Source: Spizellomyces punctatus DAOM BR117 (Eukaryota). Taken from it: 64,000 nucleotides of DNA. The notes beneath the pieces are model-generated. The model saw only the letters and a list, made by a program, of their open reading frames with translations, had not been told where the DNA came from and did no database searches. The stretch lies in NCBI GenBank assembly GCA_000182565.2, contig KQ257456.1, one strand, 5' to 3'. The position numbers and the translations under genes were made by a program. Positions 1 through 64,000 of this stretch are shown in pieces. How positions within the stretch are numbered: position 1 is the stretch's first letter; each line of letters opens with the position of its first letter.

Positions 1-8
1 ACTGGCTC

Positions 9-97
9 TACAATTGGGGTTAGTAGTGCGGAGCCGGTGGGTATTGGCACTAGCACCCGCACCAGGGATTGAACCGCGCGACAACCGGTTCGGAAAC
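9..97 (-). ncRNA. Fanzor omegaRNA: scaffold 97->24 plus guide derived from the flank (23->~9, CUAACCCCAAUUGUA...)
   Basis: Minus strand reads GTTTCCGAACCGGTTGTCGCGCGGTTCAATCCCTGGTGCGGGTGCTAGTGCCAATACCCACCGGCTCCGCACTA, starting ~20 nt after the Fanzor stop and overlapping the right TIR. Hairpin GAACCG/CGGTTC and stem GGTGCGG/CCGCACT. Matches the SpuFz scaffold as I remember it. Guide length is assumed. Confidence 0.88.
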
Positions 98-117
98 CTT
101 AATCTAACTAGTCTACG

Positions 118-2597
118 CTACGCTACCACTGGAACACCCCTCCTGAACACCTCTGGTCTACCGTGTCCATCCAACATTGATTGCATGATTGCCAGCATGT
201 TGCAGGTTGACAGTGTATCTCGATTCCAGTAGCGCATTGTCCAGGCTTGCTGCAAACAGTTAGGGTTGGTACAACCCAGCAATCCATGGACTTTTTCAAC
301 CTTGCCTTCTTGTCATCACCAAGGTCTTGAATGAGGTCATGTTTTGAAGTCCTTTTCAAGGAAGTGTAACGACGAGGACGTCTTCGAGAGATCGCGAGTA
401 AGCCCAAATCGGACGCGGGAAGCACGAATCGCGTGACCAACTCCACCGATTGGGTTACCGCGACCGAAAAAACCGGTTCGGAGAATGGCAATTGGCGCAT
501 TAGATTTCAGCGTGCCTCGTACAACCTGTGGAGGCCCGAGCCAGTGCGGAAAAGGAAGAGATCGGTACCGCCACCAATAAATCAGTTGCGGTGCAGCGAC
601 ACCCATTAGTTTAGTTTAGTTTAACAGTTTATCCAAGAATCTTGTATAAAAAGGATGTATTCAATAAAATAAGTCGGGGGCAGAAGCCGTAGCGACACAA
701 AATCCCCATAACTCGCTTCTCAACTCCAATCTTAGGTTAACAGGAACCTAACAGAGCGCTTCAACGGCCTGATCACCCGTACCGAAGCCTCTAAATCCTG
801 CTCGGTTCACAACTAACCGACTCTCCTTGCCTCTCGCCCCCAAGTCGCTACCGACGCCCAAAGAAAGGATTTGGAGACTACGATTCCTAGTACGGACACC
901 CACACAACCTGCTAGGAGACCCAAGTTGTCTTTACTGTAGTCTACCAACAAAAAATCCGTTACATGGTGGAGAAGCGCGACGAACCGCCTTCCCCTCTCA
1001 AATTCAGCTGAAAACCTTATTCGGTCGTACCGATCCTGCTCCGCTTAAAGAGGGTGCGCCAACCTTTTGTCTTTGATGAGGTCTGAAATCTTGCAGTTCG
1101 ACTGGCATCGCTCCAATCACCCATCATGACAGTAAAGTTTTCACCATACTTGTTGCACATGTTGGATATGAGGTCTGATTCACTCTTCTGATGGTTTATG
1201 AATGTGTGCCATTTCCACCACGTGTGGGCAGGATGTGAGTAGAACTCCTTGCGACAATCCCAATCAGCATGGCGAACAAGAAGGTAGCGAGTAAAATCCA
1301 TGAGGTTCATTGTTTTGTGGCTAGGAATTCATGATTCTATGAGGTCAATATCCCCCTTCTTCATCTGCTGCCTTTGCCTTTGCTGTCAATGGCTACCTGT
1401 CTCCATGGCTCACTGGTTTGCAGTGTAATGAAATGTTGTACCAATGCTGTCTTGGCAGTAGAGAATGTCACGCTTGTTTGGGTCGATAGCAACAACATTC
1501 TCTGCTCAACAAGCAGGTAAGTTGTTCTCCACATATACTGCCTTCACCTCAGCTTCTAGGGTCTTTGCTGACTTTCTCGCTCCATGCTTTCTGTACTTGT
1601 CAGCATTGGGGTGTTTCAAATACACAGAAACCGAGGTACTGTCCATTGTGATCGAGCCTTCAAACTGCATATGGCAGCGAGACCGAAAAGCCTTGGTATG
1701 TAGATTGCAGACGCGCATCCACAGATCATCCTTCTCTAATGCTTCTGCTTCTCGCTGCATGATGCAAAGAATATGAGAGTAGAGAATGATGGTGTCGATC
1801 CGCACATGGCTTTGGATGAGGGAGTGGCGAAGTGGGATTGCACTGAACCGTCGAAATCCATGCTTTTCATATAGGCTTGACAACCAACAGTAGGCAGGGA
1901 AGAAGGCGAGAGGGTCTACAGCAACTGAATATGTGAGCGGCTGGTCGGAAAGGGGAATGAAGGACCACATCTCTTCTAGAAGCTCACTCTCTTCAGCAGT
2001 CAAGTCATCGAGTGACTCGGGCACAGTATCAAAAAGGAAAATTGACTTCAAGTAGTGAAGATGAGCAAAGAAAGCCTTTTGCACATCACTTTTAGGTGGC
2101 AGTTGCTGCTTCTGTCCCTTCACATCGAGCCGCAGATTGATATATCAAAGGAGCATCTGCATAAAATGCTCTTGAACATTGACTTTCAGGTTCATCATCA
2201 TACTTGCTGTCAGGTAATTAATTGACTGCTGCTCACCTCATAGATTTGGATGAACAAAGCTGACAATGCAGCAGTACTGACAAATGTATGGCAACAAGCA
2301 TCCGCATAGCACCTTCTTTGCATCTGTTCTTGGTTGCCAAGCCTCCCCCTTGTTGAGAAGATAGAGAATTGCTTCGATTGTATCTTGATCTACCATGGGA
2401 ACGGATGGCGCAGAGAGGATGTAGAATTTGAGAGCATGGGAAGCATGGTCAGCAAGTTGATGGATAATGGCAATGTAATCAAGAAGACGCTGTCGGTAGG
2501 TCTCATTAGGCAGGAAAGCTTTTGCAAAGGAAGTCTTGTTGCAAGTATGTAAGCAGGTAGGTAGCTTTTCAAGCTTTTGCTTTTTCTTTGGTGGCAT
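118..2597 (-). pseudogene. Fanzor1 (eukaryotic TnpB/Cas12-like RNA-guided nuclease) pseudogene
   Basis: ORF pieces 2238-2597, 1506-2123 and 1017-1310 are in one frame and read like SpuFz1 as I recall it (MPPKKKQKL..HTCNKTSFAKAFLPNETYRQRLLDY; RuvC-I VVAIDPNKRDILY; GDWSDA..KGWRTLFK). The C-terminus resumes at 364 (FLEKDFKT*PHSRPW**QEGKVEKVHGLLGCTNPNC..RYWNRDTLSTCNML..GVPVVA*, stop 118-120). Nine in-frame TGA stops and an LTR insertion/deletion at 365-1030. Confidence 0.95.
365..1030 (+). mobile_element. Truncated LTR retrotransposon: 600-bp 5' LTR (365-964), PBS (965-~980) and a short internal stub
   Basis: Termini TGTAACG (365-371) and CGTTACA (958-964) are perfect 7-bp inverted repeats with TG...CA ends. 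They are followed directly by TGGTGGAGAAGCGCG, complementary to a tRNA 3' end ...CUUCUCCACCA. TATAAAAA at 645-652 and AATAAA at 663-668. Confidence 0.88.
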
Positions 2598-3106
2598 GAT
2601 GATATCTGTGGAAAAAGATGAAAGCCTGGGAAAATGGGCGACGACTTATATAGGATTTTTTGAATCAAACCATAGTTCATGAGTCTAAATCGAGTAAAAT
2701 TATGATTAAATTGGTTGGAATCTATGTACTAGTGCCAAAGTCCACCGGCTCCACACTATGAATGTGCTAGTTTCTACAGCATATGCCTTCATGCTAGACT
2801 ATTGATGTTTTGATTTCGTTCGATTGACCGACAATGTGTTGTGCTTCTTTCATCGTCTTTTTCGTAAGCTCTGTTTTCTTATCTTACGACCCAGTGCGGA
2901 TGGATGAAAGAATAGGCTGGCACATAGCTTCTCGGAACTGGCTCTGTTGACCGTAAATGGGGCGCGCGGCCACGAGCGGTGATGGCTGTGCAGAGCCAAA
3001 TGCTTAGCCACGCAGGAGATAGCCAAGCCCTTTTCAATGTTCACATAATATACCCAACTGGAGCTCCAGATAATTCTCCATAGCGACATTTTGAGACAAG
3101 ACAATA

Positions 3107-3967
3107 ATGGAAGCGATACCAAGACCCACCAAGACAGGCAATCCATTTGGTGCCGGAGTCAGACGCTCATGGGCACCACCAAGCCCAGATGACGACCAAA
3201 GTGTTGGCGACGAGGTTGCTCAGCTCGTGGCCCTCTCTAAAAGAACACTAGAAGTACAGGAGGAGTCTGCGAATGCTACTGCTAGGGCATTGGCAACCGC
3301 CAAGCAAACGGAACAGCTGGGAATGGAGAACTTGGTGAAGCTCAATGCACAGGGTGGTAAGTAGAGATGATCTATGTGGTTTGCATTAGTCCATGTAGCT
3401 TTGACGAACATGACTAAAAGTCCATTCGCTTTGTTAGAACAACTTGACTCAATACATGAAAAAACCGAAGAGACTGGACACAAAATCAAAATTGCCGAAG
3501 CGAAAACCTCGTACCTCGACAAACTCTCTGATTCCTTCCTCCGGCCAATATTTGGCGGTGAAAAGCAAGTTAAACAAAAAGATTCCCAACCATTTGAGTG
3601 GAAAGCACCGCAGGGACCGGACGGCAAACCTCTGTGGGGACGACGTGTTAGCAGTTTACCTGAGGAATTCCCTGGCGCTATCGCAAAAGGAGCCGAACCC
3701 AAGAGCACAGTCAAGCCTGGCGGAATGCTGGGAGACTGGGCGGACGAGGAGGACAAGATAAAATCTGAGATGCATGAACAAGTGATTGAGGAGAATATGG
3801 GACAGATTAGTAATATTGTCAAGGGAATCAAGTACCAAGCGCAGGCGATGGGACAAGAGATAGAGCGACAGAGCCATGTCATTTCAAGGACGGAAGGGAA
3901 TGTGATGGAGCAAACCGATAGAATTCAGGGTGTAAATAGAAGATTGGATAAGATTAGCAGAAAGTAG
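3107..3967 (+). CDS. SEC9: Sec9/SNAP-25-like Qbc SNARE
   Basis: Two SNARE helices (..LVKLNAQGEQLDSIHEK..; ..IEENMGQISNIVKGIKYQAQAMGQEIERQSHVISR..) joined in frame across a GT-AG intron at 3357-3437. Confidence 0.8.
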
Positions 3968-4747
3968 GAATTGTAGTAGGATATGTAATTATAGCGACTG
4001 CGTGCAACATTCTTGGTCGTCATCAAAGGCCCAACTCACCTCCAGGGCCAAAAAGTAGGGCTAACTATCAAGAAAGCCTTCAAATGAGCGTCAAAAATAA
4101 CACAATTCTTGTCAAAAGCATTTCCAACCACTCTGTACACGTGACGCATGCTCACGTTCTCCTCCAACCATTCATTTCAATTCAACACCACTCATTGCAG
4201 CACGCGCTCTCGCTGGTGGTTGCGACATACAACATGCAAGCTTTAAACGAATAAGCAAAAACCCAACTCATCCTGAAGCAGGGCCACTGAGCACAACCGG
4301 CAACATGACTTTATAAAAGACTCTTGGGGTCAAGTTATTTCCTTCGTTAGAAGAAAACAAGAGATATATAGAGACTGACAGGCTTTTTTGGACATTTTGG
4401 GTGAGTGTTTGCGTTCATGGTTTTGGAGTGGAGGAGAAGGGGCATCTGCGCATCCGCTAATGTATTGTTGCAGTTTTAAGTTATTCACTTCTACGCCTAT
4501 CCAGTGGAGGATAATATTATTACAACCCCACGACTACCATCCGAACGGTTAACGCTGTTGCGTCAGATATTGTCGGTCTCCAAAGTATATCCAGACAAGC
4601 GTTTTAGGTGAAGCAGGCACCTGCTCCACGCACGGGCAACACACAAGACGCATACCCACACGCACGTCCACACACAAAACACAGAGTGCGCAGACTCTTC
4701 TTCCACCTCGCTTCCCCATCGTTTCCCTCCTTGTGCCCATGCTATCA

Positions 4748-5606
4748 ATGTCGTCTATAAAGCCTTCACCCCTGCCTCCAACGGTCCAACTCCCAGAGTA
4801 CTTCCACCTCGTTGACGTCAATCACCTAACCCAGCTAATAGGTAACTTAATTTTCCTTGCGGATCCTTTGTGTTTCTTTTATTAATCGGCACCCTCCCCG
4901 CAGCTGACATGTTAATCCGCCTCACATCCCACAACGACCAAATACCGCTAACAAGCTCAAATTTGACCCGGTTCCACTCGCGCGCACCACCAGGAATAAG
5001 TATACCAGAGTACCTCAAGCGGATCGTGAAATATGCGTCGATTGAACGTGTGTGCCTGTTGATACTGTTGATTTACATTGATCGCGTTTGCGAGCGTCAT
5101 CGGGGATTCACTATTTCAAGCTTGACGGTACATCGATTTGTCATTACCGGGATTACATGCGCCTCCAAGGCGCTGTGCGATTCATATCTGGTATGAGTTT
5201 CTTCCTGAAAAACGGACGTATCGTTCGTATTGTTCTTGAACTTACATCTCTGGCATGGCAGACGAATACAATGTATGCCAAAGTGGGCGGAATTACAACA
5301 AAGGAACTCAACATTCTCGAATTGGAATTTTTATTTTTGATCGATTGGCATTTGGCTGCCAATGTAGAGATGCTACAAAAATATTACGCGAATCTCGTGC
5401 GGCAGGTTTGTTTCCTCTGTTATTTGTTTTAATTACTGGACTAGTAGCGCTAATTAGAGCTTTGCTGGTAGCACCCGTACTATACAAGGTTGACAAAACC
5501 TATACTATCCCCAGTTTCACCCTCCTCGACGGACAGTATGGTATACTCTGTTGTAAACTCTGTACAGATGCAACGGTCATCCTCCGAAATAGAATGGGTT
5601 GATTGA
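4748..5606 (+). CDS. Pho80/Pcl-family cyclin
   Basis: Motifs TRFHSRAPPGISIPEYLKRIVKY, TVHRFVITGITCASKALCD and YAKVGGITTKELNILELEFL. Three GT-AG introns inferred; ATG 4748, stop 5604-5606. Confidence 0.85.
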
Positions 5607-5718
5607 TTAAAAACTCCCCTCCAGACGGAGAAAACGTCCCTTTTCATATTTACAAATGCATGCACCACACGCATGTACATTACCCACCAAAATATAAAAA
5701 ACATTAACAAGCAAATTA

Positions 5719-7251
5719 TCAAGCAAAGTATACTCCCTCCCCAGGCCACACCCATTCTGCCTTAACGACATCTTCAAATCCAATTAATTTATCTTCTTCA
5801 CTTTTGAACAAGTTATTCCACACACATTTCGCAAATCCTTGATGCGCCCTCCAATTTGGGTGCGCACCGTCTGCAGCGCTCGCAAGGAAGCGTTTATAGA
5901 CATGTTGATCAATAGGTTCCTCAATGGTCGGTTGTATCGTGACTTTAAATTGCGTAACGGGCGACCAATCGTAGTCGTGTACGACTCGTCGAATGCTGTT
6001 GTTCACCGCCTGACATTTTCGGCGACAGAGGAGGATATCGGCATTAGATGATTCAGGACCCAGAATGCCAGACACGTCCGGAATCGTCAAGAGACATACA
6101 AAACACTTGTCGACGCAGCTCCGCAACAGCTGTAACGCTTCGACAAGTGGTTGACAAACGCGTTGGTCCGCTTCAGCCTTCAAATCTCCAGACCAGTCCA
6201 AGAGTACATCATTCGCTCCAACCCACACAAAAACCATTTTCCACGCGTTTTTCATTGACGTGGCTTCAGGCTTATTGAGTTTGGATATGAGGTCGACGAC
6301 CTGATCTCTTACATCTCTAGCCGTCGTTCCAGATCGAGCAAAATTCCATCCTCCATCATGTCTAGCTCCACATCGGGTTTTTGTCTGGCTCAGTCCGACC
6401 AAATTCGGGGAGAATGTTTTCAATAATTTTCCTACAGATATGACGCTCGGATGAGATCCAGCAATACATGTCTTATGTCTCTGCTCGCCGGACAAGAGCC
6501 ATGCAAGGTGTTTGTTTGTCTGCTTTGATAGGTTCAGCACGGGTGTGTGACTAGGGTCGTCCAAGCACAGCCCTGTCATGAGCGAGTCCCCGAGCGATAT
6601 CAGTAGTTGAATGTCCTGTGGGTGAAGAGTGGCGGATGTGGGTGTTTTGAATGTTGGAGAAGTGCACTGCAGCGATAGCGAAGATGAAGAAGGACTCTTG
6701 TTAAAACCTAGGGCAGACCATAGAGTCGAGGTGCGAGCTGCGGATTCTCTACTGGTGGTGTACCACGTCTGCGGTCGTGTATCTGGAACAGGTAGCACTG
6801 GTGATTTGGCTTGTGTCTGCACAACAAGGGATGTGGGTCGCATAACTCCGTCTTTCAGTGCATGTGCGGCTGCCGCCGCAATGGATTGCACGGTCCTATG
6901 TCTAGCGGGCTTGGGTGGTGGGACTGCTCGTGGTTGCTGAGTTGGTTCTGCTGAGGGTGCTACGTCAGGATTCAGCGTTTTGCGAGGAGGCTTGGGGGGA
7001 GGTGATTGTGTATTGGCGAGTGGCAGCTGTAATTTATCATTGTCCATCCAGGAGGGGAAGCCGAATGGGTGCAGTTGGTCCAAGACCTTGTCCAACGTTC
7101 TTGGCGGCATTGAGCTGTCGAGAGTGGCAGTGTTAAACTGAGTATGATGCTGCGAATGCGGCTGATTTTGTAGTGAGGGCTGCTTTGTTCCTGCCAAAAG
7201 AGCCTTGGGAGGTCTTGGCGGAAGGGTGTAGGTAGAGTCTGGCCGTGTCAT
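5719..7251 (-). CDS. GDSL/SGNH lipase (phospholipase B1-like) with a Pro-rich N-terminus
   Basis: 510-aa ORF with SGNH blocks LGDSL, NFARSG, WVGAND and DGAHP. Confidence 0.8.
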   Translation of the reverse strand: MTRPDSTYTLPPRPPKALLAGTKQPSLQNQPHSQHHTQFNTATLDSSMPPRTLDKVLDQLHPFGFPSWMDNDKLQLPLANTQSPPPKPPRKTLNPDVAPSAEPTQQPRAVPPPKPARHRTVQSIAAAAAHALKDGVMRPTSLVVQTQAKSPVLPVPDTRPQTWYTTSRESAARTSTLWSALGFNKSPSSSSLSLQCTSPTFKTPTSATLHPQDIQLLISLGDSLMTGLCLDDPSHTPVLNLSKQTNKHLAWLLSGEQRHKTCIAGSHPSVISVGKLLKTFSPNLVGLSQTKTRCGARHDGGWNFARSGTTARDVRDQVVDLISKLNKPEATSMKNAWKMVFVWVGANDVLLDWSGDLKAEADQRVCQPLVEALQLLRSCVDKCFVCLLTIPDVSGILGPESSNADILLCRRKCQAVNNSIRRVVHDYDWSPVTQFKVTIQPTIEEPIDQHVYKRFLASAADGAHPNWRAHQGFAKCVWNNLFKSEEDKLIGFEDVVKAEWVWPGEGVYFA

Positions 7252-7504
7252 GTCGGGAACAAACCGCCCCCGTCAAGGGCGAAAGTTGCTTTTGGCTCTT
7301 CTTGCTTGCTCTCAGCAATAAGCACAGCAATTGCCTCAAATTAACCACGTGGTCCAAGCCACATGATCGCCAGGAATATCACTAGTTAACTACTATAGTT
7401 ATTCGACTACTTTACTACACTTTTTAAACAAATAGTGACCTTTGCAGTTTTCTATCTTCTAGGCTAGTATAATATATGCTAGTAGGATCTACATCCTGAG
7501 CTCA

Positions 7505-10500
7505 TTAAACTCCTCCACTCCCCTTGCCGGAGGCCAATTGCCTCCCGGAATTCGCTTGGATCGGGGACAAACATCTGGGCGACGAAATATTAGCTTCTGC
7601 CGCCAAGAAGGTCTCCCACTCTTCCGCTTTCTCAGCACTATCCATTTGAACCCATAAGGTCTGCTTGCAATATTTGATCTCTAGAATATTCTCCAGCCCA
7701 CGAATGTCTAACAATTCTTTTGGAACTATCCGTATGTCGCAGAACGCTTTGTCGAGCATTATGCTGGTGCCGACAAACGTGGAATCAGCGGCAGAGCAGT
7801 CAACCAGAGTTAAAATACGGCCCGGTGCACTAGTCGCGGTCATGGTGTGCTTCCTCCATACAGAAGCAAGGGAACTGTAATTCTTTACGGGATATGTTCC
7901 TTGCAGAATCGTCTGAAAGGCAGAGGAATGCTCAGAGAAAGCAATATCAAATAACCTTAACTTTGCGCACTTACCGCTGGCTGGTGATTGAACAAGGACC
8001 TCTTCTCGTCTGAACGAGTGACAGAGAGTTTGCCATGCAATTGTAGCTGTTTGACACTTTTGCTTGCCGTCAATTCCACCCTTGCCCGCAACAGGAGGAC
8101 GCGGAGAAGATGTCGACCGATGCAGCATGCGTACGTAACTGTGACAGCTAATAATATCACGAACGTTCGGATTCGGAATTCAGTTAACGGATTCTGGTCC
8201 GACAAGCTGAGGGTAGCGATAATGATGCCGCAGCAGACAAGAATGTTGTAAACAGTCAATCCAATGAATTTGCTCTCATTAAACTCTGACCAAACTTGTC
8301 GGGTTTTGATTGCTGTACGATGATTTATGTCAGCTTCTGAATTGTGTCTATAAAATCGAACGTTACCATTACAACTCACCCAAGAAAGTCAAACACAACA
8401 TCAAGAGCCCAGCGTAGACCTCCAATGCAATAGTAACTCCATTCTGTACCGCTGTATTAGGAGACGAGCAAACATCAGTGTACGTCCCCGCCGATGTGTT
8501 CTCCACTCGACGAGATTGTCGTGGCGAGAGACCGGACCATATGCAGAGGAGCAGCACTGGAAATAAAAGCAAGGTCCCACTGGCCCTAAGAAGAACCACA
8601 TCGGGCATCGCGTTGCTGTGGAGCACTCGGTTGTCGAATATCCAATAGATCCGCCAAAGTTTAACCAACAAATTGACCTGGTGGTTGACATGCGGCAAAG
8701 GTTAGAAACACTTGTTGACGACGTCATTAATGCGTGAAGTTCCTACCAAGACCATACTAATACCAATAATAAGCAGCCAGGCATACGTTGTGCATGCCAA
8801 AGCCGTCGGCCGAGCAGCGTCCACAAAAACTCCAAGGAGTACCAGCCCGAGTCCCAGCAAAATGAAGAAACAAAACAGAGACGAGACAGCCTTGAGAGTC
8901 TTCTCGTGCCTGAAAATAACAACCAATGCCAAGGAAACAACCACCACTGCGAGCATGATGCTGTAGAGCAGAAACGCTACTATAGTTAACGGTGAACTCA
9001 TGTCGATGAACACCGGGACCAAAAGTGGACTGTCCCGTGGTACTGTGGTGGTACCGTCAAAGAAGATAGGCTTTGTCGAGAGATGCGTAACAACGGAATA
9101 TTCGTCGGATACCGCAACCGGGGCAAAACTTTCTCCGTTCCAGTTGAAAACATTGTATGCATTGACACGCTCATAATTATCATCCAGAAGGATATCTCCA
9201 GTGACACCTACGAGGTTTTTCTGTAGGAATGTCTGAAGCGTAAGTGCTGGAAATGTTTGAGCAGCTACATTTATCATCAAAGTCAGAATTGGCAATAGTT
9301 AGGTTTCAATGATTCGAGACTACGTACCTATTTCGCTGATTGTATAATTTTGGAGCATGTTGTGGTAAGAATGTATCAGTCCGAGTAAACAATCGACGTA
9401 GAACCCTGAGTACTGGGCTGGCTCGCTGCCGTACGTAGCGGTAAAGCTGGATGCAGTTGCAAGGTTAGACCTTAAGGCTACGTAAACAAAACTTTATATC
9501 GACGTAACGTCCTCCTACTTTTTCAGGAAATCATCTCCTTTTGTTCCTGAGAAATCGCGTGGGGTACTCATCACAAATCCTGCAATGGAAGCAGAGTGAG
9601 TTTGTCGATTCACACCAAAAGTATGAATACGTGTAAGCATACCACGCAACAAATGGCTGTTATTCGGGACCTGACTTCTCATGTATTCTACAATACTTCT
9701 CATATTTTCTCCTCCAATCCAAACATAGTCCTTCCCGACTAGACCAGCCTCGTATGCATGGCGATATAAACTGCTGAACTCGTCATACATTCCGCAAAAT
9801 ACAATGATTCGAGCATTGGTAGCCGTAATGACCGAGAAATCCAAAGTCTGACCACCGACAGTGAAACCCAAGCGGGAGAGTACCTCCACATTTAATTGAG
9901 CAGCACGACGGACAGCTGCGTCGGCCATTGACTGACCATAGACGGTGTCCGACGCAATGATGGCGATCTTCTTCCAATTCATGGCAGCAGCATAATTGAC
10001 TATAGCCGTTCCAGTCTTATCATCTGATGGAATTGTTCGCCAAAAATTTGGAAATACCTGCCGTTACAGACACGAAATAGTGAGCAATGCAAAGCAAATC
10101 ATTCCGTTTATAATCTTAACGATGCAACTCACCGTCTTGTCTTCAAAGGTTGTAGCAGTTGATGCGCCGGAGCATTGCAAAATATGGTGATTTTGCAAAA
10201 CATAAGAAAGCACTTCCGTAGCACCAGAATTGAACTCGCCAAGCACCCCATGGCTTTTATTCTTCATGTCAAGGATGGCGGCAGCCGGTAAGCACATTAT
10301 GAATCATACAAGTTAATCCCAGGCAATTAAAATGCACTCACCGCAACAGCGTTGATACCCAAATTGACAGTGTTGCTCTTGCTCTTTTTTGTATCAAGAT
10401 ATGATAGTCTTATGGTGGCTCCCGGTAGGAGATCGTTGTTGCTGTTGGTTGTGTTCACAACGAGGTCAAGGGACTTTTGAATGGAGGACTGCCAGACCAG

Positions 10501-10691
10501 AAGACCGTCATGTTACAGCTATAGGCGACAGAACTGTACTTGTAATCTGATATGCTCACCGTCTCTATAGTGTAATTAGAAAAGGGCAGCATCACATGAA
10601 ACCGCAGTTCCGCTGGCCCTGTGCCAGCCATTACACCGGGGGCGATCAAACTTAGCCATCGCAATAGAGAAACTAGCGTTCGGGATAACAT
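7505..10691 (-). CDS. Class C (GABA-B-like) GPCR: Venus flytrap domain plus 7TM, multi-exon
   Basis: Signal-like N-terminus. ANF-receptor motifs GVLGEFNSG, NWKKIAII..YGQSM, ARIIVF, GLVGKDYVWI and GVTGDI. 7TM motifs KAVSSLF, VKLWRIYWIFDN and SEFNESKFIGLTVYN. Exon boundaries and start are approximate. Confidence 0.82.
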
Positions 10692-12329
10692 TCTAGGCAA
10701 GTCATAAAGATTGTGAAATGACACTTAAATCACCGGGCAACTGGCCTGAACTATTTATAATATGGCAATGTCTGTTATCTTTGGAATTAGGACACCATAT
10801 GAAGGTCTCCATTAGTATGTGGTATAGCCACAATAGATGTATTCAAACTTTTGGCTTCCGACATGCAAATCGCAAAGAACGCCGATTCACTTGTCCTTCA
10901 TTTTGACCTAACCATATCGGCACTCAAACATAGGCCTCAAATCAAAGGAGCGGAGGGCTTCTGGAAGGGACTCCCTCGGTTGCCAGGTGCAAACAACAAA
11001 CTAAACTCAGTGGCTCCATGCTATGTTGCCCACATAGTAACTTTGACAGAATAAATTCCAAATTCTGTCGGTAATTAAAGTTCTGGCTCCATGTACTAAT
11101 AAGATGTTCACATTCGACTTTGGTAACTTTGGGCCACACTTTCAATATGGCTGAAGGATCATGCAAATGAATAGCCCGCAAACATTAGCGCGTGAAAATA
11201 ACAAATATGGTCGGGCAGTCTGGTTATTGTTTGACATCCGGAACTGATGAACTGATTGAAACTTCAAGAAGAAGTGGATGCAATCAGAACATATTGACTG
11301 AGATATTTGGCCTCATTCGAGTCCTCAAATGATGATGCGGAAATAAAACTTCTGTAAGTTCTGTAAGTAGGCCAGCCGTAACATAGTCCCTCAACAGCTA
11401 ATCTACTAGTCAATATGAACTAGCAATTTCCATCAACTTCTTGCGAATAAAGAATTATCCCATAAATAACCATAAATAAAGGAAACTACGGTCCCACCAA
11501 TTTTGAATGATGACATGCCATTCTCCGGTTTTTTTCCGGCATAAAAAACGAGGGTAACTTCAATGAATATAACTTCCAGGTATTACTTGGACTACAACCG
11601 AACCTCCGGCTCTTCCGTAGTTGTTTCACTCTTCACAAACTATAAACGCCTCCTTGGTCGGAAGTAGCTGCGTTGTCATTGTTTTCTGAAAATAGTTCGA
11701 AATCTGACAACAGGATGAAAGACCCTGATATGTGAAAATCTGGATATTCCGTGGTTCAGTCCTCAACACATCGCTTTTCCGCCGTAAGTTTCTTTCATGC
11801 GCGATAGGCGCCAATTACCAGCGGAAACCCTGCATTCGCATAATACGTTTGAGATAAGAATGTCCGTAAACTATTCCCAAGGTAAAATCTCGCAAAGTTT
11901 CTCCCCTGACTTTATTCACAGTTGCACTTGGATTGGTCGCAATAAAATATGAAAACCAGCGAGGAAATGGATCGTACGTGGCGCACAGTAAAAAAATGCA
12001 TACAACAAATCTAGAAATTCCATTGCATCCAACGAGGTAGGTGCAGCATTACGGAGCAACAGACCCATTCTGGTACAGCATCTTGCTCATCTCCAACAGA
12101 TGGAACGCGTCAAAATCCAGGACAGCTCGACAGAAAGGACGTTGCAGGCCATAATACAGATTTGTGTAGCGCAGACAACCACAAAACTGAGGACTTCTTA
12201 TCGAAATGTCCTTTTTAAACGGATACAATATTTCAGATGTCAATCCTGAAATCGATATGTGTATATAATTTGTAGATAGCAATATTATCCCGTTAACCAT
12301 TACCGCAGTCCTATGCTGTCATATTCATA

Positions 12330-13083
12330 GTGTGAACGTGGTTGAAAATGGCACTAGGACCCATTATTATCCGGATTAGTCCGGTTAATCGTATCGCATA
12401 ATCAGAACCCCCATCTATCGCTCAAAGCGGTGAGGCATGCATGCTAATGTTCTCCAAACTGCGGTGTGGCACATGCTAATGTAACGTTTTTTCTTTCAGC
12501 TGGACCCCATTTTGCCACATTCGAGGTCTATAAAGGGGGGCCTTCTGTCTCTTCCCTCTCTCCCCTTCCTCACCAGTTCCTCGACTCTCAAAGCATCTGC
12601 CAAACGCTCAAGCAACTCTCAAGTCCATCATGAGAGTACTGCTCTGGTGCTGAGGACCTCGCCCTCCCGACTACCAGCAACTGGAACCAGCGCAGCTTCG
12701 GAACCAACAAAGCTGTTATTATGCTGCCACATTAGTTGAGCTTGGTTGGTATGTACTGATGGCATCATCTCTTTTCATGTTATTCTGTCACTGACATGCA
12801 GTTTTTTTCTCTAGTCTCCAAGCCTTGTCCCTGAAAATCCCCCAGCTTGTGACGCTGCCCAGTCGATTCGCTCCTGGATGCAAGAGTCTGGCTTCAATGC
12901 CATCAAGAGTTCTGGATCAAGGCCTAGTAGGGACCGCGTGTGGTGGTGGGCAGTTATCCGGTTAGAACAACCGTTACGTATTGCGTGCATAATTGCCTAG
13001 TAGTTAGTTAGCTTTTCCGAACCGGTTGTCGCCGGTTTATTCCCTGGTGTAGTAGCTAGTGCCATTTTCTGTCACCTCTACAC
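12330..13083 (+). mobile_element. Non-autonomous Fanzor-family 'ghost' element (no intact Fanzor ORF)
   Basis: Left flank CATA (12326-12329), then GTGTGAACGTGGTTGAAAATGGCACTAG. The right end reverse-complements to GTGTAGAGGTGACAGAAAATGGCACTAG and is followed by TA (13084-13085). An omegaRNA scaffold overlaps the right end. Confidence 0.88.
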
Positions 13084-13100
13084 TAAGAATAAGTCACTCA
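13012..13100 (+). ncRNA. Diverged Fanzor omegaRNA: scaffold ~13012-13085 plus guide AGAAUAAGUCACUCA...
   Basis: TTTTCCGAACCGGTTGTCGCCGGTTTATTCCCTGGTGTAGTAGCTAGTGCCATTTTCTGTCACCTCTACACTA is colinear with the scaffold at 97->24. Hairpin AACCGG/CCGGTT and stem GGTGTAG/CTACACT. Guide length is assumed. Confidence 0.82.
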
Positions 13101-13141
13101 TACATCATGAAGCTATCGCCAAGCTGTTCACCGCGGCATTC

Positions 13142-15254
13142 TCATATCTCATCCACTCCTAACGCCACAGATGGTTTACCAAAGTTTGCGTCAAATCCAA
13201 CAGCGCCTTCCGCAAAGAAAACGGCGCCGTCAGCTCGCACATCCTTACGCTTTCCAAAGTCAAAGGCAAAAGCGCTAGAGCCTGTTTCATCTTCATTCAT
13301 TCCCAAAAGACCGTAGCGCCGCCAACGCGGTGAAAGCCTTAACCACCTTGTCGAGCTACCAGCTCGTAAACCGGCTCCATGTAGTATGCTCTCAAAGTTT
13401 TTCAGATTGCGCTGGGAGAGGACTATATAAAATGGGTCCATGTCTGATTTTGTCATATCCAATCGACCTGTTTGATCAAGCGGCCGACGCGCATCAAGGA
13501 TGTCTTCGATTGTTTGCAGGATTCGAGATGATGAAGCGTCTGGGCTACTCATGAACGAGTCGCACAAATCATATGTCGACGTAGAGGTGGTTGTTGTGCT
13601 TGTTGACGTTGGGTCTGTTTCGTCCGGTGCGGGGGTAATGGTGATGGTCTGTGCGATATCGGATAGCGCGGAAAAGCGACGGTCAAGAATGCCTTGTGGT
13701 TGATCAGGTGTGGCTGCATGACTGCAGGTTGTGTAATCTGGCCAAACAAAATCTGATAATTGGACATGTAAGTGGGTCACAATTGCGATGCCAATTTTGA
13801 TGAATGAGTACTTACAAATGGTAGCTTTGAACTTGGTGTACGGATTTTCCTTTTCCTCCTTGGATAGCATAGTTTCTTCTGACGTTCCAGTCCTTGCGTG
13901 TGCAGACTGACAATGCTGGTGGTATTGCCATTGGTGACAAAAATCCGTCTGCGTTTCCTTGCCAGTGCCCTCGTTATGTGTGCTCGGTTCCGGTTCTGGA
14001 GAGAGTACAGTTGTTACCGGTATCGGAAGAGGTCTGTCCTCTGGAGCGTGCGCGTTGATGGATGGAAGCTAGAGAAACAAAGTGAGACGAGTGAGACGGG
14101 AACTTGGTCCAATATGCAATGAGAGCAAAGAAACAGACACTTACTATTGCGAATAAGTACGTAGGTACCGTCTTGCACTCATTTTTCTGCTTTCCTCGCA
14201 AGGCTCTTTTTGCCAGAAACTTGTCCAACACATCCAAACCAGCCCTACTTCCAATCATCAGTCCTGCATACCGATAAGGATCCTCCTCGGTTCTGTCCGC
14301 TATCTGCTCAACATTCCCGCTGACAAATTTTGCAAACCAATCACGTACATCGGCAATCTCATTTTGCTCTGACTGATCGTTTTCTCCCGCATCCCCAGCT
14401 CGATCTGGTCCCATGCCACCCATCCGACCATGTCGACCCCACAACCTACGCGAATGTTTCCATGTCGTATGACCGCAGTCCCACCATTCGCGCAGATCAG
14501 AATCTTTATTTGTCAAGCCTCTCACACAATGGCCATCATGAATCCAAGTACCCTCTACTTGGGAACCAAAGGACGGTACAACCTCCGCCACCTCTCCATG
14601 GCGAATCCCATGAAACTGAGAAATAGTATCTGCACCGCCAAAGAAAAACCCATCATCGACGGATGCTCTCTGCTCTTCCTCTTCACTTATCGTATTTTTG
14701 CGAACTATGTCCTCAAGATTGCCCAGAGTTGGGTCAGTAGTGTCAAAGCCAGCAGAGGTGCGTAGTTGGATATCACGCCAAGTCGTTCGACCAACTCTTC
14801 GTAGACATTGCTGGAGGGATTCTAGTCCAGAAGATCCATCAACGATCAAGGTGTGCGTGGTGGGGTGCGACGATGTTCGTGTGTGGATCGTAACAAGGGG
14901 GCCGCCGTGGAGGGTCGGGTGAAGCATTACACGCATCGTCCAAGACTCTGGTTCTGTCGGTACACTCCCTCTTCCATAGTGTAATGGGAAATCAACCCAG
15001 CCCACATTGGGTCCAACTTCCATGCCGAGATCAAACACCCTACCATGTCCATCCCCTTTACTGAACCCTTTTTGAACACCCCACTCAGGTTTTTGAAGTA
15101 CCCACTCCACTGCATTTCTCCAAGCCCTACAAACGCCTTTGCAGGATAAAATTAAATCATCTAGACAAGGTGGATTCGTGTGTAGTCGGGTAAAGAGGAT
15201 GAGAAGGATGTCTGTTGGAAGAGCTGTAGGGCCATTGCGACCTGATGATGACAT
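13142..15254 (-). CDS. F-box-like protein (two exons)
   Basis: N-terminal LPTDILLILFTRL..LSCKGVCRAWR. An intron at 14144-14069 (GTAAGT...CTCTAG) joins ORFs 13974-15254 and 13142-13870 in frame (1110 + 927 nt). Confidence 0.7.
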
Positions 15255-16000
15255 GCTAAACGAGAAGCTCTGGACCGTCTGCAGTCAAGGGAAGGAAACA
15301 ATTAGAGGTGATATTTCTTTCCTCTGGTTACAGATCTGATCGGAAACTGACGCTTACGGAGTTGCTGCGCCATATCCAAGCCACGCTCCAGCGATTACTT
15401 GGCGAGACTCTCCGTCTAGGTTAGACTTATTAGCATATCATTCACACTGAAAGAGTTTGGAAATCATGCAAACATGAATAATCCTGCAGACGACATGACT
15501 AGAATTGACGTATTTCGATCGTATACTTATTTTCACAAATCTTTGAATATCTTTTAAACCAGCCAGTTTCGCTCTACGTTCCAACACCTTCAAATAGTGT
15601 ACGATGCTCGAATTGATTAGCGTCCACGAATACCGAGAAACGGCGATATTTTGGTAAAGTAGAGTTATCATGTGAAATACAGCATTGTACCTCTAATAGA
15701 ATACGGTATGTTCCGGGGAGATCCCGCAATAAAAACAGCATGAGTATTAGATAAATCTGGAGCAATTTGGCTTTTGATTGACTGACTTTGATGTACGTAC
15801 AGTAACAGCTAGACCCGCACGCGGGAACGATCGAAAATACGATGTTCTGGCTGATCGGTGAAGCGATAATATGTAAGTGAAGAGGACAAGTTTACACGAC
15901 GTGATGCAGCATATAATATTTTACTGAAAAGTGTTTACATGGATATTTTACAGTATCTGGCAATAAATGAAAGCGCATCCTCACATCCCTACATAATATA

Positions 16001-19000
16001 CTACGCATTCATCTCCTCCAATTTTTCATGCAACCCCCTTTGCACATCACAGAGAACCAGATAGACATCCCAAATCCTATTATCTCTCCACCTTGGCTTT
16101 ATTTTGATGGGCGGGAGCCACTTGGTTGGCCCCTCTAGTTCCTCACCATCAGACTCTTCATCATTGTCCTCTTCGACCAGTTCAGGATGCCCGTCCCCAT
16201 ATACTTCCGAGATCAATTCCTCATCCTGTTTCCTCATTTTTTCTTCCCACGCACGTAAAAGCACAGTCAATCCAGTTCTCAAAGCAGCGACAATGAGCAA
16301 AAAGTCATTAATCAGCTGCCATACGTCCCCTGGTCGTATTCCGTTTCCATCAATGAGCGCCTGGAACTGGCCGTGCTTGTAAAAGTCAACAATGTACGAG
16401 TCGAGAACGGTACTTGTGTCAAGAAGTTCATAGACGGTTGGAACCACTGTATGTTGAAGTCTCACACCGCCACGGAGAGTGCGAGACATCTCTTTCACGG
16501 ATTTGAATTTATCGTCCTTGCCAGAGAGGGCAACGAACGGAGATCTGGCCACATAACTGAGCGATGTATCCGCAAGACGAGCAAACATGGGTGATTCTTT
16601 CGGCACGGCGCGGCGAGTTTTCACAAAAGCCCGCTCAGATAAAGGCAGATAAGTTATTTCCTCCTCTTTCAATGTCCGCACATAATGATGGATATAAGAC
16701 TCCATGATACGGAACACTAGAATGTTGTGCTCCGAAAGGACCTTACGCATTGCCTCGGGCATAGGCTCAAGGAAAACCTTTGAAGGCGATCTCCTTATTA
16801 ATTCTTTTGCAAAGGCCGTAAGAGTCGATGGCCGTTCACGCCTGTCAGTATAAATCATGAACCGTAAGCCCAGCATCGGAGGATTCATCGATCAATGATA
16901 TCACCACCTTACCTGCCAAATAAGTGAGCAAGACATGTTAACATAGTCAAATTAGGATCCTTTCCAAGGGCGATCTCGCTTAGTACACCGGAATTCAAAA
17001 GAACCGCGAAACACAAATTCTGCAATTTCCACAAGTGTTAGTCCAAAAAACCAAATCAGTGTCTTCAAGATTCAAGTGAACCGGAAACCTACCATCGGCT
17101 CCGTCCAATACAAGTGGGAAACAATCCCTGCCAAGTTAATGGGGTGTCCATTCACATCCAGCAGCTCGGCTCTACGCAAGTACTCAATAGAGAACCTCAA
17201 ATGGTGCAAAACCTCCTGTTTTGTCGCCGGGTTCACGATCGATAATCTTCCCAATGTAAGTACCTCTTCCAACATTTTCTGTCCCATGTCGGCTGCGTCC
17301 GCGTCGCTCAGCAGCTGATGCAACCTGAGAACGAGTGTTGTGGAGAGCGGGAAATGCCCACTAAGATCCGGTAGCCGAGAAGCAAGGAGACGATAGACCT
17401 TTTCGAGTGGCAATCCAAAGAAGACAACGTTACCAAGCAGATCAAATCCACGTCTTCCAGCTCGTCCAGCAGCCTGTCTGTACTCTAGTGCGGTCAAATA
17501 AACGCTGTCCTCGGTGAAGACTGAGGTAGCAGCTGGCATATTGATACCCAGTGCTAGTGTTCCAGTCGCAACAACTACACGTAGCCATCCTGCCCGGAAC
17601 CACCTCTCCACAAGTTGACGATACCGCAGGTTCATTCCTGCATGATGGATCCCAATACCACGTCGCAATGCTGAACACAAGCCAGGATCAACCCTTCCCC
17701 ATTTTCTGAGCCCATTGATTTCTGCATCAATTTCCGATGGCGACAGACTGGACTTTAACCCAGCGAAACTAAAGGCGGCTAACGGGGCGTCGGGGTCAAA
17801 CGTGGACTCCCAGCCCATATCGGAATCCGGAAGATTGTCCGCGTCTTCAGACCGCGTTTGTGCTCGTGCTTGTTTCTCTTGTGCGGCTTGTCGGACAGCC
17901 TCGGCAGCTTTCCAGGCCTTCCATGCTTTGATCTTGGCTTTCCATTCCGGACTCGTTCGCTTGTACTTTTTTTCAGCTTTCTTCAACTCTGCCCATATTC
18001 GTAGCCCTAATTGCTCCACGTTGTCACGGGAGTAGTTGAAGAGGATGGCTGGGAGTTTCCCATTTCTATGGAGATCATGACATAATGCGATCACATTCTT
18101 CAATGCAAACTTGAGCCCAATGGGTTCTTCTCCAATGGCACTTCTACATGTTTCCCAGGTAGCACGTAGTTTCTCCGTCATTCTGTCCATGACGCGGCTG
18201 TACGGTCTCGAATTTCGTGCGCCCGGCATCTCCATCCAGCTCTGCAATATCGCCTTTAATTCGTTCTGGTACTGTATGATATCAGACTTTTTGATGTACT
18301 TGTGGCCAAAGTACTCTTCAGGCTTCAGTTTTGACAGTAATTCAGCGCCTTCCCCACGTTGCTCACTAGCCATAGTTTCATATAACTGTAAGCATTCGAA
18401 AGGTTCCAAATGGAGATCATCAGGAATAGTAGTAGCACCAAGGGAGAGAGCGGCGACTGGATGCAGATGGCAAAGACTAGTACCCCGCTCGCTCGAATCT
18501 TCATCCAACCTTGTGAACTTGGGTAGATTCAAAGGAAGATAAACGAATTTTCGGAGATCGGAATATCGGTGCGCATGTCTGACCATTTCCAACTTGTGCC
18601 CTTTTGCAGTTTGCACGGCTTCCAACCACTATATTTGGTATTCGAAAAGCACAACCATTAGGCAATTATTCGGTTACGAAAGTAGCACTTCTCCTTTCTC
18701 ACCTGACTAAACTCTGTAGGATTTCCCACTGTGGCCGAAAGCGCAACAATTGGAGAAGGTGAAAGAATAAGATTTTGCTCCCAAATTAAGCCACCGTCAA
18801 GGTTACCTGTGTTAGCGAAATACCAAATAAGCAACGTGTACACAATTGCGTGCCCCGCAGAAACCAGCGTCACCTACTAATGCTATGTATCTCATCGAAG
18901 ATGATACGCCTTAGACGTGGGGTCCACTCGGCACTTACATCAGGCTGGAGCATCAATATTTGTAATATATGCGGTACCTATGGAACGAGTAAAAACTTTA

Positions 19001-22000
19001 CCATCAATTCATGATGCCAACGGCGAAGAGCAATTTATGCAACTTACTGTAATCAAGACTTGACATTTTAGAGGCTCATGGATTCGATAATCTCTGGTAT
19101 GGACCGCCCAGACGGTTCGCCCCGGATGCTTGTAGACTTTTGAGAATCTCGCCGAAATTTCCGCGGCGATCTGATTCACAAGCGCTTTCGTCGGCGCAAC
19201 ATACACAACGACACCATCATCACTCTCCCGCAGCACCTTTTCAATTGCATAAAATGCAATGAATGTTTTGCCGGCAGAGGTTGGGGCAACCACGAAAACG
19301 GATTCGTTGGCGTCGATTTTGTCAAGGACTTTACGCTGCCATTCATCCGGAAGGAAATCGACTCTTGGGTCTGGAGCAGATCCCATTGTACGGTCCATAT
19401 GCGATCCGTAATGCAACATCTGAAACCTTGCTAAACTGTGGTGGCTCTTGAGCCAAGATATGTTGGTCGGACGACGGGGATACATGAACTTAAACGAGAG
19501 CTGGTCATCCTCGGCGAGCGCGCCATGTATCCCGTCTAATTTGGCCGAGCCCTTCTTAGCTGCAGATCTCTCTTTGGTACTTGAACCTTTCTTAATTTTG
19601 TCGCTGGACTTGGCTTTCACTTTCGGGGACATCGATCTGGCCCCTGGCTCCAGTAACCCAACCACTTCCAAAACGTTCAAGGCTTCTGCCACGGTCGCTT
19701 TTGTAGATGCAGTAGACGTTATTATCTGTCTGCACAATTTGAAGATCTGCACCAAAACAGGCATTCCTTCCTCTTTTCTATCGTGGGTTGTCTCCTCTCC
19801 GTTTGCCCCGATACAGAACGTAGCCCACTTTTTCAATAGGATCATGACCAAGTATAGATTTTGCTCTTCTGCTAATGAACTCGGCGTGTCAACCTTGGCA
19901 ATTGCGCGCTCCAATTCGATTCGTTGCGTGTCAATGTTTTCTATTCGCTCTATCATGTCTCGTATGATAGTCCACTTCTTGCGGGCCGCCTCTTCTTTAC
20001 CAGCTTGGAGTCGAGCATCATTGGCAGCTCGGATGTCATCCGCCTTACCGCTTTTCTTTTTACCAGACGCTTTCGCTCCACTATTCCCTTTGCTTGTAGT
20101 TGGTTGATGTCCATGTGGTTGAACGATAATTGTCTTTGGTTTCAGAATTCTGCCGCTCGCGCCGGTCAACGAACTGGCATACTTTTGTATGGAGTAAGCA
20201 TGGCCCTGCTCCGATTTCCTCGCAATGCCTGTTTTCTTTTGAGCGCTGAAGACTCTTCCTCCCGATGCAGGCTTTTTCAAAGACGGCAGAGGTTTATGTA
20301 CATGCCAATGATGCTTTTCGTAATTTGGAATCACTTGGGAATCAAATACAGAATCATTGATACTGGTATCGATCACCGCGGTTGGTAGATCTGGTAAACG
20401 GTGCATCAGATATGGCTGATTATAGGGAAGCAGAGGAAGGATGGCTTCATTAGATTCAGTCGAGGTAGATACATGTATAGCATATTCCACAGGACTTGTT
20501 CTGGCTGCTTCTTGAAGTGCCATCAAGTCCCATAACGTTGATGTATCATCATCTGGCGTAATGACTTTGTAGGTTTCCTCGGCTTTACCGACTTGTGGTA
20601 AATCACCAATCCAGTCTTTTGGGGACGCGGCGCTACTATCATGAAATTTCGCAATGATCTCAAGTAATAGAGACTTGAACAGGCGCTCATCGACAATATC
20701 CATCACATCATTGGTCGAATCCGCATTGGTCACCAGATTGGTGGCCGTCATGTAAAAGCCGGTCAAAAAATTGTCAAGCGAGGCCATATGCTTGAGATCA
20801 AATGGCAGTGACGCCTCCCGCCTGGCACGCAGCTCCAGGGGTATAGTAGGTAATAATAACGAATGAATTAGGAATATTTTCGCCAAGTCTTGCTGAAAGA
20901 CGTCAAGTCCAGGAAGAATTACGCTGAGAATTTGTCCTACGATTGGAGCATCGGGAGTCATAGCGGCCATATTGGTTTCATTAGCGTCCTTAGAAGCTAC
21001 TTGGTTAACACGCTTAGCGATCGCAGCTTCCAATCTCCTTCTAGCACGCAGGAAAGCTTTCTTGTGAACGGCAGGATCGGAGGCTTGCATAAAGCGAAGT
21101 GATGTATGAAACACGAAGCTGACAATCTAGTGTACATGGAGAAGAAAAAGTAAGCAAAACTCGCCACCATTTCAGCAGATACTGGAGTGTACGAACCTTA
21201 TTGTCCCGAAACATATCTTCGGACATAAGAGTCACTGTTAGGCCTTGATGCAAAAACATCCACATTGACTCTAACATCATGCGACGCTGTGCATCGTCAT
21301 GTTCATTCGGTTCGTCAGCATCAACAGACACCGCTGTGCCGTCATCGGTCATAATAAAGTACGGCTAAAAGAGATGTGTATTTGAACATTGTACAATACA
21401 ATTCAACGTAACACTTGTTCCCGTACCTTTTTCGCTTCCACATAGTTGGCCCAATCTTCCGAGAAAACCGACTCAAATACATTGACAGCGACATTCGTGT
21501 TGTTCCGTAGGTGCCGTATTATGATCTCGCGAATAAACTGCCGGCAGTGGACATCTTTGGGTTGTCCTGTTTTGGAGGTCGCAGTGCAGACTCTCTTCCT
21601 ATCTGGGGGCGCGAGGGGAATGAATATTGCTTACTGGCGGCTATGTCATGAACTGCATCAATATGGGCACACACCATTGAAAAAGGCCAGCTCAAAATTA
21701 GATTTCGCATCGAGCAATTTCTTCAAGAACAACTCAGCGGCATAGAGGCAATGAAGAGCTTGTATACTGTCCGCCTCTGAGGAACGAATATCTGACCAAG
21801 AAGGAACCGAATCAGCGTAAAGCATGTCAAACTCCTCTTTCGTCGCTAGCACAAGTGACGTGGCCCAACCTCAGGGCTGACAAGGAAACTCACCAGATGC
21901 ACTGTGCAATGCTAAGCAGACAAGGGTATCCCCATCCACAACAAACAGCTCTGTCCCAGCAAAGTCTCCAATAACATCAACATAAACTGGCCGGAGATCC

Positions 22001-22032
22001 AGGTACCATTGCGTGGTGTTGGCGAAAGACAT
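16001..22032 (-). CDS. DDX60-like Ski2-family DExH RNA helicase, multi-exon
   Basis: N-terminal [17 protein letters not shown]. Helicase motifs [57 protein letters not shown] and [12 protein letters not shown]. Confidence 0.85.
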
Positions 22033-22747
22033 TGTGTTTGCGGTGGACTAAATTGCGGGCTAAATAAAAGCGCTGTCAAAACCAAACTACTGCTGAGGAA
22101 CAGAGTATATTGGTTAGTCTCTGTGTATGGTGGGAACATTTCTCTTGTTACCTTTTGAAAAGTCTTTCGATTGACGTCTTTTGAGTCTTTGCCAGCGCTT
22201 GACGGGTCTCGCAGGAGAAGCACTCGTGCATTAAAGCCATACCACGCTCCTTCGTGCCATCTGCGCAAGCCGCACTGCGGCAAGCCATGTGTCACCCAGC
22301 ATAGCTGACGCATGTCAAGTACGGCGAACAAGATGCCGACACGACGGTAAAGGTCTTGCAGAGCTTACAGAGGAGAACTCCTAAGAAGATGAAATTGGGG
22401 AAGGACGATGTTGCGACTGTGACTCAAACTGACTCACTTTTCAAAATTCACGAGGCACCCACTACTGGTGAGGCAGTGGGGCCACATCATGCACAACGAG
22501 TATAAAATGCCTGATACTATTGCATCAGCGATTAGCAATGTAGGAGTGGTAGATCTGTAATCGCACACAGAGGCACTGCTCAGAAAGGTGTTTTTGAACT
22601 GTTTCATGATTTCAAGCAACCTATTGCTCGAGACTTTGCTTTCTGAAGCACTATGTATCAGCCCATCACAATACCCCAACCATAGAATAATCACCACTAG
22701 GCAAAAAAGTACAATAAAAATACGGAATCCACATCTCATTAATAGGC

Positions 22748-24248
22748 TCAGAGAACCGCCACCATCACTCCAATCAAGGCGCTCGCAATGCCGAGCAGTC
22801 CTGGGTGCAAGTAAGCACCACCACCGACGGCGCCGCTGGTCTTGGAAGCCCATCGTATAGAATTGCCCATGGCGATCAGTTCCTGCCTGAACACTTTGGC
22901 AACTTGGTTCTCTTCAGTGTCGTCCTTTCCATTTCCTGCCAGATAGTCACCCATCGTTCGGAATTCTCGGAGGGTTTCTTCCTCTTGCTTCTTGAATTCA
23001 AAGAGACACACACCTTTGACCTTTGGGTGCGTGTCGAGGAAGGTTTGGTTAAAGATTTGGCGCCACCATGCTTGTTTGATAGCAAGCATCCCTGGGCCTT
23101 TGTTGAGAGCAGTGGTCGCCGTTTCGGGTTGTCCTGGTTTCAAAAATCCGAGGTGGAAAGTAGCCGCGGTCTCGGCAACCATAAAGGGCTTTCCACCTTT
23201 CGAGACGGGATTGGTCACATTAGGACCCTTGCCGTCATTGGAGAACATGTTGTAGAAATCATAGGAAGACATGTTTGGTTTTCCGCCGATCATAGCTTCG
23301 ACCACACCGGGATTGGGAACGACGTTGTCCACCCAGGGATACTCTTTGCCATAGTGGTAGAGGGAAAGACCAACCCAATCCACAAAGTCGTCTCCGGGGT
23401 AGTATGGACTGTATGGATCGTCCCAGAAATCAAAGGCACCATCCTTGTTGGTGTCGAGAACGGCACGGTCGCTGGCGGATGCATTCGCTACATGCGAATA
23501 CGCACCACCAAGGAATGGGTAGCCATTGCTAGAGTTTGGTGCCCAGAGGAACGCGATTTTAGATTTGTCTGAAATGCCTTGGCGGAATCGTGTGTAAAAT
23601 CGCTTCCATTCTGAAATGAATGCAATGGGTTGTTGGCCATATGGGAACCATGAACCTACAAGCATTTGAGCAACCATTAGTCACACCAGGCCCGCTTGTC
23701 CTTTTACCGCTCCTTTTCTCAACATACCATTCATCTCTGGTGCATATCGAATCATAACCCTTCGCCCCTTGGCAACCGCTGTTTGAATCATTTGCGCCAA
23801 CTGATCTATACTGCTATCCGTTACACGGGAAAAACCGGTCATTGGGTAGACAGTAAGATAGAGAACTGCGTCTGTTTGTGTGTCATCCACCAATTGAAGG
23901 ATCTTGGGAATGAGATTGAGGTCATCGGGAATGTTGATATTGGATTGGAACAAGGAGAGTGGTTTGTGGTCAAAACGTTGGTTGACGAGGTTCGGTGTGT
24001 CTGTCCCTGACAGTTCATTAACCCAAGCACCACTACGTAAAAATGTGAGAATGAGATGGTGTTGTTTCCTGACTGACAAAGAACGTTGCAACTTACAAGA
24101 GGATACCATTTGAAGGTTCAAGCGGAGCGAGTCCGGCAACGACACCAATATCACGCTTTTCCAGCGGTGATGCTACCGCGGTCGACTGCGTCAGTCCAGC
24201 CAAAACAGTCAATGCGGAGCAAGCGAACGAGCTCCAACGATATCGCAT
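22748..24248 (-). CDS. GH26 glycoside hydrolase, secreted and probably GPI-anchored
   Basis: Signal peptide ending near LEKR. IRYAPEMNG (acid/base), YYPGDDFVDWVGLSLY, PFMVAET (nucleophile) and a hydrophobic C-terminus. Two introns. Confidence 0.82.
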
Positions 24249-26672
24249 AATGCCGGATAGAAAGCTTACGAATAGATAGAAAGCTTACGAATAGAGAGTC
24301 AGCCAGAGGATGAAACGGACGACTCTCGCTTTAAACAAGCTGAAGTTGGTCTGATATGAGGAATGTTAAGCGTCCGGACCAGCGGAGGCAATGGGTCGCG
24401 CTACTACAGTTTTATAGAATGACAAAAAAAAGGCGGCGTTTAGCCTCTCTTTGAAAGCCGTGAAGTTTGGGGTCGTAGGCAAACGTCTCAAACGTGCCGA
24501 GACGACTGGGATAAATACAACTACTGACGGCAATATGAGGAATGACGCAAAACTTTAAAACCCGACCAGCGGATAATGAGCGATTTAAAAAAAAAAAACA
24601 AGACAACGACGACGACGGCTGTGGGGGGGAGGAAGGGAAGAAAACAGCACTTTTATACAATCATCATGACGGCAAATTAACCGTCGGCAATTGTCAAGTC
24701 AAAAACAACACTCAAAAAACTCTAAACAGCTTTCCGATCATATAGTGGCACAGTTACGCAAGCAGCAAATCGATTAATCCCAATTTGGAAGGTTCAGACT
24801 TGCGTGTGACACGTTGGGCTCTTGGCACAATCAAGGTTTATTTTTGCTTGAAACTTTGCGAGTGTGTTGGGCAGGAAGAGGGGTGATTAGCGTTTGGGAG
24901 GCTTCGCGTGTAGAACGGGAACAAGTGATGTATTTACTTTGTCAGCAGCAATGCCATACGAGGGCCCGGTCAAGGATAAGAAGATGGTGAAAGCGTTTGT
25001 GGTGTTTGTCTTGGTGTGATGACCCCGGCTACGTTTTACTGATGATGGTACGCAAGATGCACAGACCATGGGTGGGTGACTCCGAGCTCTCTTGAAACTC
25101 CAAATGCTAACGTTATGAGGTAGCGCTATTACACAATGATGTTGGACACAAGGGCGTGGTTGTGCACTGATCCTGCGTCAGCGGGGTTCTGGCAGCCGCG
25201 CCAGGAAGAGATTGCAATGCGACCAATGAAAGGGTAAATTAACAGCAACCCGGAAACTGGGTTCGTTGAGATCCCTATGTGCGATATCCAACACACGCTT
25301 CATCAGATCGCAATTTGGTGTATGAAATGCCAATCGCCTTGTCAGTCAATCGTGGCCAATCCAGTTTATTAACAAAAGTGACATTTAACACCAAGTGATA
25401 GCCGCAGTGCTTTATCGCTCAATGCACAGGAGGGATAGTATCACTGTGAATGGGTCCTTTGTCGCCCCAAACCATGAATTTGCAATGCCCCATCCATGAC
25501 ATCAAAAACACCAGTCTGCTAAATAGTGAAACAAAAGGTACATGCTACTTGTGTTCTTTGGCCCGTTTGCATAGGAACCTTAACAATGTAGTGAAATTGC
25601 AAATCCCCAAGAGGGTTCCGCTTGTGGGGATACAGAGAGCCAAGAACCATAGGTGGCAATATGCCATAAATGGGAAATATAGTTTCTGGATGTAGCATCT
25701 CTAACCCAACATGTATGACATGTCCATCCAAGTGCAATGCCATGAAGATTTACTGGACAATGACAGTCAACCTCGACGCTATCTGCTCTTGACTTGCAGC
25801 AGCAGCAGCAGCAGCCACCCTCCATCATCTCGATGCTGCTCTGCAAGAACAAAAGCGCATCATCTTTTACATGGAACAAGAGTGTAGACTTTCAAATAAC
25901 CACAGCCATGGCTGGAGTGCCCCTGCGTGACGCTGTTGACTCTTTATATCCTACAACTTTTTGCCAACTTTCAGCCATGGGCAGATTTACAACGACGGCG
26001 GCGGTTTGCCACCACAAGATTTCAAGTAGTGATTCTGGAGACAACCTGGTTAAACGGAGGACGGGCGCAGCGGCCCACGGCGATTCTATTATTTTAAACA
26101 ATGCTGTACCCATTCACTGCAACTTTTGTAAACTTGCAAGCTTGACAGATAAATCAACAAAATGTTGGGACAAGAACTGACACGTAACAAGCGCTAGAGA
26201 AATGCCCACACATTGTTTCTTTTTGTTGCCAGTTAGGCCAACTTGCCTTCCCCATCCCCAGAAGGATCCAACACATCTGTCTTTTGAAATAAAAAACGAC
26301 CACCACGGCGAAAGTAAAAGAAAACCAAAACAAAACTTTCTCTCTTGTCGCGTTTCGCGCAAAGGAACAAAAGAAAAAAAACCCAAAAACTTGTGCGATT
26401 TTCACAGCGAAAGGATTTTTTAGGCGGCCGCTTTTTTCTTTAGAGCTTTTGATTGTCGCACTGCACCCACTTTACAGGTTGACGTATGGAATTTTACTTT
26501 TTCTTTTCCTTGGCTTTTTTAGAACGAGGCTGAAGGGAAGACCTTTGAAAGGGGATGCGCAGCCCTTTCCCACAGGGGGTGGAAAGTTAAAGGCCCCTTG
26601 CCACGCCCGCGCGCGGACGACTGTTCATTGATTGAAATAACTCGGAAGAGCCGCCGTCGCCCTTTGGTCCCT

Positions 26673-28332
26673 ATGGTACATGTCCACATTGAACGACAAC
26701 CACGGCGGGGCAGAGCGGCGGCGGCGGTCGCTACACTTTTGTTGCTCCTCCTCGTCATAACATGGATTCCTCACGTAGTGGGAATGACGGAGCAGTGCTC
26801 TGTTTGTCCCAGCACACCAGTCTGCGAGACAGCCTGCGCGCAGAACGAGGCAAGTGCCTGGGAATTTTAAAAACCGGTACACAGCATTTATATTTACATG
26901 ATTTCAACAGGTCTGCGTCTTTACGGGCTCCCATACGTGCGAAACATGCACCTCCAGTGCATGTGTAGTGATTGTAGATCCTAGTCTGTCCGCTGTTGTG
27001 CGCCTGCCAACTTCGATGACCCCAGATACCGCTATTCCTATTTCCCAAACTGCTGTCCTTCCTGTCCTTCTCCAGCCCACTGCCACTGTTCCCACACGAC
27101 GACCAACGAGCATACCACTGCCCATCCTACCGCCCATCATTCCGACGGTAACAGCTGCGCCAACAGCAAGCGCGGATGCGTCGCGAAAGGTTTTCAAGGA
27201 AGAGAAGAACGGTGGGTCAACCCCAACGGGCATCATTGCCGGTTCAGTTGTAGCTGTCGCCGTGGTCGGGTTTGGAGCGCTCGCTTTCGTTAGGCGGGGG
27301 AAAAGCGCAGTGAGACCAACTTTGCGATCGTTTTGGTCAAACCGAACAAAACGGTTGCGACAGACCCTGTTTCCTCCGTCCAATGCAAGCATATTACGTG
27401 TGCCGCTCCCAGATCGGGGACATCCTGAGCCTTTTCATTCACTCACCGTTGACCCAGAGTATGTGCCTTTGGTCGCGACATCCCTATTTAATTCTTCAAG
27501 CGCACACCGGTTATCCGCCACTTCTTCCGAGCTTTCAACAGCAATCATTCAGATATCCCCAAAAAGCTCCAGTTTCACATCGCCCTTGCAACCCACACCG
27601 CCTCCCTCCTCTTATGACCCAATGCGACGGCTCTCTGTTATATCACATCAAAGAGTCCCTGTCGCGCCAGTGCTCGGATCTACCAAAACTGGTTCCCGCA
27701 TCTTTCCTCATCCTTTGATTCTCTCTATTGCGGGCGACGCCGATTCGATTCCCACCTTCCCAAACATTCAGCACGATACGTCGACAGTTCCACGTCAAAT
27801 CCGGGCCGTCCGATTTCGGAGCCAGGACAGCGTGATTCCCGCGCGACCGCGAAGTGCAAGCCAGTCGAGCTGCGATAGTGTGTCGTCCGATGGATCGTCA
27901 ACCGCATCCTCTGTGGTATCGTCGGTCTCTTCGTCATCGTCACTGGAGGTCCCGTCTCTCGCTTTTGCAAACATGTCTTGGACTTATCCAGGGGCGGGAC
28001 AAATCCCCTCACCAATGCCGACTTTACAAAGTTCAGCTAAAGTCAGTAATAGTGGCTTAGAGTCTCCGTCTCTCGGTCCTCAACTGCCTGCGACAGATAC
28101 CTGGACGGGACGGAAAGGGCGAGGGCATATTAGATCTCACAGTGTGCGAATGAGCCAGCGAGATGTTAACGTTGTTATAGGAAGTGGCGACAAGATGCTG
28201 GCCAGCGGCGTGGGCAGCGGTCCCTACCCGGCAGTCCTTGGGCAAGGCTGGTCCATGACCCGAGACTTGACGGTGGACGCTGCCCATACCAGACCGCCGC
28301 CCCTTGCTCTCCATTCTGGGATAGATCCATGA
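26673..28332 (+). CDS. Opy2-like single-pass membrane protein
   Basis: Signal/anchor, then CSVCPSTPVCETACAQNE|VCVFTGSHTCETCTSSAC (8-Cys pattern like the Opy2 N-terminal domain) across a 61-nt GC-AG intron at 26850-26910. Followed by a P/T-rich stalk, TM GIIAGSVVAVAVVGFGALAFV and a long Ser-rich tail. Confidence 0.68.
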
Positions 28333-28799
28333 CTTCTTAATTCGCATGTGTACTTGTATATATGATTGTTTATAATAGATTATTACTGCGAGGTGTTGAA
28401 GATGGCAATGATGAAATTGTTTCTGGCTGGCGACACTGTCAATTCTTGCATGTTTTTGGCCATTTGAGAACACTGTAAGCAATTCTCGCATCACCTACTA
28501 CGGATGTGGGACTATTAGTGCACCTATGCATATGTAACCAACGCAATTAGGTTATCGGATGCTTCCTGCAACCTCTAGCAACGAAATGGTAGCTCGAGTA
28601 CTTGCTGAAAATTTGCGAGGATGCAAGGCATTGCATATTCCTCTGTGATGATATTTGGACTTTGGACCGTCTTATATTTTGCAAGGTATCCACACAACGC
28701 GTAATAAACTTTGGCGTGAACCCTAAATTCTATTTTATAAATACGGCGCAGATCCAGCAAAGGAAGGGCGCGCAGGGTATTCTAAGGGTAAACGGGTAA

Positions 28800-30158
28800 A
28801 CCTCTACTCATCCAATCCTCCCTTTTGAACATCAAGGCATGGCACTCTGGCTACCAGTCAGCTTTGCCTGTGTGCCCTTTCCGGTTGGACTGCGTTGCAT
28901 TCGGCTTCCGACAGGTGTCGTTTCCCCAGTATCGACAACGACCTTTAGTTTTTGCCACACCGTCAATACTTCAAAGCAGCTCTCAGCACATAACCATACG
29001 GTCCCAGAGAATAGAACGGATGGAACGACAAAGCGGTTTTGCAGTGCTGAATAAAGGAACAGTATGAGATGGTGAGAATTAAATCACTCCGGGATCAGAA
29101 GACTTACAATCAAATGTCTGCGTGACAATGAGCACCGCTGTGCAGCAGATGAACGTTATCGTAATGAGAATGTTATTGGCTATTCGTAAGTGCCGGAATT
29201 TTTGAGCACTGGATGCGTGAGCGCTGCTGGTGTACTCTTTTACTCCTTGTTCCACTCTGGAAAGCTGGAAATACGCGCAAGTATCAGAAGATGCTGCGTC
29301 CCTATGAGAAAACTCAATGTCCCAACGTACCGTGAGAGTGAATGTGAAGATTGCTGGAATAAGATACGCTGCGGGAAACATGGCAAGCATGCCCCAAAAC
29401 ACCCTGGATGCTTGTCTGTTTCCCAAATTGTCTTTAGAATCGACGGTAAAACACGCTGTGCAAGGACCTTTTGTTGAACTTACCCAGTCCTTGACACATC
29501 GTATATCCCAACAGCCGTGTTTGCGGTAGTCCAAGTGGCCTGGCAGGGAACAAACCAGAGGTGAGAACACTTTAGCAAGAGGTGAGGTTTCGCATGTTAC
29601 CGGAACGTAGCTAACGTACAATTAAACCAGTGATTCCCCAACTGATCATTTGCCGGTGTCGGGCTACGGCGCAAACTTGGCTAAATCGCCAACCAGACGC
29701 TGCAATGAGCAGCCCAAGCTTGACTTGGCCACAGATGACCAGCAAGACGAGATGGGGTGTCATGGCAAGTGCGGAAGGAGCGACCGTCCTATAGATAACA
29801 CGAAAATGTGCAGAATTTAGCAAAGTGTTCAATCTCATTTGGACCAAATTGACAACAAAAACCTCGATTCCAAAATATCTACTCACTTTCCATATGTGAG
29901 ATTGGCGATATCAACAAGGTTCACCACGGTCGCAATCAAAAGAAGGATCGCCCGTGGATTGGGATTCGTCGACACCCGCCAGACAGCAATCATAAAGGCA
30001 AAGACCATAATCGGCCAACAACTGCCAACCAACATACTTGGACCGCCATAAGCGACTGTTTTTGCGTTGCGACGACGAGAGGAGAAAATGAAAAAGAATG
30101 GAGGAAATATGGTCAGATACAGCCAAGGAACGGGGAACAGATGACGCCACGTCAACAT
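28800..30158 (-). CDS. Multi-pass membrane protein of unknown function; boundaries uncertain
   Basis: Several hydrophobic segments in ORFs 29883-30158, 29611-29886 and 29079-29621, separated by intron-like gaps. Confidence 0.4.
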
Positions 30159-31437
30159 TGTTGTATCTTTGGAACAAAGAAATCTTACCTGCTACCAAGT
30201 CCGTCACCTTGGCCTGCGTCGCCGCTTGCACCTTTGCGATAGTTAGGCTGACTGCGGGATCGATAAACATGCTCTACAAAAACGCTTCCGTCATGAGGAC
30301 CTTTGCCCAAAAACCTACACGCAGCGATCCGCTGAATCTGTCGCTTTACCTTAATGGCACCCTGCACCACCGGATCCATAAAGCACTCTGTAAAATTCGA
30401 GCAAGACATTCGCTTCCGACAAACAAAGAAAAAGTAAGGAAAATTGCCGATAACTCCTCTGGTATATCCTCGCACGGTTCGTTAAAGGATAAAATGTGAA
30501 ATACGTGGAAATCAAAGAGAGGTTCCAACATGCAAAAGGGCGAGCTTTTTATGATTTTTGACCCATCTCCAGCTAGATAAATCCGGAGCACAGTATGGGC
30601 GCTTTCTAATATTGTTTTGATAAAAGACACTGCATAGGCTTTGATTTTGTCTTTCAACAGCATCGGGCGAAATGGCTTTCGGGATCTTTCTTTTTTGTTG
30701 ACCGAAATCGTCTCCCTTGGCATGGAGTACTACTTTTATTTGTGTTTGTTTAATTCGCTTATTAGCAATGGTATGTGAACCCCTCATAACAAACAATGAC
30801 AATTTAAATCTTGACTCGTCATACTCGCCATTTTGAGTTTGATAAACAACCAGCCATTGCCGACATACAAAATAAAAAAATATCTAACAAGGGCTAAATG
30901 TAGAATCAAACGCAAACTACACCCTCTGTTTTATCTAGGGATAATTTAGTTATTCTTAGCCAGGGTCACGACGTGTTGACCAATAGTTTGGTGTGTAAGC
31001 TGCGCCACAGATGTTATAACCCTTCTTGATTAATGGCTTGTAGGCAAAATCGAAATCCAAGCTGCACAAAGCCCATGGGGATTTTGTGTCACTCTCTGTA
31101 CAATCGTCCATGACTCACAGACATTTCTTGATCATCCCATCTATAATTGGCATATGAGTCGCATCCAGAAAAAACATGGCAATTTCTTACATTCTGGAGA
31201 GGCACACATGTTAGATCATGAGCCCAACTATTCAAAATGCAACAAGTACTGACGAAAATGCCAGAAGCCACGTTCGTGACAACCAGAGTCGCAAATAAAA
31301 AAAACCAAATATTGCTTGCTTTGATCAAAAGGTTACCTGACGACCCGCGATCGCGTCCCATTCAAGTCAATCCTGTTTTTAAATTTGTCGCCCTTGGGGA
31401 CACCCGAAAAACTATTGTCACGTTTGAAGAGTACCTC

Positions 31438-31558
31438 AAAAGATTTCCGAATGCACCAGACCCTGCCTGTTCCCCCCTCTACACAGCTTTGAGTAGTATT
31501 TTAAGTGAAAAGATTTCCGAATACACCAGACCCTCCCTGTTCCCCCCTCTACACAGCT
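31438..31558 (+). repeat. 51-bp direct duplication with a 70-bp period
   Basis: 31438-31488 and 31508-31558 differ at 2 positions. The second copy contains the HRQ1 stop codon. Confidence 0.85.
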
Positions 31559-34500
31559 AAGTCTCCACACATTCCTTTTAACACAATTATCGCACCAGTT
31601 TTGCTCAGTGCCTCATTGGCTTCACTACAGGCCGATCGATGGATACCTACAATTACACCACCTTTAGTAGAGATCAAACGGAGACATCCAAAGATGGCAA
31701 CTTACACCCAGGACATCCTTCCAAGCAATCGCAGCTCTCCACGACTTGTCGAGCCCGAACGAGGAGATCTGAGATGTGTTTGAATGCTTTATAGGTTACA
31801 CCTCCTTTCCCGGAGGCAGAGTCGTAAACAACAATTCTATGAATCAGATAATGAAAGTCAGTCAATTGAATACTGGAAGACCACGAACCCACACCACGCA
31901 AGCAAAAAGTACAACCCACCTCGGCGGTCTTGGCCTTGTCGCAGCCGGATGTTTGCATTCTGTTCTAATGTCCGTCTGTCCAGTTGTGGGTATCATAACG
32001 TACGTCGGTAATAGAGATATTAGGGCATGCGAGGCACCATGTATGCTATACTCCACGTTCAGGGTGGCGTTACGTAGAGCTTGCACTGTGTCCTCTGGGA
32101 CTGTAGTGACAACAGAGTGATCAGAATAGAAAGGATATTTGATAATATGCGTCCAACTGGTACCATCGATCCAAAACCCATAGCGAGTCTTTGTGATTGG
32201 AGGGTTCTCTAATCCTTCTACCGCTTCCAATACTCGCCTCGTACGTGGGTTGATTTTGAAGTATCCGAAAACGGTTGTAACCACTTTATTGTAAGACATG
32301 ATAAGTACATGCTAACCGGTACAGAACAATGGTCATCCTCACCTCTCATTTCACCATAATATGCAAAGAGCGCCTTGGTATGCCCAGATGCCTGAACGGG
32401 CGTCTTATGAGTCGTTGCAGGACGACTTTCGATCGTCTTCATAGGATCCACATTTGTGAAATCCCTGTTGGCAGTGATGAAGTCCACAGAGGTCGGGCGG
32501 ACTTTACCGCATTTACGCTCGGCGTCAACCTCAAATACTAAATATGACTGGCCCTGATGTATGAAAATGGAGCCTGCAGGAAGACAGTTAACTGACAATC
32601 CAAAAAAAAGGCGAGATAAGGGAAATAATGCTACCTTCGTATAACGTGAACGGTACTCTAGATGCTTCAACTTCTTCAATTTGCTTATTTATCGTGACAT
32701 CTATGACTCGGTAAACATCCTCGTCAATGCTCCTAATTTGGATTTGCCGTGATGGATGCGAAGCGTACTTGGAACATGCAAAGTACACCTGCAGAGCTTC
32801 TCGTTCAATAACCCCGTAAAGTAACGCCGCCCCTCCCTTTATCGAGGAACCAACCTCATGGATCGTATCCCATCGGAGAAACTTTGAACATAATCCTTCA
32901 ATGAACTCGAAATCGCCAAAGTATTCAAAATCCCTGTTTGGGATCAGTGGCCATTCAAATGCCGCACATTGCAAATGTGTTTCAACGACGAGTTCATTCG
33001 ACACTTCAACGCCTGATGATTCCAGCGTCGACGAATACAGTTCTTTTGGGTGGTTGGCGTAAAATTGATCTAGGGGATTATCGCCTTCCGCCACCTGAAC
33101 TAACATCAGTATGCGAAGATCATTCAGAAATAACAATTGCCTACTCACCAAGATGGACATGGAGTCGCGCTCTCGACGTCCTGCTCGACCTGATTGTTGA
33201 CGATACGACGCGAGGTTGAAAGGAAATCCCACATGCATCACGGCATCTTCAGAAAAAAAGTCCCGCCGTTTAACATGCATATTGTTAAATTGCATCACGC
33301 CTCATTTGGTACGAAACTCACCCAAGGATCCAATATCTACTCCCAGCTCAAGGGCATTGGTCGCCACAATACCTACTCGCCACAAGATAGTTAATGTCCA
33401 ACTCTGATGTAAACTTGTTTGCGGCACTTACAAAGCAGCTCCCCTTGAAACATTTGTCGTTCGATTTTCCGTCGATCTTCTGGGGTATATCCACCACGGT
33501 AAGACATGACTTTATTCACAAATCCAGGGGCAACCTCGTGCAGCAATGCATGAGCCTCCCTCAAGAGAAGCTCACACATAGTTCGGACCTAATGATATCC
33601 ACTGTTAGAGTCGGATACATGAAATGGTACACGATATGAAATGGTTGACCAACCTTTGCAAAGCAGATTGTTCGTACACCTCGAACCACCAGATAAGCAA
33701 TCAGTTTGACAGTTTCCTCGAGCGAACTGCACCGACCCTGACCAGGTCTTCGGGGATCCTTAAGTGGCGGATTCCAGATGATGTGTAGTTTGCGCCCTCG
33801 TGGGGCGCCGTCGACGTCCACCACTCGTACGGCTGACTCGGGGAGACCAAAGAATGAAGTCATGTGCTGAAATCGGAGAATGTCACCACAACAACCTGAC
33901 GAGGATAACAAAGGAAAAAAATCGTACCTCGGCGGGATTTGCAACCGTTGCGGAACAGCTGATGAACCGCACCGTATCATTACCGTATATATGACACAAC
34001 CGTCGCAACCTGCGCATCACCATGGCACAGTGCGCTCCAAATGTTGCAGCATAATAATGCAACTCTGGCAATCAGACATGTTGGCGTTACAAACCCGAAG
34101 CGGTCTAAGCATGCTGCAAGTCGTCCATCTGCCTACCGTCTACGATAACGTATCGTAATCGCTCTAGCCACACCTTCCACTGTTTATGTCCCGGCAAAAT
34201 AGAGACGTGCAACATATCGGGATTGGTAAAGATAACGCTAGCCTTGGCCCTAATCGCATCTCGAGTTCCATCGCGGTATGGGGTGTCCCCATCGTAGGTG
34301 TCGACATCCACCCATTGCAGATTGGTAGTGTGCGAAAGGATAGATATTAGCGAGCGCTTTTGGTCTTGCGCTAATGCCTATGCCACGATGAGGAGTAAGA
34401 TTGCGTCGGCTCAAGTTGATAAAGCTCAACGCACCTTTGTCGGGAATATATATATTGCTCGCACCGTAGGATCGTTCTCAAGTGCACGGAGAACAGGTAG

Positions 34501-36168
34501 CTGATAAATCAGAGATTTGCCACTAATAGAAGGTGAGATATCCGCCAATCGCATTCCAAGGGGCAGACGAATAGTGACTTACCTGGATGTAGACGTGCTG
34601 ACCACAACATTATGTCCCTGTTCCACGAAGTTGATGGGTTTTGCTTGGTGGGTGTATAGCCTGGTGATATTACTAGCTGCGTTTATAGCAGCTGTTAGAT
34701 CCGCGGAAAGCGGCTGGTCCAGCTCTCCATACTCGGGAGACCTTGCCGAGTCGATCTGCACGGCCTCATCGCTGATTTGCTGTCGATAAAACTGCTCAGT
34801 TTTAAGTTCATCTAACAACCCCGTTAATGATGACGGGCGAAGTGGAGCTCCGTCTGTCTCAGGCTTCCCTTCGTATCCCTCTGGCCACATTTGCCCAGGT
34901 TGAACTGGTACCGCTTGCAGCGCCAGATCGCTGAGCTTCTCGATAGGATCTGTTCCCTGAAATCCCAAGTAAACAGCTGCTCGAAATCCCCATCTCTAAT
35001 GGGTCTGGCGTACCTCTTCAAGGCATTTTTTCCAGTAGTTGATCAGAAATTCTCGAAAATTTCGGTTCCGTCGTTCAATGAGGACCGGTACTGAACTGCT
35101 TTTCTCCGATAACCCAATCTGTTCAGCAAGTGTTGACGTTCTCCATCCCAGGTGTTGCCCATCAGCGTCTCGAAGCCTAATATGCACGATTGGTCAATCT
35201 AAAATAATGTCCATAGGAGACAACGAACCAAATGTGAGGGTCTTGCCTTATTTTGCCAGGTAATCTGACTGGTCGAGCATCCCGAAACTCTATGACGAGC
35301 GAGTACTCCCGATACCCATTATCGTCCGGATTCAAGAGTTCGCGAACAGAAGCATCTTCAAGATCAGTTCGTCTTGCCCAATACAGCATAATGAGAGATG
35401 GAGCGACAGCTCGCATAGAACCAAGATCTGATAATTTGAGCTTGCTATATGTAAACCACTAAGTGTCACCAACCAAATTGACGAGCTTCTTTCAATTTGT
35501 GTTTGTTGATACCTTCCACTTAGTTGTTTAACCGAATCCTTCAGCCCATCGTAAGTGCAAACCATCTGCCGCTGCACAGCGCAAAACGAATGAACTGTAT
35601 TCAAACATTGAAATGTCCGCTCCAACTCCCGGAGTTGGGAGGGGAGTTCGTCAGGTAACAACAACGGCGGACCTGACCTGGTAGTTCGTCTTTTCTTTGG
35701 AGCGGGGCCCGAAGACTCTACGTTCACAGTCTGAGCGGCTATTTGCTCCACCGGAGAGGCCTCTTTAACGGATTGTTCTTCAATGGATGGCGACAATTTA
35801 ACATTGGGAGCCATGAATAATGCAGATGTTACAACCGAACAGCGTCGCTGATGCCCAGTGAATCCAGATCTAGTTTTCAACTTTTTCCCACAAGTACACT
35901 CAAAAAGTTTTGCTTCAACATTAACTGTATCTGTCCCAACTGGTTTATGGTGTAACTCGTTGAGACGAGGGACGTAGGGGGGAACTTGAGGGGGGGCATG
36001 AATAGTGCTAAAAGTGCTGTTGATGTGCAGCACTGTACTTTGAGAGCCCGCTACCTGGTTACTTGCTTCTACGGGTATGGTGGCAAGCACGGACTCGAGA
36101 AGGTTTGTGAGGCTTGCCTCGCGACTTCCCCTCCCCTTCCTGACAATGCGAAAGCCGTCGTCACCCAT
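31549..36168 (-). CDS. HRQ1: Hrq1/RecQ4-like DEAD/DEAH helicase with DUF1998, many introns
   Basis: VVVSTSTS-GKSLIY, FPTKALAQDQ, TYDGDTP, IFTNPDMLH, VDELH, FISCSATVANP, ATNALELGVDIG, QQSGRAGRR, IHGASHAL and C-terminal CDCLEGCPGC. Stop 31549-31551. Confidence 0.9.
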
Positions 36169-36484
36169 TCCTACTATTCACAAGTATTACATCAGAAGGC
36201 CCTCAGGTCCTTCAGCTAAAAAATAGGAATCGCTCGTTGGAACGTTATTGTTGGTACATGCTGTTATGCGAAGTTGCAAGTTGGGAATGCGACCTAACGG
36301 ATCCATGATCAGCATTCATGTCAGCATGGCAACAACTCGTGTGACGCCAACCGAGACTTCCAAGCCGCTTACTTTACCAACCTTGTTTCCTCCGGTCGGA
36401 GGCTTTGCTGGATGACATTCATGTCCCCAGCTGACAGCAGGTGCACTCGAGGGTATATCACATTTTCCCTTTTATTTCTACCTC

Positions 36485-38072
36485 ATGATTCCGTATACAT
36501 CCTGGATAATGAGCGATGCCTCAAAGCATCCTCCAGAGATCGACATCTATGATATCATTTTGGATCGACGGGAGGTTGTATTGCGGGAGGACGAAAAAGC
36601 TGCTGGCCCTTATTCGAAATTAGAGGGTGTTGTTCGGTTGCACCTGAACGCCCCGCTGAAAGGAGTGCGGGCGCTTTCCTTCCGCTTCGTTGCTGGGGCA
36701 GTAGCTAAATGGGACAGTCCCGAGGTTAGTTGACTGGCTGACATACGGTTGAGCATGGACAGAACCTAACTTCTACTCTTTTTTATTAGCTGAATGCAAA
36801 CCTTCGCGGTCCAGAGAGACTATTTGACCGGACGATTTATCTTTGGGATAAGGCGGATCCTGACGCTGCTCCATTCTTGGATGCCCAACAACACGAGTTT
36901 CGCTTCGCTCTGAAAATACCCGGCCGAATGCCGCCCTCTCTGCGCTTCCCTCAAGGTCAAGTACAATACATGCTCGTTGCTGCTATTGAATGGGAGACAA
37001 CATGCTTTGGAATACCCATACCTTTCTGGTCGTGGAGATCAATCATAACAAAGAAGGAAGTGCCAGTCCGCAAGATTCCTGGCAAAGTTGAAAACGTTAT
37101 ACGAAGATTGAAAGATATGTCTCACCACGATGAAAAGAAGGTTCGGATCCTGTATTCGGGGGATGTGGATGAAGGTCATGAGTCAAGACCTCTGCGGCGA
37201 CCCCTAGATAGCGGAAGGACGGTTTGGTCCCCCATTCCGGTGATAGATATCACGTTGCCTACACGTTTTCCTTTGACGGATCCTGTAATTCCGGTCACCG
37301 TACATACGGTGGAAGATGCCGAACTGATCGAATTGAGATGGACCCTTCGGCAGCAGGCTTTTTATCGCTTCATGTAAGAGGGAGTTCCTGACCGTCATCA
37401 CTCTAGTGACCTCGCATATATGAGAACTGGAACTTATTCTCTCACCTGTCACCTAACCCTATATCTCTGTCTTCTTAAAATTAAGGTACAACATGGCCCT
37501 CAGAGGCCCCATCGATACCTCCACCCACGCCATACCACCAAAACAACGTGAAGAAGAGGAGGTCCTTCGTACAACTTATGTATATCGCCCTGAGCCGTCG
37601 GATCCTCTCAATCAACCAGCGTCGAATCGCCACGAGCTGCGAATACCGCTGCTCGACGATCCACCCGCCTCAGAAGTCGAAGCTTTGGAGGACCTTGACG
37701 TGAGTTTATTTCCACACATATTTTTCCTTACTGATAATGTACTCACACCTCATGTCCTTAATTTACCACCAGACATCCGTAATGAAATTTCAGCACGTTG
37801 TTCATATCCATGTCATTTATCGTTCAAATTCTGATAATGACGGTGAGCGATCTGAAGAGGAAGCTGAAATCGATCTTCCTATCATTTTGTACAATCCGCC
37901 AAGTGAAGATGATACGATCGGAATATCAAGCACACTGGGAAGTGGAAGTACCGATGGCACAGCCGAAAGGCTGATATCGTATGCTGCTGAACCTCCACCT
38001 GCGTATATGGACGGTTCACAGCCGCCACTGTATCCGGGAGACTCACCGGAAGGATTACGACGACGAAAGTAA
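36485..38072 (+). CDS. Alpha-arrestin (arrestin N/C domain) protein
   Basis: LEGVVRLHL, HEFRFALKIPGRMPPSL..GQVQYMLVA, H..H..Y..IDLPIILY and C-terminal PPAY/PPLY motifs. Three introns. Confidence 0.75.
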
Positions 38073-38260
38073 CAATGCGGACCGTGGTAGTTGCAATTGT
38101 AAAGAATATGCCTGTTTTACTATCTATTTTTATTGTATCTTACGTGTCTACTTAATACTAAAATATCCCTGATTTATTAATGAAAACAAATCAAAAAGCT
38201 CCATATACAAGGTTTCGATACAAAGAGAAAGAGCTACCAAAGTCCTATTTACCACAGAGA

Positions 38261-39837
38261 CTACTCCTGGCCACTATGCTCCAATGTAGTCTTGTCTTCT
38301 ACTTCTACAGATGTTTCCTTCGAATCGGCCATACTGAGCGCTGCAGCGCTCTGTTCTGCCTGCACCCTTCTGGCCTCAGGGCGTACGTGAAGGGCTAGAA
38401 TCAACCCAATGACGCCTACACCAGGAACAAGCCAAATTTCACGCCCTTTCACCGTGTCTGCGCCCACGCCATTCCGAATTCCGTCCACCACAACCGAGGT
38501 CACAACTCCTAGCAGTTGTCCCACGCTCCAGAGCCCACCCGTCCCAATCGCTTCTCCAGCCTCACCATACGTAATCTCAATCCCCATCTCTAAACCAGTC
38601 GGAAGAACCGCAAAGGCGCCGAACCCGAATATAGCGGCGAAAAATAACAATCCACCCAACATTCCAGATCGCATGCAGGCGCTAAAAGCTATCAGACTGA
38701 CTAGCGCAAACCCATATGCGCATTTGTACACCATCGTATGAGGCGTGGTTGCATTGTCCCCAAACTTGCTTTTAAGAAAATTTGGTGTTTTGTCAAGGAT
38801 AAGAGCGGCGACAACTGATCCAAGAATGCCGCACAGGATGGTGGCAAATCCCATGTACCCCGCTTCATCTTCACTGTACCCAACTTCATCTGCAATAAAT
38901 GAAAGCTCGCTGACGTACGTATTGAACACGGCAATGGCAATACCGAAAGAGGTCATTAAAATGAGGTAATTTTTGTTACGAAGAAGATTGCGTAGGGAGA
39001 TAGCAAATGGAATGTTAGTTTCAGTTGCTCCCGCCTCAGCTTCGTCCGGTGATGTTCCAACAGGTTCCCGAAAGATGAAGGGAGCCAAAGGGGCTGGGAT
39101 AGTTGCGACTAATGCAGAAATCAGAAGAGCAGTTGGAAGCGATGCTGGATTTGAGTTGACAACGATCGGGACCACAACAAGGGCCAAGGCAGCGCCGATT
39201 GGATTAGCAAGGGTCATGACAGCATCTGCCAGGGTCCGCTCCGTTGGGGAATAGAATGTATTGGCGATCTTGGGAGGTGCTGCAATAATATCAGTAACGT
39301 GCCATCAACCTTAGAGTCATGATAGCCTGAATACCATTGAGAATAAAGGGTTGGGAAACCGCAGCTATAGACTGTCCTACGAAGGCCACGGCATATTTTC
39401 CCGCAGGAGGTCCAACAAAACAACCAAGATATCTGATCCATGCACCAAGAAAATTCAGCCCCGTTCCGATGAGCAGCTGGAAACATTAAAAAAACATGAG
39501 ACCTGACCACTACGAGACCAAGCACATTAAATTACATACTCCCCGTCGCAAGCCGTGTGTGTCCAGCACCATCGAGCTAACGATCGTTCACGTAGATGTA
39601 AGACGCAGAATCTTGCATAAGTAAGAATCTGAGCTTTACGATTTACCTCACAATTGTTACCGGCACATAAAGAGCCATAAACACCAGAGAAAACCAGGTC
39701 ACCGCCGATTCTTTGGTCTCATAGTATTCCGCACTCGTCACACTAGCACCAGCAAACGTCGACCACAACCATGCATTGGAAAGGTTGAGTATGGCATAGG
39801 TTAGGACGTACGCACTCCGGAAACGGCTCGTAGTCAT
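38261..39837 (-). CDS. MFS transporter, FLVCR/SLC49-like
   Basis: LNLSNAWLWSTF, PPKIANTFYSPTERTLA, ANPIGAAL, GILGSVVAALILDKT and GLEMGIEITY, with multiple TM segments. Confidence 0.82.
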
Positions 39838-40072
39838 GCTCGTTGGGGAGTAAAGGAAAATAGCAGGTGGAGACACAAGCGGTGTATGATGGGTGTTTGC
39901 TTTCGTAAGCTTTTCACGTGATTGGTCACCGCGCACACATTACAAAGTACTGTACCCCTGTATAAACCGTTCCTGGCAGAAATGTGTTGGCGATAACTCC
40001 TTGCTTCCAACCAGCAGAGCCTCTTTATTTATACATGCTCCAAAAACTGATATTTAATTACAGATCATTAGT

Positions 40073-42989
40073 TCACGGCTCCGTTCCCCTAGCAATGACT
40101 TCCGTTGTTACAGTTATCTTCCCCGTGAGATCAATAACAGCACCTTCCCAGATAACTTTAGCTTCACACCCGCTTTCCACTTCCTCCTTAACCTTCTGAT
40201 GAACTTGAAGAGGATCGCTGGGGATCCATACCGTCAAGGGGTCTGGACGCAAGGCAGGGTGCAGGAACTGCTTCTCGTAGTCGTCAGGACCCTCATACTT
40301 TTCAGGTTCCTCTGACGAGTTTGTTTGAGCATTCTTTTCAGCAGTCGTGTCCTTGCCAAGATCTCTCTCGCTAACAGTGTTGCGGTCCGCCCATGCTTCG
40401 TTGTCGGCATCGACGAGGTTGGCTCGGCTTTCTTTCCCGTGGAGAGTATTTGTGCCTTCGACTTCCTCCTTCCATGCCTGGTTGCTAACGAGTTCTTTTG
40501 CAACATCCGTGTTTATTGTGAGATGACGGTTGGAGGACTCATCGACGGCTGCTTTGGCAGGAACAGACACCATTAGCTTTCCAAACATGTCGGCGTACCG
40601 GTGGAATGCGACGGTGACTGCCAAGGCCAAAAAGGCTAAACCCGCCTGAACCCATGCGGTCTTAAGCAAGAAGAGACCGGCAATGACAAGTTCATGAATA
40701 TACAATGCCACAAACAGTTGCTTCGCAGCAGCGTAGAGATAGAGGCCGCCTGTTTGATTTTTCGTCGTGTAAACATATCTATCCAGAGCCCCGTTAGTTG
40801 AGCCATAAACACAGCGGAGACGGACAAACTACTCACTGCATCTGGTACATGTAAGCGAGATACCAAAACCCAAAGTACATCAAACACATTATGGAAACGA
40901 GCGGCGCGATTGTCATGTACGTCACTCCAACAGTCGCAATGAAGGAATGGCTCGCCATGGGGACGCCCGATAAGTACACCAGTGGTTGGGATTGCCTCCA
41001 AATGGCCCGAGGAGTACTCGCGAGAAACCTTAGCTTCAATGGCTTCAAAATCAGGTTCGCAATCTGGAGCAATTCACCAGCTGGACCAGAAAGGGCCAAG
41101 AGAATTACGTAGTTGACGAAGAAGGTTGAAACGCCGGGGATACTGCGGGCCAGGATCTCAAAGACTGCTGTCGGATTATCGATGATGGTTTGTATCGTCT
41201 GGAAAATGGACCCAGAAATCGTGACGATCAATAGCACGTTGAAAACGAGAAAAGCATAGTATTGGTTGATCAATGTCTTTTCAACGGCTGTGTTGGTCAT
41301 TTCACCAGCAAACTTGGACAAAACTGGCAAAAAAGCAGTCAGTGGTTAGCGCACGCGGATTCATGTCTTGTCTCTATATGAAAGCTTGGAGACTTACGGC
41401 GCAAAATCATGGGTAGAAAGGAGAAGAGAATGGCGACCAGAACAGTGGGGAGTATACCCTGAATGATACCCTTGACGGAAGCAGGAAGGTCATTGAAGAA
41501 ACCGAGGAAAGGGAATGTTTTCGTCAACTGGTCCAAACTGGCAATACCAGCCAAGAAGGCAGCTGTAAAGGAGGCGACAGGTCACCAACGCGCGCTACAC
41601 GACACGATAACAGTCGTGGTACTTACTGATGACACCCCAGAAAATCACGAGAGCAACACAGACCAGTAAAGCTATCAGGCCTCGAACTTGACGCTGATAA
41701 AACGGCATCTGCAGATTGTCCCAGATGATATCATTGGGATCGACGCAAGCTTGCTTGTCGTCCATGACTCCAGGAGTACCGTGGATGTTGGCCAATGCTG
41801 CGACGTGCGGAGCAAACAAGTCTGAGAAGACAATAAAGGCAGCAGATTCGAACTTGTCGGATCCTGTGTAGGCTACCGAACGCTTTTCCTTGAGCTGCGT
41901 TTCCAGCTCACGCATTTCCCTTATATACTCTGAAATCGAGTCAACTTTTTCCCCAAAGACAATCATCTTCTTATGCGTAGGGCGCATATTATAAATTTCA
42001 GGCGGGATCGCGTGCTCGCCACCTTCCTCCAAGTCCACAGATTGCCCATCTTTCTTCAAACTGGCAATGTGCTTTGCATAATTGACGCAGACGGTTTTGA
42101 TGTACGTTGTCGAGGCTTTTTCTAGACTGTCTCGTTCTCCAACGTGCTTGTTGTGTAGCTTGCTCAGCTCCCTTACATCCCGAGTGAGGATGACATCGAG
42201 GACTTTGTTTGGTTGAATCCGTTCCAAGAGCTTCCGAAGGACCACAGGATCGCGAAGCGATCGAGGTATGTCACGAACCAAGAGAGTGTAACCGGACAAG
42301 GATGCCCGATTTTCCGGGCTAAGCAAGAATTTGTGTCGAAGTTCGGCAGCTTTATTTAAGAGTTTGAAGATGATGTACAGGATAATGGCTGACATGGCCA
42401 AAGACAATGAGCCCCAAAATGATTTTGCAGCATACTCTTCGACATTTTTCTTACCGATAAATGCCCACGTAAGAAAGAGAGTTCCCCATAATCTGGCTGT
42501 TTGGTCGTCTCCCACATTTCCAATTGTCATTTTGTTCAAACCCGGGTTTCCGGCATTGCCCGTTATATATACCGGGAACAAGATAATGGCTCCAACGAGG
42601 GCAATGACAAAAAACACTCGTAGAAGTTGGCGCATATAGAATATAACGGCCCAATTATCAGGACCAATTCGGTTGATTATAGCATCATCATCGCTTCTTG
42701 AGTGAAGTGTTAACCAGCTGTACCAGCGTTCTAACGGGGGTGATCGATTCCTAGAATGTGTTAGCAAACATGAAAAGCCAAAGCGCACTGTAGCAGCAGC
42801 AATATATGAGGCTCACTTTTCTGGAACAAGAAACGTTCTCGGGGCATATACGAGAGGATATCTCCCTCTCAGCACGATGAAGGCAGTGTAGAATGCCAAA
42901 GCGACTGCACTGTTGAAGATTACGGCCGAGATGAAGGATGACACTGAGGAAACATCCTTCACCTGGTCAGGAGGAGGAACGTCCGCCAT
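40073..42989 (-). CDS. TMEM63/OSCA/CSC1 (RSN1/PHM7) family channel
   Basis: VYAPRTF, IGPDNW..IFYMR, YTLLVRDIP, PNDIIWDNL, GIIQGILP, STFFVNYVIL and ETDKL-adjacent GGLY segment; C-terminal HPAL..VWIPSD. Confidence 0.9.
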
Positions 42990-44134
42990 GGCAGTAGAAA
43001 GTCCTTTTGGGGAACTGGGTAGAGGAAGTCGCGTTTACAAAGAACTTTGGGGGAAAGCAGCAATCCTCGAGTTTAAATGTTGCAACGCTGCTTTTTTCTT
43101 TTCTTCTGTGTGCGCTTGTTTTTCGTCAATCGTTTCGTCGTATTTTTTTTTTCCTTGTGCTAAAGCGTCAAAAATAAACCTAAAAAATAAAATGGAGTTT
43201 AACATCGGAGCCTCGAACGAAATGTTCGGCTTTTTGCAAATGATCGCATCATGACGTGTCAGCAGCAGAGTCAAACCAGATCGCTGGGCACACCGATCTC
43301 TCCGGGGGAGCCACAGCCGTGGAAGCTTTTTATTATTTAAGCGTTGTATTTCATATGTTCTTTGTGCCAAGTCGTGTACTGGGCGAAGAGCTACATGCCA
43401 CCAGCCAGACGAGAATCGTCCTCTGCTCCCATTGCCCAAAATACCCCACGGGTTTCCCCCTAAACTACTTGGTACGCAGCAGGTCGCCGTCCGTTGTCAC
43501 CTTGGAGCAACAAGCCATAGCAGATCAAAATGCCACGTGAGGACGGCTTGATTCTTGATGGCAGCTGCTGGCAACAGCTTCTTTTAGCTTTCATAATTCA
43601 GTTTTGACGCATCTTCAAGTACGGTGATTGCAAGGTGATGAAAACCCTGCAGCATCAAATGTGGCAAAGGAACACCATCGTGGTGGACACGGTTGGTCTC
43701 CGTCGACAGTTGGAACACTGGGACCGTTTCCATAATTGTACTCACTTGTAACGTTAGAAGCTATCCTACAAGAACAAGTGCATCATGTCTCCATATCCTC
43801 TTGATTCCGCTTACAAAAGCGTACATTGGAAGCTTGTACGCAGAGGGTCCTGCGCTCACCCGCTTGGGATGTCCAATTGGAACCGCGCCACAACCCAGCC
43901 TCATGTGGCTCCAATCCCCAGGATTGCTCGCTTCTCGCTTGACATTCTGATCGCGGACATTATAGTTTCCTCCTCCAACCCATCTTTCAATGCGTGCGTT
44001 GCACTGGACTGGTGTTGGAACTGTACTTGACATGGGGTAATACTTCACCTTACCTCCTAGTTCATTTCACCTGATCAATACAAGTACATTCTTTGGGTCG
44101 TGCTGCTGATTGGAAACATTAGTAGCTCGCCGCA

Positions 44135-47100
44135 ATGGAGTCAAGAAGCTCGACGCAAGCGCACAGTCTGTCACAGAATGGCAACCATCTGGACTCTCAT
44201 ACAACAGCAGCAACAAACTCGGACAGAGGGTCGAGCCCCCAACAAAGGTCCGAAACGGGAGATCTGTCTGCGCGGACGGAAACCCAGTCCACAGGCTACT
44301 TTCCAGCGTCCAGTGCGTTGGGGTCCCTATTCAGCGTATCGGGTTCAGGGATTACCTCGACATCTGACTCTGCCGATCGTGAAGGAAACCTCTCTATCGT
44401 GAACAGTTCCGGTACAACCAGCTCCAGCCATTCAAAACCTCAAAGTCTGTTCACCTCTTCGGCAGGCCCGTCGAGACCAGCATCAAGACGATCTCGTGAT
44501 GGATCATCGTTACATTCTGATCCATTCCGCAAGTCAGATTGGAAGGTGTTGTATGAACCAGAGTTGCCAGAAAGCAAAACGCGACCAAAAGGAACGAGGG
44601 TGATTAGATCGGATGGGAAGCCGCTTAAGGAAGGAGATCCTGTGATTGAGCTGCAGGATCCGCGGTTGGAGATACTTGACTATGCTCAAGCAGGTCGTGG
44701 TCGAAAGCGATTGATGATTCATCTTCGGCGAGTCATGTATCAGGTAAGCGCCTGCGATGGAGAATCGGATGTACTAAGCTGATCATAATCGTGTTATATT
44801 ATTCTATTGGGTTTGATTAGAGCGATGATGCATCAAGTAGGTCCCCCATTGTGCGAAGCATCTTCGTATCTGGACTTCCGTTCTCGATTACTGCCACCGA
44901 ACTGAAAACCTTGTTCGAGTCATTTGGAGACATTGCCAGTGTCATCAATGAGGTGCATCCACACACTGCTCAGAATGTCGGTTTTGCCTCGATCATTTAT
45001 GCCGGCGACGCGCAACAAGCAGCAGCCGCAGCTAGAAGAGCGGTGGATAGCATGGATGGGCATATAGTAGAACACAAGCCTCTTCGTGTGCAATTGGATC
45101 CAGACGGTAAGTCTGCTGATTTCCAGTTCTTGCGTTGTCAAAAGGGTTGACTAAATGTCGTGGTAGGTTCCAAAAAGCGCGCTGCAATAGATGATCTATT
45201 GCGACCACCATCCGCAGCAGCACACCCTTCCTCTGGCCCGCTGGGTTCACATCCTACCCATCCTCCACCTCCACCACATCCTCCATTGCCGTACGCTACG
45301 TTTCATCCCCCGCCTCCCCCACCACCACATCGCCAGCGACCACCATATTTTTCGCGCCCCCCATCACATATGCCAGGTCTTCGACGCCCCGTTTGGGGTG
45401 CTGCACCGGAGGATAGGCATCACGATTCCCGACCTTACTCTCCACGACGTCCATATGACGACCACGAAAGACATAGCCCAAGGTATGCGGATTCTCATGG
45501 TCGTCCACGAAAACTATCGGGTGATATCCTTCCTGTCAGCACACATGGTGATCTGGCCGATCGCGACCGCTCATTACAGTTTTCTGCCACCTCAAATGAT
45601 GGAACCCTTGCCAGTGCAAAATATCCCGCCCAAGACACTGCCGCGAGACGCATTGAACATCGAGATAGTGCTTCGACGGCCAACTCAAATCTCGAAACAA
45701 ATGTACGGGATGTGCCACCGGCACGCTCATCGTACACCATGCAGAACTCACAATGGGAACGTGGTCGTGCACGTACTCCAGCAGACTCCGACATACGTCA
45801 AAGAGTATCTGTACGTAGCCCGCTGGGTACAGATTCTCAGCAAGGTGGCCTTACTCCTCGTTCCACTGAGGGGCTTCTGAAGGCTTCACCAGTAAGGCCA
45901 CCGGAAACTCCACAAAGCCAGCAATTGAAGGAATTGCGAAGGAAGTCCAGGGATTCCTCTCCGCATGACACTTCTGGAAGCTCTCGGTTTTCTTCTTCAG
46001 CATCACACTCCGCAAGACCCACCGCAGCTTCTCCCAAACAGGCCGATTCACGTGAGCCCGGGGAAGTACTAGAGGCAAGTGGTGGAACTCCGCATCGCAA
46101 TCGAACTACCAGCTCCATCCCTCTAGTCGACTCTTACCGTCCCGGGGCGACGATGGATCCTCCAACCTCACGTCGCTCTATCGTTGATACTTATCGTCCT
46201 AGTGACAGTACTACTGGCGCTCGCCGTGACAGCGAGTCACGGCATTCGGAGGGTCATCGATCTGTAGCGCTTGATTCTTATCGTCCGGGTTCAACAGATA
46301 CCTACATCCCACGCACAGTTTCAAGCGCACGAGACACCTATGTGCCTCGTGATAAATCTCGGGGTATCAGAGAAAGAAGTGCAAGCCGGGGCCGCAGCCG
46401 CAGCCGTGGTCGATCGCGCAGCCTATCTCACAGTGGATCCCGCAGCAGATCCCGCAGCAGATCTCGTAGTAGATCCCGTAGTAGATCCCGTAGCCGATCT
46501 CGCAGTCGATTCCGTAGCCTGAGCAGCTCCAGGAGTCGGAGCCATGGTCGTTTCCGAGACAGAGACAGGTATCGTGCCCGCAGGGAACGTTCTTGGAGCC
46601 GCGACAGAGACGCTTCCCGTGACCGACGGCGGAGCAGCCCTCGACGAAGAAGACTACGGCCAAGCCGCAGTCGTAGTGACAGCTGTAGCCGGGATCGTCG
46701 TCATAGGAGCAACAGCTCTGGTCGACGGGCAGTCATAATAGACTCGTACAGACCAAGTCGTCCTTCGGATACTAGTCACCGAAGCAAGGAACGTATTGAT
46801 CAAACATCACGCGAAGAAGTCCATTTTAAGGGAGGACCTGCATCTTCATTGGACAATGAGATCAAGAGAGAAGCGGACTTAGTCCAAGGTACGAGACTAG
46901 ATGACGAACACACGGGAAATACAGCTCCCGACGTACATAATTGTGACACCGCAGCTCCCGAACTGAAAAGCTGTGAACGCGAAGAGGCACGAGTACAATC
47001 GGAGGTCGAGCACGAGAGCGTCAAGGAGGGTACTCTCGCTGATATACCAAAATATGCCATAGCTGATGGCACTATACCCAGCGAAACAAACACGCTCGAC

Positions 47101-49579
47101 GTGCTCTTGACTGCCTTGAAAGCAAAACTGCCGGCGGCATTGGAAAGAGATGTACGGCAGCTCAAGCGAACGGAAGCCGTGGAACTATTTCTTGCAAAAT
47201 TGCATGAAAGAGGCGATGTGTTTCCAATTAACGCCCTCAGCAAAGCTATGGAAGTCGGTGGTCCGGCCCAAACGCTAGAAGAGTCCCACATTATTCGTGA
47301 CCGTGCTGCTTCGCAGGCAACTAATGCGGATTCAGCCGACCCGGTTGCGGCTATTGACATCACTTTGGATAAGAGAAGCCTTCTTGCCGGATTACATATC
47401 AAAAAGAAGATTCCGGCCAGTAGACCAAAATCACCTAGCATATCTCCACGATTCTCACCATTGCCAGCCTCAATTAACCGGGAGCCGGAGGTAAATACGA
47501 TAGGTCCCTTGAAAAAGGAGACAGAAGCGGTTCAACATTCGAACATTACTGTGAAAGCCAAGCGTGCAAGGATTATTGATGATGAACTGGCTTCTGACCG
47601 CGAGAATCTTGTCAAAACCGGGCGAACCGAAAAGGGCAAACTCGGGAAGCAACTATCCACAGATGCCGCTAAACGTAAACACCTCGTGGACAGTAGTGAT
47701 GAGGAGGATGTCGTTGGATCTATAAAGCAGACGTCACCGCGTAAGGCCATCAATAAAGCTGCTTCAGAACGAAAACGGGTCGAATATACCTCTTCTGAAG
47801 ACGAGCCTGAACCACAGCCAAAACGTCAAAGAGTGGAGTATAGTAGCGATGAAGAGAACGTTGCTGAAAAGGATGCCGCCGAAGGGATGTCGGAGGAAGA
47901 GGTGCACGAACGCGAACGTAAATACGAAGAATCCACCCGGGATGAGCGACGGAAGGGGAGACAAAAGAAAGGGTTCACAGCACCGTCGGCAGAGTTGTCC
48001 ACTAAAAGAGATTCAAAGATCAAGGATGTAAAACTTGATGATTATCTTAAAGCTCAGCAACGCGCCCTTAATGGCCTGCGATCCCGGGGTTCCTTCGACG
48101 ACCTGTTTTCCGTACAACCATCCTCAGGTGTCCAAAGCGCAGATGAAGACGAGGTGGTCCGCGCGGAAGGCACAATAGAAGCACTTGGATTACCGGAACT
48201 GGAGCCCGCTCGCGAAGAGTCTCTTGGCCTTGAGGATGACGTTAAAGTCGACATTGAAGCGGAGGACGCTTCGGCGAAGGATAAGAAGATTAAAGGGAAG
48301 GCTCGAAGAGGGAAGGCGTCTGCCCCTCCGTGGGCAGCGGGGGCATCTGCAGCTTCGAGGCGAAAGAAACCCAAGCGCGAACGCGTTGCACAGGTTAACT
48401 CCTTCCTTCCGCAAGTACCGCCTGCTCCACCGCCCTTGGAACTTGAAAGTGACGACGACGATGACGATTTCGATGAACTGCTGCAACAACCTATTGACTG
48501 GCCGCCAGATGATGACTTTCGAGAGGAGGATATGGATGCGAGTCTTGACCTGGACGAGGCTTCTTTGCGAGAGCGCCTGGAGGCTATGGGCGAGGATGAT
48601 AGACACTATCTCAAGAAGGCGCTGGAGGAGGAACAACAAAAACGGCGCCAGAAGAGAGCAGCCAAGATAGCTGCCCGCGAGGCTCGCGAAGCAAATGCTA
48701 AGGCTACCTGGAGATGCCCACCAGTACCAGCGCGAGCGCCGTCCCCTGTTGGCTATCTGCCGCCGGCTCATACCACCGGAGCAGCTCGGACGGAGGGCTT
48801 CTACAAACTTTCTGACGAAGCCAAAGCTTCGGCGGCCAAGGCTCGGAATGATGCGGCGGCTGCGGCTGCTAATGGAGCTGAAACAACCGCACCGTACTCT
48901 CTCACCGCCGCTAAGGCAGCCGCCAAGGCCGGATCTCGAGCCAATCGCATTCATCATCGACAGCTTCTGGCCGCAAATGAAAACTTGAGCGATAGCATGA
49001 AATTCAACCAGCTTAAAGGACGGAGGAAACGTCTAAAGTTTGCCAAGAGTCCTATTCATGATTGGGGCTTATTTGCAATGGAGCGAATTGATAAAAACGA
49101 GTTCGTTATTGAGTACATTGGCGAGATTGTCCGACAGAAGGTAGGTTACGTCATCATATCCTGGCGCAATTAGTATATAAACATGACTGAATCCTCTTGT
49201 TAGGTTGCGGATCACAGGGAAAAGATCTACGAAAGACAGGGAATTGGGTCGAGTTACTTGTTTCGCATTGATGGAGATCACATCATTGACGCGACTAAGC
49301 GGGGGAACATGGCAAGATTTATTAATCACAACTGTGAGGTAGGAATTTACATTCTCGACCGCAGATGTATCCGACGTTTTCCGCCATTAACCATACCATT
49401 TCCAGCCTAATTGTAGCGCCAAAGTGATAACGGTTGCTGGCAAGAAACGCATCGTAATTTATGCCAATCGAGACATTGAAGATGGCGAGGAGATTACCTA
49501 TGATTATCAGTTCCCCATCGAAGAGGATAAGATTCCTTGTCTCTGTGGTGCGCCTGGATGTCGAGGAACACTCAATTGA
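44135..49579 (+). CDS. SET1: Set1 histone H3K4 methyltransferase
   Basis: N-terminal KVLYEP..QDPR, an RRM (44851-45106), [18 protein letters not shown] domain [48 protein letters not shown] and post-[16 protein letters not shown]. Stop 49577-49579. Confidence 0.93.
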
Positions 49580-49905
49580 GCCTGGCAGTGGTTGTGCCGT
49601 TCTCTGGTAGTGAATCTAGTGCAGGGCTGTTACTTTTTGGAATTTAATGCCGGGTTTGAACCCGAAGTGTATGGGGATGTTTACCCGGCCTTGTCAGTGC
49701 CAGAAGATTGCTGATACTTTCCTCCATCAACGATGTATCAGATAGAGAAGCAAATGCAAATTGAAATTGAAAATGAATATACAGGAAGGCAATCATGCTG
49801 TCTAGCAATAAAGCTATACAAGTCCTCGAAAGATTGCACACACATTACATGGCAAATGGGAAGGTCTCTGGTACATCTGGTGAAGCATCCGGGAAGTGGG
49901 CCGTC

Positions 49906-49983
49906 CCCGAGGTCATGGCGAGATTGCGCAAACTGAACAGAGAATACGAGGAAAAGTTTGGGTTCCGATTTGTGGTTTTTGTA
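49906..49983 (+). pseudogene. OHCU decarboxylase gene fragment
   Basis: PEVMARLRKLNREYEEKFGFRFVVFV matches the LN.EY..KFGF.F..FV motif of OHCU decarboxylase. There is no start and no continuation. Confidence 0.65.
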
Positions 49984-50398
49984 ATGAATTTCAGGAACGA
50001 GGAAAGACAATTAGCATTCTACTTCACCATAGGCGGCACCATTTGCGGTAGCATGGTTGTTGTATTCCTTGCTGTATGGTGTTTGACGTACAGCATATAG
50101 ATACTAGGGTGCAGCTCACTCGTTCCTTCTCTCACTTTCACTGTACCATTCCCTATAGGAATACCTCACAAGTTAACGTTTCGGTATAGGAAGTCCATGG
50201 AAGAATCTTGGGATCCTGCTGATGTACAGATTGATATAATAGATATGGAGTAGTAATGCGATATATATTCCAAGTTTACATCTGCAATATTGAATGTAGG
50301 TGCTATTATACCTAAGAATGCAGTTTATGAATTGAGCTTCTCCTACGTCTTTCCCATTCCCAACCAACCGCTTGCCCTTGCACTTGGAAAACTGCAAA

Positions 50399-50851
50399 TC
50401 AAGCAGTATACTTGGTGTTACCCTTCACCGTTGCAAGCACCCATGCCTCCAAAGCTCTCGCTAGGCTGTTCTTGAGTGGATACGCGCTCATCTGCATAAA
50501 AAAAGTTGATTCGGAGAGGCCTTGCACTTCGTTCAGAAGGCAGCCCATGTAGTCATCGGCCAATGCAAAATCAACTCGAGCTACAACATTCAGGGAAGGC
50601 ATGTGTTTTCTCAAAACATTCACCGCGCATTCAGCTCCTTTTTTGACCGCTGGAAGAAGGTCATCCTCAGTATGGGCGACAGAGGGATCATTGAATCGGA
50701 CTCTTACGAGGCCATCCCTGCCAGCTTGTAGATTCCCGCGCGTGATGTGGAAGAGTTCCTCCACTACAAAGAGGTCACGGTTTTTGTCTTCACCGCCACT
50801 GGGTTTCATTACAAATGCTGTCGTTGCCTTTCCTTGACAGACTCTCACCAT
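50399..50851 (-). pseudogene. ATP-grasp-like protein fragment
   Basis: FVMKPSGG, ARVDFAL and LLNEVQG motifs; the N-terminal part is missing. Confidence 0.45.
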
Positions 50852-51275
50852 CGCTTATAATGTTTTTACAAATGGCTGCAAGATAACAACATTTGTGGGC
50901 AAGTCCCGGCTTTTACTCTATCCTGCCACCACACTCCGTGCTTTCGACAAGCTTGTGTCAGTAACATCATTTGAAGAAGACAACATGTTTTCTTTCTGCG
51001 GAAAAGCATCTCTTCAGAACGAAGCCTGACCCCTACTAAAAATTGATGTCAGAATCTGAACGTCAACAATAAACCAAAAAACATCACACCATTTGGGTGC
51101 AGCTCAGGAGGTTGAAGAAAGACGGCAACGGACCGGTGGATGGCAAGGGAGGAAGGAAAGGGAGGGAATGTGGCCAGCAGGATGCTTTTGATGCTCCTCT
51201 ATTTTCTTTGACAGCTTTCCCGACCCTGTGTGTGGAAAGGCTTGGTATACGCCTACTATTCATAAGGCAGGCTTA

Positions 51276-51430
51276 AAAGTAAGCCCTGCATCTATTTAAG
51301 GGGTTTTACGCTCCACAGCTCCACCATTTGCTCCACAGCTCCTCATGCATCTTGGAATTTCTGTATAAAGTAAAAGGCCCTGCAACATTTAAGGAGCTTA
51401 ACAAAACAAGCTCCACAGCTCCACCATTTG
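51276..51430 (+). repeat. Imperfect ~100-bp-period repeats heading an AT-rich, CpG-depleted tract
   Basis: GCTCCACAGCTCCACCATTTG at 51310-51330 and 51410-51430, a partial copy at 51330-51342, and AAAGTAA..GCCCTGCA..ATTTAAGG twice. Confidence 0.7.
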
Positions 51431-52003
51431 TTCCATATGGCCATCAGTATTGCAGTGTAATTTTCATTATACTGGGGCTAGATATCTTACTATGTATATT
51501 ACTGCAGGGTTTAAAGTACTAATTCCTTAGGTTAGACCTTATATGCATGTTTCAATGTAATATAATTTAAGTTTATCATAATTATTTTGAGTACTGGGAC
51601 GCTCAAGTAGAGGCACCTACTGCTGCATCTCCAATTTTAGCAGCTATTCTTAGAAATAGGGTAGTTATGGTTTCTGGTATTATGTAATTTTTCTATTTCC
51701 TGATAGTTCCACTTATTTGATACCAGTAGTATGTACTATGTGTCTTTAGCTATATATTTATAGTAGTGTTACTCAAGTAGATGCAAAAGAACTGAGTGAA
51801 TCAGTACTTGTAATATATACAGCTTTAACTATACGCTATCAACTAGTGCACCAAAAAAGCATTATTGCTTACAGTTCCATTGATCATATGAATACAGCAA
51901 TAGTAGTTGCTCTATTTACTAATGATTATCACGCGGGAAGTGCTTTTATGTCCTTCCATTTATATTATTACACCTTTATACACCAAACAAACTGACGGAG
52001 ACC

Positions 52004-53586
52004 TCAAATCTTCAGGATATGTCTGACAGTCTCCTCCAAGTCCACTCCATTGATCAGCTCATCATCCATGAGTGCAGTGACTTCCTGCTGGGCATACAGC
52101 TCGAGGAAGACGGTCGCAATCAGTTCCAACATGCCTATCATCAAGGCTTTCTTGCCCCACACTTGGGGCACCTTGGCACTGCGCACTTCGTAGACCTCCC
52201 AGTAAGAGGGATCTTCACCTATGGTTGTGTAAGTCAATCGGACGGTGTCAACCACGCATTGGACCCCCATTATCTTCCTCTTCTGCATGGTCGAGAATGC
52301 GTTGTCCTTATTGCGACCCATCTCCATTTGAGCGCTAGCACCGAGTTCTCCACGAGCTTCAAGGCATCATCCATGGCATGGCTAACGTCCTCCTTTGCCG
52401 TTCCGCTACTGCTCTCCATGAGGATCTTCTCCTCCCTATTGTCCGGGTCAAACCCTACGCCATCTGCATAGCGTTTCGACCGAGAGGAATATTCCTCCTC
52501 ATCAGAGAGAACATTTAAGTTTCTGGCGGTGTAATGGAATTCACACCACTGCCAATCAATCAACTTTGTGATCCGCAATGGAGCAAACCACGGAATGATA
52601 TAATCGATCCATGCCGTCCTTTCATGATCATTATCGCGCCAGTGTCTATCCATTGCGCAAAGCTTTTCATGGGCAGTTGTTAACCCATAGCAGCAAATAT
52701 CCCAGAACAGACAATCTAACTCCCCCGTATCATCCGGTAGCTGATATGCCCAGACCTTTCTAGCCCAGCCGTCCCAACCCTGATTGCCAGCCAGTAACTC
52801 TTTGAGTGCTTTGTAGGAGTTGGGCAATTGGCATAAAGATGCCCGCTGGCTATTTCCACTCCGATAAGCATTGAATCTAGCTCTGACGGGGTCTGGAAAC
52901 TCACTACGCGAGATGGTATTGCACAGGACCACATGGACATTGTTGGCCAAGGCCTTGAGCTGGTGTGTTGCCAGCTTGCCTTTGTACGGAGTTTCGAAAG
53001 GGCCACCAGTGGGCGGAACGATGAAATGGAATTTTGAGCCCATCGGTTGCGAGGCAGCACGAGCTTCGGGAAGGCCAGATTCGACTTCTACCTCTTCGAC
53101 TGGCGCTTGTCTATTCCGCTTCGTGGTCTCAATCATGGAATATGTTTCCGAGTCAGGCCGACTCCGCTTTACGGGCAGCAGTGTTCCGGGTTCCCCATCT
53201 TCTGCCTCCGCCGCCCGGGTTAACCGTTCCCCAATTGCCGCATGTCGGCGGTTTGTTTGTGCCTCCAGTTGTCTTTCTGCAGTTGTGTCCATGAAGAACG
53301 CATTCCATGCCACATGTTGACCTTTCTTAATCATCTGTATATGACTACGAATACTGTTAATAGTATCCTGTCTCGCGCTCAGGTTACGTTTCATCGAAGG
53401 GCGAATCGCTCGCTTGACTGCATACTGGAAGGCATCCTCCAGATACCGCAACGCATCCGTGTGCATCAGGTCGACATAACGTGCAGAGAATTTGAGGAAA
53501 TTGTTGATCGAAAAATTTGCCCTTTTCACCCGTTCGAACAAGTATTTACGGATGATGCCTGATGCAAAATGATATCGCAAATGCAT
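52004..53586 (-). pseudogene. Frameshifted gene of an early-diverging-fungal family with a putative PD-(D/E)xK-like C-terminal domain
   Basis: The 438-aa ORF ends RYADGVG..KILMESSSG..HAMDDALKL..ALK and continues in another frame (MEMGRNK..GVQCV..EVRSAKVP). One missing A in CTCAAATGGAG near 52327 would join them. Confidence 0.55.
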
Positions 53587-53857
53587 GCATGGCGAGGGTA
53601 GCCGATGGATTGATTAAATTTCTACATGCCAAAAACAGGAAATAGCCCAACAATGGATCCAATATGTTACATATGTTACCAGAGCTAATGGTATTCCTTC
53701 GTAAATGTATGTTACGGTTCTCACCAGGGCAGGCACAAAGTGAATTGCATTCAGTGCAGAGGATTGTCAAAAGGAAGAGAAAAAAAAATTGGATCAGCCA
53801 AGATTCTATTACAAAGTGCAAAGCGAGAAAGACCGTGCTTGTGACCATGGCGCAGCA

Positions 53858-54256
53858 ATACGAGACGCATTCCAAGATCCATGAGAGAGACAGCATAAGC
53901 TGTGGCAATCACGGCCATGTCGGACCATCAGTTTTTCCCTTGCTGTATGCACACCAAGAGCCGTATCCTCAGGCAGTCCTCTGCCTAGACAAGACAGAGG
54001 GGAGTGCCCCGCCATCACGCACGTAGGTGCGATCCGATACCCCATCTTGAAAGACAACGAATGCTAACGCCAGCCGATACGAGACGCATTCCAAGATCCA
54101 TGAGAGAGACAGCATAAGCTGTGGCAATCACGGCCATATCAGACCATCAGTTTTTCCCTTGCTGTATGCACACCAAGAGCCGTATCCTCAGGCAGTCCTA
54201 TGTCTTGGAAAGACACAGGGGAGTGCCCGCCATCACGCACGTAGGTGCGATCCGAT
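53858..54256 (+). repeat. ~181-bp direct repeat with a 219-bp period
   Basis: 53858-54038 matches 54077-54256 (ATACGAGACGCATTCC...GGTGCGATCCGAT). Confidence 0.9.
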
Positions 54257-55487
54257 GCGCTTCGCATGCCGCGTCTCCCAAGCAAGGGCCACAAGCACGG
54301 AGTTAGAGCACACATACCGCGGATATCAATATCCTCTGAATCAGCTGTCGAGGCTGACGGGAGTGGTGAACTGGGTCCGCCTGGTGCAGAGAAAACGAGT
54401 GGCATGAGATGATATGTCGCTGGAAGCAGCTGACGGCAAGACATCTACCATTAGTGCTTTCCTCTGAGTCTGACATGGTGGATTTGGATTTGGAGAGGTA
54501 TGGTGGAGAAAAGCGCGCTCGGGTGGGGCGGACATTGTAGCACGACACCATGAACGCGGACTGCCTGCAAGTCCGAACTTGAATGTGTGCTTACGTCAGT
54601 CCCCAAAACACATGTCACCAAAAACCGCTGGGCAACTGGTGGACAACCATTGCCCACTGATACATTATGAGGTGAACACTTGAAGGCCTTGCTCAGCTTG
54701 CCAGAATCTGGCCTCAGGGAGCAAATCCAGCCGCAGGGACCGCTATGTTCAATTCAGTAAACCTGACCTTGGGTTTTGGGTGATCCCGCCGCAATGAACT
54801 CGAGCCTTTCGCGGAAGTGTCTAGCTGTTGTTGTCCTCCCAAATGTATATACAGCTCATAAAATTACATTTATAAGGCTACCACAGACGCTGGTGCACTT
54901 CATGTAAGTATCTGGGCCATCATACAAGGCTCGCACAGTGTTCGCCTGCATAGTACTGATTCTTGCTATAGAGATCTCAATACCTTCTTTACTTTCGGCC
55001 TTTTTTTCAACCGCAGACTGTCAAATTGACTGCTGACCAGCTTATCCAGAGGCCGTATGCCGTTCGTGACACGCAAATGCGCCAGAGCATCAAACTAGTT
55101 TCCGCAACGACTGGATCAGCACCACTTTGAATAACCGTATCAATCATGACAAAGATAGATCTCACCTGACTAGCCAACGCACAAGATGAATAATGACTCC
55201 ACTTTTTCGTGGCGGGTCGATAAATTGAGCTTGGCAGTGGTTGTCCCCGTTCTCCGATAGTGAATATAGTGTAGGGCTGTTACTTTTTGGGAATTTAATG
55301 CCGGGTTTGGACCCGAAGTGTATGGGAATGTTTACCCGGCCTTTTCAGTGCCAGAAGATTGCTGATACTTTCCTGCATCAACAATGTATCAGATAGAGCA
55401 GCAAATGCAAATTGAAAATGAATATACAGGAAGGCAATCATGCTGTCTAGCAATAAAGCTATACAAGTCCTCGAAGGATTGCACCCA

Positions 55488-57380
55488 TTACATGGCAAAT
55501 GGGAAGGTCTCTGGTACATCTGGTGAAGCATCCGGGAAGTGGGCAGTCTTATCCAGAGGCCGTATCCCGTTCGTGACACGCAAATGCGCCAGCGCATCAA
55601 ACTGGTTTCCGCAACGACCGGATCAGCACCACTTTGAATAATCGTATCAATCATGACAAAGATAGAGCTTACCTGGCTAGCCAACGCACATGATGAATAA
55701 TGACTCCACCTTTCCGTGGCGGGTCGATAAATTACTCCTATGAAGCGCTCCAATCTCAGAGGGTTATCCAAGTACCTATTGAGTTGTTCATCAATTGGAA
55801 TCTTTTTCCCTGTTTTTGGATCGATGCGATGGGTGAGGAGGAGACAATTTTTGATATGAGGCAATGAACGCTCCATCAGGCCTTCATACGCATCTTGACG
55901 GCCTGGATTGACATCCATAATACCTGTAGTAATAATCATTATTAGAGCACAGAATAGGAGAATCTTTTGTCTTCACGAGGGACTTACGGCCAGGTGTATC
56001 CCACTCATGAGCAGCGGTCACGGTTCCTTTATATGTCGTAAACCCAATATTAAACACATTGTCCTCTCCAAACTTCTCCCGGCAGAGCTGTCCAACGTTG
56101 ACTTCCCCTCTCCTCCGACCCATATCCGTGTACCTGGCATCACCCAAGTGGCTATTATGGGCCCAAACGACGACCTTTGATTTCTGGTCCTGGCTTTTGT
56201 GCCGATCAATCCATTCCATTACTCTTTCGAGAGTATCGACCATGTGTTGGTCCCGCAGGTTCCAAGTAATGACGTCCTCGTCGAGCATACAACGGTAGTA
56301 TTCTTCGGCATCCTTCACGACCAGAGCATTCATCTCAGCAATGAATTGCTCTTCCTCGGCCGAATTGCAGTTCTCTTTGACGTATTGCAGACGTTTTTCC
56401 AACAGATCTTGTAGAACTTTGACAGCTTCTTGACCGCAACCCTCGCTTATACCGTACCGCACGGCAAATGCATATTTCGTGGTATCGGTGCCGAAACGGT
56501 GGAAACAGCCGTACCGTTCCCGAGCTTTTTGGGCGGCTTTCGGATCAACTTTCTGGAGATATTCAATGACGGCCGCGGCAGAGGCGTGAAGACTGTACAT
56601 GTCCATGCCGAAAAAGCATGCTTTGTCAAAGAGACCACCGCCTTGATGGGCAATTTTGTCGTTCCAAAGGCGAAGCCATTTAATGAAGGGCACCTGGGCA
56701 CCGGATGAGTGAGGAGGTTTGTCCTCGTTACGGACGATGTGGAGATGCAAAAATCTTACCATAACTTCGTTACGCCACATCCAGAGCGGAAACTGTCAAG
56801 CATCAAACCATGTCGGTAGAGTCTGTGCACCTTAATAACCTGCTGCCTGCCAGCATACCCGCTTGAAGTCCTTTAGGGCGTCTACAGCTCCCTTGATTGG
56901 AGTTTTAGATGTATTCTGCACATATCGATTGATGGTAATGGCGTCGGGCCAGTCGGCTTCAGCAACCACAGCGTTGAACCCTGCATATTTATTCAGTTTG
57001 CTTTCTCTTTCTTGTCCGAAATGAGAGTCATGCTCACCCTTTTCGGCAATCAATCGCTGGGTAATGTACGCACGCTCCCGCTAGGCAACACGAGCCAAAT
57101 CATTGCTGTTGCCAATAACGTTAGAAAGCAAATGGCAAGGACATACGTAGAATTCTAATGTGCCATGACTGCCATCCCCAATACAGACCACTCGCGCAGA
57201 ACCTTTTGGAGAACAGGTGTCATACTGCTCAGTCGCTGATGCTTATACTGCTTGGATAGTATGTTGTCATAACATTCCATACATACCAATAGCATCCATA
57301 AGTTCCTCATAATCCTCTTTTGGATGATTCAAACGAATTGATCTGACAAACGGAATGAGGTCAAAGTCTGGTGCTGGCAT
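55488..57380 (-). CDS. Erythromycin esterase (EreA/B-like) family protein, intron-containing
   Basis: IGDGSHGTLEFY, VVAEADWPDA, FPLWMWRN, WNLRDQHM, VVWAHNSHLGDAR and RFIGVIYRPATERWSHY; ends ETFPFAM* (55488-55490). Confidence 0.88.
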
Positions 57381-57786
57381 GGTGGAGCTCAGTCTCTTCG
57401 TTAACAAATTATTAGCAGCTGTTTTTGACGGATCGACAAGTTTTTCAAATGGAAAATGCGAGGTCGTCGCAAACAAAATCGTCCAGATTTTAGCACACTG
57501 CATTGATATCTGAACTGGTGGGTATCCCTTTTTTTCTGGAAAGCGTGACCAATGCGATATGGGTGGGACAGCTGGGCAGGGATGAAAGCGCGGATTGAAT
57601 GGTACGTAACCTCGACTCGTGACATGACATTGACTATTGTCATCCTACGTTAATAACAACGCTGTACAGCTACTGTGAATTACAGTTGTGGGATTTTAGT
57701 ATACAGTTGGAAATAAATCTAGCCTCATGATGACAATAGATAAATTGTATGCTTGCACACGATTGCGGTTGAATGCAGTCACTCTC

Positions 57787-58728
57787 CTAATTTAGGCCAT
57801 GTCTCGAAAGCGGTCCAAGCTCTCTTCTCACTCGTGACCCTATGATGGCATGTCCAGGACCTTCCCTCCACTCTCCTTCTTGTTCCTCGCGTTCAACATC
57901 ATCCGCCACCTCTTTCAAAAACTCATAAGTAGCAGGATCAAACTTCTTATCCTGTTCTTCATCGCTTCCCTTCAGCCGGGGGAAGCGAGCTGCCATAATC
58001 TCGCGCATTCGTATTGAGAATTCCTTCAACTGTGCATCGGAACAAGCAGGAATCATATCAGCTCTCCATTCCTGCCACATTATTGTCATTGAATAATACT
58101 TACGTTATTGACGTCCATAACGCTGGCAACGGTCATGGCCACGCCCGCCGTACCGGTCAAAACTAAAATGGTAGCGGTTCCAAAGGCACGACCGGCAAAC
58201 ATGTACGCTGCGAGTTTGGGGTTTGCGGCGGCAGCAGCAGGATTATCAATCAGTTCCTGTAATGGGATCCTCATCTTGCCCTTGGTGCGCTGATGGATAG
58301 TGTACATCATGGAGGAAAAGGCTGCAATTGAAGCAGCTCCTATAATGTATCTTGCCATCACAAGGTTATGAAAGGTTGGACACTACTGGACACTGTAAAA
58401 TGTCGGTCACTCACTTGTTGTATCGCATGAAGCCCGTCCCACTTTCGGGGACAACTGTTGGTTCAACGGGTGTACTCTTTGAAACGGATTCTACTGAGGC
58501 AGTGATCGAAGGAGAAGAGGGAACAGCGGCTGGACGTTGGAGAGGTGCTGGAGTTGCGGAAATTGGTGGTGAGGCCACAATAGTCGAAGCAATTGACCGT
58601 GAGTTTTGTTCATCTTTGGCGGCGAGCCAAGGAATCACAGCGTCATCAGACGCAGGTCTTCTCCATGCCCATGTCCACCACCGCGAGGGCCGAGAGGGTG
58701 ACTCTTGTTGTCGGTCCGAGGATGCCAT
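57787..58728 (-). CDS. TMEM242/Aim11-like small membrane protein
   Basis: Three exons with two TM segments; FAGRAFGTATIL..MDVNN|LKEFSIRMR. Confidence 0.62.
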
Positions 58729-59734
58729 TTCCTGTCACCGTGACAGATCTCTCGCTGAGGAAACCAACTCAACCTTTTTGACTCATCACCAACGACGTCA
58801 CGTGACATACAATAGCATCTTTGAAAAAAGTACGTTTTGTATGAGCTGAATGGAAAGCACTGTTAATTAAGGGGAAGAGACATGCTGAGTTAAAGGCAAG
58901 CTTTGTTAACGAGATGTAGAATATCAACATAAAAGCTGGCATGGAGGATTATCATGTTCTATCTTCAGAACGCATCAAACATTTGAGCGATCTTGTTAAT
59001 GCTAACTGTCATTTGTCGCTAAAGTTCTTCAACCTGCCTATTAACTGCTCGCATGCAGGACGTCCCGAGGATGAATAATTTCTCACGGAGCAGATGGACT
59101 ACTTTCCACTGTAATCAGAGACGTGCTATTGTAGACAACCTGAAAATGCATTGATATTGAAAACAAGTGATATCAGATGGGTGGGCAGCTCACGGGCGAC
59201 TTGCTCGCTTTCTTCCAACTGACTGCAATGAGTTTTGCATAATGCGAGACAATCATGTTTGATTGCTGGAGGAATATGTAATGTAGATTGTCGAATGCTG
59301 CTATTGACGTACAAAGGTTGAGAGGCTTACAATATCTGTAATGACACACAGGCGTAAAAGGGTGTGTGGTGTGCAGTCATTTTTATTCTATTCTTCCTTA
59401 ATAGCAGACACCTTTAGCGGCCAACCGCGGTGATCCATTTTATAACGATCTACCATGAATCAATTCATAAAAGTGCTCCCTGCCATAATAAGCCAATGTT
59501 CGCTACAGCTCTTCAAGTTCGTGCCATTAACTATCCGATATTACCAAGAACTAACAGACTCAAAAGATCCAATAATCTACTTAAATCAAAGCTAATGAAA
59601 GTTGACTTAAGCAAAATGTGTGACGGCCATTTCTTTTGAACGCGCCTCGTCCCGGCAAAAAGTATCACCTTCCTTTGATATAAAACGACTGATCTGGCTA
59701 TTTGGCACTTGCTGCTTGTCTCGTAAACAAAGAA

Positions 59735-60759
59735 ATGTCTGCTTTATCATTTGATTTCGACAAGGTGATCGCTGTGAAGGAGGTTTCTCGCTCGCCGACT
59801 TCTTCAGTATGGAAAGCAGATATCTCTGACGAATGGATGATAGGATCTGTTCCACACGGCGGATATATCCTCAGGTACATCGGATCGGAAAAGGATCTTA
59901 GCTCATGCAGCTTTCTAAAATTTTGGTTGCTGTTCAGTGTTATCTTGTCTGCTGCGAGTGCTCACTTTGCTGGCAACCGACCAGATCCCATATCCATCAA
60001 CGCCTATTTTCTTCGTCCGACTGCCGCCAATGTCCCCGCTATCCTTACCGTCACCGACATTAAAGCTGGACGTTATTCAATAGCACAGATTATAACAGAA
60101 CAGGCTGGGATTGTCACACAATTTGCAACTGTCACCTATGGGAACATATCTGAGGAGCAAGGTCCGACACGAGTCATCGATCCTGATCGTCTGCCTCCCC
60201 CATCCGAATGCTTTCCTGGTAGCTTTGGCCGGCGTGCGCCTGAAGCACCTAAAGATAAGCCACACATTGGACAAAAGGTGGAGGTTCTCCGTGACTCGCA
60301 AACACTCTCAACCACAAAAGCCGAGCGGCGGCAGTGGATTCGATTCACTGACGGACGACATCCAGATTTGATCAGTTTGGGTTTTTTCGCCGACGCATCC
60401 GGCCCCCTCCTCACTAATTTCGGGAAAGAATGGCTAGGTGGAGAATGTTGGTTTCCAACCATGGAGATCAACATTCAGTTCCGCGCTAAACCTTCCACAA
60501 CTACCCCTGGAAGGTGGATTGGACAATCTGTCAACTCAAGGTTCATCACCAACGGCCGCCATGAAGTGGACGTGGAGCTATACGACGAAAACGGTGATAT
60601 AGTTGCGCTTGCAAGGTGAGCTCCATAAATCAATCGCTTTTGGTTATAACTGGGCCCCCTCAAACTTGAATACTTCATGTCTTTCTTAGACAAATGGCTC
60701 TCGTTGTCCCATGGGAGCGGAATCTCAAAAATGCATCAAACACTGCTGCTCGCTTGTAA
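59735..60759 (+). CDS. Acyl-CoA thioesterase (double hot-dog, TesB-like)
   Basis: EWMIGSVPHGGY, FLRPT, LGFFADA, WFPTMEINIQF and GRHEVDVELYDENG..ARQMAL. Two introns. Confidence 0.85.
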
Positions 60760-61225
60760 AAAAACTCTTCAGATATCGCTATTTTTTTAAGTTGTTTCAT
60801 GGCAAGGTGCATGCTGTCTCCTTTTACATAATAGACCTCATCCTACATTCCCATATTTCTGGGGACCTTTACTCTCAATTGCATCTCCTGGTTGTTCTGA
60901 TCGTTGCTCACCCGCCCGCATTAGTCACGTTGCAGTGATCGACCTCGACGGGCCAGAGTAGGATGACCTGAGCTTTCTAAAAATAGCTTCGACAGGATGA
61001 TGAGCGCAAGATGCACCAGGGCTATGAACCGATGATCAGAAGGTTCAAATCTACTGTTTAAAGGAATCAGAAGCTCAACATTGGCAAATTACAATAATAG
61101 AAGAAGCCAAGGAATTGACATAAAGTGATGACATCTCATTACGACCCTTCCTACATTCCCCACCATCCCCGACAGGCGTCCGCCTGGCCTCTATACCCAA
61201 TATCCAACCCTACCGCCCAGCTCTT

Positions 61226-61675
61226 TTGGACCCTGTCGTCCGCGAAATTGTTTCAACCCACCCAGCGCATACCGAGATCCCTGTTGACAAGCGATGGCTA
61301 AACCAGACCGTCTCGACCCTCCGGAGGCGGAGTGAAGGGTTGGTGGTTCTTCCACATGAAAATAGTGCTGCCACCGTCGTAGCCTCGGACGCCCACGCCC
61401 ATCAAGTCGTAGCTAAAAAGCAGCACAGCTTTGCTAAACTCTTTTCTCGCATCTCCATTCCTTTTTACAAACGCTCTACACCTGACATTGCGCCTCCTGC
61501 CGACCAACCGTTTCATGATCGGTATGCGAGGTACAGAACTTCCCTCTCAGAAGAGGACTTCACGCCAGTGTCGCCAGTATATAGGCTTGAGAGCCCGTCA
61601 AAGATGCATCTTGCTGGAAGGAAGTTTAGGAGGTTTTTCAGAGGAGTGGCGGACCGGTTTGAGGGGAACTGGTAA
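61226..61675 (+). CDS. Hypothetical protein; start not identified
   Basis: Frame is open from 61124 to 61675 with no early in-frame ATG and no recognisable domain. Confidence 0.3.
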   Translation: MDPVVREIVSTHPAHTEIPVDKRWLNQTVSTLRRRSEGLVVLPHENSAATVVASDAHAHQVVAKKQHSFAKLFSRISIPFYKRSTPDIAPPADQPFHDRYARYRTSLSEEDFTPVSPVYRLESPSKMHLAGRKFRRFFRGVADRFEGNW

Positions 61676-61984
61676 TTCGCTGTGTCTCAGACAAGTCGCA
61701 CGACAGTTGGTTGGATACCCGGGTTGCGATTGAGCTGGACGGAGTTGTCTAAGTAGGAGATACCCCTTAAGGACCCAGTCGCTGGACCGTTCTGGGCTTC
61801 TATACCGCTTGAGAATGCATGTATCGTTCATGTCTATAATGTAAAAATTAAACTGTTCGAAAGCCAAATAATTTCATCATTACATCGGCCTTCGCAAGAT
61901 ATGTACTAAATTCATAATGATTACCAAAAAAAAATATGAACACTACTTAAGATGTTGACTATCGACAATACTGTACATGATATA

Positions 61985-63328
61985 CTACTGTGAAATTAAG
62001 TTACCAAAACTTGTAATGTCTATCCCGTAATCGAATTGAGCGCCCCATTCAAAAGTCCCCTCGTGAGCGTGTCTACCTGTTTCAGCTGATCTTTCAACTG
62101 CGCCGGACACGCCATATCAAACGGCCCGATGGTAGTGTTAATTGTTATTCCCAACCGTCTCACAGCGGTCGGTGCAACGTTTACTGCAAATTCCATGGTG
62201 AGCGGTATTGCATTGGGTGAACTCGGCGAGATGCCCAGGAAAGAACTCTGGCAAGAAGTTGCAAGAAGTTGGAGAAAGGGATCCTTCTGACCAATGATTT
62301 GGGAAAAGGTGGCGTTATAGCGGAGATCTAATGGCTACAATGAAAGATTTGGAAATGTCAGTTTCCTTTTCTATATCGTTTCCGGCTACAACCATCATTC
62401 GTTCTCCATACCACATGTTCCGTCGTGTTTGCGTTTTTCGGGAAATTTACATTGACCATATTGATCTGCAATTTAAAGTTCTTTGCATCGATAAACTGGC
62501 CGTTCTCGCCTTTGACCCGCCCCTGTTTACAGAAAGCAACTATTAGAGACAATATAGCACCGGACCATCTGAACTTGATCACTTACCACAACATCCAATC
62601 GATCCATCGCAATATCAAATCGATTCTTATTATTCAACCAAACATCAACGCCCATGCCGTAGGAGAAGGCGAAATTCCCTGCCAAGCTCGTCAAAGTGAT
62701 TCCAGACTTGACCAACGGTATATCTGGGCCTGGTTTCCATTCGGAACCTGGGGCAAGGTGAACAAATTGCGCGGTTGAGGTCGGTTCGTAAGGTCCTACA
62801 TATCCGTATTCCGGTATTGTTGGCCAAAAGTACCATACCAATACACCCAGGATGATGAGGATGACAAGAAAAATGAGGCAGAAAGTCAGGCAGCAGGATT
62901 TGCGGGTCGGGAAACAGCAGCAGACACGTCGTTTGCGCTTGTCAGCTGAGCTGTATGCTTCCACGTCGTACGGTTGGGGTGCACTCCTTTCGGCATTCTG
63001 GTTGTACCAAGGATCGGCTAACGTTTCTGACGAGTTGGCCTATTGTTAGACAAAGTAAAGGTGTCAGTGTCAATGGTAAGGAAGGCAAGATCTAGCAGCA
63101 CATGACAGTGAATGCGGCTCATTCACGTTTACTCACTGGCTGGAGAGAATCTCGATACACATGTTCAGGCATACTGGAGTGCTGCTGCTGTTGCGGGTAT
63201 GTGTGCTGAGGTGCACCAGAGTATTGCATGTGTGAAGGTTCTGCCATGGGTTGACCGTATCCGTACTGCATGTGTGAATGTTCAGGCATGGGTTGATCGT
63301 ATCCGTTATGGTAGGGCGTAGCGGACAT
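61985..63328 (-). CDS. Type II membrane protein, LEA_2/NDR1-HIN1-like
   Basis: Q/Y/P-rich N-terminus, then RRRVCCCF..CC, TM LIFLVILIILGVLVWYFWP and a beta-rich ectodomain (NNKNRFDIAMDRLDV). Multi-exon. Confidence 0.55.
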
Positions 63329-63575
63329 GGTAAGATCTAATCTGGTGCTCAAGAAAGCTTAGAAATTGTGGAATTTATGGCAAGAGGTGAAATGTCAACG
63401 CCTGGTTCCTAAAAAGAAAATGATCTGTCTGTCCTTTCTACTTGTTATCATCTTTTCAGGGGATACAGCGGCTGTGGGTCGAGGGGCGTTTATTACGTAA
63501 GGCAAGCGGTCATTGAGGCTTGTCACAAATCACATGATCTGTATATATTCCATTACCAACTACCAAATCCGAGCT

Positions 63576-64000
63576 TTAAAAACCATTAAAGCCATTTACC
63601 CCGCTGTAGGCTCCTGGCGGTACAATAGGTCCGCCTGGTGCACCACCGTAGCCAGGTGCTCCACCATAACCGGCTCCGACTGGGGCTCCGCCATATGTGA
63701 TCATCAATGGATTTCCAAGGGCTGGCATAATGGTCGTTTCTATGTTGTAAAACAAGTCAGAGAAGACGATCACAGCCGTAGTTAAATGAAGAACACAAAC
63801 CTTGTTTCTCCTTTTCTTCTTCCTTGGCTGTCCTTTCAGTATTGGCCTTCTCCAACTTGTCTACTTTTCCCATGTACTCGCGTACAGTCTGGATGAAGTA
63901 TGGCATGGCAAAGTCATTCAATCGGTTCCTCCACGCAAGTTCCATTATCACGTCCGGCCTCAACAAATCGTAGCAAGTAAATAGACACGCAGCAAAGCAG
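63576..64000 (-). CDS. CHC1: Clathrin heavy chain, 3' end (runs off the window)
   Basis: CFAACLFTCYDLLRPDVIMELAWRNRLNDFAMPYFIQ..; final exon LMITYG..NGF*. Confidence 0.93.

What the first reader, a model, noticed from the sequence alone, without database searches (positions are those of the whole stretch)
1..2760. Complete Fanzor1 locus with TAM and guide in homing geometry
Seen: TIRs, TA duplication, a Fanzor reading frame and an omegaRNA ending at the right TIR. Removing the element reconstructs the minus-strand site ATT-CATA-CTAACCCCAATTGTAG, i.e. CATA directly 5' of the sequence that becomes the guide. Established: SpuFz1 uses a 5'-CATA TAM and a guide taken from the right flank. Inference: this copy's RNA is programmed against its own empty allele.
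Basis: partly seen in the sequence, partly recalled or inferred. Interest (0 to 1): 0.75.

Follow-up and report, generated by a model that had tools for sequence, protein, structure and literature searches.

The report
Decayed copy of published Fanzor transposon
This is a broken, already catalogued copy of the SPu-1 Fanzor1 transposon of the chytrid fungus Spizellomyces punctatus, whose nuclease gene is dead but whose guide-RNA gene is intact, so it is an ordinary member of a well-described family.

Summary
There is a 33-nt terminal inverted repeat, a TA on each side, a Fanzor1 frame very close to SpuFz1 (PDB 8GKH, E 1e-97 to 1e-53), and the 75-nt omegaRNA scaffold ending at the right end. Removing the element and one TA does put CATA directly in front of the 15-nt guide match.

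The locus is not "complete". The frame carries 9 in-frame TGA stops. A 669-bp LTR of a retroelement sits in it at 365-1033. Twenty-one codons are missing there, including catalytic Glu541 and the first zinc-finger CxxC.

Window base 1 is a contig end next to a 6,313-N scaffold gap. The real locus therefore probably holds a full-length retroelement.

The locus is printed in Supplementary Data 1 of Saito et al. 2023 (S. punctatus DAOM BR117, supercont1.7, gene model SPPG_04428). The CATA-plus-flank geometry is family-wide. The canonical SpuFz1 locus, one more Fz locus and a ghost element in this window all show it, and the principle is in print.

No empty allele and no RNA evidence were found. 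Verdict: already known, low interest.

The parts
9..23 (-). 15-nt flank that would be the omegaRNA guide (CTAACCCCAATTGTA). Window 1-23 is all the flank the window holds.
   Evidence: By analogy with the 14-15-nt guides reported in Saito 2023 section 7. The same 23 nt follow the right end in the contig beyond the assembly gap.
24..25 (.). TA at the right end (putative target-site duplication). It forms the last two bases of the omegaRNA scaffold.
   Evidence: Bao and Jurka 2013 passage on putative TA TSDs. Review section 6.2.
24..98 (-). 75-nt omegaRNA scaffold with two stems.
   Evidence: The 3' 65 nt are identical by eye to the canonical SPPG_07727 locus. Positions U5, C6, C7, U16-G20 and G22 fit the residues named in Saito 2023. 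Fold. It keeps 8 CpGs, o/e 1.09.
24..56 (-). Right-end terminal inverted repeat.
   Evidence: I1. Annotated as 'end' 3911..3940 in the published record, which is window 53-24.
118..364 (-). C-terminal Fanzor fragment (SpuFz1 aa 556-638 plus the stop codon at 118-120). It has 3 in-frame TGA at 337-339, 316-318 and 313-315. Asp606 and the second CxxxxC are present.
365..1033 (+). 669-bp LTR of a retroelement, interrupting the Fanzor frame. The boundary is uncertain by about 2 nt. It begins with TG and holds TATAAAAAGG and AATAAA.
   Evidence: Contigs of three runs (X1, X9, X11) start at 365 or leave at 1033. A 6,239-nt X9 contig begins with this unit and runs on. The loose end behind 1033 is identical in X1 and X11. 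CpG o/e is 1.23.
1032..2597 (-). Fanzor fragment for SpuFz1 aa 1-534, 78% identical, in one frame. It has 6 in-frame TGA (2238-2240, 2145-2147, 1506-1508, 1410-1412, 1386-1388, 1329-1331). The start is MPPKKKQKL. Asp383 is present.
2598..2725 (-). 5' untranslated and promoter stretch of the element.
   Evidence: Alignable by eye with the Fz locus printed.
2726..2758 (-). Left-end terminal inverted repeat (one CpG of the core now reads TpG). TA at 2757-2758.
   Evidence: Annotated as 'end' complement(1206..1235) in the published record, which is window 2758-2729.
2759..2760 (-). CA just outside the left end. Together with the TA it reads CATA, the SpuFz1 TAM.
   Evidence: The conserved CA is reported by Saito 2023 section 7. 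TAM.

Best explanation
Window 24-2758 (minus strand) is one of the catalogued SPu-1 elements of Spizellomyces punctatus DAOM BR117. SPu-1 is a non-autonomous TIR transposon that carries a Fanzor1 (SpuFz1-family) gene and, at its right end, the gene for the omegaRNA.

In this copy the nuclease gene is dead. It has nine CGA-to-TGA type stops. A retroelement LTR is inserted in the frame. The 21 codons that hold catalytic Glu541 and the first zinc-finger CxxC are lost. The decay looks like deamination of methylated CpG. The 75-nt omegaRNA scaffold is essentially unchanged.

Most likely mechanism, with what supports each step:
- Shown by others: the scaffold is transcribed into 14-15 nt of flank, SpuFz1 binds it, and the complex cuts DNA that has 5'-CATA followed by the guide match.
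- Shown here: the occupied junction reads ACTA before the guide match, so it is not a target. A chromosome without the element (CA-TA-flank) would be a perfect target.
- Inferred: Fz protein from intact copies loads this RNA in trans, as shown for ghost omegaRNAs. It cuts an empty homologue or sister, and repair from the occupied copy restores the element.

I put the family-level homing or retention role at about 0.5. I put current activity of this particular locus at about 0.2-0.3.

The compact 2.7-kb form in the window is probably (about 0.7) a collapsed contig end. The real locus would then hold a full-length LTR retroelement of about 7 kb.
For: Identity:
- PDB hits to SpuFz1.
- 17 of 21 database relatives are named S. 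punctatus DAOM BR117, best 88% identity.
- tblastn map.
- The window's neighbour protein occurs once in the 9 supplementary files of Saito 2023, in the record 'NW_015971543.5 Loci with Fz (reversed)'. The printed sequence and the 'end' and 'fz' features of that record match the window.

Decay:
- 9 of 9 stops are TGA.
- Of 55 aligned SpuFz1 Arg positions, 28 are changed, 27 of them to stop, Gln, His, Cys or Trp.
- CpG o/e is 0.45 and 0.29 in the two Fz pieces, against 0.90 in the rest of the window, 1.23 in the LTR and 1.09 in the scaffold.
- 5mC is reported as confined to transposons in Spizellomyces (passage).

LTR.

Gap and duplicated 685 bp.

Geometry:
- for this copy.
- The only match to CATA plus guide in the window, at up to 3 mismatches, is the occupied junction, and both mismatches lie in the TAM.
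- Same CA|TA left junction in 4 of 4 elements seen.
- TAM strictness and ghost omegaRNA activity.
Against: - No RNA holder was listed, and no contig or read evidence shows that this omegaRNA is made.
- No empty allele or excision joint was found, so the TA as a true duplication stays 'putative', as in Bao and Jurka.
- No transposase for SPu-1 is known (Saito 2023 Discussion).
- A cut-and-paste excision may leave a footprint that would spoil the target.
- The fold of this scaffold alone is not better than shuffles (z -1.38; 18 of 200 shuffles fold as well).
- With two sequences the covariation is not significant (143 of 500 shuffles reach it).
- Full-length versus solo LTR is inferred from the gap size and a duplicated contig end, not from reads.
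Confidence: 0.9

Rival explanations
1. This would be a complete, self-sufficient Fanzor1 locus whose own protein and RNA home into its empty allele.
For: The ends, the TA, the scaffold and the CATA geometry are all present.
Against: There are 9 in-frame TGA stops. SpuFz1 aa 535-555, with Glu541 and CPRC, are missing. An LTR sits in the frame. The RefSeq model SPPG_04428 reaches 298 aa only by splicing out two stops, and it ends at the third.
Confidence: 0.02
2. The CATA at the left junction reflects only where or how the element integrates, or CA and TA are part of the element. On this view Fanzor has no homing role, and this omegaRNA is an inert relic of a dead copy.
For: The biological role of Fz is stated as unknown, and no transposase was found within the IRs (Saito 2023 Discussion). 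TA TSDs are only 'putative'. No empty site was found here.
Against: The CA is one-sided. The right flanks after the TA differ in the 3 elements whose right end I saw (CT, TC, AG). A symmetric TA-targeting transposase would not produce that. The conserved dinucleotide plus TA equals the experimentally strict TAM. All 8 CpGs of the scaffold are kept, while 27 of 55 Arg codons decayed by CpG-type changes (my hypergeometric estimate, not run in a tool, gives about 0.008).
Confidence: 0.35
3. The compact form is real. On this view there is a solo LTR in the Fz gene, and the 6.3-kb scaffold gap is an artefact between two overlapping contigs.
For: The two contig ends share about 685 bp that are nearly identical, differing by one C in a homopolymer. 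The two Fz/LTR junctions share no target-site duplication and 21 codons are missing, which points to a rearrangement.
Against: A sized gap of 6,313 N is not what overlapping contigs usually get. The duplicated piece has the length of one Sanger read. A 6,239-nt contig in X9 shows that this LTR family has full-length members of matching size. Saito 2023 reports Ty3/Gypsy insertions in Fz genes.
Confidence: 0.3

Closest known systems
SPu-1 element / SpuFz1 locus SPPG_07727 of Spizellomyces punctatus (Bao and Jurka 2013; Saito et al. 2023; PDB 8GKH)
   Same: Same genome and same family. It shares the 30-33-nt TIRs, the TA on both sides, the CA before the left end and the MPPKKKQKL start. The protein is 78% identical over aa 1-534. 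The 3' 65 nt of the omegaRNA scaffold are identical. The guide is taken from the flank right after the TA.
   Different: The ORF has 9 TGA stops and lacks aa 535-555. A retroelement LTR, probably a whole element, is inserted. The 5' untranslated part is about 75 nt shorter than in the canonical locus (by eye). The guide sequence differs, as expected for another site.
Ghost Spu-1 elements (Saito et al. 2023)
   Same: An omegaRNA gene without a working Fz gene, usable only in trans. One ghost lies in this same window at 12328-13085 with the same CA|TA left junction.
   Different: Ghosts are short (about 550-nt core) and have a variant IR and stem 2. This copy still has the full-length, Fz-type sequence and the canonical scaffold.
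IS200/IS605 TnpB-omegaRNA restorative homing (as summarised in review PMC13565253)
   Same: The TAM equals the sequence left of the element. The guide equals the flank right of the element. An emptied site is therefore the nuclease's target and the occupied site is not.
   Different: IS605 excises seamlessly as single-stranded DNA through TnpA and makes no duplication. SPu-1 has TIRs and a putative TA duplication, no known transposase, and its excision chemistry is unknown. Half of its TAM is the duplicated TA. Homing has not been shown for any Fanzor, as far as the texts I read say.

Membership tests
Fanzor1 (SpuFz1 family) | Sequence similarity to SpuFz1 over the REC/WED/RuvC regions | tested here: met
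   (E 1.1e-97, 1.1e-53, 2.7e-56 to 8gkh_P). (418 of 535 identical over aa 1-534).
Fanzor1 (SpuFz1 family) | Intact RuvC triad Asp383 / Glu541 / Asp606 | tested here: not met
   Asp383 (AIDPNKRD) and Asp606 (WNRDTL) are present. Glu541 lies in the missing block aa 535-555. The copy is a member by descent, not a working nuclease.
Fanzor1 (SpuFz1 family) | Zinc finger CxxC ... CxxxxC | tested here: not met
   CPRC (aa 548-551) is missing. CTNPNC is present.
Fanzor1 (SpuFz1 family) | Open reading frame | tested here: not met
   9 in-frame TGA.
SPu-1 transposon | 30-33-nt terminal inverted repeats of the family sequence | tested here: met
   Identical to the 'end' features of the published record.
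SPu-1 transposon | TA on both sides (putative TSD) and CA before the left end | tested here: met
   That the TA really is a duplication could not be tested, because no empty site was found.
SPu-1 transposon | Length of about 2.1 kb | tested here: inconclusive
   2,735 bp in the window. Removing the 669-bp LTR gives 2,066 bp, and adding back the 63 missing bp gives about 2.13 kb. The real locus is probably about 7 kb longer.
SpuFz1 omegaRNA | 75-nt scaffold of two stems ending in the right IR, followed by a 14-15-nt variable guide | tested here: met
   The sequence matches the canonical locus and the residues named. Two-stem fold. 22 of 23 pairs are kept in the ghost homologue, 2 of them by double changes.
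SpuFz1 omegaRNA | Expressed as an 88-90-nt RNA and bound by Fz | not testable with these tools
   No RNA holder was listed. Contigs cannot show small RNAs.
TnpB-type restorative homing | An empty site exists, carries TAM plus guide match, is cut and is repaired from the occupied copy | not testable with these tools
   The geometry alone was shown. No empty allele was found.

The most novel reading that the evidence does not exclude
The guide-RNA gene of this dead copy is being kept intact by selection. All 8 scaffold CpGs and 65 of 65 bases are unchanged, while about half of the Arg codons of the ORF decayed. The reason would be that decayed and ghost SPu-1 copies borrow Fz protein from the intact copies and use their own omegaRNA to drive themselves into empty CATA-bearing homologues. 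The one-sided conserved CA would then be the trace of that filter: only insertions that recreate a TAM survive. That would give Fanzor1 a demonstrated natural role as a shared homing nuclease for a family of mostly non-coding riders.
Probability: 0.25. Interest if true: 0.55.

Novelty: already known. Interest (0 to 1): 0.12.

Why it matters
It matters little as a discovery. The locus is in the supplementary data of the paper that established SpuFz1, and the family was described in 2013.

It is useful as a worked example in three ways:
- It shows how SPu-1 copies die, through CpG decay and retroelement insertion, while the guide-RNA gene persists.
- It shows that the occupied junction (ACTA) is protected from its own guide, while the inferred empty site (CATA) is not.
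- It warns that the compact form in the assembly sits at a contig end.

The open question it touches, what Fanzor does in its host, is not made more testable by this copy than by the intact ones.

Tried and rejected
- Whole-genome search: no genome is held for this window.
- Pfam: nothing for six stop-free pieces, and nothing useful even for SpuFz1 itself. Pfam in this copy is therefore blind to the family.
- Rfam: no match in 1-3000 at E up to 1.
- ARAGORN: no tRNA in the window. I had noticed a T-arm-like GGTTCAATCCC in stem 1 of the scaffold.
- My first idea was that window 400-480 was a diverged duplicate of Fz aa 512-545, or the end of a small TIR element. I dropped it when laid contigs showed 365-1033 to be one repeat unit with sharp ends.
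- Sequencing runs: no RNA holder was listed.
- Laid contigs of X1, X9, X13 and X11: no contig joins across the element. Bin 2761-2880 has no cover in any of the 4 runs. The only joints listed were 364->2002 on opposite strands (one X9 contig) and an 81-nt GT..AG skip at 3355->3437. Fifty loose ends and 301 pieces were not shown.
- Empty site in environmental DNA: exact scans of metagenome contigs with the 23-nt right flank and with a 24-nt left flank gave 0 and 0.
- Unbroken-string searches of the supplements for the junction and the guide gave 0 of 9 files, because the GenBank text is spaced. The locus was found through the neighbour protein instead.
- Covariation between this scaffold and the ghost scaffold: 2 double changes, not above shuffles (143 of 500).
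- Earlier findings of the scan: none.
- The Cell 2024 structure paper has no occurrence of 'TSD' or 'homing' in the text.
Full report
WHAT IS IN THE SEQUENCE

The element lies on the minus strand of window 24-2758.
- A 33-nt inverted repeat (24-56 and 2726-2758, 85% complementary) bounds it.
- Its 15-nt core occurs without mismatch only at these two places in 64 kb. There were 7 matches at up to 3 mismatches, 2 of them exact, against 2.0 expected at that looseness.
- A TA stands at each outer end (24-25 and 2757-2758).
- On the minus strand the left junction reads ATTCA|TA|GTGTGG. The right junction reads CCGCAC|TA|CTAACCCCAATTGTAG.

THE PROTEIN FRAME

- Three stop-free pieces hit the solved SpuFz1 chain 8gkh_P at E 1.1e-97, 1.1e-53 and 2.7e-56.
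- A database search returned 21 relatives among 1,788 candidates. Seventeen are named S. punctatus DAOM BR117, the best at 88% identity, and none is identical.
- tblastn of SpuFz1 (P0011, SPPG_07727, 638 aa) puts aa 1-534 on 2597-1032 in a single frame (418 of 535 identical) and the C-terminus on 363-121.
- The frame has 9 stops, and 9 of 9 are TGA.
- Of 55 aligned Arg positions of SpuFz1, 28 are changed here. Twenty-seven of these changed to stop, Gln, His, Cys or Trp, which are the products of C-to-T or G-to-A changes at the CpG of CGN codons.
- CpG observed/expected is 0.45 and 0.29 in the two Fz pieces, against 0.90 for the rest of the window.
- A passage in PMC12695648 says that in Spizellomyces 5mC is confined to transposons. 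Deamination of methylated CpG is therefore the likely cause. That link is my inference.
- SpuFz1 aa 535-555 are absent. That block holds catalytic Glu541 and the CPRC of the zinc finger. Asp383, Asp606 and CTNPNC remain.
- The copy cannot encode an active nuclease.

THE INSERT

- Window 365-1033 is foreign to Fanzor. I laid contigs of four runs on 1-3600.
- A 6,239-nt contig of X9 begins with exactly this 669-bp unit (2 other letters) and continues beyond it.
- Contigs of X1 and X11 start at 365 or leave at 1033. The 30-nt loose end behind 1033 is the same in X1 and X11. The letters before 365 differ between records.
- The unit starts with TG, holds TATAAAAAGG and AATAAA, and has CpG o/e 1.23.
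- I read it as the LTR of an LTR retroelement in plus orientation. The superfamily was not determined here.
- The two Fz/LTR junctions share no duplicated target bases, which fits the 21 missing codons.

THE OMEGARNA

- The 75 nt at 98-24 (minus strand) sit 19 nt after the Fz stop codon.
- By eye, the 3' 65 nt are identical to the canonical SPPG_07727 locus printed in Supplementary Data 1 of Saito et al. 2023.
- Further 5' there is one G-to-A change, which turns a G-U pair into A-U, and a one-base difference in a T run.
- Numbered from 98, the bases U5, C6, C7, U16, G17, U18, C19, G20 and G22 agree with the residues the paper names.
- The fold has the two stems the paper describes (-30.1 kcal/mol). 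By itself it is not better than shuffles (z -1.38; 18 of 200 shuffles fold as well).
- The scaffold keeps all 8 of its CpGs.
- In the canonical locus the guide seen in the structure (U76 C77 U78 .. A81 .. G83) is the flank directly after the terminal TA. Here the guide would therefore be 23-9, CTAACCCCAATTGTA.

THE GEOMETRY

- SpuFz1 needs 5'-CATA, and any change of a TAM base abolished cutting.
- In the window, CATA plus the guide has one match at up to 3 mismatches. That match is the occupied junction itself, with both mismatches in the TAM (ACTA).
- The occupied site is thus not a target, and the inferred empty site would be.
- This is not peculiar to this copy. The CA|TA left junction is present in 4 of 4 elements I saw: this one, the canonical locus, another Fz locus printed, and a ghost element at 12328-13085.
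- The bases after the right TA differ (CT, TC, AG) in the 3 elements whose right end I saw.
- Saito et al. state that Fz and ghost loci have a conserved CA upstream of the 5' IR (section 7, read whole). Their IR feature includes the TA.
- In sections 7 and 11, which I read whole, they do not spell out that CA+TA equals the TAM. They call the biological role unknown and raise TnpB-like copy-back as a possibility.
- A 2026 review says that the 5' TSD is read as part of the TAM and that the 3' TSD is part of the scaffold (section 6.2, read whole).
- A 2023 preprint says the same of the 3' TSD in insect Fanzor1 (passage).

THE LOCUS IS PUBLISHED

- The first 40 residues of the neighbouring ORF (3107 onward) occur once in the paper's 9 supplementary files.
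- They lie in the record 'NW_015971543.5 Loci with Fz (reversed)', 11,856 bp, supercont1.7, between SPPG_04429 and SPPG_04427.
- Its printed sequence equals the window, with window position = 3964 minus record position. Its 'end' features are window 2758-2729 and 53-24. Its 'fz' features are the two fragments.
- RefSeq models part of the pseudogene as SPPG_04428. A supposed intron in that model removes two of the stops.
- Bao and Jurka 2013 described the family as about 2,100 bp with 33-bp TIRs, putative TA TSDs and 17 full-length copies (passage).

THE ASSEMBLY CAVEAT

- Window base 1 is the last base of a contig. In the record it is followed by 6,313 N.
- A second contig then starts inside the LTR and repeats about 685 bp: part of the LTR, the Fz C-terminus, the right end and the same 23-nt flank. 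It differs by one C in a homopolymer, and it continues to the annotated end of SPPG_04427.
- This confirms the flank.
- It also suggests that one read-length piece from the other LTR junction was attached to this contig. The gap would then be the interior of a full-length retroelement.
- The 6,239-nt X9 contig has a fitting size.
- I give this reading about 0.7, against 0.3 for a real solo LTR with a spurious gap.

WHAT COULD NOT BE SHOWN

- No genome was held.
- No RNA holder was listed.
- No contig joins across the element.
- Exact scans of metagenome contigs with either flank found nothing.
- Expression of this omegaRNA, its loading in trans, the existence of an empty allele and repair-mediated copy-back are all inferences.
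- Pfam and Rfam gave nothing.

VERDICT

This is a real feature, correctly recognised as Fanzor1. It is a decayed, retroelement-disrupted and already catalogued SPu-1 copy. Its 'homing geometry' is a family property whose parts, and the general principle, are in print.

Noticed in passing
window 12328-13085 (+): A second, short SPu-1-type element without a Fanzor gene (758 bp), of the 'ghost' kind. The left end reads ATTCA|TA|GTGTGAACG.., the right end reads ..CCTCTACACTA, and the following flank is AGAATAAGTCACTCA. Its 75-nt scaffold folds well (z -2.97; 0 of 200 shuffles as good). Its stem 2 differs from the Fz-type scaffold by two compensatory pairs. Its right IR differs from the Fz-type IR at 10 of 30 positions by my count.
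   Followed up: partly
window 12317-12327 and 13086-13096: The flanks of the ghost element are themselves nearly palindromic (TGTCATATTCA ... AGAATAAGTCA). The inverted repeat found runs 11 nt beyond the TA on each side. This could be a palindromic target site or chance. The Fz copy's flanks are not palindromic.
   Followed up: no
window 121-2597 against 365-1033 and 24-98: There is a sharp contrast in CpG content inside one locus. The Fanzor coding parts have o/e 0.29-0.45, with all 9 stops being TGA at Arg positions. The inserted LTR has 1.23 and the omegaRNA scaffold 1.09, with all 8 CpGs kept. This suggests old methylation-driven decay of the ORF, a younger LTR, and constraint or homogenisation of the RNA gene.
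   Followed up: partly
window 1506-2597 (-): The public annotation carries a protein model (SPPG_04428, 298 aa) built on this pseudogene. Its 'intron' (window 2118-2312) removes two of the TGA stops, and the model ends at the third.
   Followed up: yes
window 3356-3436 (+): An 81-nt GT..AG intron of the neighbouring gene SPPG_04429 is skipped in one contig of run X9. X9 is flagged 'DNA?', so that run seems to hold cDNA at least in part.
   Followed up: no
window 1: The window starts at the last base of an assembly contig, with a 6,313-N scaffold gap just outside. Features at this edge should be read with that in mind.
   Followed up: yes

What the first reader, a model, noticed from the sequence alone, without database searches (positions are those of the whole stretch)
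12326..13105. Nuclease-less 'ghost' element carrying a second, diverged omegaRNA with its own guide
Seen: a 754-bp element ~10 kb from the Fanzor copy, with a CATA left flank, TA duplication, TIRs and a colinear omegaRNA scaffold followed by a different guide (AGAATAAGTCACTCATAC). It has no intact Fanzor ORF and is invisible in the ORF track. Established: ORF-less Fanzor 'ghost' loci have been reported in S. punctatus. Inference: this is a distinct subfamily (the TIR middles differ from the Fanzor copy) that borrows both transposase and nuclease in trans, making a dispersed guide-RNA repertoire.
Basis: partly seen in the sequence, partly recalled or inferred. Interest (0 to 1): 0.88.

Follow-up and report, generated by a model that had tools for sequence, protein, structure and literature searches.

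The report
Published Fanzor "ghost" guide-RNA element
This is a real nuclease-less transposon that carries only a Fanzor guide RNA, but this exact locus in the chytrid fungus Spizellomyces punctatus was already catalogued in the 2023 Fanzor paper and an identical RNA scaffold was tested there, so it is not a new discovery.

Summary
Window 12328-13085 (+) is a 758-bp element with 30-nt inverted repeats, CA+TA (=CATA) on its left, no Fanzor coding remnant, and a 74-nt omegaRNA scaffold (13012-13085) followed by the guide AGAATAAGTCACTCA (13086-13100).

It is already published. The window is S. punctatus DAOM BR117 scaffold NW_015971543. This locus is record 'NW_015971543.5 ghost' in Supplementary Data 2 of Saito et al. 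2023 (PMC10432273), one of 134 'ghost Spu-1 elements'. Its scaffold is letter-identical to 'SpuFz1 Ghost4', which guided SpuFz1 editing in human cells. The distinct inverted repeats and the in-trans guide repertoire idea are also in that paper.

- The neighbouring 'Fanzor copy' (24-2758, minus strand) is a pseudogene with 9 in-frame stops and a ~0.6-kb insertion, so any nuclease must come from elsewhere.
- The ghost core is unrelated to Fanzor.
- One RNA run shows strongly plus-strand, spliced transcripts (66-nt GT..AG intron, 12749-12814). Depth collapses just past the right end.
- Most of those reads come from paralogous ghosts.
- RefSeq models a small spliced ORF in at least 3 other ghosts (a 4th motif hit was not displayed), but their exon-2 frames disagree and this copy has a stop at codon 8. 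A protein is unlikely.

Interest is low.

The parts
12326..12329 (+). CATA: CA flank plus the terminal TA of the left IR. It equals the published SpuFz1 TAM.
   Evidence: Sequence. TAM 5'-CATA and the conserved CA upstream of the 5' IR are in PMC10432273.
12328..12357 (+). Left 30-nt inverted repeat of the ghost Spu-1 element.
   Evidence: Matches the 'end' feature 295753_295724 of record NW_015971543.5 ghost.
12358..13011 (+). Ghost core, 654 bp. Unrelated to the Fanzor ORF, conserved among ghost copies and transcribed on the + strand.
   Evidence: No SpuFz1 tblastn hit. No similarity to the Fz copy beyond the element ends. No other copy in the window. Colinear by eye with other ghost records in Suppl. 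Data 2. RNA depth.
12749..12814 (+). 66-nt GT..AG spliceosomal intron inside the ghost core.
   Evidence: joint 12747->12814, skips 66, GT..AG (cut +1), 178 + 4 reads, 16 starts. Depth is 1.15 in bin 12774-12812 against 279 and 907 in the bins beside it. The same intron is annotated in RefSeq mRNAs of other ghosts. Reads are family-wide, not locus-specific.
12630..12653 (+). Start of the ghost-core ORF (ATG 12630), broken here by TGA at codon 8 (12651-12653).
   Evidence: At 12651, 926 of 956 + strand RNA reads carry C (CGA), so they come from paralogues.
13012..13085 (+). 74-nt omegaRNA scaffold: stem-loop 1, a linker, and stem 2 whose 3' strand is the right IR.
   Evidence: Identical to 'SpuFz1 Ghost4 omegaRNA 75-nt scaffold'. 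Fold of 13013-13087: -22.2 kcal/mol, z -3.4, 0 of 200 shuffles as good. CM score 97 bits. All 17 pairs are standard in both scaffolds, 2 of them compensatory.
13056..13085 (+). Right 30-nt inverted repeat, overlapping the 3' half of the scaffold.
   Evidence: 'End' feature 296481_296452.
13086..13100 (+). Predicted 15-nt guide: unique flank directly after the scaffold.
   Evidence: Position taken by analogy with the published 14-15-nt extension. Only one match in the window at up to 3 mismatches. + strand RNA depth is 3748 in bin 13047-13085, 23.4 in 13086-13124 and 1.18 in 13125-13163.
24..2758 (-). Neighbouring Spu-1 Fanzor element (locus SPPG_04428). The nuclease gene is a pseudogene but the omegaRNA scaffold (24-98) is intact.
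   Evidence: tblastn: 78% identity to SpuFz1 residues 1-534. Translating the matched frames gives 6 + 3 in-frame stops. About 0.6 kb is inserted between roughly 375 and 1031. IRs at 24-53 and 2729-2758. CM score 101.5 bits. Identified in Suppl. Data 1.

Best explanation
This is a 'ghost Spu-1' element of Spizellomyces punctatus. It is a 758-bp non-autonomous terminal-inverted-repeat transposon that carries no nuclease gene. Instead it has a 0.65-kb non-coding core followed by an omegaRNA scaffold that overlaps its right end.

Proposed mechanism, step by step:
1. Transcription. The element is transcribed on the + strand from inside its core, and a 66-nt intron is removed. This is shown at the family level by RNA reads and by RefSeq mRNAs of paralogues.
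2. Processing. The 3' part is processed into scaffold 13012-13085 plus about 15 nt of unique flank (13086-13100). The processing itself is inferred from the published small-RNA data on Fz loci. Here only the sharp fall in depth past the right end is seen.
3. Loading. The RNA is bound in trans by SpuFz1 made from one of the intact copies elsewhere in the genome. The copy 9.6 kb away is dead. Binding and guiding were shown in human cells by Saito et al. for an identical scaffold with a replaced guide.
4. Targeting. The RNP would cut DNA reading CATA followed by the guide, which is the sequence of the unoccupied insertion site. The occupied site reads ACTA before the guide and so lacks the TAM (read from the sequence, using the published TAM).
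5. Outcome. Repair from an occupied copy would then retain or spread the element. This is inference by analogy with TnpB.
6. Mobilisation. An unknown enzyme that acts at TA moves the element. Nothing is shown.
For: Identity of the locus: the window maps to NW_015971543 (SPPG_04428 and SPPG_04429 translations found in Suppl. Data 1). This element's two ends are the 'end' features of record NW_015971543.5 ghost, whose printed sequence matches the window.

Family features in the sequence:
- 30-nt IRs.
- CA upstream of the left IR.
- IRs differing from the Fz IRs at 8 and 10 of 30 positions.
- No Fz remnant.

Scaffold:
- Letter-identical to the Ghost4 scaffold.
- Predicted fold with two stems and the 3-nt bulge described in the paper, z -3.4.
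- All 17 shared pairs form in both scaffolds, with 2 compensatory pairs whose 5' partners lie outside the IR.

Published function: four 75-nt ghost scaffolds gave indel rates comparable to the improved canonical scaffolds. A 2026 study tested more ghost scaffolds (PMC13434818, passages read).

RNA, one run (X16):
- + strand depth is 372-1800 in exon 1, about 9,000-17,500 in 12852-13007 and 3,700-8,100 over the scaffold.
- It then falls to 23.4 and 1.2 past the right end.
- There are 178 spliced reads.
- + strand depth exceeds - strand depth by about 50- to 450-fold in these bins.
Against: Most RNA reads laid on this copy come from paralogous ghosts. At 12988, 17639 of 17699 reads differ from this locus, and at 12651, 926 of 956 differ. 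Locus-specific expression therefore rests on a mean depth of 23.4 in the first 39 nt of unique flank, plus small minorities of matching reads.

Other limits of the RNA evidence:
- The tool found no place where many molecules begin or end, so neither the mature 5' nor the 3' end of the RNA is shown.
- Only one RNA run was laid.
- Run X9 gave contigs only at 12883-12964 and none on the scaffold.

Limits on the mechanism:
- The native guide of this locus has never been tested.
- No empty site, second strain or whole genome was available.
- Homing, TA duplication and other genomic targets of the guide are all untested.
- The authors found no transposase.
- With only two scaffolds the covariation test has no power (133 of 500 shuffles did as well).
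Confidence: 0.9

Rival explanations
1. It is an inert, decaying non-autonomous transposon. On this view the omegaRNA-like sequence persists only because it overlaps the right IR and subterminal sequence needed for transposition. Transcription would be incidental, and the RNA would have no role in the fungus.
For: - The 3' strand of stem 2 is the IR itself.
- CpG observed/expected is 0.64 in the ghost against 0.89 for the window. This copy's core ORF carries a stop where the RNA reads of paralogues have CGA. Both fit neutral decay.
- The guide has no second target in the window.
- No in-vivo function of ghosts has been shown (discussion).
Against: - Stem-loop 1 and the 5' strand of stem 2 lie outside the IR, yet they are conserved between the ghost and Fz scaffolds, with two compensatory pairs.
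- The scaffold is intact and identical to one that works with SpuFz1.
- Ghost-family RNA is very abundant and strand-specific.
Confidence: 0.25
2. The ghost is not ORF-less. Its core would encode a small spliced protein of about 80-145 aa, with the omegaRNA lying in the 3' UTR as it does in Fanzor loci.
For: - RefSeq models CDSs inside at least 3 ghosts: SPPG_09407, SPPG_09412 and SPPG_08830 were seen. The motif GPRPPD occurs 4 times in Suppl. Data 2.
- All three share the same exon 1 peptide and the same intron.
- By-eye reading of four copies showed exon-1 lengths of 119, 125 and 131 nt, all in the same phase. This was not checked by any tool.
Against: - Exon 2 is read in three different frames in the three models seen.
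- The N-terminal extension of SPPG_09407 is out of frame in another copy (by eye).
- In this copy codon 8 is TGA.
- By-eye comparison of exon 2 between copies gave mostly non-synonymous differences.
- phmmer of the exon-2 peptide against 1.84 billion representatives gave only 5 weak hits (35-42% identity, in long proteins). A word-indexed search of longer proteins gave none.
- Annotation pipelines routinely call the longest ORF in any spliced transcript.
Confidence: 0.07
3. Ghost RNAs act as regulators or decoys. By their abundance they would occupy SpuFz1 and so limit, rather than extend, cleavage directed by Fz-linked guides.
For: Ghost-family RNA depth is very high in one RNA run. Ghosts outnumber full-length Fz genes 134 to 19.
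Against: No evidence bears on competition. Ghost scaffolds support cleavage at least as well as the canonical 75-nt scaffold. The Fz-locus RNA level was not measured here.
Confidence: 0.05

Closest known systems
Ghost Spu-1 elements of S. punctatus (Saito et al. 2023, Nature; PMC10432273)
   Same: Everything that defines them: IRs, the CA motif, a core without Fz, and the omegaRNA over the right IR. This locus is itself one of the 134 listed, and its scaffold equals the tested 'Ghost4' scaffold.
   Different: Nothing structural. At least one other ghost record shares the same scaffold, so it cannot be said that Ghost4 was cloned from this locus. The paper's main text does not mention the intron or native transcription of ghosts (no hits for 'intron', 'spliced' or 'Pol II'). 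Its figures and PDF supplements could not be seen.
Spu-1 / SPu-1 Fanzor1 element (Bao and Jurka 2013, PMC3627910; SpuFz1)
   Same: Same IR ends (outer TAGTG and inner TGGCACTAG are invariant), the same CATA/TA context, and a homologous two-stem omegaRNA at the right end.
   Different: No nuclease ORF. The IR middles differ at 8-10 of 30 positions. Stem 2 has a different distal register (a 3-nt bulge instead of an 8-nt loop). The 0.65-kb core is unrelated, so the ghost is not a simple deletion derivative.
TnpB-less IS200/IS605 derivatives that keep an omegaRNA, such as PATE-type elements (recalled, not looked up here)
   Same: A non-autonomous mobile element that keeps the guide RNA at its right end and depends on a nuclease made elsewhere.
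   Different: Eukaryotic. It has TIRs and a TA context rather than hairpin ends and single-strand transposition, and its precursor is a spliced transcript.
MITEs (miniature inverted-repeat transposable elements)
   Same: Short, with TIRs, no transposase and high copy number.
   Different: Not an internal-deletion copy of its partner, and the partner (Spu-1) itself has no known transposase. It carries a functional-looking RNA gene.

Membership tests
Ghost Spu-1 element (Saito et al. 2023) | Two 30-nt IRs homologous to the Fz IRs but differing at about seven positions. | tested here: met
   IRs at 12328-12357 and 13056-13085. They differ from the window's Fz-copy IRs at 8 of 30 (left) and 10 of 30 (right) positions, all within positions 6-21.
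Ghost Spu-1 element (Saito et al. 2023) | Conserved CA directly upstream of the 5' IR. | tested here: met
   CA at 12326-12327.
Ghost Spu-1 element (Saito et al. 2023) | Lacks the Fz ORF and has the conserved ghost core instead. | tested here: met
   tblastn with SpuFz1 (P0013) finds nothing in 12328-13085. The core is colinear by eye with other ghost records. No tool alignment was made, because supplement sequences were not entered into tools.
Ghost Spu-1 element (Saito et al. 2023) | A roughly 75-nt region over the 3' IR similar to the Fz omegaRNA, with the ghost-type stem 2. | tested here: met
   83% identity over 66 nt. CM score 97 bits. The predicted fold has the 3-nt bulge, where the Fz copy has an 8-nt loop. 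Identical to the Ghost4 scaffold.
Ghost Spu-1 element (Saito et al. 2023) | Listed among the 134 loci of Supplementary Data 2. | tested here: met
   Record NW_015971543.5 ghost, with end coordinates and printed sequence matching the window.
Functional SpuFz1 omegaRNA | Expressed in the fungus as scaffold plus a 14-15-nt guide. | tested here: inconclusive
   One RNA run shows abundant + strand family RNA, and depth falls from 3748 to 23.4 to 1.18 across the right end. The ends were not resolved and most reads are from paralogues.
Functional SpuFz1 omegaRNA | Binds SpuFz1 and directs TAM-dependent DNA cleavage. | not testable with these tools
   Published for the identical scaffold with a replaced guide in HEK293FT cells. 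The native guide has not been tested.
MITE, meaning a deletion derivative of an autonomous TIR transposon | Internal sequence derived from the autonomous partner, which encodes the transposase. | tested here: not met
   Only the ends and the scaffold match the Fz element. The authors found no transposase within Spu-1 IRs.
TA-duplicating TIR transposon (Tc1/mariner-like) | TA target-site duplication made on insertion. | tested here: inconclusive
   TA is present at both ends. Bao and Jurka call it a 'putative TA TSD', while Saito et al. count it inside the IR. No empty site was available for comparison.

The most novel reading that the evidence does not exclude
Ghost elements may be dedicated expression cassettes for guide RNAs rather than gutted Fanzor transposons. 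A core unrelated to Fanzor would supply its own RNA polymerase II-type transcription unit with a spliced intron. Ghost-derived RNAs would then be made at very high levels, could be the main source of SpuFz1 guides in the cell, and would be processed from a spliced precursor.

Splicing, strand-specific RNA and high family-wide abundance are seen here in one run and in RefSeq models of paralogues. That these transcripts are the omegaRNA precursors, and that they dominate Fz loading, is untested.
Probability: 0.35. Interest if true: 0.4.

Novelty: already known. Interest (0 to 1): 0.14.

Why it matters
As a discovery it does not matter. The element family, this locus, its distinct IRs, the activity of its scaffold with SpuFz1 and the in-trans guide repertoire idea are all in print, and ghost scaffolds have since been mined for genome-editing tools.

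The remaining open biology is what ghosts do in the fungus, which enzyme moves them, and how the omegaRNA is made from a spliced precursor. The RNA evidence here gives a small, testable handle on that last question.

Tried and rejected
- **Whole-genome search.** No genome is held for this window. Genome-wide copy counts, empty sites and other CATA-adjacent guide targets could not be examined.
- **Metagenome scan.** A degenerate 18-nt scaffold pattern returned 120 loci. blastn of the ghost and the Fz scaffold against all 120 gave only the 20-30-nt seed matches. These are chance hits, with no environmental relatives.
- **Known RNA families.** Rfam at E<=1 over 1-16000 gave no match. ARAGORN found no tRNA, so the tRNA-T-arm-like look of the scaffold led nowhere.
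- **Long 3' RNA fold.** The abundant 249-nt 3' region (12852-13100) folds no better than shuffles (z -1.3, 17 of 200).
- **Third scaffold in the window.** The covariance-model scan with filters off found none.
- **Earlier findings of this scan.** Two look-ups returned nothing.
- **TATA-box promoter at 12529.** This idea was dropped. RefSeq mRNAs of two paralogues start about 40-50 nt upstream of the equivalent motif. This copy also has extra sequence there that keeps paralogue reads from mapping, so the transcription start is not located.
- **Small-protein idea.** Examined and judged unlikely (see rivals).
- **Other sequencing runs.**
  - Runs X12 and X13 gave word depths of 325-410 over the scaffold and IR against 2.6-2.8 in the flank. 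That would fit roughly 130 copies, but the tool warns that this is not a copy number.
- **Neighbour ORF.** Peptides of the 13142-13870 ORF were not found in the supplements, and no gene is annotated in the published record of this locus.
Full report
**What is there.** Reading 12000-13500 and searching for repeats shows a 758-bp element at 12328-13085 on the + strand.
- It is bounded by 30-nt inverted repeats at 12328-12357 and 13056-13085. Each begins or ends with TA.
- CA at 12326-12327 makes the left flank read CATA.
- In the whole 64-kb window only three inverted pairs were reported at seed 12 and minimum length 25. Two of them involve the ends of this element or of a second, larger element.
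- That second element lies at 24-2758 on the minus strand and carries Fanzor coding sequence.
- The ghost and this element share only their ends and a 66-nt stretch just inside the right end (83% identity).

**The RNA scaffold.** The shared stretch is the omegaRNA scaffold: ghost 13012-13085 and Fanzor copy 24-98 (minus).
- *Folds.* Both fold into two stems. The ghost segment 13013-13087 gives -22.2 kcal/mol, z -3.4, with 0 of 200 shuffles as good. The Fanzor-copy segment 21-95 gives -29.5 kcal/mol, z -2.6, with 4 of 200.
- *Stem 2.* The Fanzor copy has an 8-nt terminal loop in stem 2, and the ghost has a shifted register with a 3-nt bulge.
- *Base pairs.* On the pairwise alignment all 17 shared base pairs are standard in both sequences. 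Two are compensatory (C-G to U-A and G-C to A-U), and their 5' partners lie outside the inverted repeat. With only two sequences the shuffle control has no power (133 of 500).
- *Window scan.* A covariance model built from the two scaffolds and run over the window with filters off scores them 101.5 and 97 bits. The next hit scores 17.5 bits and is the ghost's own left repeat. There is no third scaffold.

**Where the window comes from and what is published.** Saito et al. 2023 (PMC10432273; sections and passages read; supplements) describe the following in S. punctatus DAOM BR117:
- 42 Fz loci, 19 of them full length, and 134 'ghost Spu-1 elements'.
- Ghosts have IRs that differ from the Fz IRs at seven positions, a CA upstream, a conserved core, and a 75-nt region over the 3' IR similar to the Fz omegaRNA.
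- Ghost omegaRNAs have a 3-nt bulge in stem 2 instead of the 8-nt loop.
- Four ghost scaffolds worked with SpuFz1 in HEK293FT cells.
- The discussion proposes that ghost guides extend the targeting repertoire in trans, and notes that no transposase was found within Spu-1 IRs.

The window maps onto these data directly.
- Peptides translated from the window's Fanzor copy and its neighbour match SPPG_04428 and SPPG_04429 on NW_015971543 in Supplementary Data 1.
- With the offset this gives (window + 283396), the ghost's two repeats fall on the 'end' features 295753_295724 and 296481_296452 of record 'NW_015971543.5 ghost' in Supplementary Data 2. The printed sequence of that record is the window sequence.
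- The 74-nt scaffold is letter for letter the 'SpuFz1 Ghost4 omegaRNA 75-nt scaffold' of the supplementary table (one search compared). At least one other ghost record has the same scaffold.
- A 2026 paper (PMC13434818, passages read) has since compared 126 ghost scaffolds for genome editing.
- Bao and Jurka 2013 (PMC3627910, passages) first described SPu-1 with TIRs and a putative TA duplication.

The finding is therefore a correct re-identification of a published locus.

- *TIR middles.* Ghost and Fanzor-copy repeats differ at 8 of 30 (left) and 10 of 30 (right) positions. All differences lie within positions 6-21, and the outer TAGTG and inner TGGCACTAG do not vary.
- *No Fanzor remnant.* tblastn with full-length SpuFz1 (P0013, obtained) hits only 121-2597.
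- *The guide.* It occurs once in the window at up to 3 mismatches.
- *The 'Fanzor copy' is not functional.* It is 78% identical to SpuFz1 over residues 1-534. It carries 6 in-frame stops there and 3 more in the C-terminal part. About 0.6 kb is inserted between roughly 375 and 1031, where the zinc-finger region should be. Its scaffold, however, is intact.

**How it probably works.** The occupied site reads ACTA directly before the guide. Joining the left flank (…CATA) to the right flank would recreate CATA plus guide. With the published strict CATA TAM, the RNA would direct SpuFz1 to the empty site and spare the occupied one. This is the logic proposed for TnpB elements. That step, and repair-mediated retention or spread, are inference. 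The nuclease must be supplied from another locus.

**RNA evidence (one call, four runs).** In the only raw-read RNA run (X16), reads lie almost entirely with the first mate on the + strand.
- *Depth along the element.*
  - 0 in the + strand bins from 12462 to 12578.
  - 372 to 1800 in 12579-12656.
  - 1.15 in 12774-12812.
  - About 9,300-17,500 in 12852-13007.
  - 8,076 and 3,748 over the scaffold.
  - 23.4 in 13086-13124 and about 1 beyond.
- *Splicing.* A joint skipping 66 nt with GT..AG ends (12749-12814) is seen in 178 + 4 reads from 16 start points. This also fixes the RNA as + sense.
- *Paralogue reads.* At 12988, 17639 of 17699 reads differ from this locus. At 12651 the figure is 926 of 956, at 12830 it is 196 of 200, and about half differ at 13023 and 13065. 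The profile therefore describes the ghost family.
- *Locus-specific support.* This is limited to the reads running into the unique flank and to small matching minorities.
- *Ends.* No preferred start or end points were reported.
- *Other runs.* X9 gave contigs only at 12883-12964. X12 and X13 behave like low-depth DNA.
- *RefSeq models of paralogues.* mRNAs in other ghost records start inside the element, use the same intron and run 175-300 nt past the right end. This independently supports a spliced read-through precursor.
- *What is in print.* The paper's main text has no hits for intron, spliced or Pol II. Its figures and PDF supplements could not be seen.

**The small ORF.** The core contains an ATG (12630) opening a frame that crosses the intron.
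- RefSeq annotates such CDSs in at least three ghosts: SPPG_09407, SPPG_09412 and SPPG_08830. The motif GPRPPD occurs 4 times in the file.
- All three share exon 1 but read exon 2 in three different frames.
- In this copy codon 8 is TGA.
- The exon-2 peptide has no credible relatives: 5 weak hits among 1.84 billion representatives and none in the indexed search of longer proteins. Neither library returned the RefSeq models themselves, so their absence from those libraries is weak evidence.
- I judge a conserved protein unlikely.

**Verdict.** The additions here are minor:
- The neighbouring nuclease gene is dead.
- The ghost core is not a Fanzor derivative.
- There is family-level evidence for a spliced, abundant, + strand precursor.
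- Several ghosts carry RefSeq gene models of doubtful coding value.

Noticed in passing
window 24-2758 (minus strand): The Spu-1 Fanzor element beside the ghost is a pseudogene. It has 9 in-frame stops and about 0.6 kb inserted where the C-terminal zinc-finger region should be. RefSeq models it as a truncated 'uncharacterized protein' (SPPG_04428). Its omegaRNA scaffold (24-98) is still near-canonical.
   Followed up: yes
window ~375-1031: The insertion inside the Fanzor pseudogene seems to be a separate repeat. A + strand stretch at about 366-431 encodes the same peptide tail that ends the annotated CDS of another Fz locus (SPPG_02589, seen), apparently in the opposite orientation relative to Fz. 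It has no other copy in this window. It may be the Ty3-type material mentioned by Saito et al.
   Followed up: partly
window 13004 and 13050 (run X16): Thousands of RNA reads match this ghost up to 13004 or 13050 and then continue with a different, consistent sequence (4467 reads at 0.87 agreement; 1885 reads at 0.93). This suggests abundant transcripts from ghost subfamilies with a different linker or stem 2.
   Followed up: no
window 12852-13007: The highest RNA depth (9,000-17,500) lies just upstream of the 74-nt scaffold, not on it. A second run (X9) has contigs only at 12883-12964. The 249-nt region does not fold better than shuffles. It could be a stable processing product, a size-selection effect or a mapping effect.
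   Followed up: partly
Suppl. Data 2 records of other ghosts: Two of the few ghost records read lie within about 100 bp of tRNA genes (tRNA-Thr, tRNA-Arg). One has tRNA-like sequence directly after its right end.
   Followed up: no
window 49574-49905 and 55223-55548; also 53858-54256, 55041-55733: Direct repeats of 88-97% identity are spaced about 5.65 kb apart, with local duplications of 150-190 nt. They are unrelated to the ghost.
   Followed up: no
window 13142-13870 (minus strand): A 242-aa ORF ends 57 nt from the ghost's right end. It has low minus-strand RNA depth (about 3-11) and no Pfam hit. It is not annotated in the published record of this locus.
   Followed up: partly

Follow-up and report, generated by a model that had tools for sequence, protein, structure and literature searches.

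Do matching substitutions on the two arms of an RNA helix indicate that selection has kept the helix, or can mutation write the same letters on both sides without it? The question is raised by a window of 64,000 nucleotides (the whole stretch of DNA analysed here) from contig KQ257456.1 of the Spizellomyces punctatus DAOM BR117 assembly GCA_000182565.2, in which an omegaRNA scaffold is found beside a Fanzor gene (copy 1, canonical) and again in an element that has no such gene (copy 2, ghost). A sequence-only reading had noticed that paired changes preserve both stems of the second scaffold, and had taken them as a sign of selection on RNA structure. We confirm the observation of the paired changes, while its interpretation is only partly supported. 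The parts of the two scaffolds that enter the comparison are the following.

13012-13085, plus strand: ghost omegaRNA scaffold (copy 2), 74 nt
13019-13025 with 13032-13038, plus strand: stem 1 of copy 2
13039-13044, plus strand: linker of copy 2
13045-13052 with 13078-13085, plus strand: base of stem 2 of copy 2
13050-13051, plus strand: U40 and A41, the 5' side of the swapped pairs (canonical C40 and G41), from the alignment
13079-13080, plus strand: U69 and A70, the 3' side of the swapped pairs (canonical C69 and G70), within the right inverted repeat, from the alignment
24-98, minus strand: canonical omegaRNA scaffold (copy 1), the comparison copy, 75 nt; its guide runs downwards from 23

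Self-BLAST finds the motif block in exactly two copies in the window, and the 19-mer UUUCCGAACCGGUUGUCGC has two exact occurrences against none expected from 100 shuffles. Copy 1 starts 20 nt past the Fanzor stop codon, and the sequence upstream of copy 2 has no similarity to Fanzor coding DNA; the likeness between the copies ends at ...CACUA in both. Searched with Rfam at the gathering threshold, the whole window gave no match. The locus of the second scaffold had been recognised correctly by the sequence-only reading, with a start (13013) that falls one base short of 13012. Its quoted letters are present as well: the stem GGUGCGG/CCGCACU becomes GGUGUAG/CUACACU, the 5' hairpin AACCGG-UUGUCG-CCGGUU lies at 13020-13037, and the three blocks that it described as unchanged, UUUCCGAACCGGUUGUCGC, UCCCUGGUG and GCUAGUGCCA, are identical in both copies. 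The alignment of the two copies has 56 identical columns out of 75 and one gap of 1 nt. From copy 1 to copy 2, C40-G70 turns into U-A and G41-C69 into A-U, i.e. in window letters the U at 13050 pairs with the A at 13080 and the A at 13051 with the U at 13079. As had been claimed, both stems keep their pairing: all 15 pairs of stem 1 and the stem 2 base are paired in both copies, with two-sided changes at 2 of them and a one-sided change, G8-C28 to G8.U28, at another.

What kind of element carries copy 2? Its anatomy is given below, together with its immediate surroundings.

12326-12329, plus strand: CATA at the left junction, made up of the flanking CA and the element's first TA; it equals the SpuFz1 TAM 5'-CATA given in the available text of PMC10432273
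12328-12357, plus strand: left 30-nt terminal inverted repeat, an inverted match to 13056-13085; the multi-copy cover begins at 12328
12529-12535, plus strand: TATA-like box TATAAAG, read in the sequence; the motif recurs in other ghost copies
12749-12814, plus strand: 66-nt GT..AG intron (GTATGT ... CTGAC ... TAG), with an alternative 5' site at 12745 and contigs skipping it
13056-13085, plus strand: right 30-nt terminal inverted repeat, overlapping scaffold positions 46-75
13086-13099, plus strand: presumed 14-nt guide AGAAUAAGUCACUC from flanking DNA; ghost similarity stops at 13085, and the guide length is taken from the available text of PMC10432273
13142-13870, opposite strand: ORF just downstream of the ghost element

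In the part of their text available for this work, Saito et al. 2023 in Nature (PMC10432273) describe 42 Fanzor loci and 134 ghost Spu-1 loci in S. punctatus, and characterise the latter by the lack of an ORF, by 30-nt inverted repeats with CA before the left one, and by a 75-nt omegaRNA region at the right end. The element at 12328-13085 measures 758 bp between its ends and is complete, with both repeats present; its 41-nt arms are 78% complementary. No ORF of at least 80 aa lies wholly between these ends, and one 85-aa plus-strand ORF (13059-13316) starts in the last 27 bases and runs into the flank. The marks of a ghost that can be read from the DNA or the published record are all found here: 30-nt repeats with the omegaRNA over the right one, no Fanzor ORF, a CA/CATA left junction, a scaffold with a 3-nt bulge and a published listing. 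Contigs of public runs pile up over 12328-13085 and not over the flanks, and beyond 13085 the sequence no longer resembles copy 1 or any other ghost copy. We also considered copy 2 as a solo right-end fragment; the presence of a left repeat with its CATA junction excludes this.

Neither the feature nor the locus is new: the ghost is catalogued, and published work already covers how ghost and canonical scaffolds compare, which bases touch the protein, which region can be trimmed and that ghost scaffolds are active. The right end of the window's ghost together with 85 nt of unique flank is a verbatim record in the accessible portion of Supplementary Data 2 of PMC10432273, and the locus of copy 1 is present in that of Supplementary Data 1. 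Compared by eye with the scaffolds printed there, copy 2 differs from Ghost1 at two bases, the 13024/13033 pair, and copy 1 matches the 75-nt SpuFz1 scaffold at 73 of 75 bases. A second paper, Nat Commun 2026 (PMC13434818), collates in its available text 126 unique ghost scaffolds (gst1-gst126) and assays representatives with an engineered SpuFz1. In a word search, compensatory and covariation were absent from the main texts of these two papers.

Are the two helices real? Copy 2 folds into stem 1 and stem 2 with -21.3 kcal/mol (z -3.71; 0 of 200 shuffles as stable), and the canonical scaffold folds into the same two stems with -29.5 kcal/mol (z -2.06; 7 of 200 shuffles as stable). The published numbering, which we anchored by taking U5-C6-C7 as the UCC of UUUCC, fits both copies, with stem 1 formed by 8-14 and 21/23-28, the linker by 29-34 and stem 2 by 35-75. 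In its computed fold, stem 2 of the ghost carries a CUA bulge of 3 nt, whereas the canonical one has an 8-nt loop; the same replacement of the 8-nt loop by a 3-nt bulge is reported for ghost RNAs in the portion of PMC10432273 at hand. Both helices are real, as the cryo-EM description matches the computed folds. According to that description, as far as the available text goes, the protein contacts U5-C7, U16-G20, G22, C32, C34, U35, G37, A72 and A75, and C40-G70 is flexible, without contact to SpuFz1 and trimmable without loss of activity in human cells (PMC10432273). All protein-contacting bases are identical in the ghost except G22, which is absent; G22 is absent also in 21 of the 32 Fanzor-linked copies, and its loss is not specific to ghosts. 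The protein-free part of stem 2 opens with the two swapped pairs.

A mapping of the changes on the SpuFz RNP structure had been proposed: the unchanged blocks match the contacts published in the text available, and the swap lies in the non-contacting C40-G70. The sequence-only reading had further seen in the changes a map of dispensable scaffold parts. The variable part does coincide with the protein-free, trimmable C40-G70, and such a map is already in print in the accessible text of PMC10432273. Its statement that the segment before the last stem had drifted freely has to be given up, because this segment is conserved as the ghost family's own version (near-identical among the ghost copies inspected), forms another helix and lies within the 30-nt terminal inverted repeat. 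In the fold it is a re-registered helix, in which GUG pairs with a new CAC.

The overlap with the repeat raises the possibility that the constraint acts on DNA, i.e. that scaffold positions 46-75, being the right terminal inverted repeat, change together with their partners as a reflection of transposon-end recognition. Indeed, GCUAGUGCCA is conserved because it is part of the inverted repeat and is mirrored, like the whole of the last 30 nt, at the left ends of both elements, which is a DNA-level and not an RNA constraint. In the same direction point the ghost-specific TCACC of the right end, mirrored by GGTGA in the ghost left ends within the partial supplement text, and the seven positions at which ghost and Fanzor repeats differ according to the available part of PMC10432273. 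However, the repeat includes neither the 5' partners 40 and 41 nor any base of stem 1, and these match their partners all the same. Moreover, at the equivalent of 69-70 the left ends read TG (both elements of the window and the ghost left ends seen in the partial supplement) or CG (3 canonical ones), and never TA, so that the repeat does not dictate the state of the right end. We therefore consider end recognition a quite unlikely origin of the paired change.

How much, then, does the swap prove by itself? In the alignment of two rows, slid controls pair 31-59% of the cells and the covariation score is reached by 133 of 500 shuffles; two sequences carry no statistical power. Starting from the copy 1 scaffold, we let sequences evolve neutrally in simulation until 18 substitutions had accumulated, the number by which the two copies differ, in 20000 runs per setting, with uniform rates or with CpG sites mutating 10 or 30 times faster. 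At least 2 compensated pairs arose in 5% of the uniform runs, in 34% of the runs with CpG x10 and in 38% of those with CpG x30. The compensated pairs are this frequent in the CpG-biased runs because CG is self-complementary and, in a helix, CG faces CG. Of the 16 bases that make up proximal stem 2, only positions 40, 41, 69 and 70 belong to CpGs. With at least 2 compensated pairs in 34-38% of the CpG-biased neutral runs, little is proved by the swap alone, and the caveat that both changes are CG to TA and might stem from methylation-driven mutation is a substantial one. The proposed selection on RNA structure finds better support in the helices as a whole, which are real and whose 15 pairs were all kept in 0.4% (uniform), 2.0% (CpG x10) and 2.2% (CpG x30) of the neutral runs.

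The mutational background can be read directly from the Fanzor copy at the other end of this comparison.

118-2597, minus strand: SpuFz1-type Fanzor1 pseudogene with six in-frame TGA codons, all at Arg positions
about 304-1031, minus strand: 728-bp insertion in the Fanzor pseudogene, replacing 41 codons
2729-2758, minus strand: left inverted repeat of the Fanzor copy with CA before it; it has TG where the right end has CG

The read-through protein matches SpuFz1 of PDB 8gkh (E 1e-277, and 4e-32 for a C-terminal piece), and the element is therefore a Spizellomyces punctatus Spu-1; Pfam gave no family for the read-through protein, and its 61-aa C-terminal piece gives a sub-threshold match only. 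Counted by eye, 24 of the 46 aligned Arg residues are changed (8 to H, 5 to Q, 6 to stop, 3 to C, 1 to W and 1 to K), and 23 of these 24 changes are single CpG transitions. A variant genetic code was considered for the in-frame TGAs and is excluded: each of the six stands opposite an Arg of SpuFz1, and elsewhere Arg codons have turned into C, H, Q or W. The dead copy has a CpG observed/expected ratio of 0.45, with TG at 1.35, CA at 1.51 and TA at 0.52; in the rest of the window the CpG ratio is 0.88-0.91. RIP-like mutation is excluded by this TA ratio of 0.52 together with the excess of TG and CA in the decayed copy. The loss of CpG sites is uneven along the pseudogene, with 2 of 17 lost 3' of the insertion and 23 of 46 in the 5' part (p 0.008). 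The scaffold of copy 1 retains 8 of 8 CpGs, though its coding part and left repeat have decayed. A hint of shielding may be seen here, none of 8 scaffold CpGs being lost while 23 of 46 Arg codons were hit.

Could the paired change be nothing but a mutational artefact, with methylation-driven C>T on both strands at two facing, self-complementary CpGs and a pairing that follows automatically, with no selection involved? This would agree with the position of the swap at the sole CpGs of proximal stem 2, with the 34-38% of CpG-biased runs that compensate, and with the CpG-decayed Fanzor copy, with its ratio of 0.45 and its CpG transitions at 23 of 46 Arg codons. It would also agree with the 5mC reported as confined to transposons in Spizellomyces in the available text of PMC12695648. 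However, the CpG decay in the window halts at TG/CA, as seen from the TA ratio of 0.52 in the decayed copy, so that two more transitions of the ordinary kind, at sites that pair, are required to take both arms from CG to TA; the exact TA/TA state was reached in 0.06-0.5% of the neutral runs, and the survival of all 15 pairs in about 2% of the runs or fewer. Against an artefact stand, too, the 8 of 8 scaffold CpGs that copy 1 keeps despite its decayed left repeat and coding region.

Is the swap a property of this pair of copies or of the families to which they belong? We counted pair states by eye in partial text views of the supplements of PMC10432273, covering 139 places in the ghost file and 35 in the Fanzor file. 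At the base of stem 2, 60 ghost copies are readable on both arms in these views, and 58 of them are UA/UA, with one C40xA70 and one UG/UG, whose two wobbles make it a possible intermediate. The canonical right ends are CG/CG in 32 of 32 copies, with no mixed or decayed state and 0 of 64 CpGs lost. Read from these sequences, the swap is one old historical event that divides the two families, and not recurrent covariation. The uniform canonical state, which includes dead copies, speaks against an artefact of CpG decay.

Within the ghost family, variation is found at pair 13-23 (13024-13033 in the window). Among 70 copies readable in the partial views, 49 have G-C, 15 A-U, 3 AxC, 2 G.U and 1 UxC. 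The public runs show the same two changes: in X1 and again in X4, 5 contigs have 13024 G>A and 5 have 13033 C>T, with equal depth in X1; among the run-contig rows listed they are the only scaffold variants at 5% or more, and no variant of at least 5% falls at 13038-13085. The association between the two positions (15 doubles against 4.4 expected; Fisher p 1e-10) is inflated by shared descent. Other double-sided changes seen in the same partial supplement are U-A at pair 12-24 (2 copies), A-U>G-C at pair 9-27 (1 copy) and U-A by transversions at pair 42-68 (2 copies), and pair 8-28 is found as G-C, G.U and A-U. Altogether, two Watson-Crick types occur at 7 of the 15 pairs when the family is counted by eye in these views; each is probably one event, four are sited at CpGs, and two (9-27 and 42-68) are not of the CpG type. 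Copy counts are not independent, since each swapped pair is a single historical event.

The family also holds departures from pairing. In the partial views, G42xA68, which breaks a pair, is common to 5 ghost copies, and several copies contain single mismatches. Among the 32 canonical copies, by comparison, all 11 stem-1 departures are C>U giving G.U, and none is a mismatch. Shared and private stem variants did not contrast significantly (8 compatible and 3 incompatible against 6 and 5, p 0.66). Most within-family scaffold variants in these views fall on CpGs (G8>A, G13>A, C23>U), as a mutational artefact would have it. Against it, compensation is also seen at pairs that are not of the CpG type, at 42-68 through transversions and at 9-27, where A-U became G-C. 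Taking both sides together, we regard an artefact without selection as unlikely. From the aligned copies, purifying selection on both helices in multiplying lineages is the likely process, with CpG mutability deciding where the changes fall.

Is the copy in the window still in use? Its intact helices might reflect the youth of the insertion rather than current use, and the element would then be an inert relic. Its left repeat is more diverged than the left repeats of other ghost copies, a gene on the opposite strand lies just downstream (the ORF at 13142-13870), and the contigs of X1 and X4 that bridge into the unique flank are of a kind that cannot reveal an RNA end. On the other hand, nothing in the scaffold is private to this copy when it is set against the commonest ghost forms, and there is no damage to either end of the element, to the CATA junction, to the TATA-like box or to the splice signals. 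We hold it improbable that the element is such a relic.

Several features of the public runs concern transcription. None of the 24 listed public runs contains half of the sampled words, and X13 amounts to one contig. In X4, contigs skip the intron with joints 12743>12814 and 12747>12814, and loose ends link exon 1 to TCTCCAAGCC in X4, X12 and X13; the contigs of X1 continue through the ghost intron. X4 contigs with 100- to 1000-fold higher word depth start just downstream of the TATA-like box, a weak indication given that depth is stated per contig. The ghost elements have the appearance of transcription units that are spliced. A word search of the main texts of the two papers treating Fanzor ghost loci did not find intron, spliced or TATA, and a TATA-like box, a spliced intron or Pol III-stopping U-runs were not found in these two papers.

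Three side observations belong to the same subject. The splice signals recur in the other ghost copies seen in the supplement, the U-runs of the scaffold would stop Pol III, and an 88-nt contig of X12, the only hint here of an expressed guide RNA, consists of the scaffold and the 13-nt guide of a sister ghost locus. Such observations bear on how a eukaryote may express guide RNAs.

One may go further and speculate that ghost Spu-1 elements are self-contained guide-RNA genes, in which transcription from a TATA-type promoter would give a short exon that codes for nothing, then a GT..AG intron that is spliced out and lastly, at the transcript's 3' end, the omegaRNA. Pairing and the protein-free distal half of stem 2 would then be kept for making and stabilising the RNA in the chytrid and not for nuclease activity, the omegaRNA module would be shielded from CpG decay, and ghost and dead-gene loci would form a maintained guide library. 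We put this forward tentatively, as a possibility towards which we do not lean at present.

The reading that we prefer, and hold with good confidence, is that a complete, non-autonomous ghost Spu-1 element has its omegaRNA gene at 13012-13085, on its right end, and that the swap is a fixed difference between families, sited at CpGs by mutation, with pairing retained by purifying selection on the helices. The paired swap would have arisen before the ghost family expanded. Mutation would have set the changed sites, these being the sole CpGs of the helix in a genome with 5mC reported as confined to transposons, and the path probably led via G.U intermediates. Full pairing, and the survival of all 15 pairs at about 25% divergence, would be due to purifying selection in those lineages that kept multiplying.

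What follows for function rests on published work, cited from the text available. In PMC10432273, the guide length is 14-15 nt, and four ghost scaffolds combined with SpuFz1 gave indels comparable to those of an extended canonical scaffold. Following this literature, the ghost RNA, a scaffold of 74-75 nt with a flank-derived guide of 14-15 nt, would be loaded in trans onto SpuFz1 supplied by intact Fanzor copies, and the loaded RNA would direct the cutting of DNA that matches the guide and is flanked by CATA. For other ghost loci, the expression of an RNA of about 88-90 nt that SpuFz1 binds and uses for cleavage is published. For the ghost locus of the window, we infer activity of the same kind. 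The distal helix is not entirely neutral either, given that the full 75-nt scaffold performed 1.26- to 1.94-fold better than a trimmed 52-nt one in the available text of PMC13434818.

In summary, paired CG>TA changes in a methylated transposon are expected in about a third of neutral histories, which calls for caution with covariation claims in any CpG-methylated repeat. The tally by eye over the family suggests that both helices are nevertheless under selection.

How does this element compare with known systems? The bacterial TnpB omegaRNA (reRNA) of the IS200/IS605 elements likewise spans the right end, takes its guide from the flank and has the TAM at the left junction, and protein-less derivatives occur there as well, as non-autonomous copies that carry only the RNA. 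Unlike TnpB systems, Spu-1 has 30-nt inverted repeats, and its ghosts appear to have a eukaryotic promoter and an intron; in addition, the pseudoknot found in the TnpB RNA is missing from the SpuFz1 omegaRNA according to the available part of PMC10432273. With the canonical SpuFz1 omegaRNA (PDB 8GKH) the ghost shares stem 1, the 6-nt linker, stem 2 and the 3' guide. It differs from it in the linker sequence (UUUAUU against UUCAAU), in a remodelled distal stem 2 and in being unlinked to a Fanzor gene. The gst1-gst126 collection of PMC13434818, as far as its accessible text shows, draws on the same pool of natural variants at the same published loci, and ranks editing efficiency, not covariation. 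Finally, the ghost of the window and the published ghost Spu-1 are the same thing, with 758 bp between the ends here and about 550 nt plus repeats given in the portion of PMC10432273 consulted.

The ghost element, which occupies window 12328-13085 on the plus strand and carries no Fanzor ORF, looks like a transcription unit, with a TATA-like box, an intron and an omegaRNA located at its 3' end. The features of this unit, together with that of the Fanzor gene considered below, are as follows:

window 12529-12535: TATA-like box inside the ghost element
window 12749-12814: GT..AG intron of 66 nt inside the ghost element
window 304-1031, minus strand: insertion of 728 bp within the Fanzor gene

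Among the public sequencing runs whose contigs we matched to the window, X4, X12 and X13 contain exon-exon joints or loose ends at the ghost intron, and contigs from X1 read through it. The main texts of the two papers discussing ghost loci make no mention of such a transcription-unit character.

The complementarity of the ghost inverted repeat extends 11 nt into each flank (12317-12327 and 13086-13096), giving 41-nt arms that are 78% complementary. The empty insertion site would be a near-palindrome centred on CATA, which may reflect a target preference or chance.

The dead Fanzor copy (window 24-2758, minus strand) has decayed at its CpGs. All six of its TGA stops lie at Arg codons, CpG transitions affect 23 of the 46 Arg codons, and the CpG o/e is 0.45; its left repeat carries TG at a site that is CG in three other left ends. 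Despite this decay of the rest of the copy, its omegaRNA scaffold kept every CpG (8/8), which could stem from selection, from a local lack of methylation or from gene conversion. In the stretch of the gene that separates RuvC-II from the zinc finger, the 728-bp insertion takes the place of 41 codons; it looks young or unmethylated because its CpG o/e is 1.17. It contains a hairpin, CCGAACCGG followed by a U-run, that is similar to stem 1 of the omegaRNA. Among the published records, that of the dead Fanzor copy is terminated by a run of N precisely at window position 1, and another has the same right end and flank but its sequence goes on. This pair hints at either a gap in the assembly or a duplication of the locus.

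Elsewhere in the genome, the PMC10432273 supplement lists mixed scaffolds (places 17 and 107 of supplementary file 7, and part 22 of file 6). A canonical-type stem 1 that includes G22 occurs in one ghost copy, and one Fanzor-linked copy combines a ghost linker with a canonical stem 2. At pairs 40-70 and 41-69, the base of stem 2, one ghost copy carries UG/UG (two wobbles), a possible intermediate of the swap at these pairs. The same supplement (file 7, places 84-89 and 93-102) includes a further ghost type, with a distinct interior and a different, much longer right-end region ending in ...CCACCUGCACACUA, as well as a second interior type that bears ordinary ghost scaffolds.

An 88-nt contig from X12 consists of the scaffold (window 13011-13085 region) and the 13-nt guide of a different ghost locus. 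RNA ends are not provable from contigs; its length nevertheless agrees with the published 88-90-nt omegaRNA.
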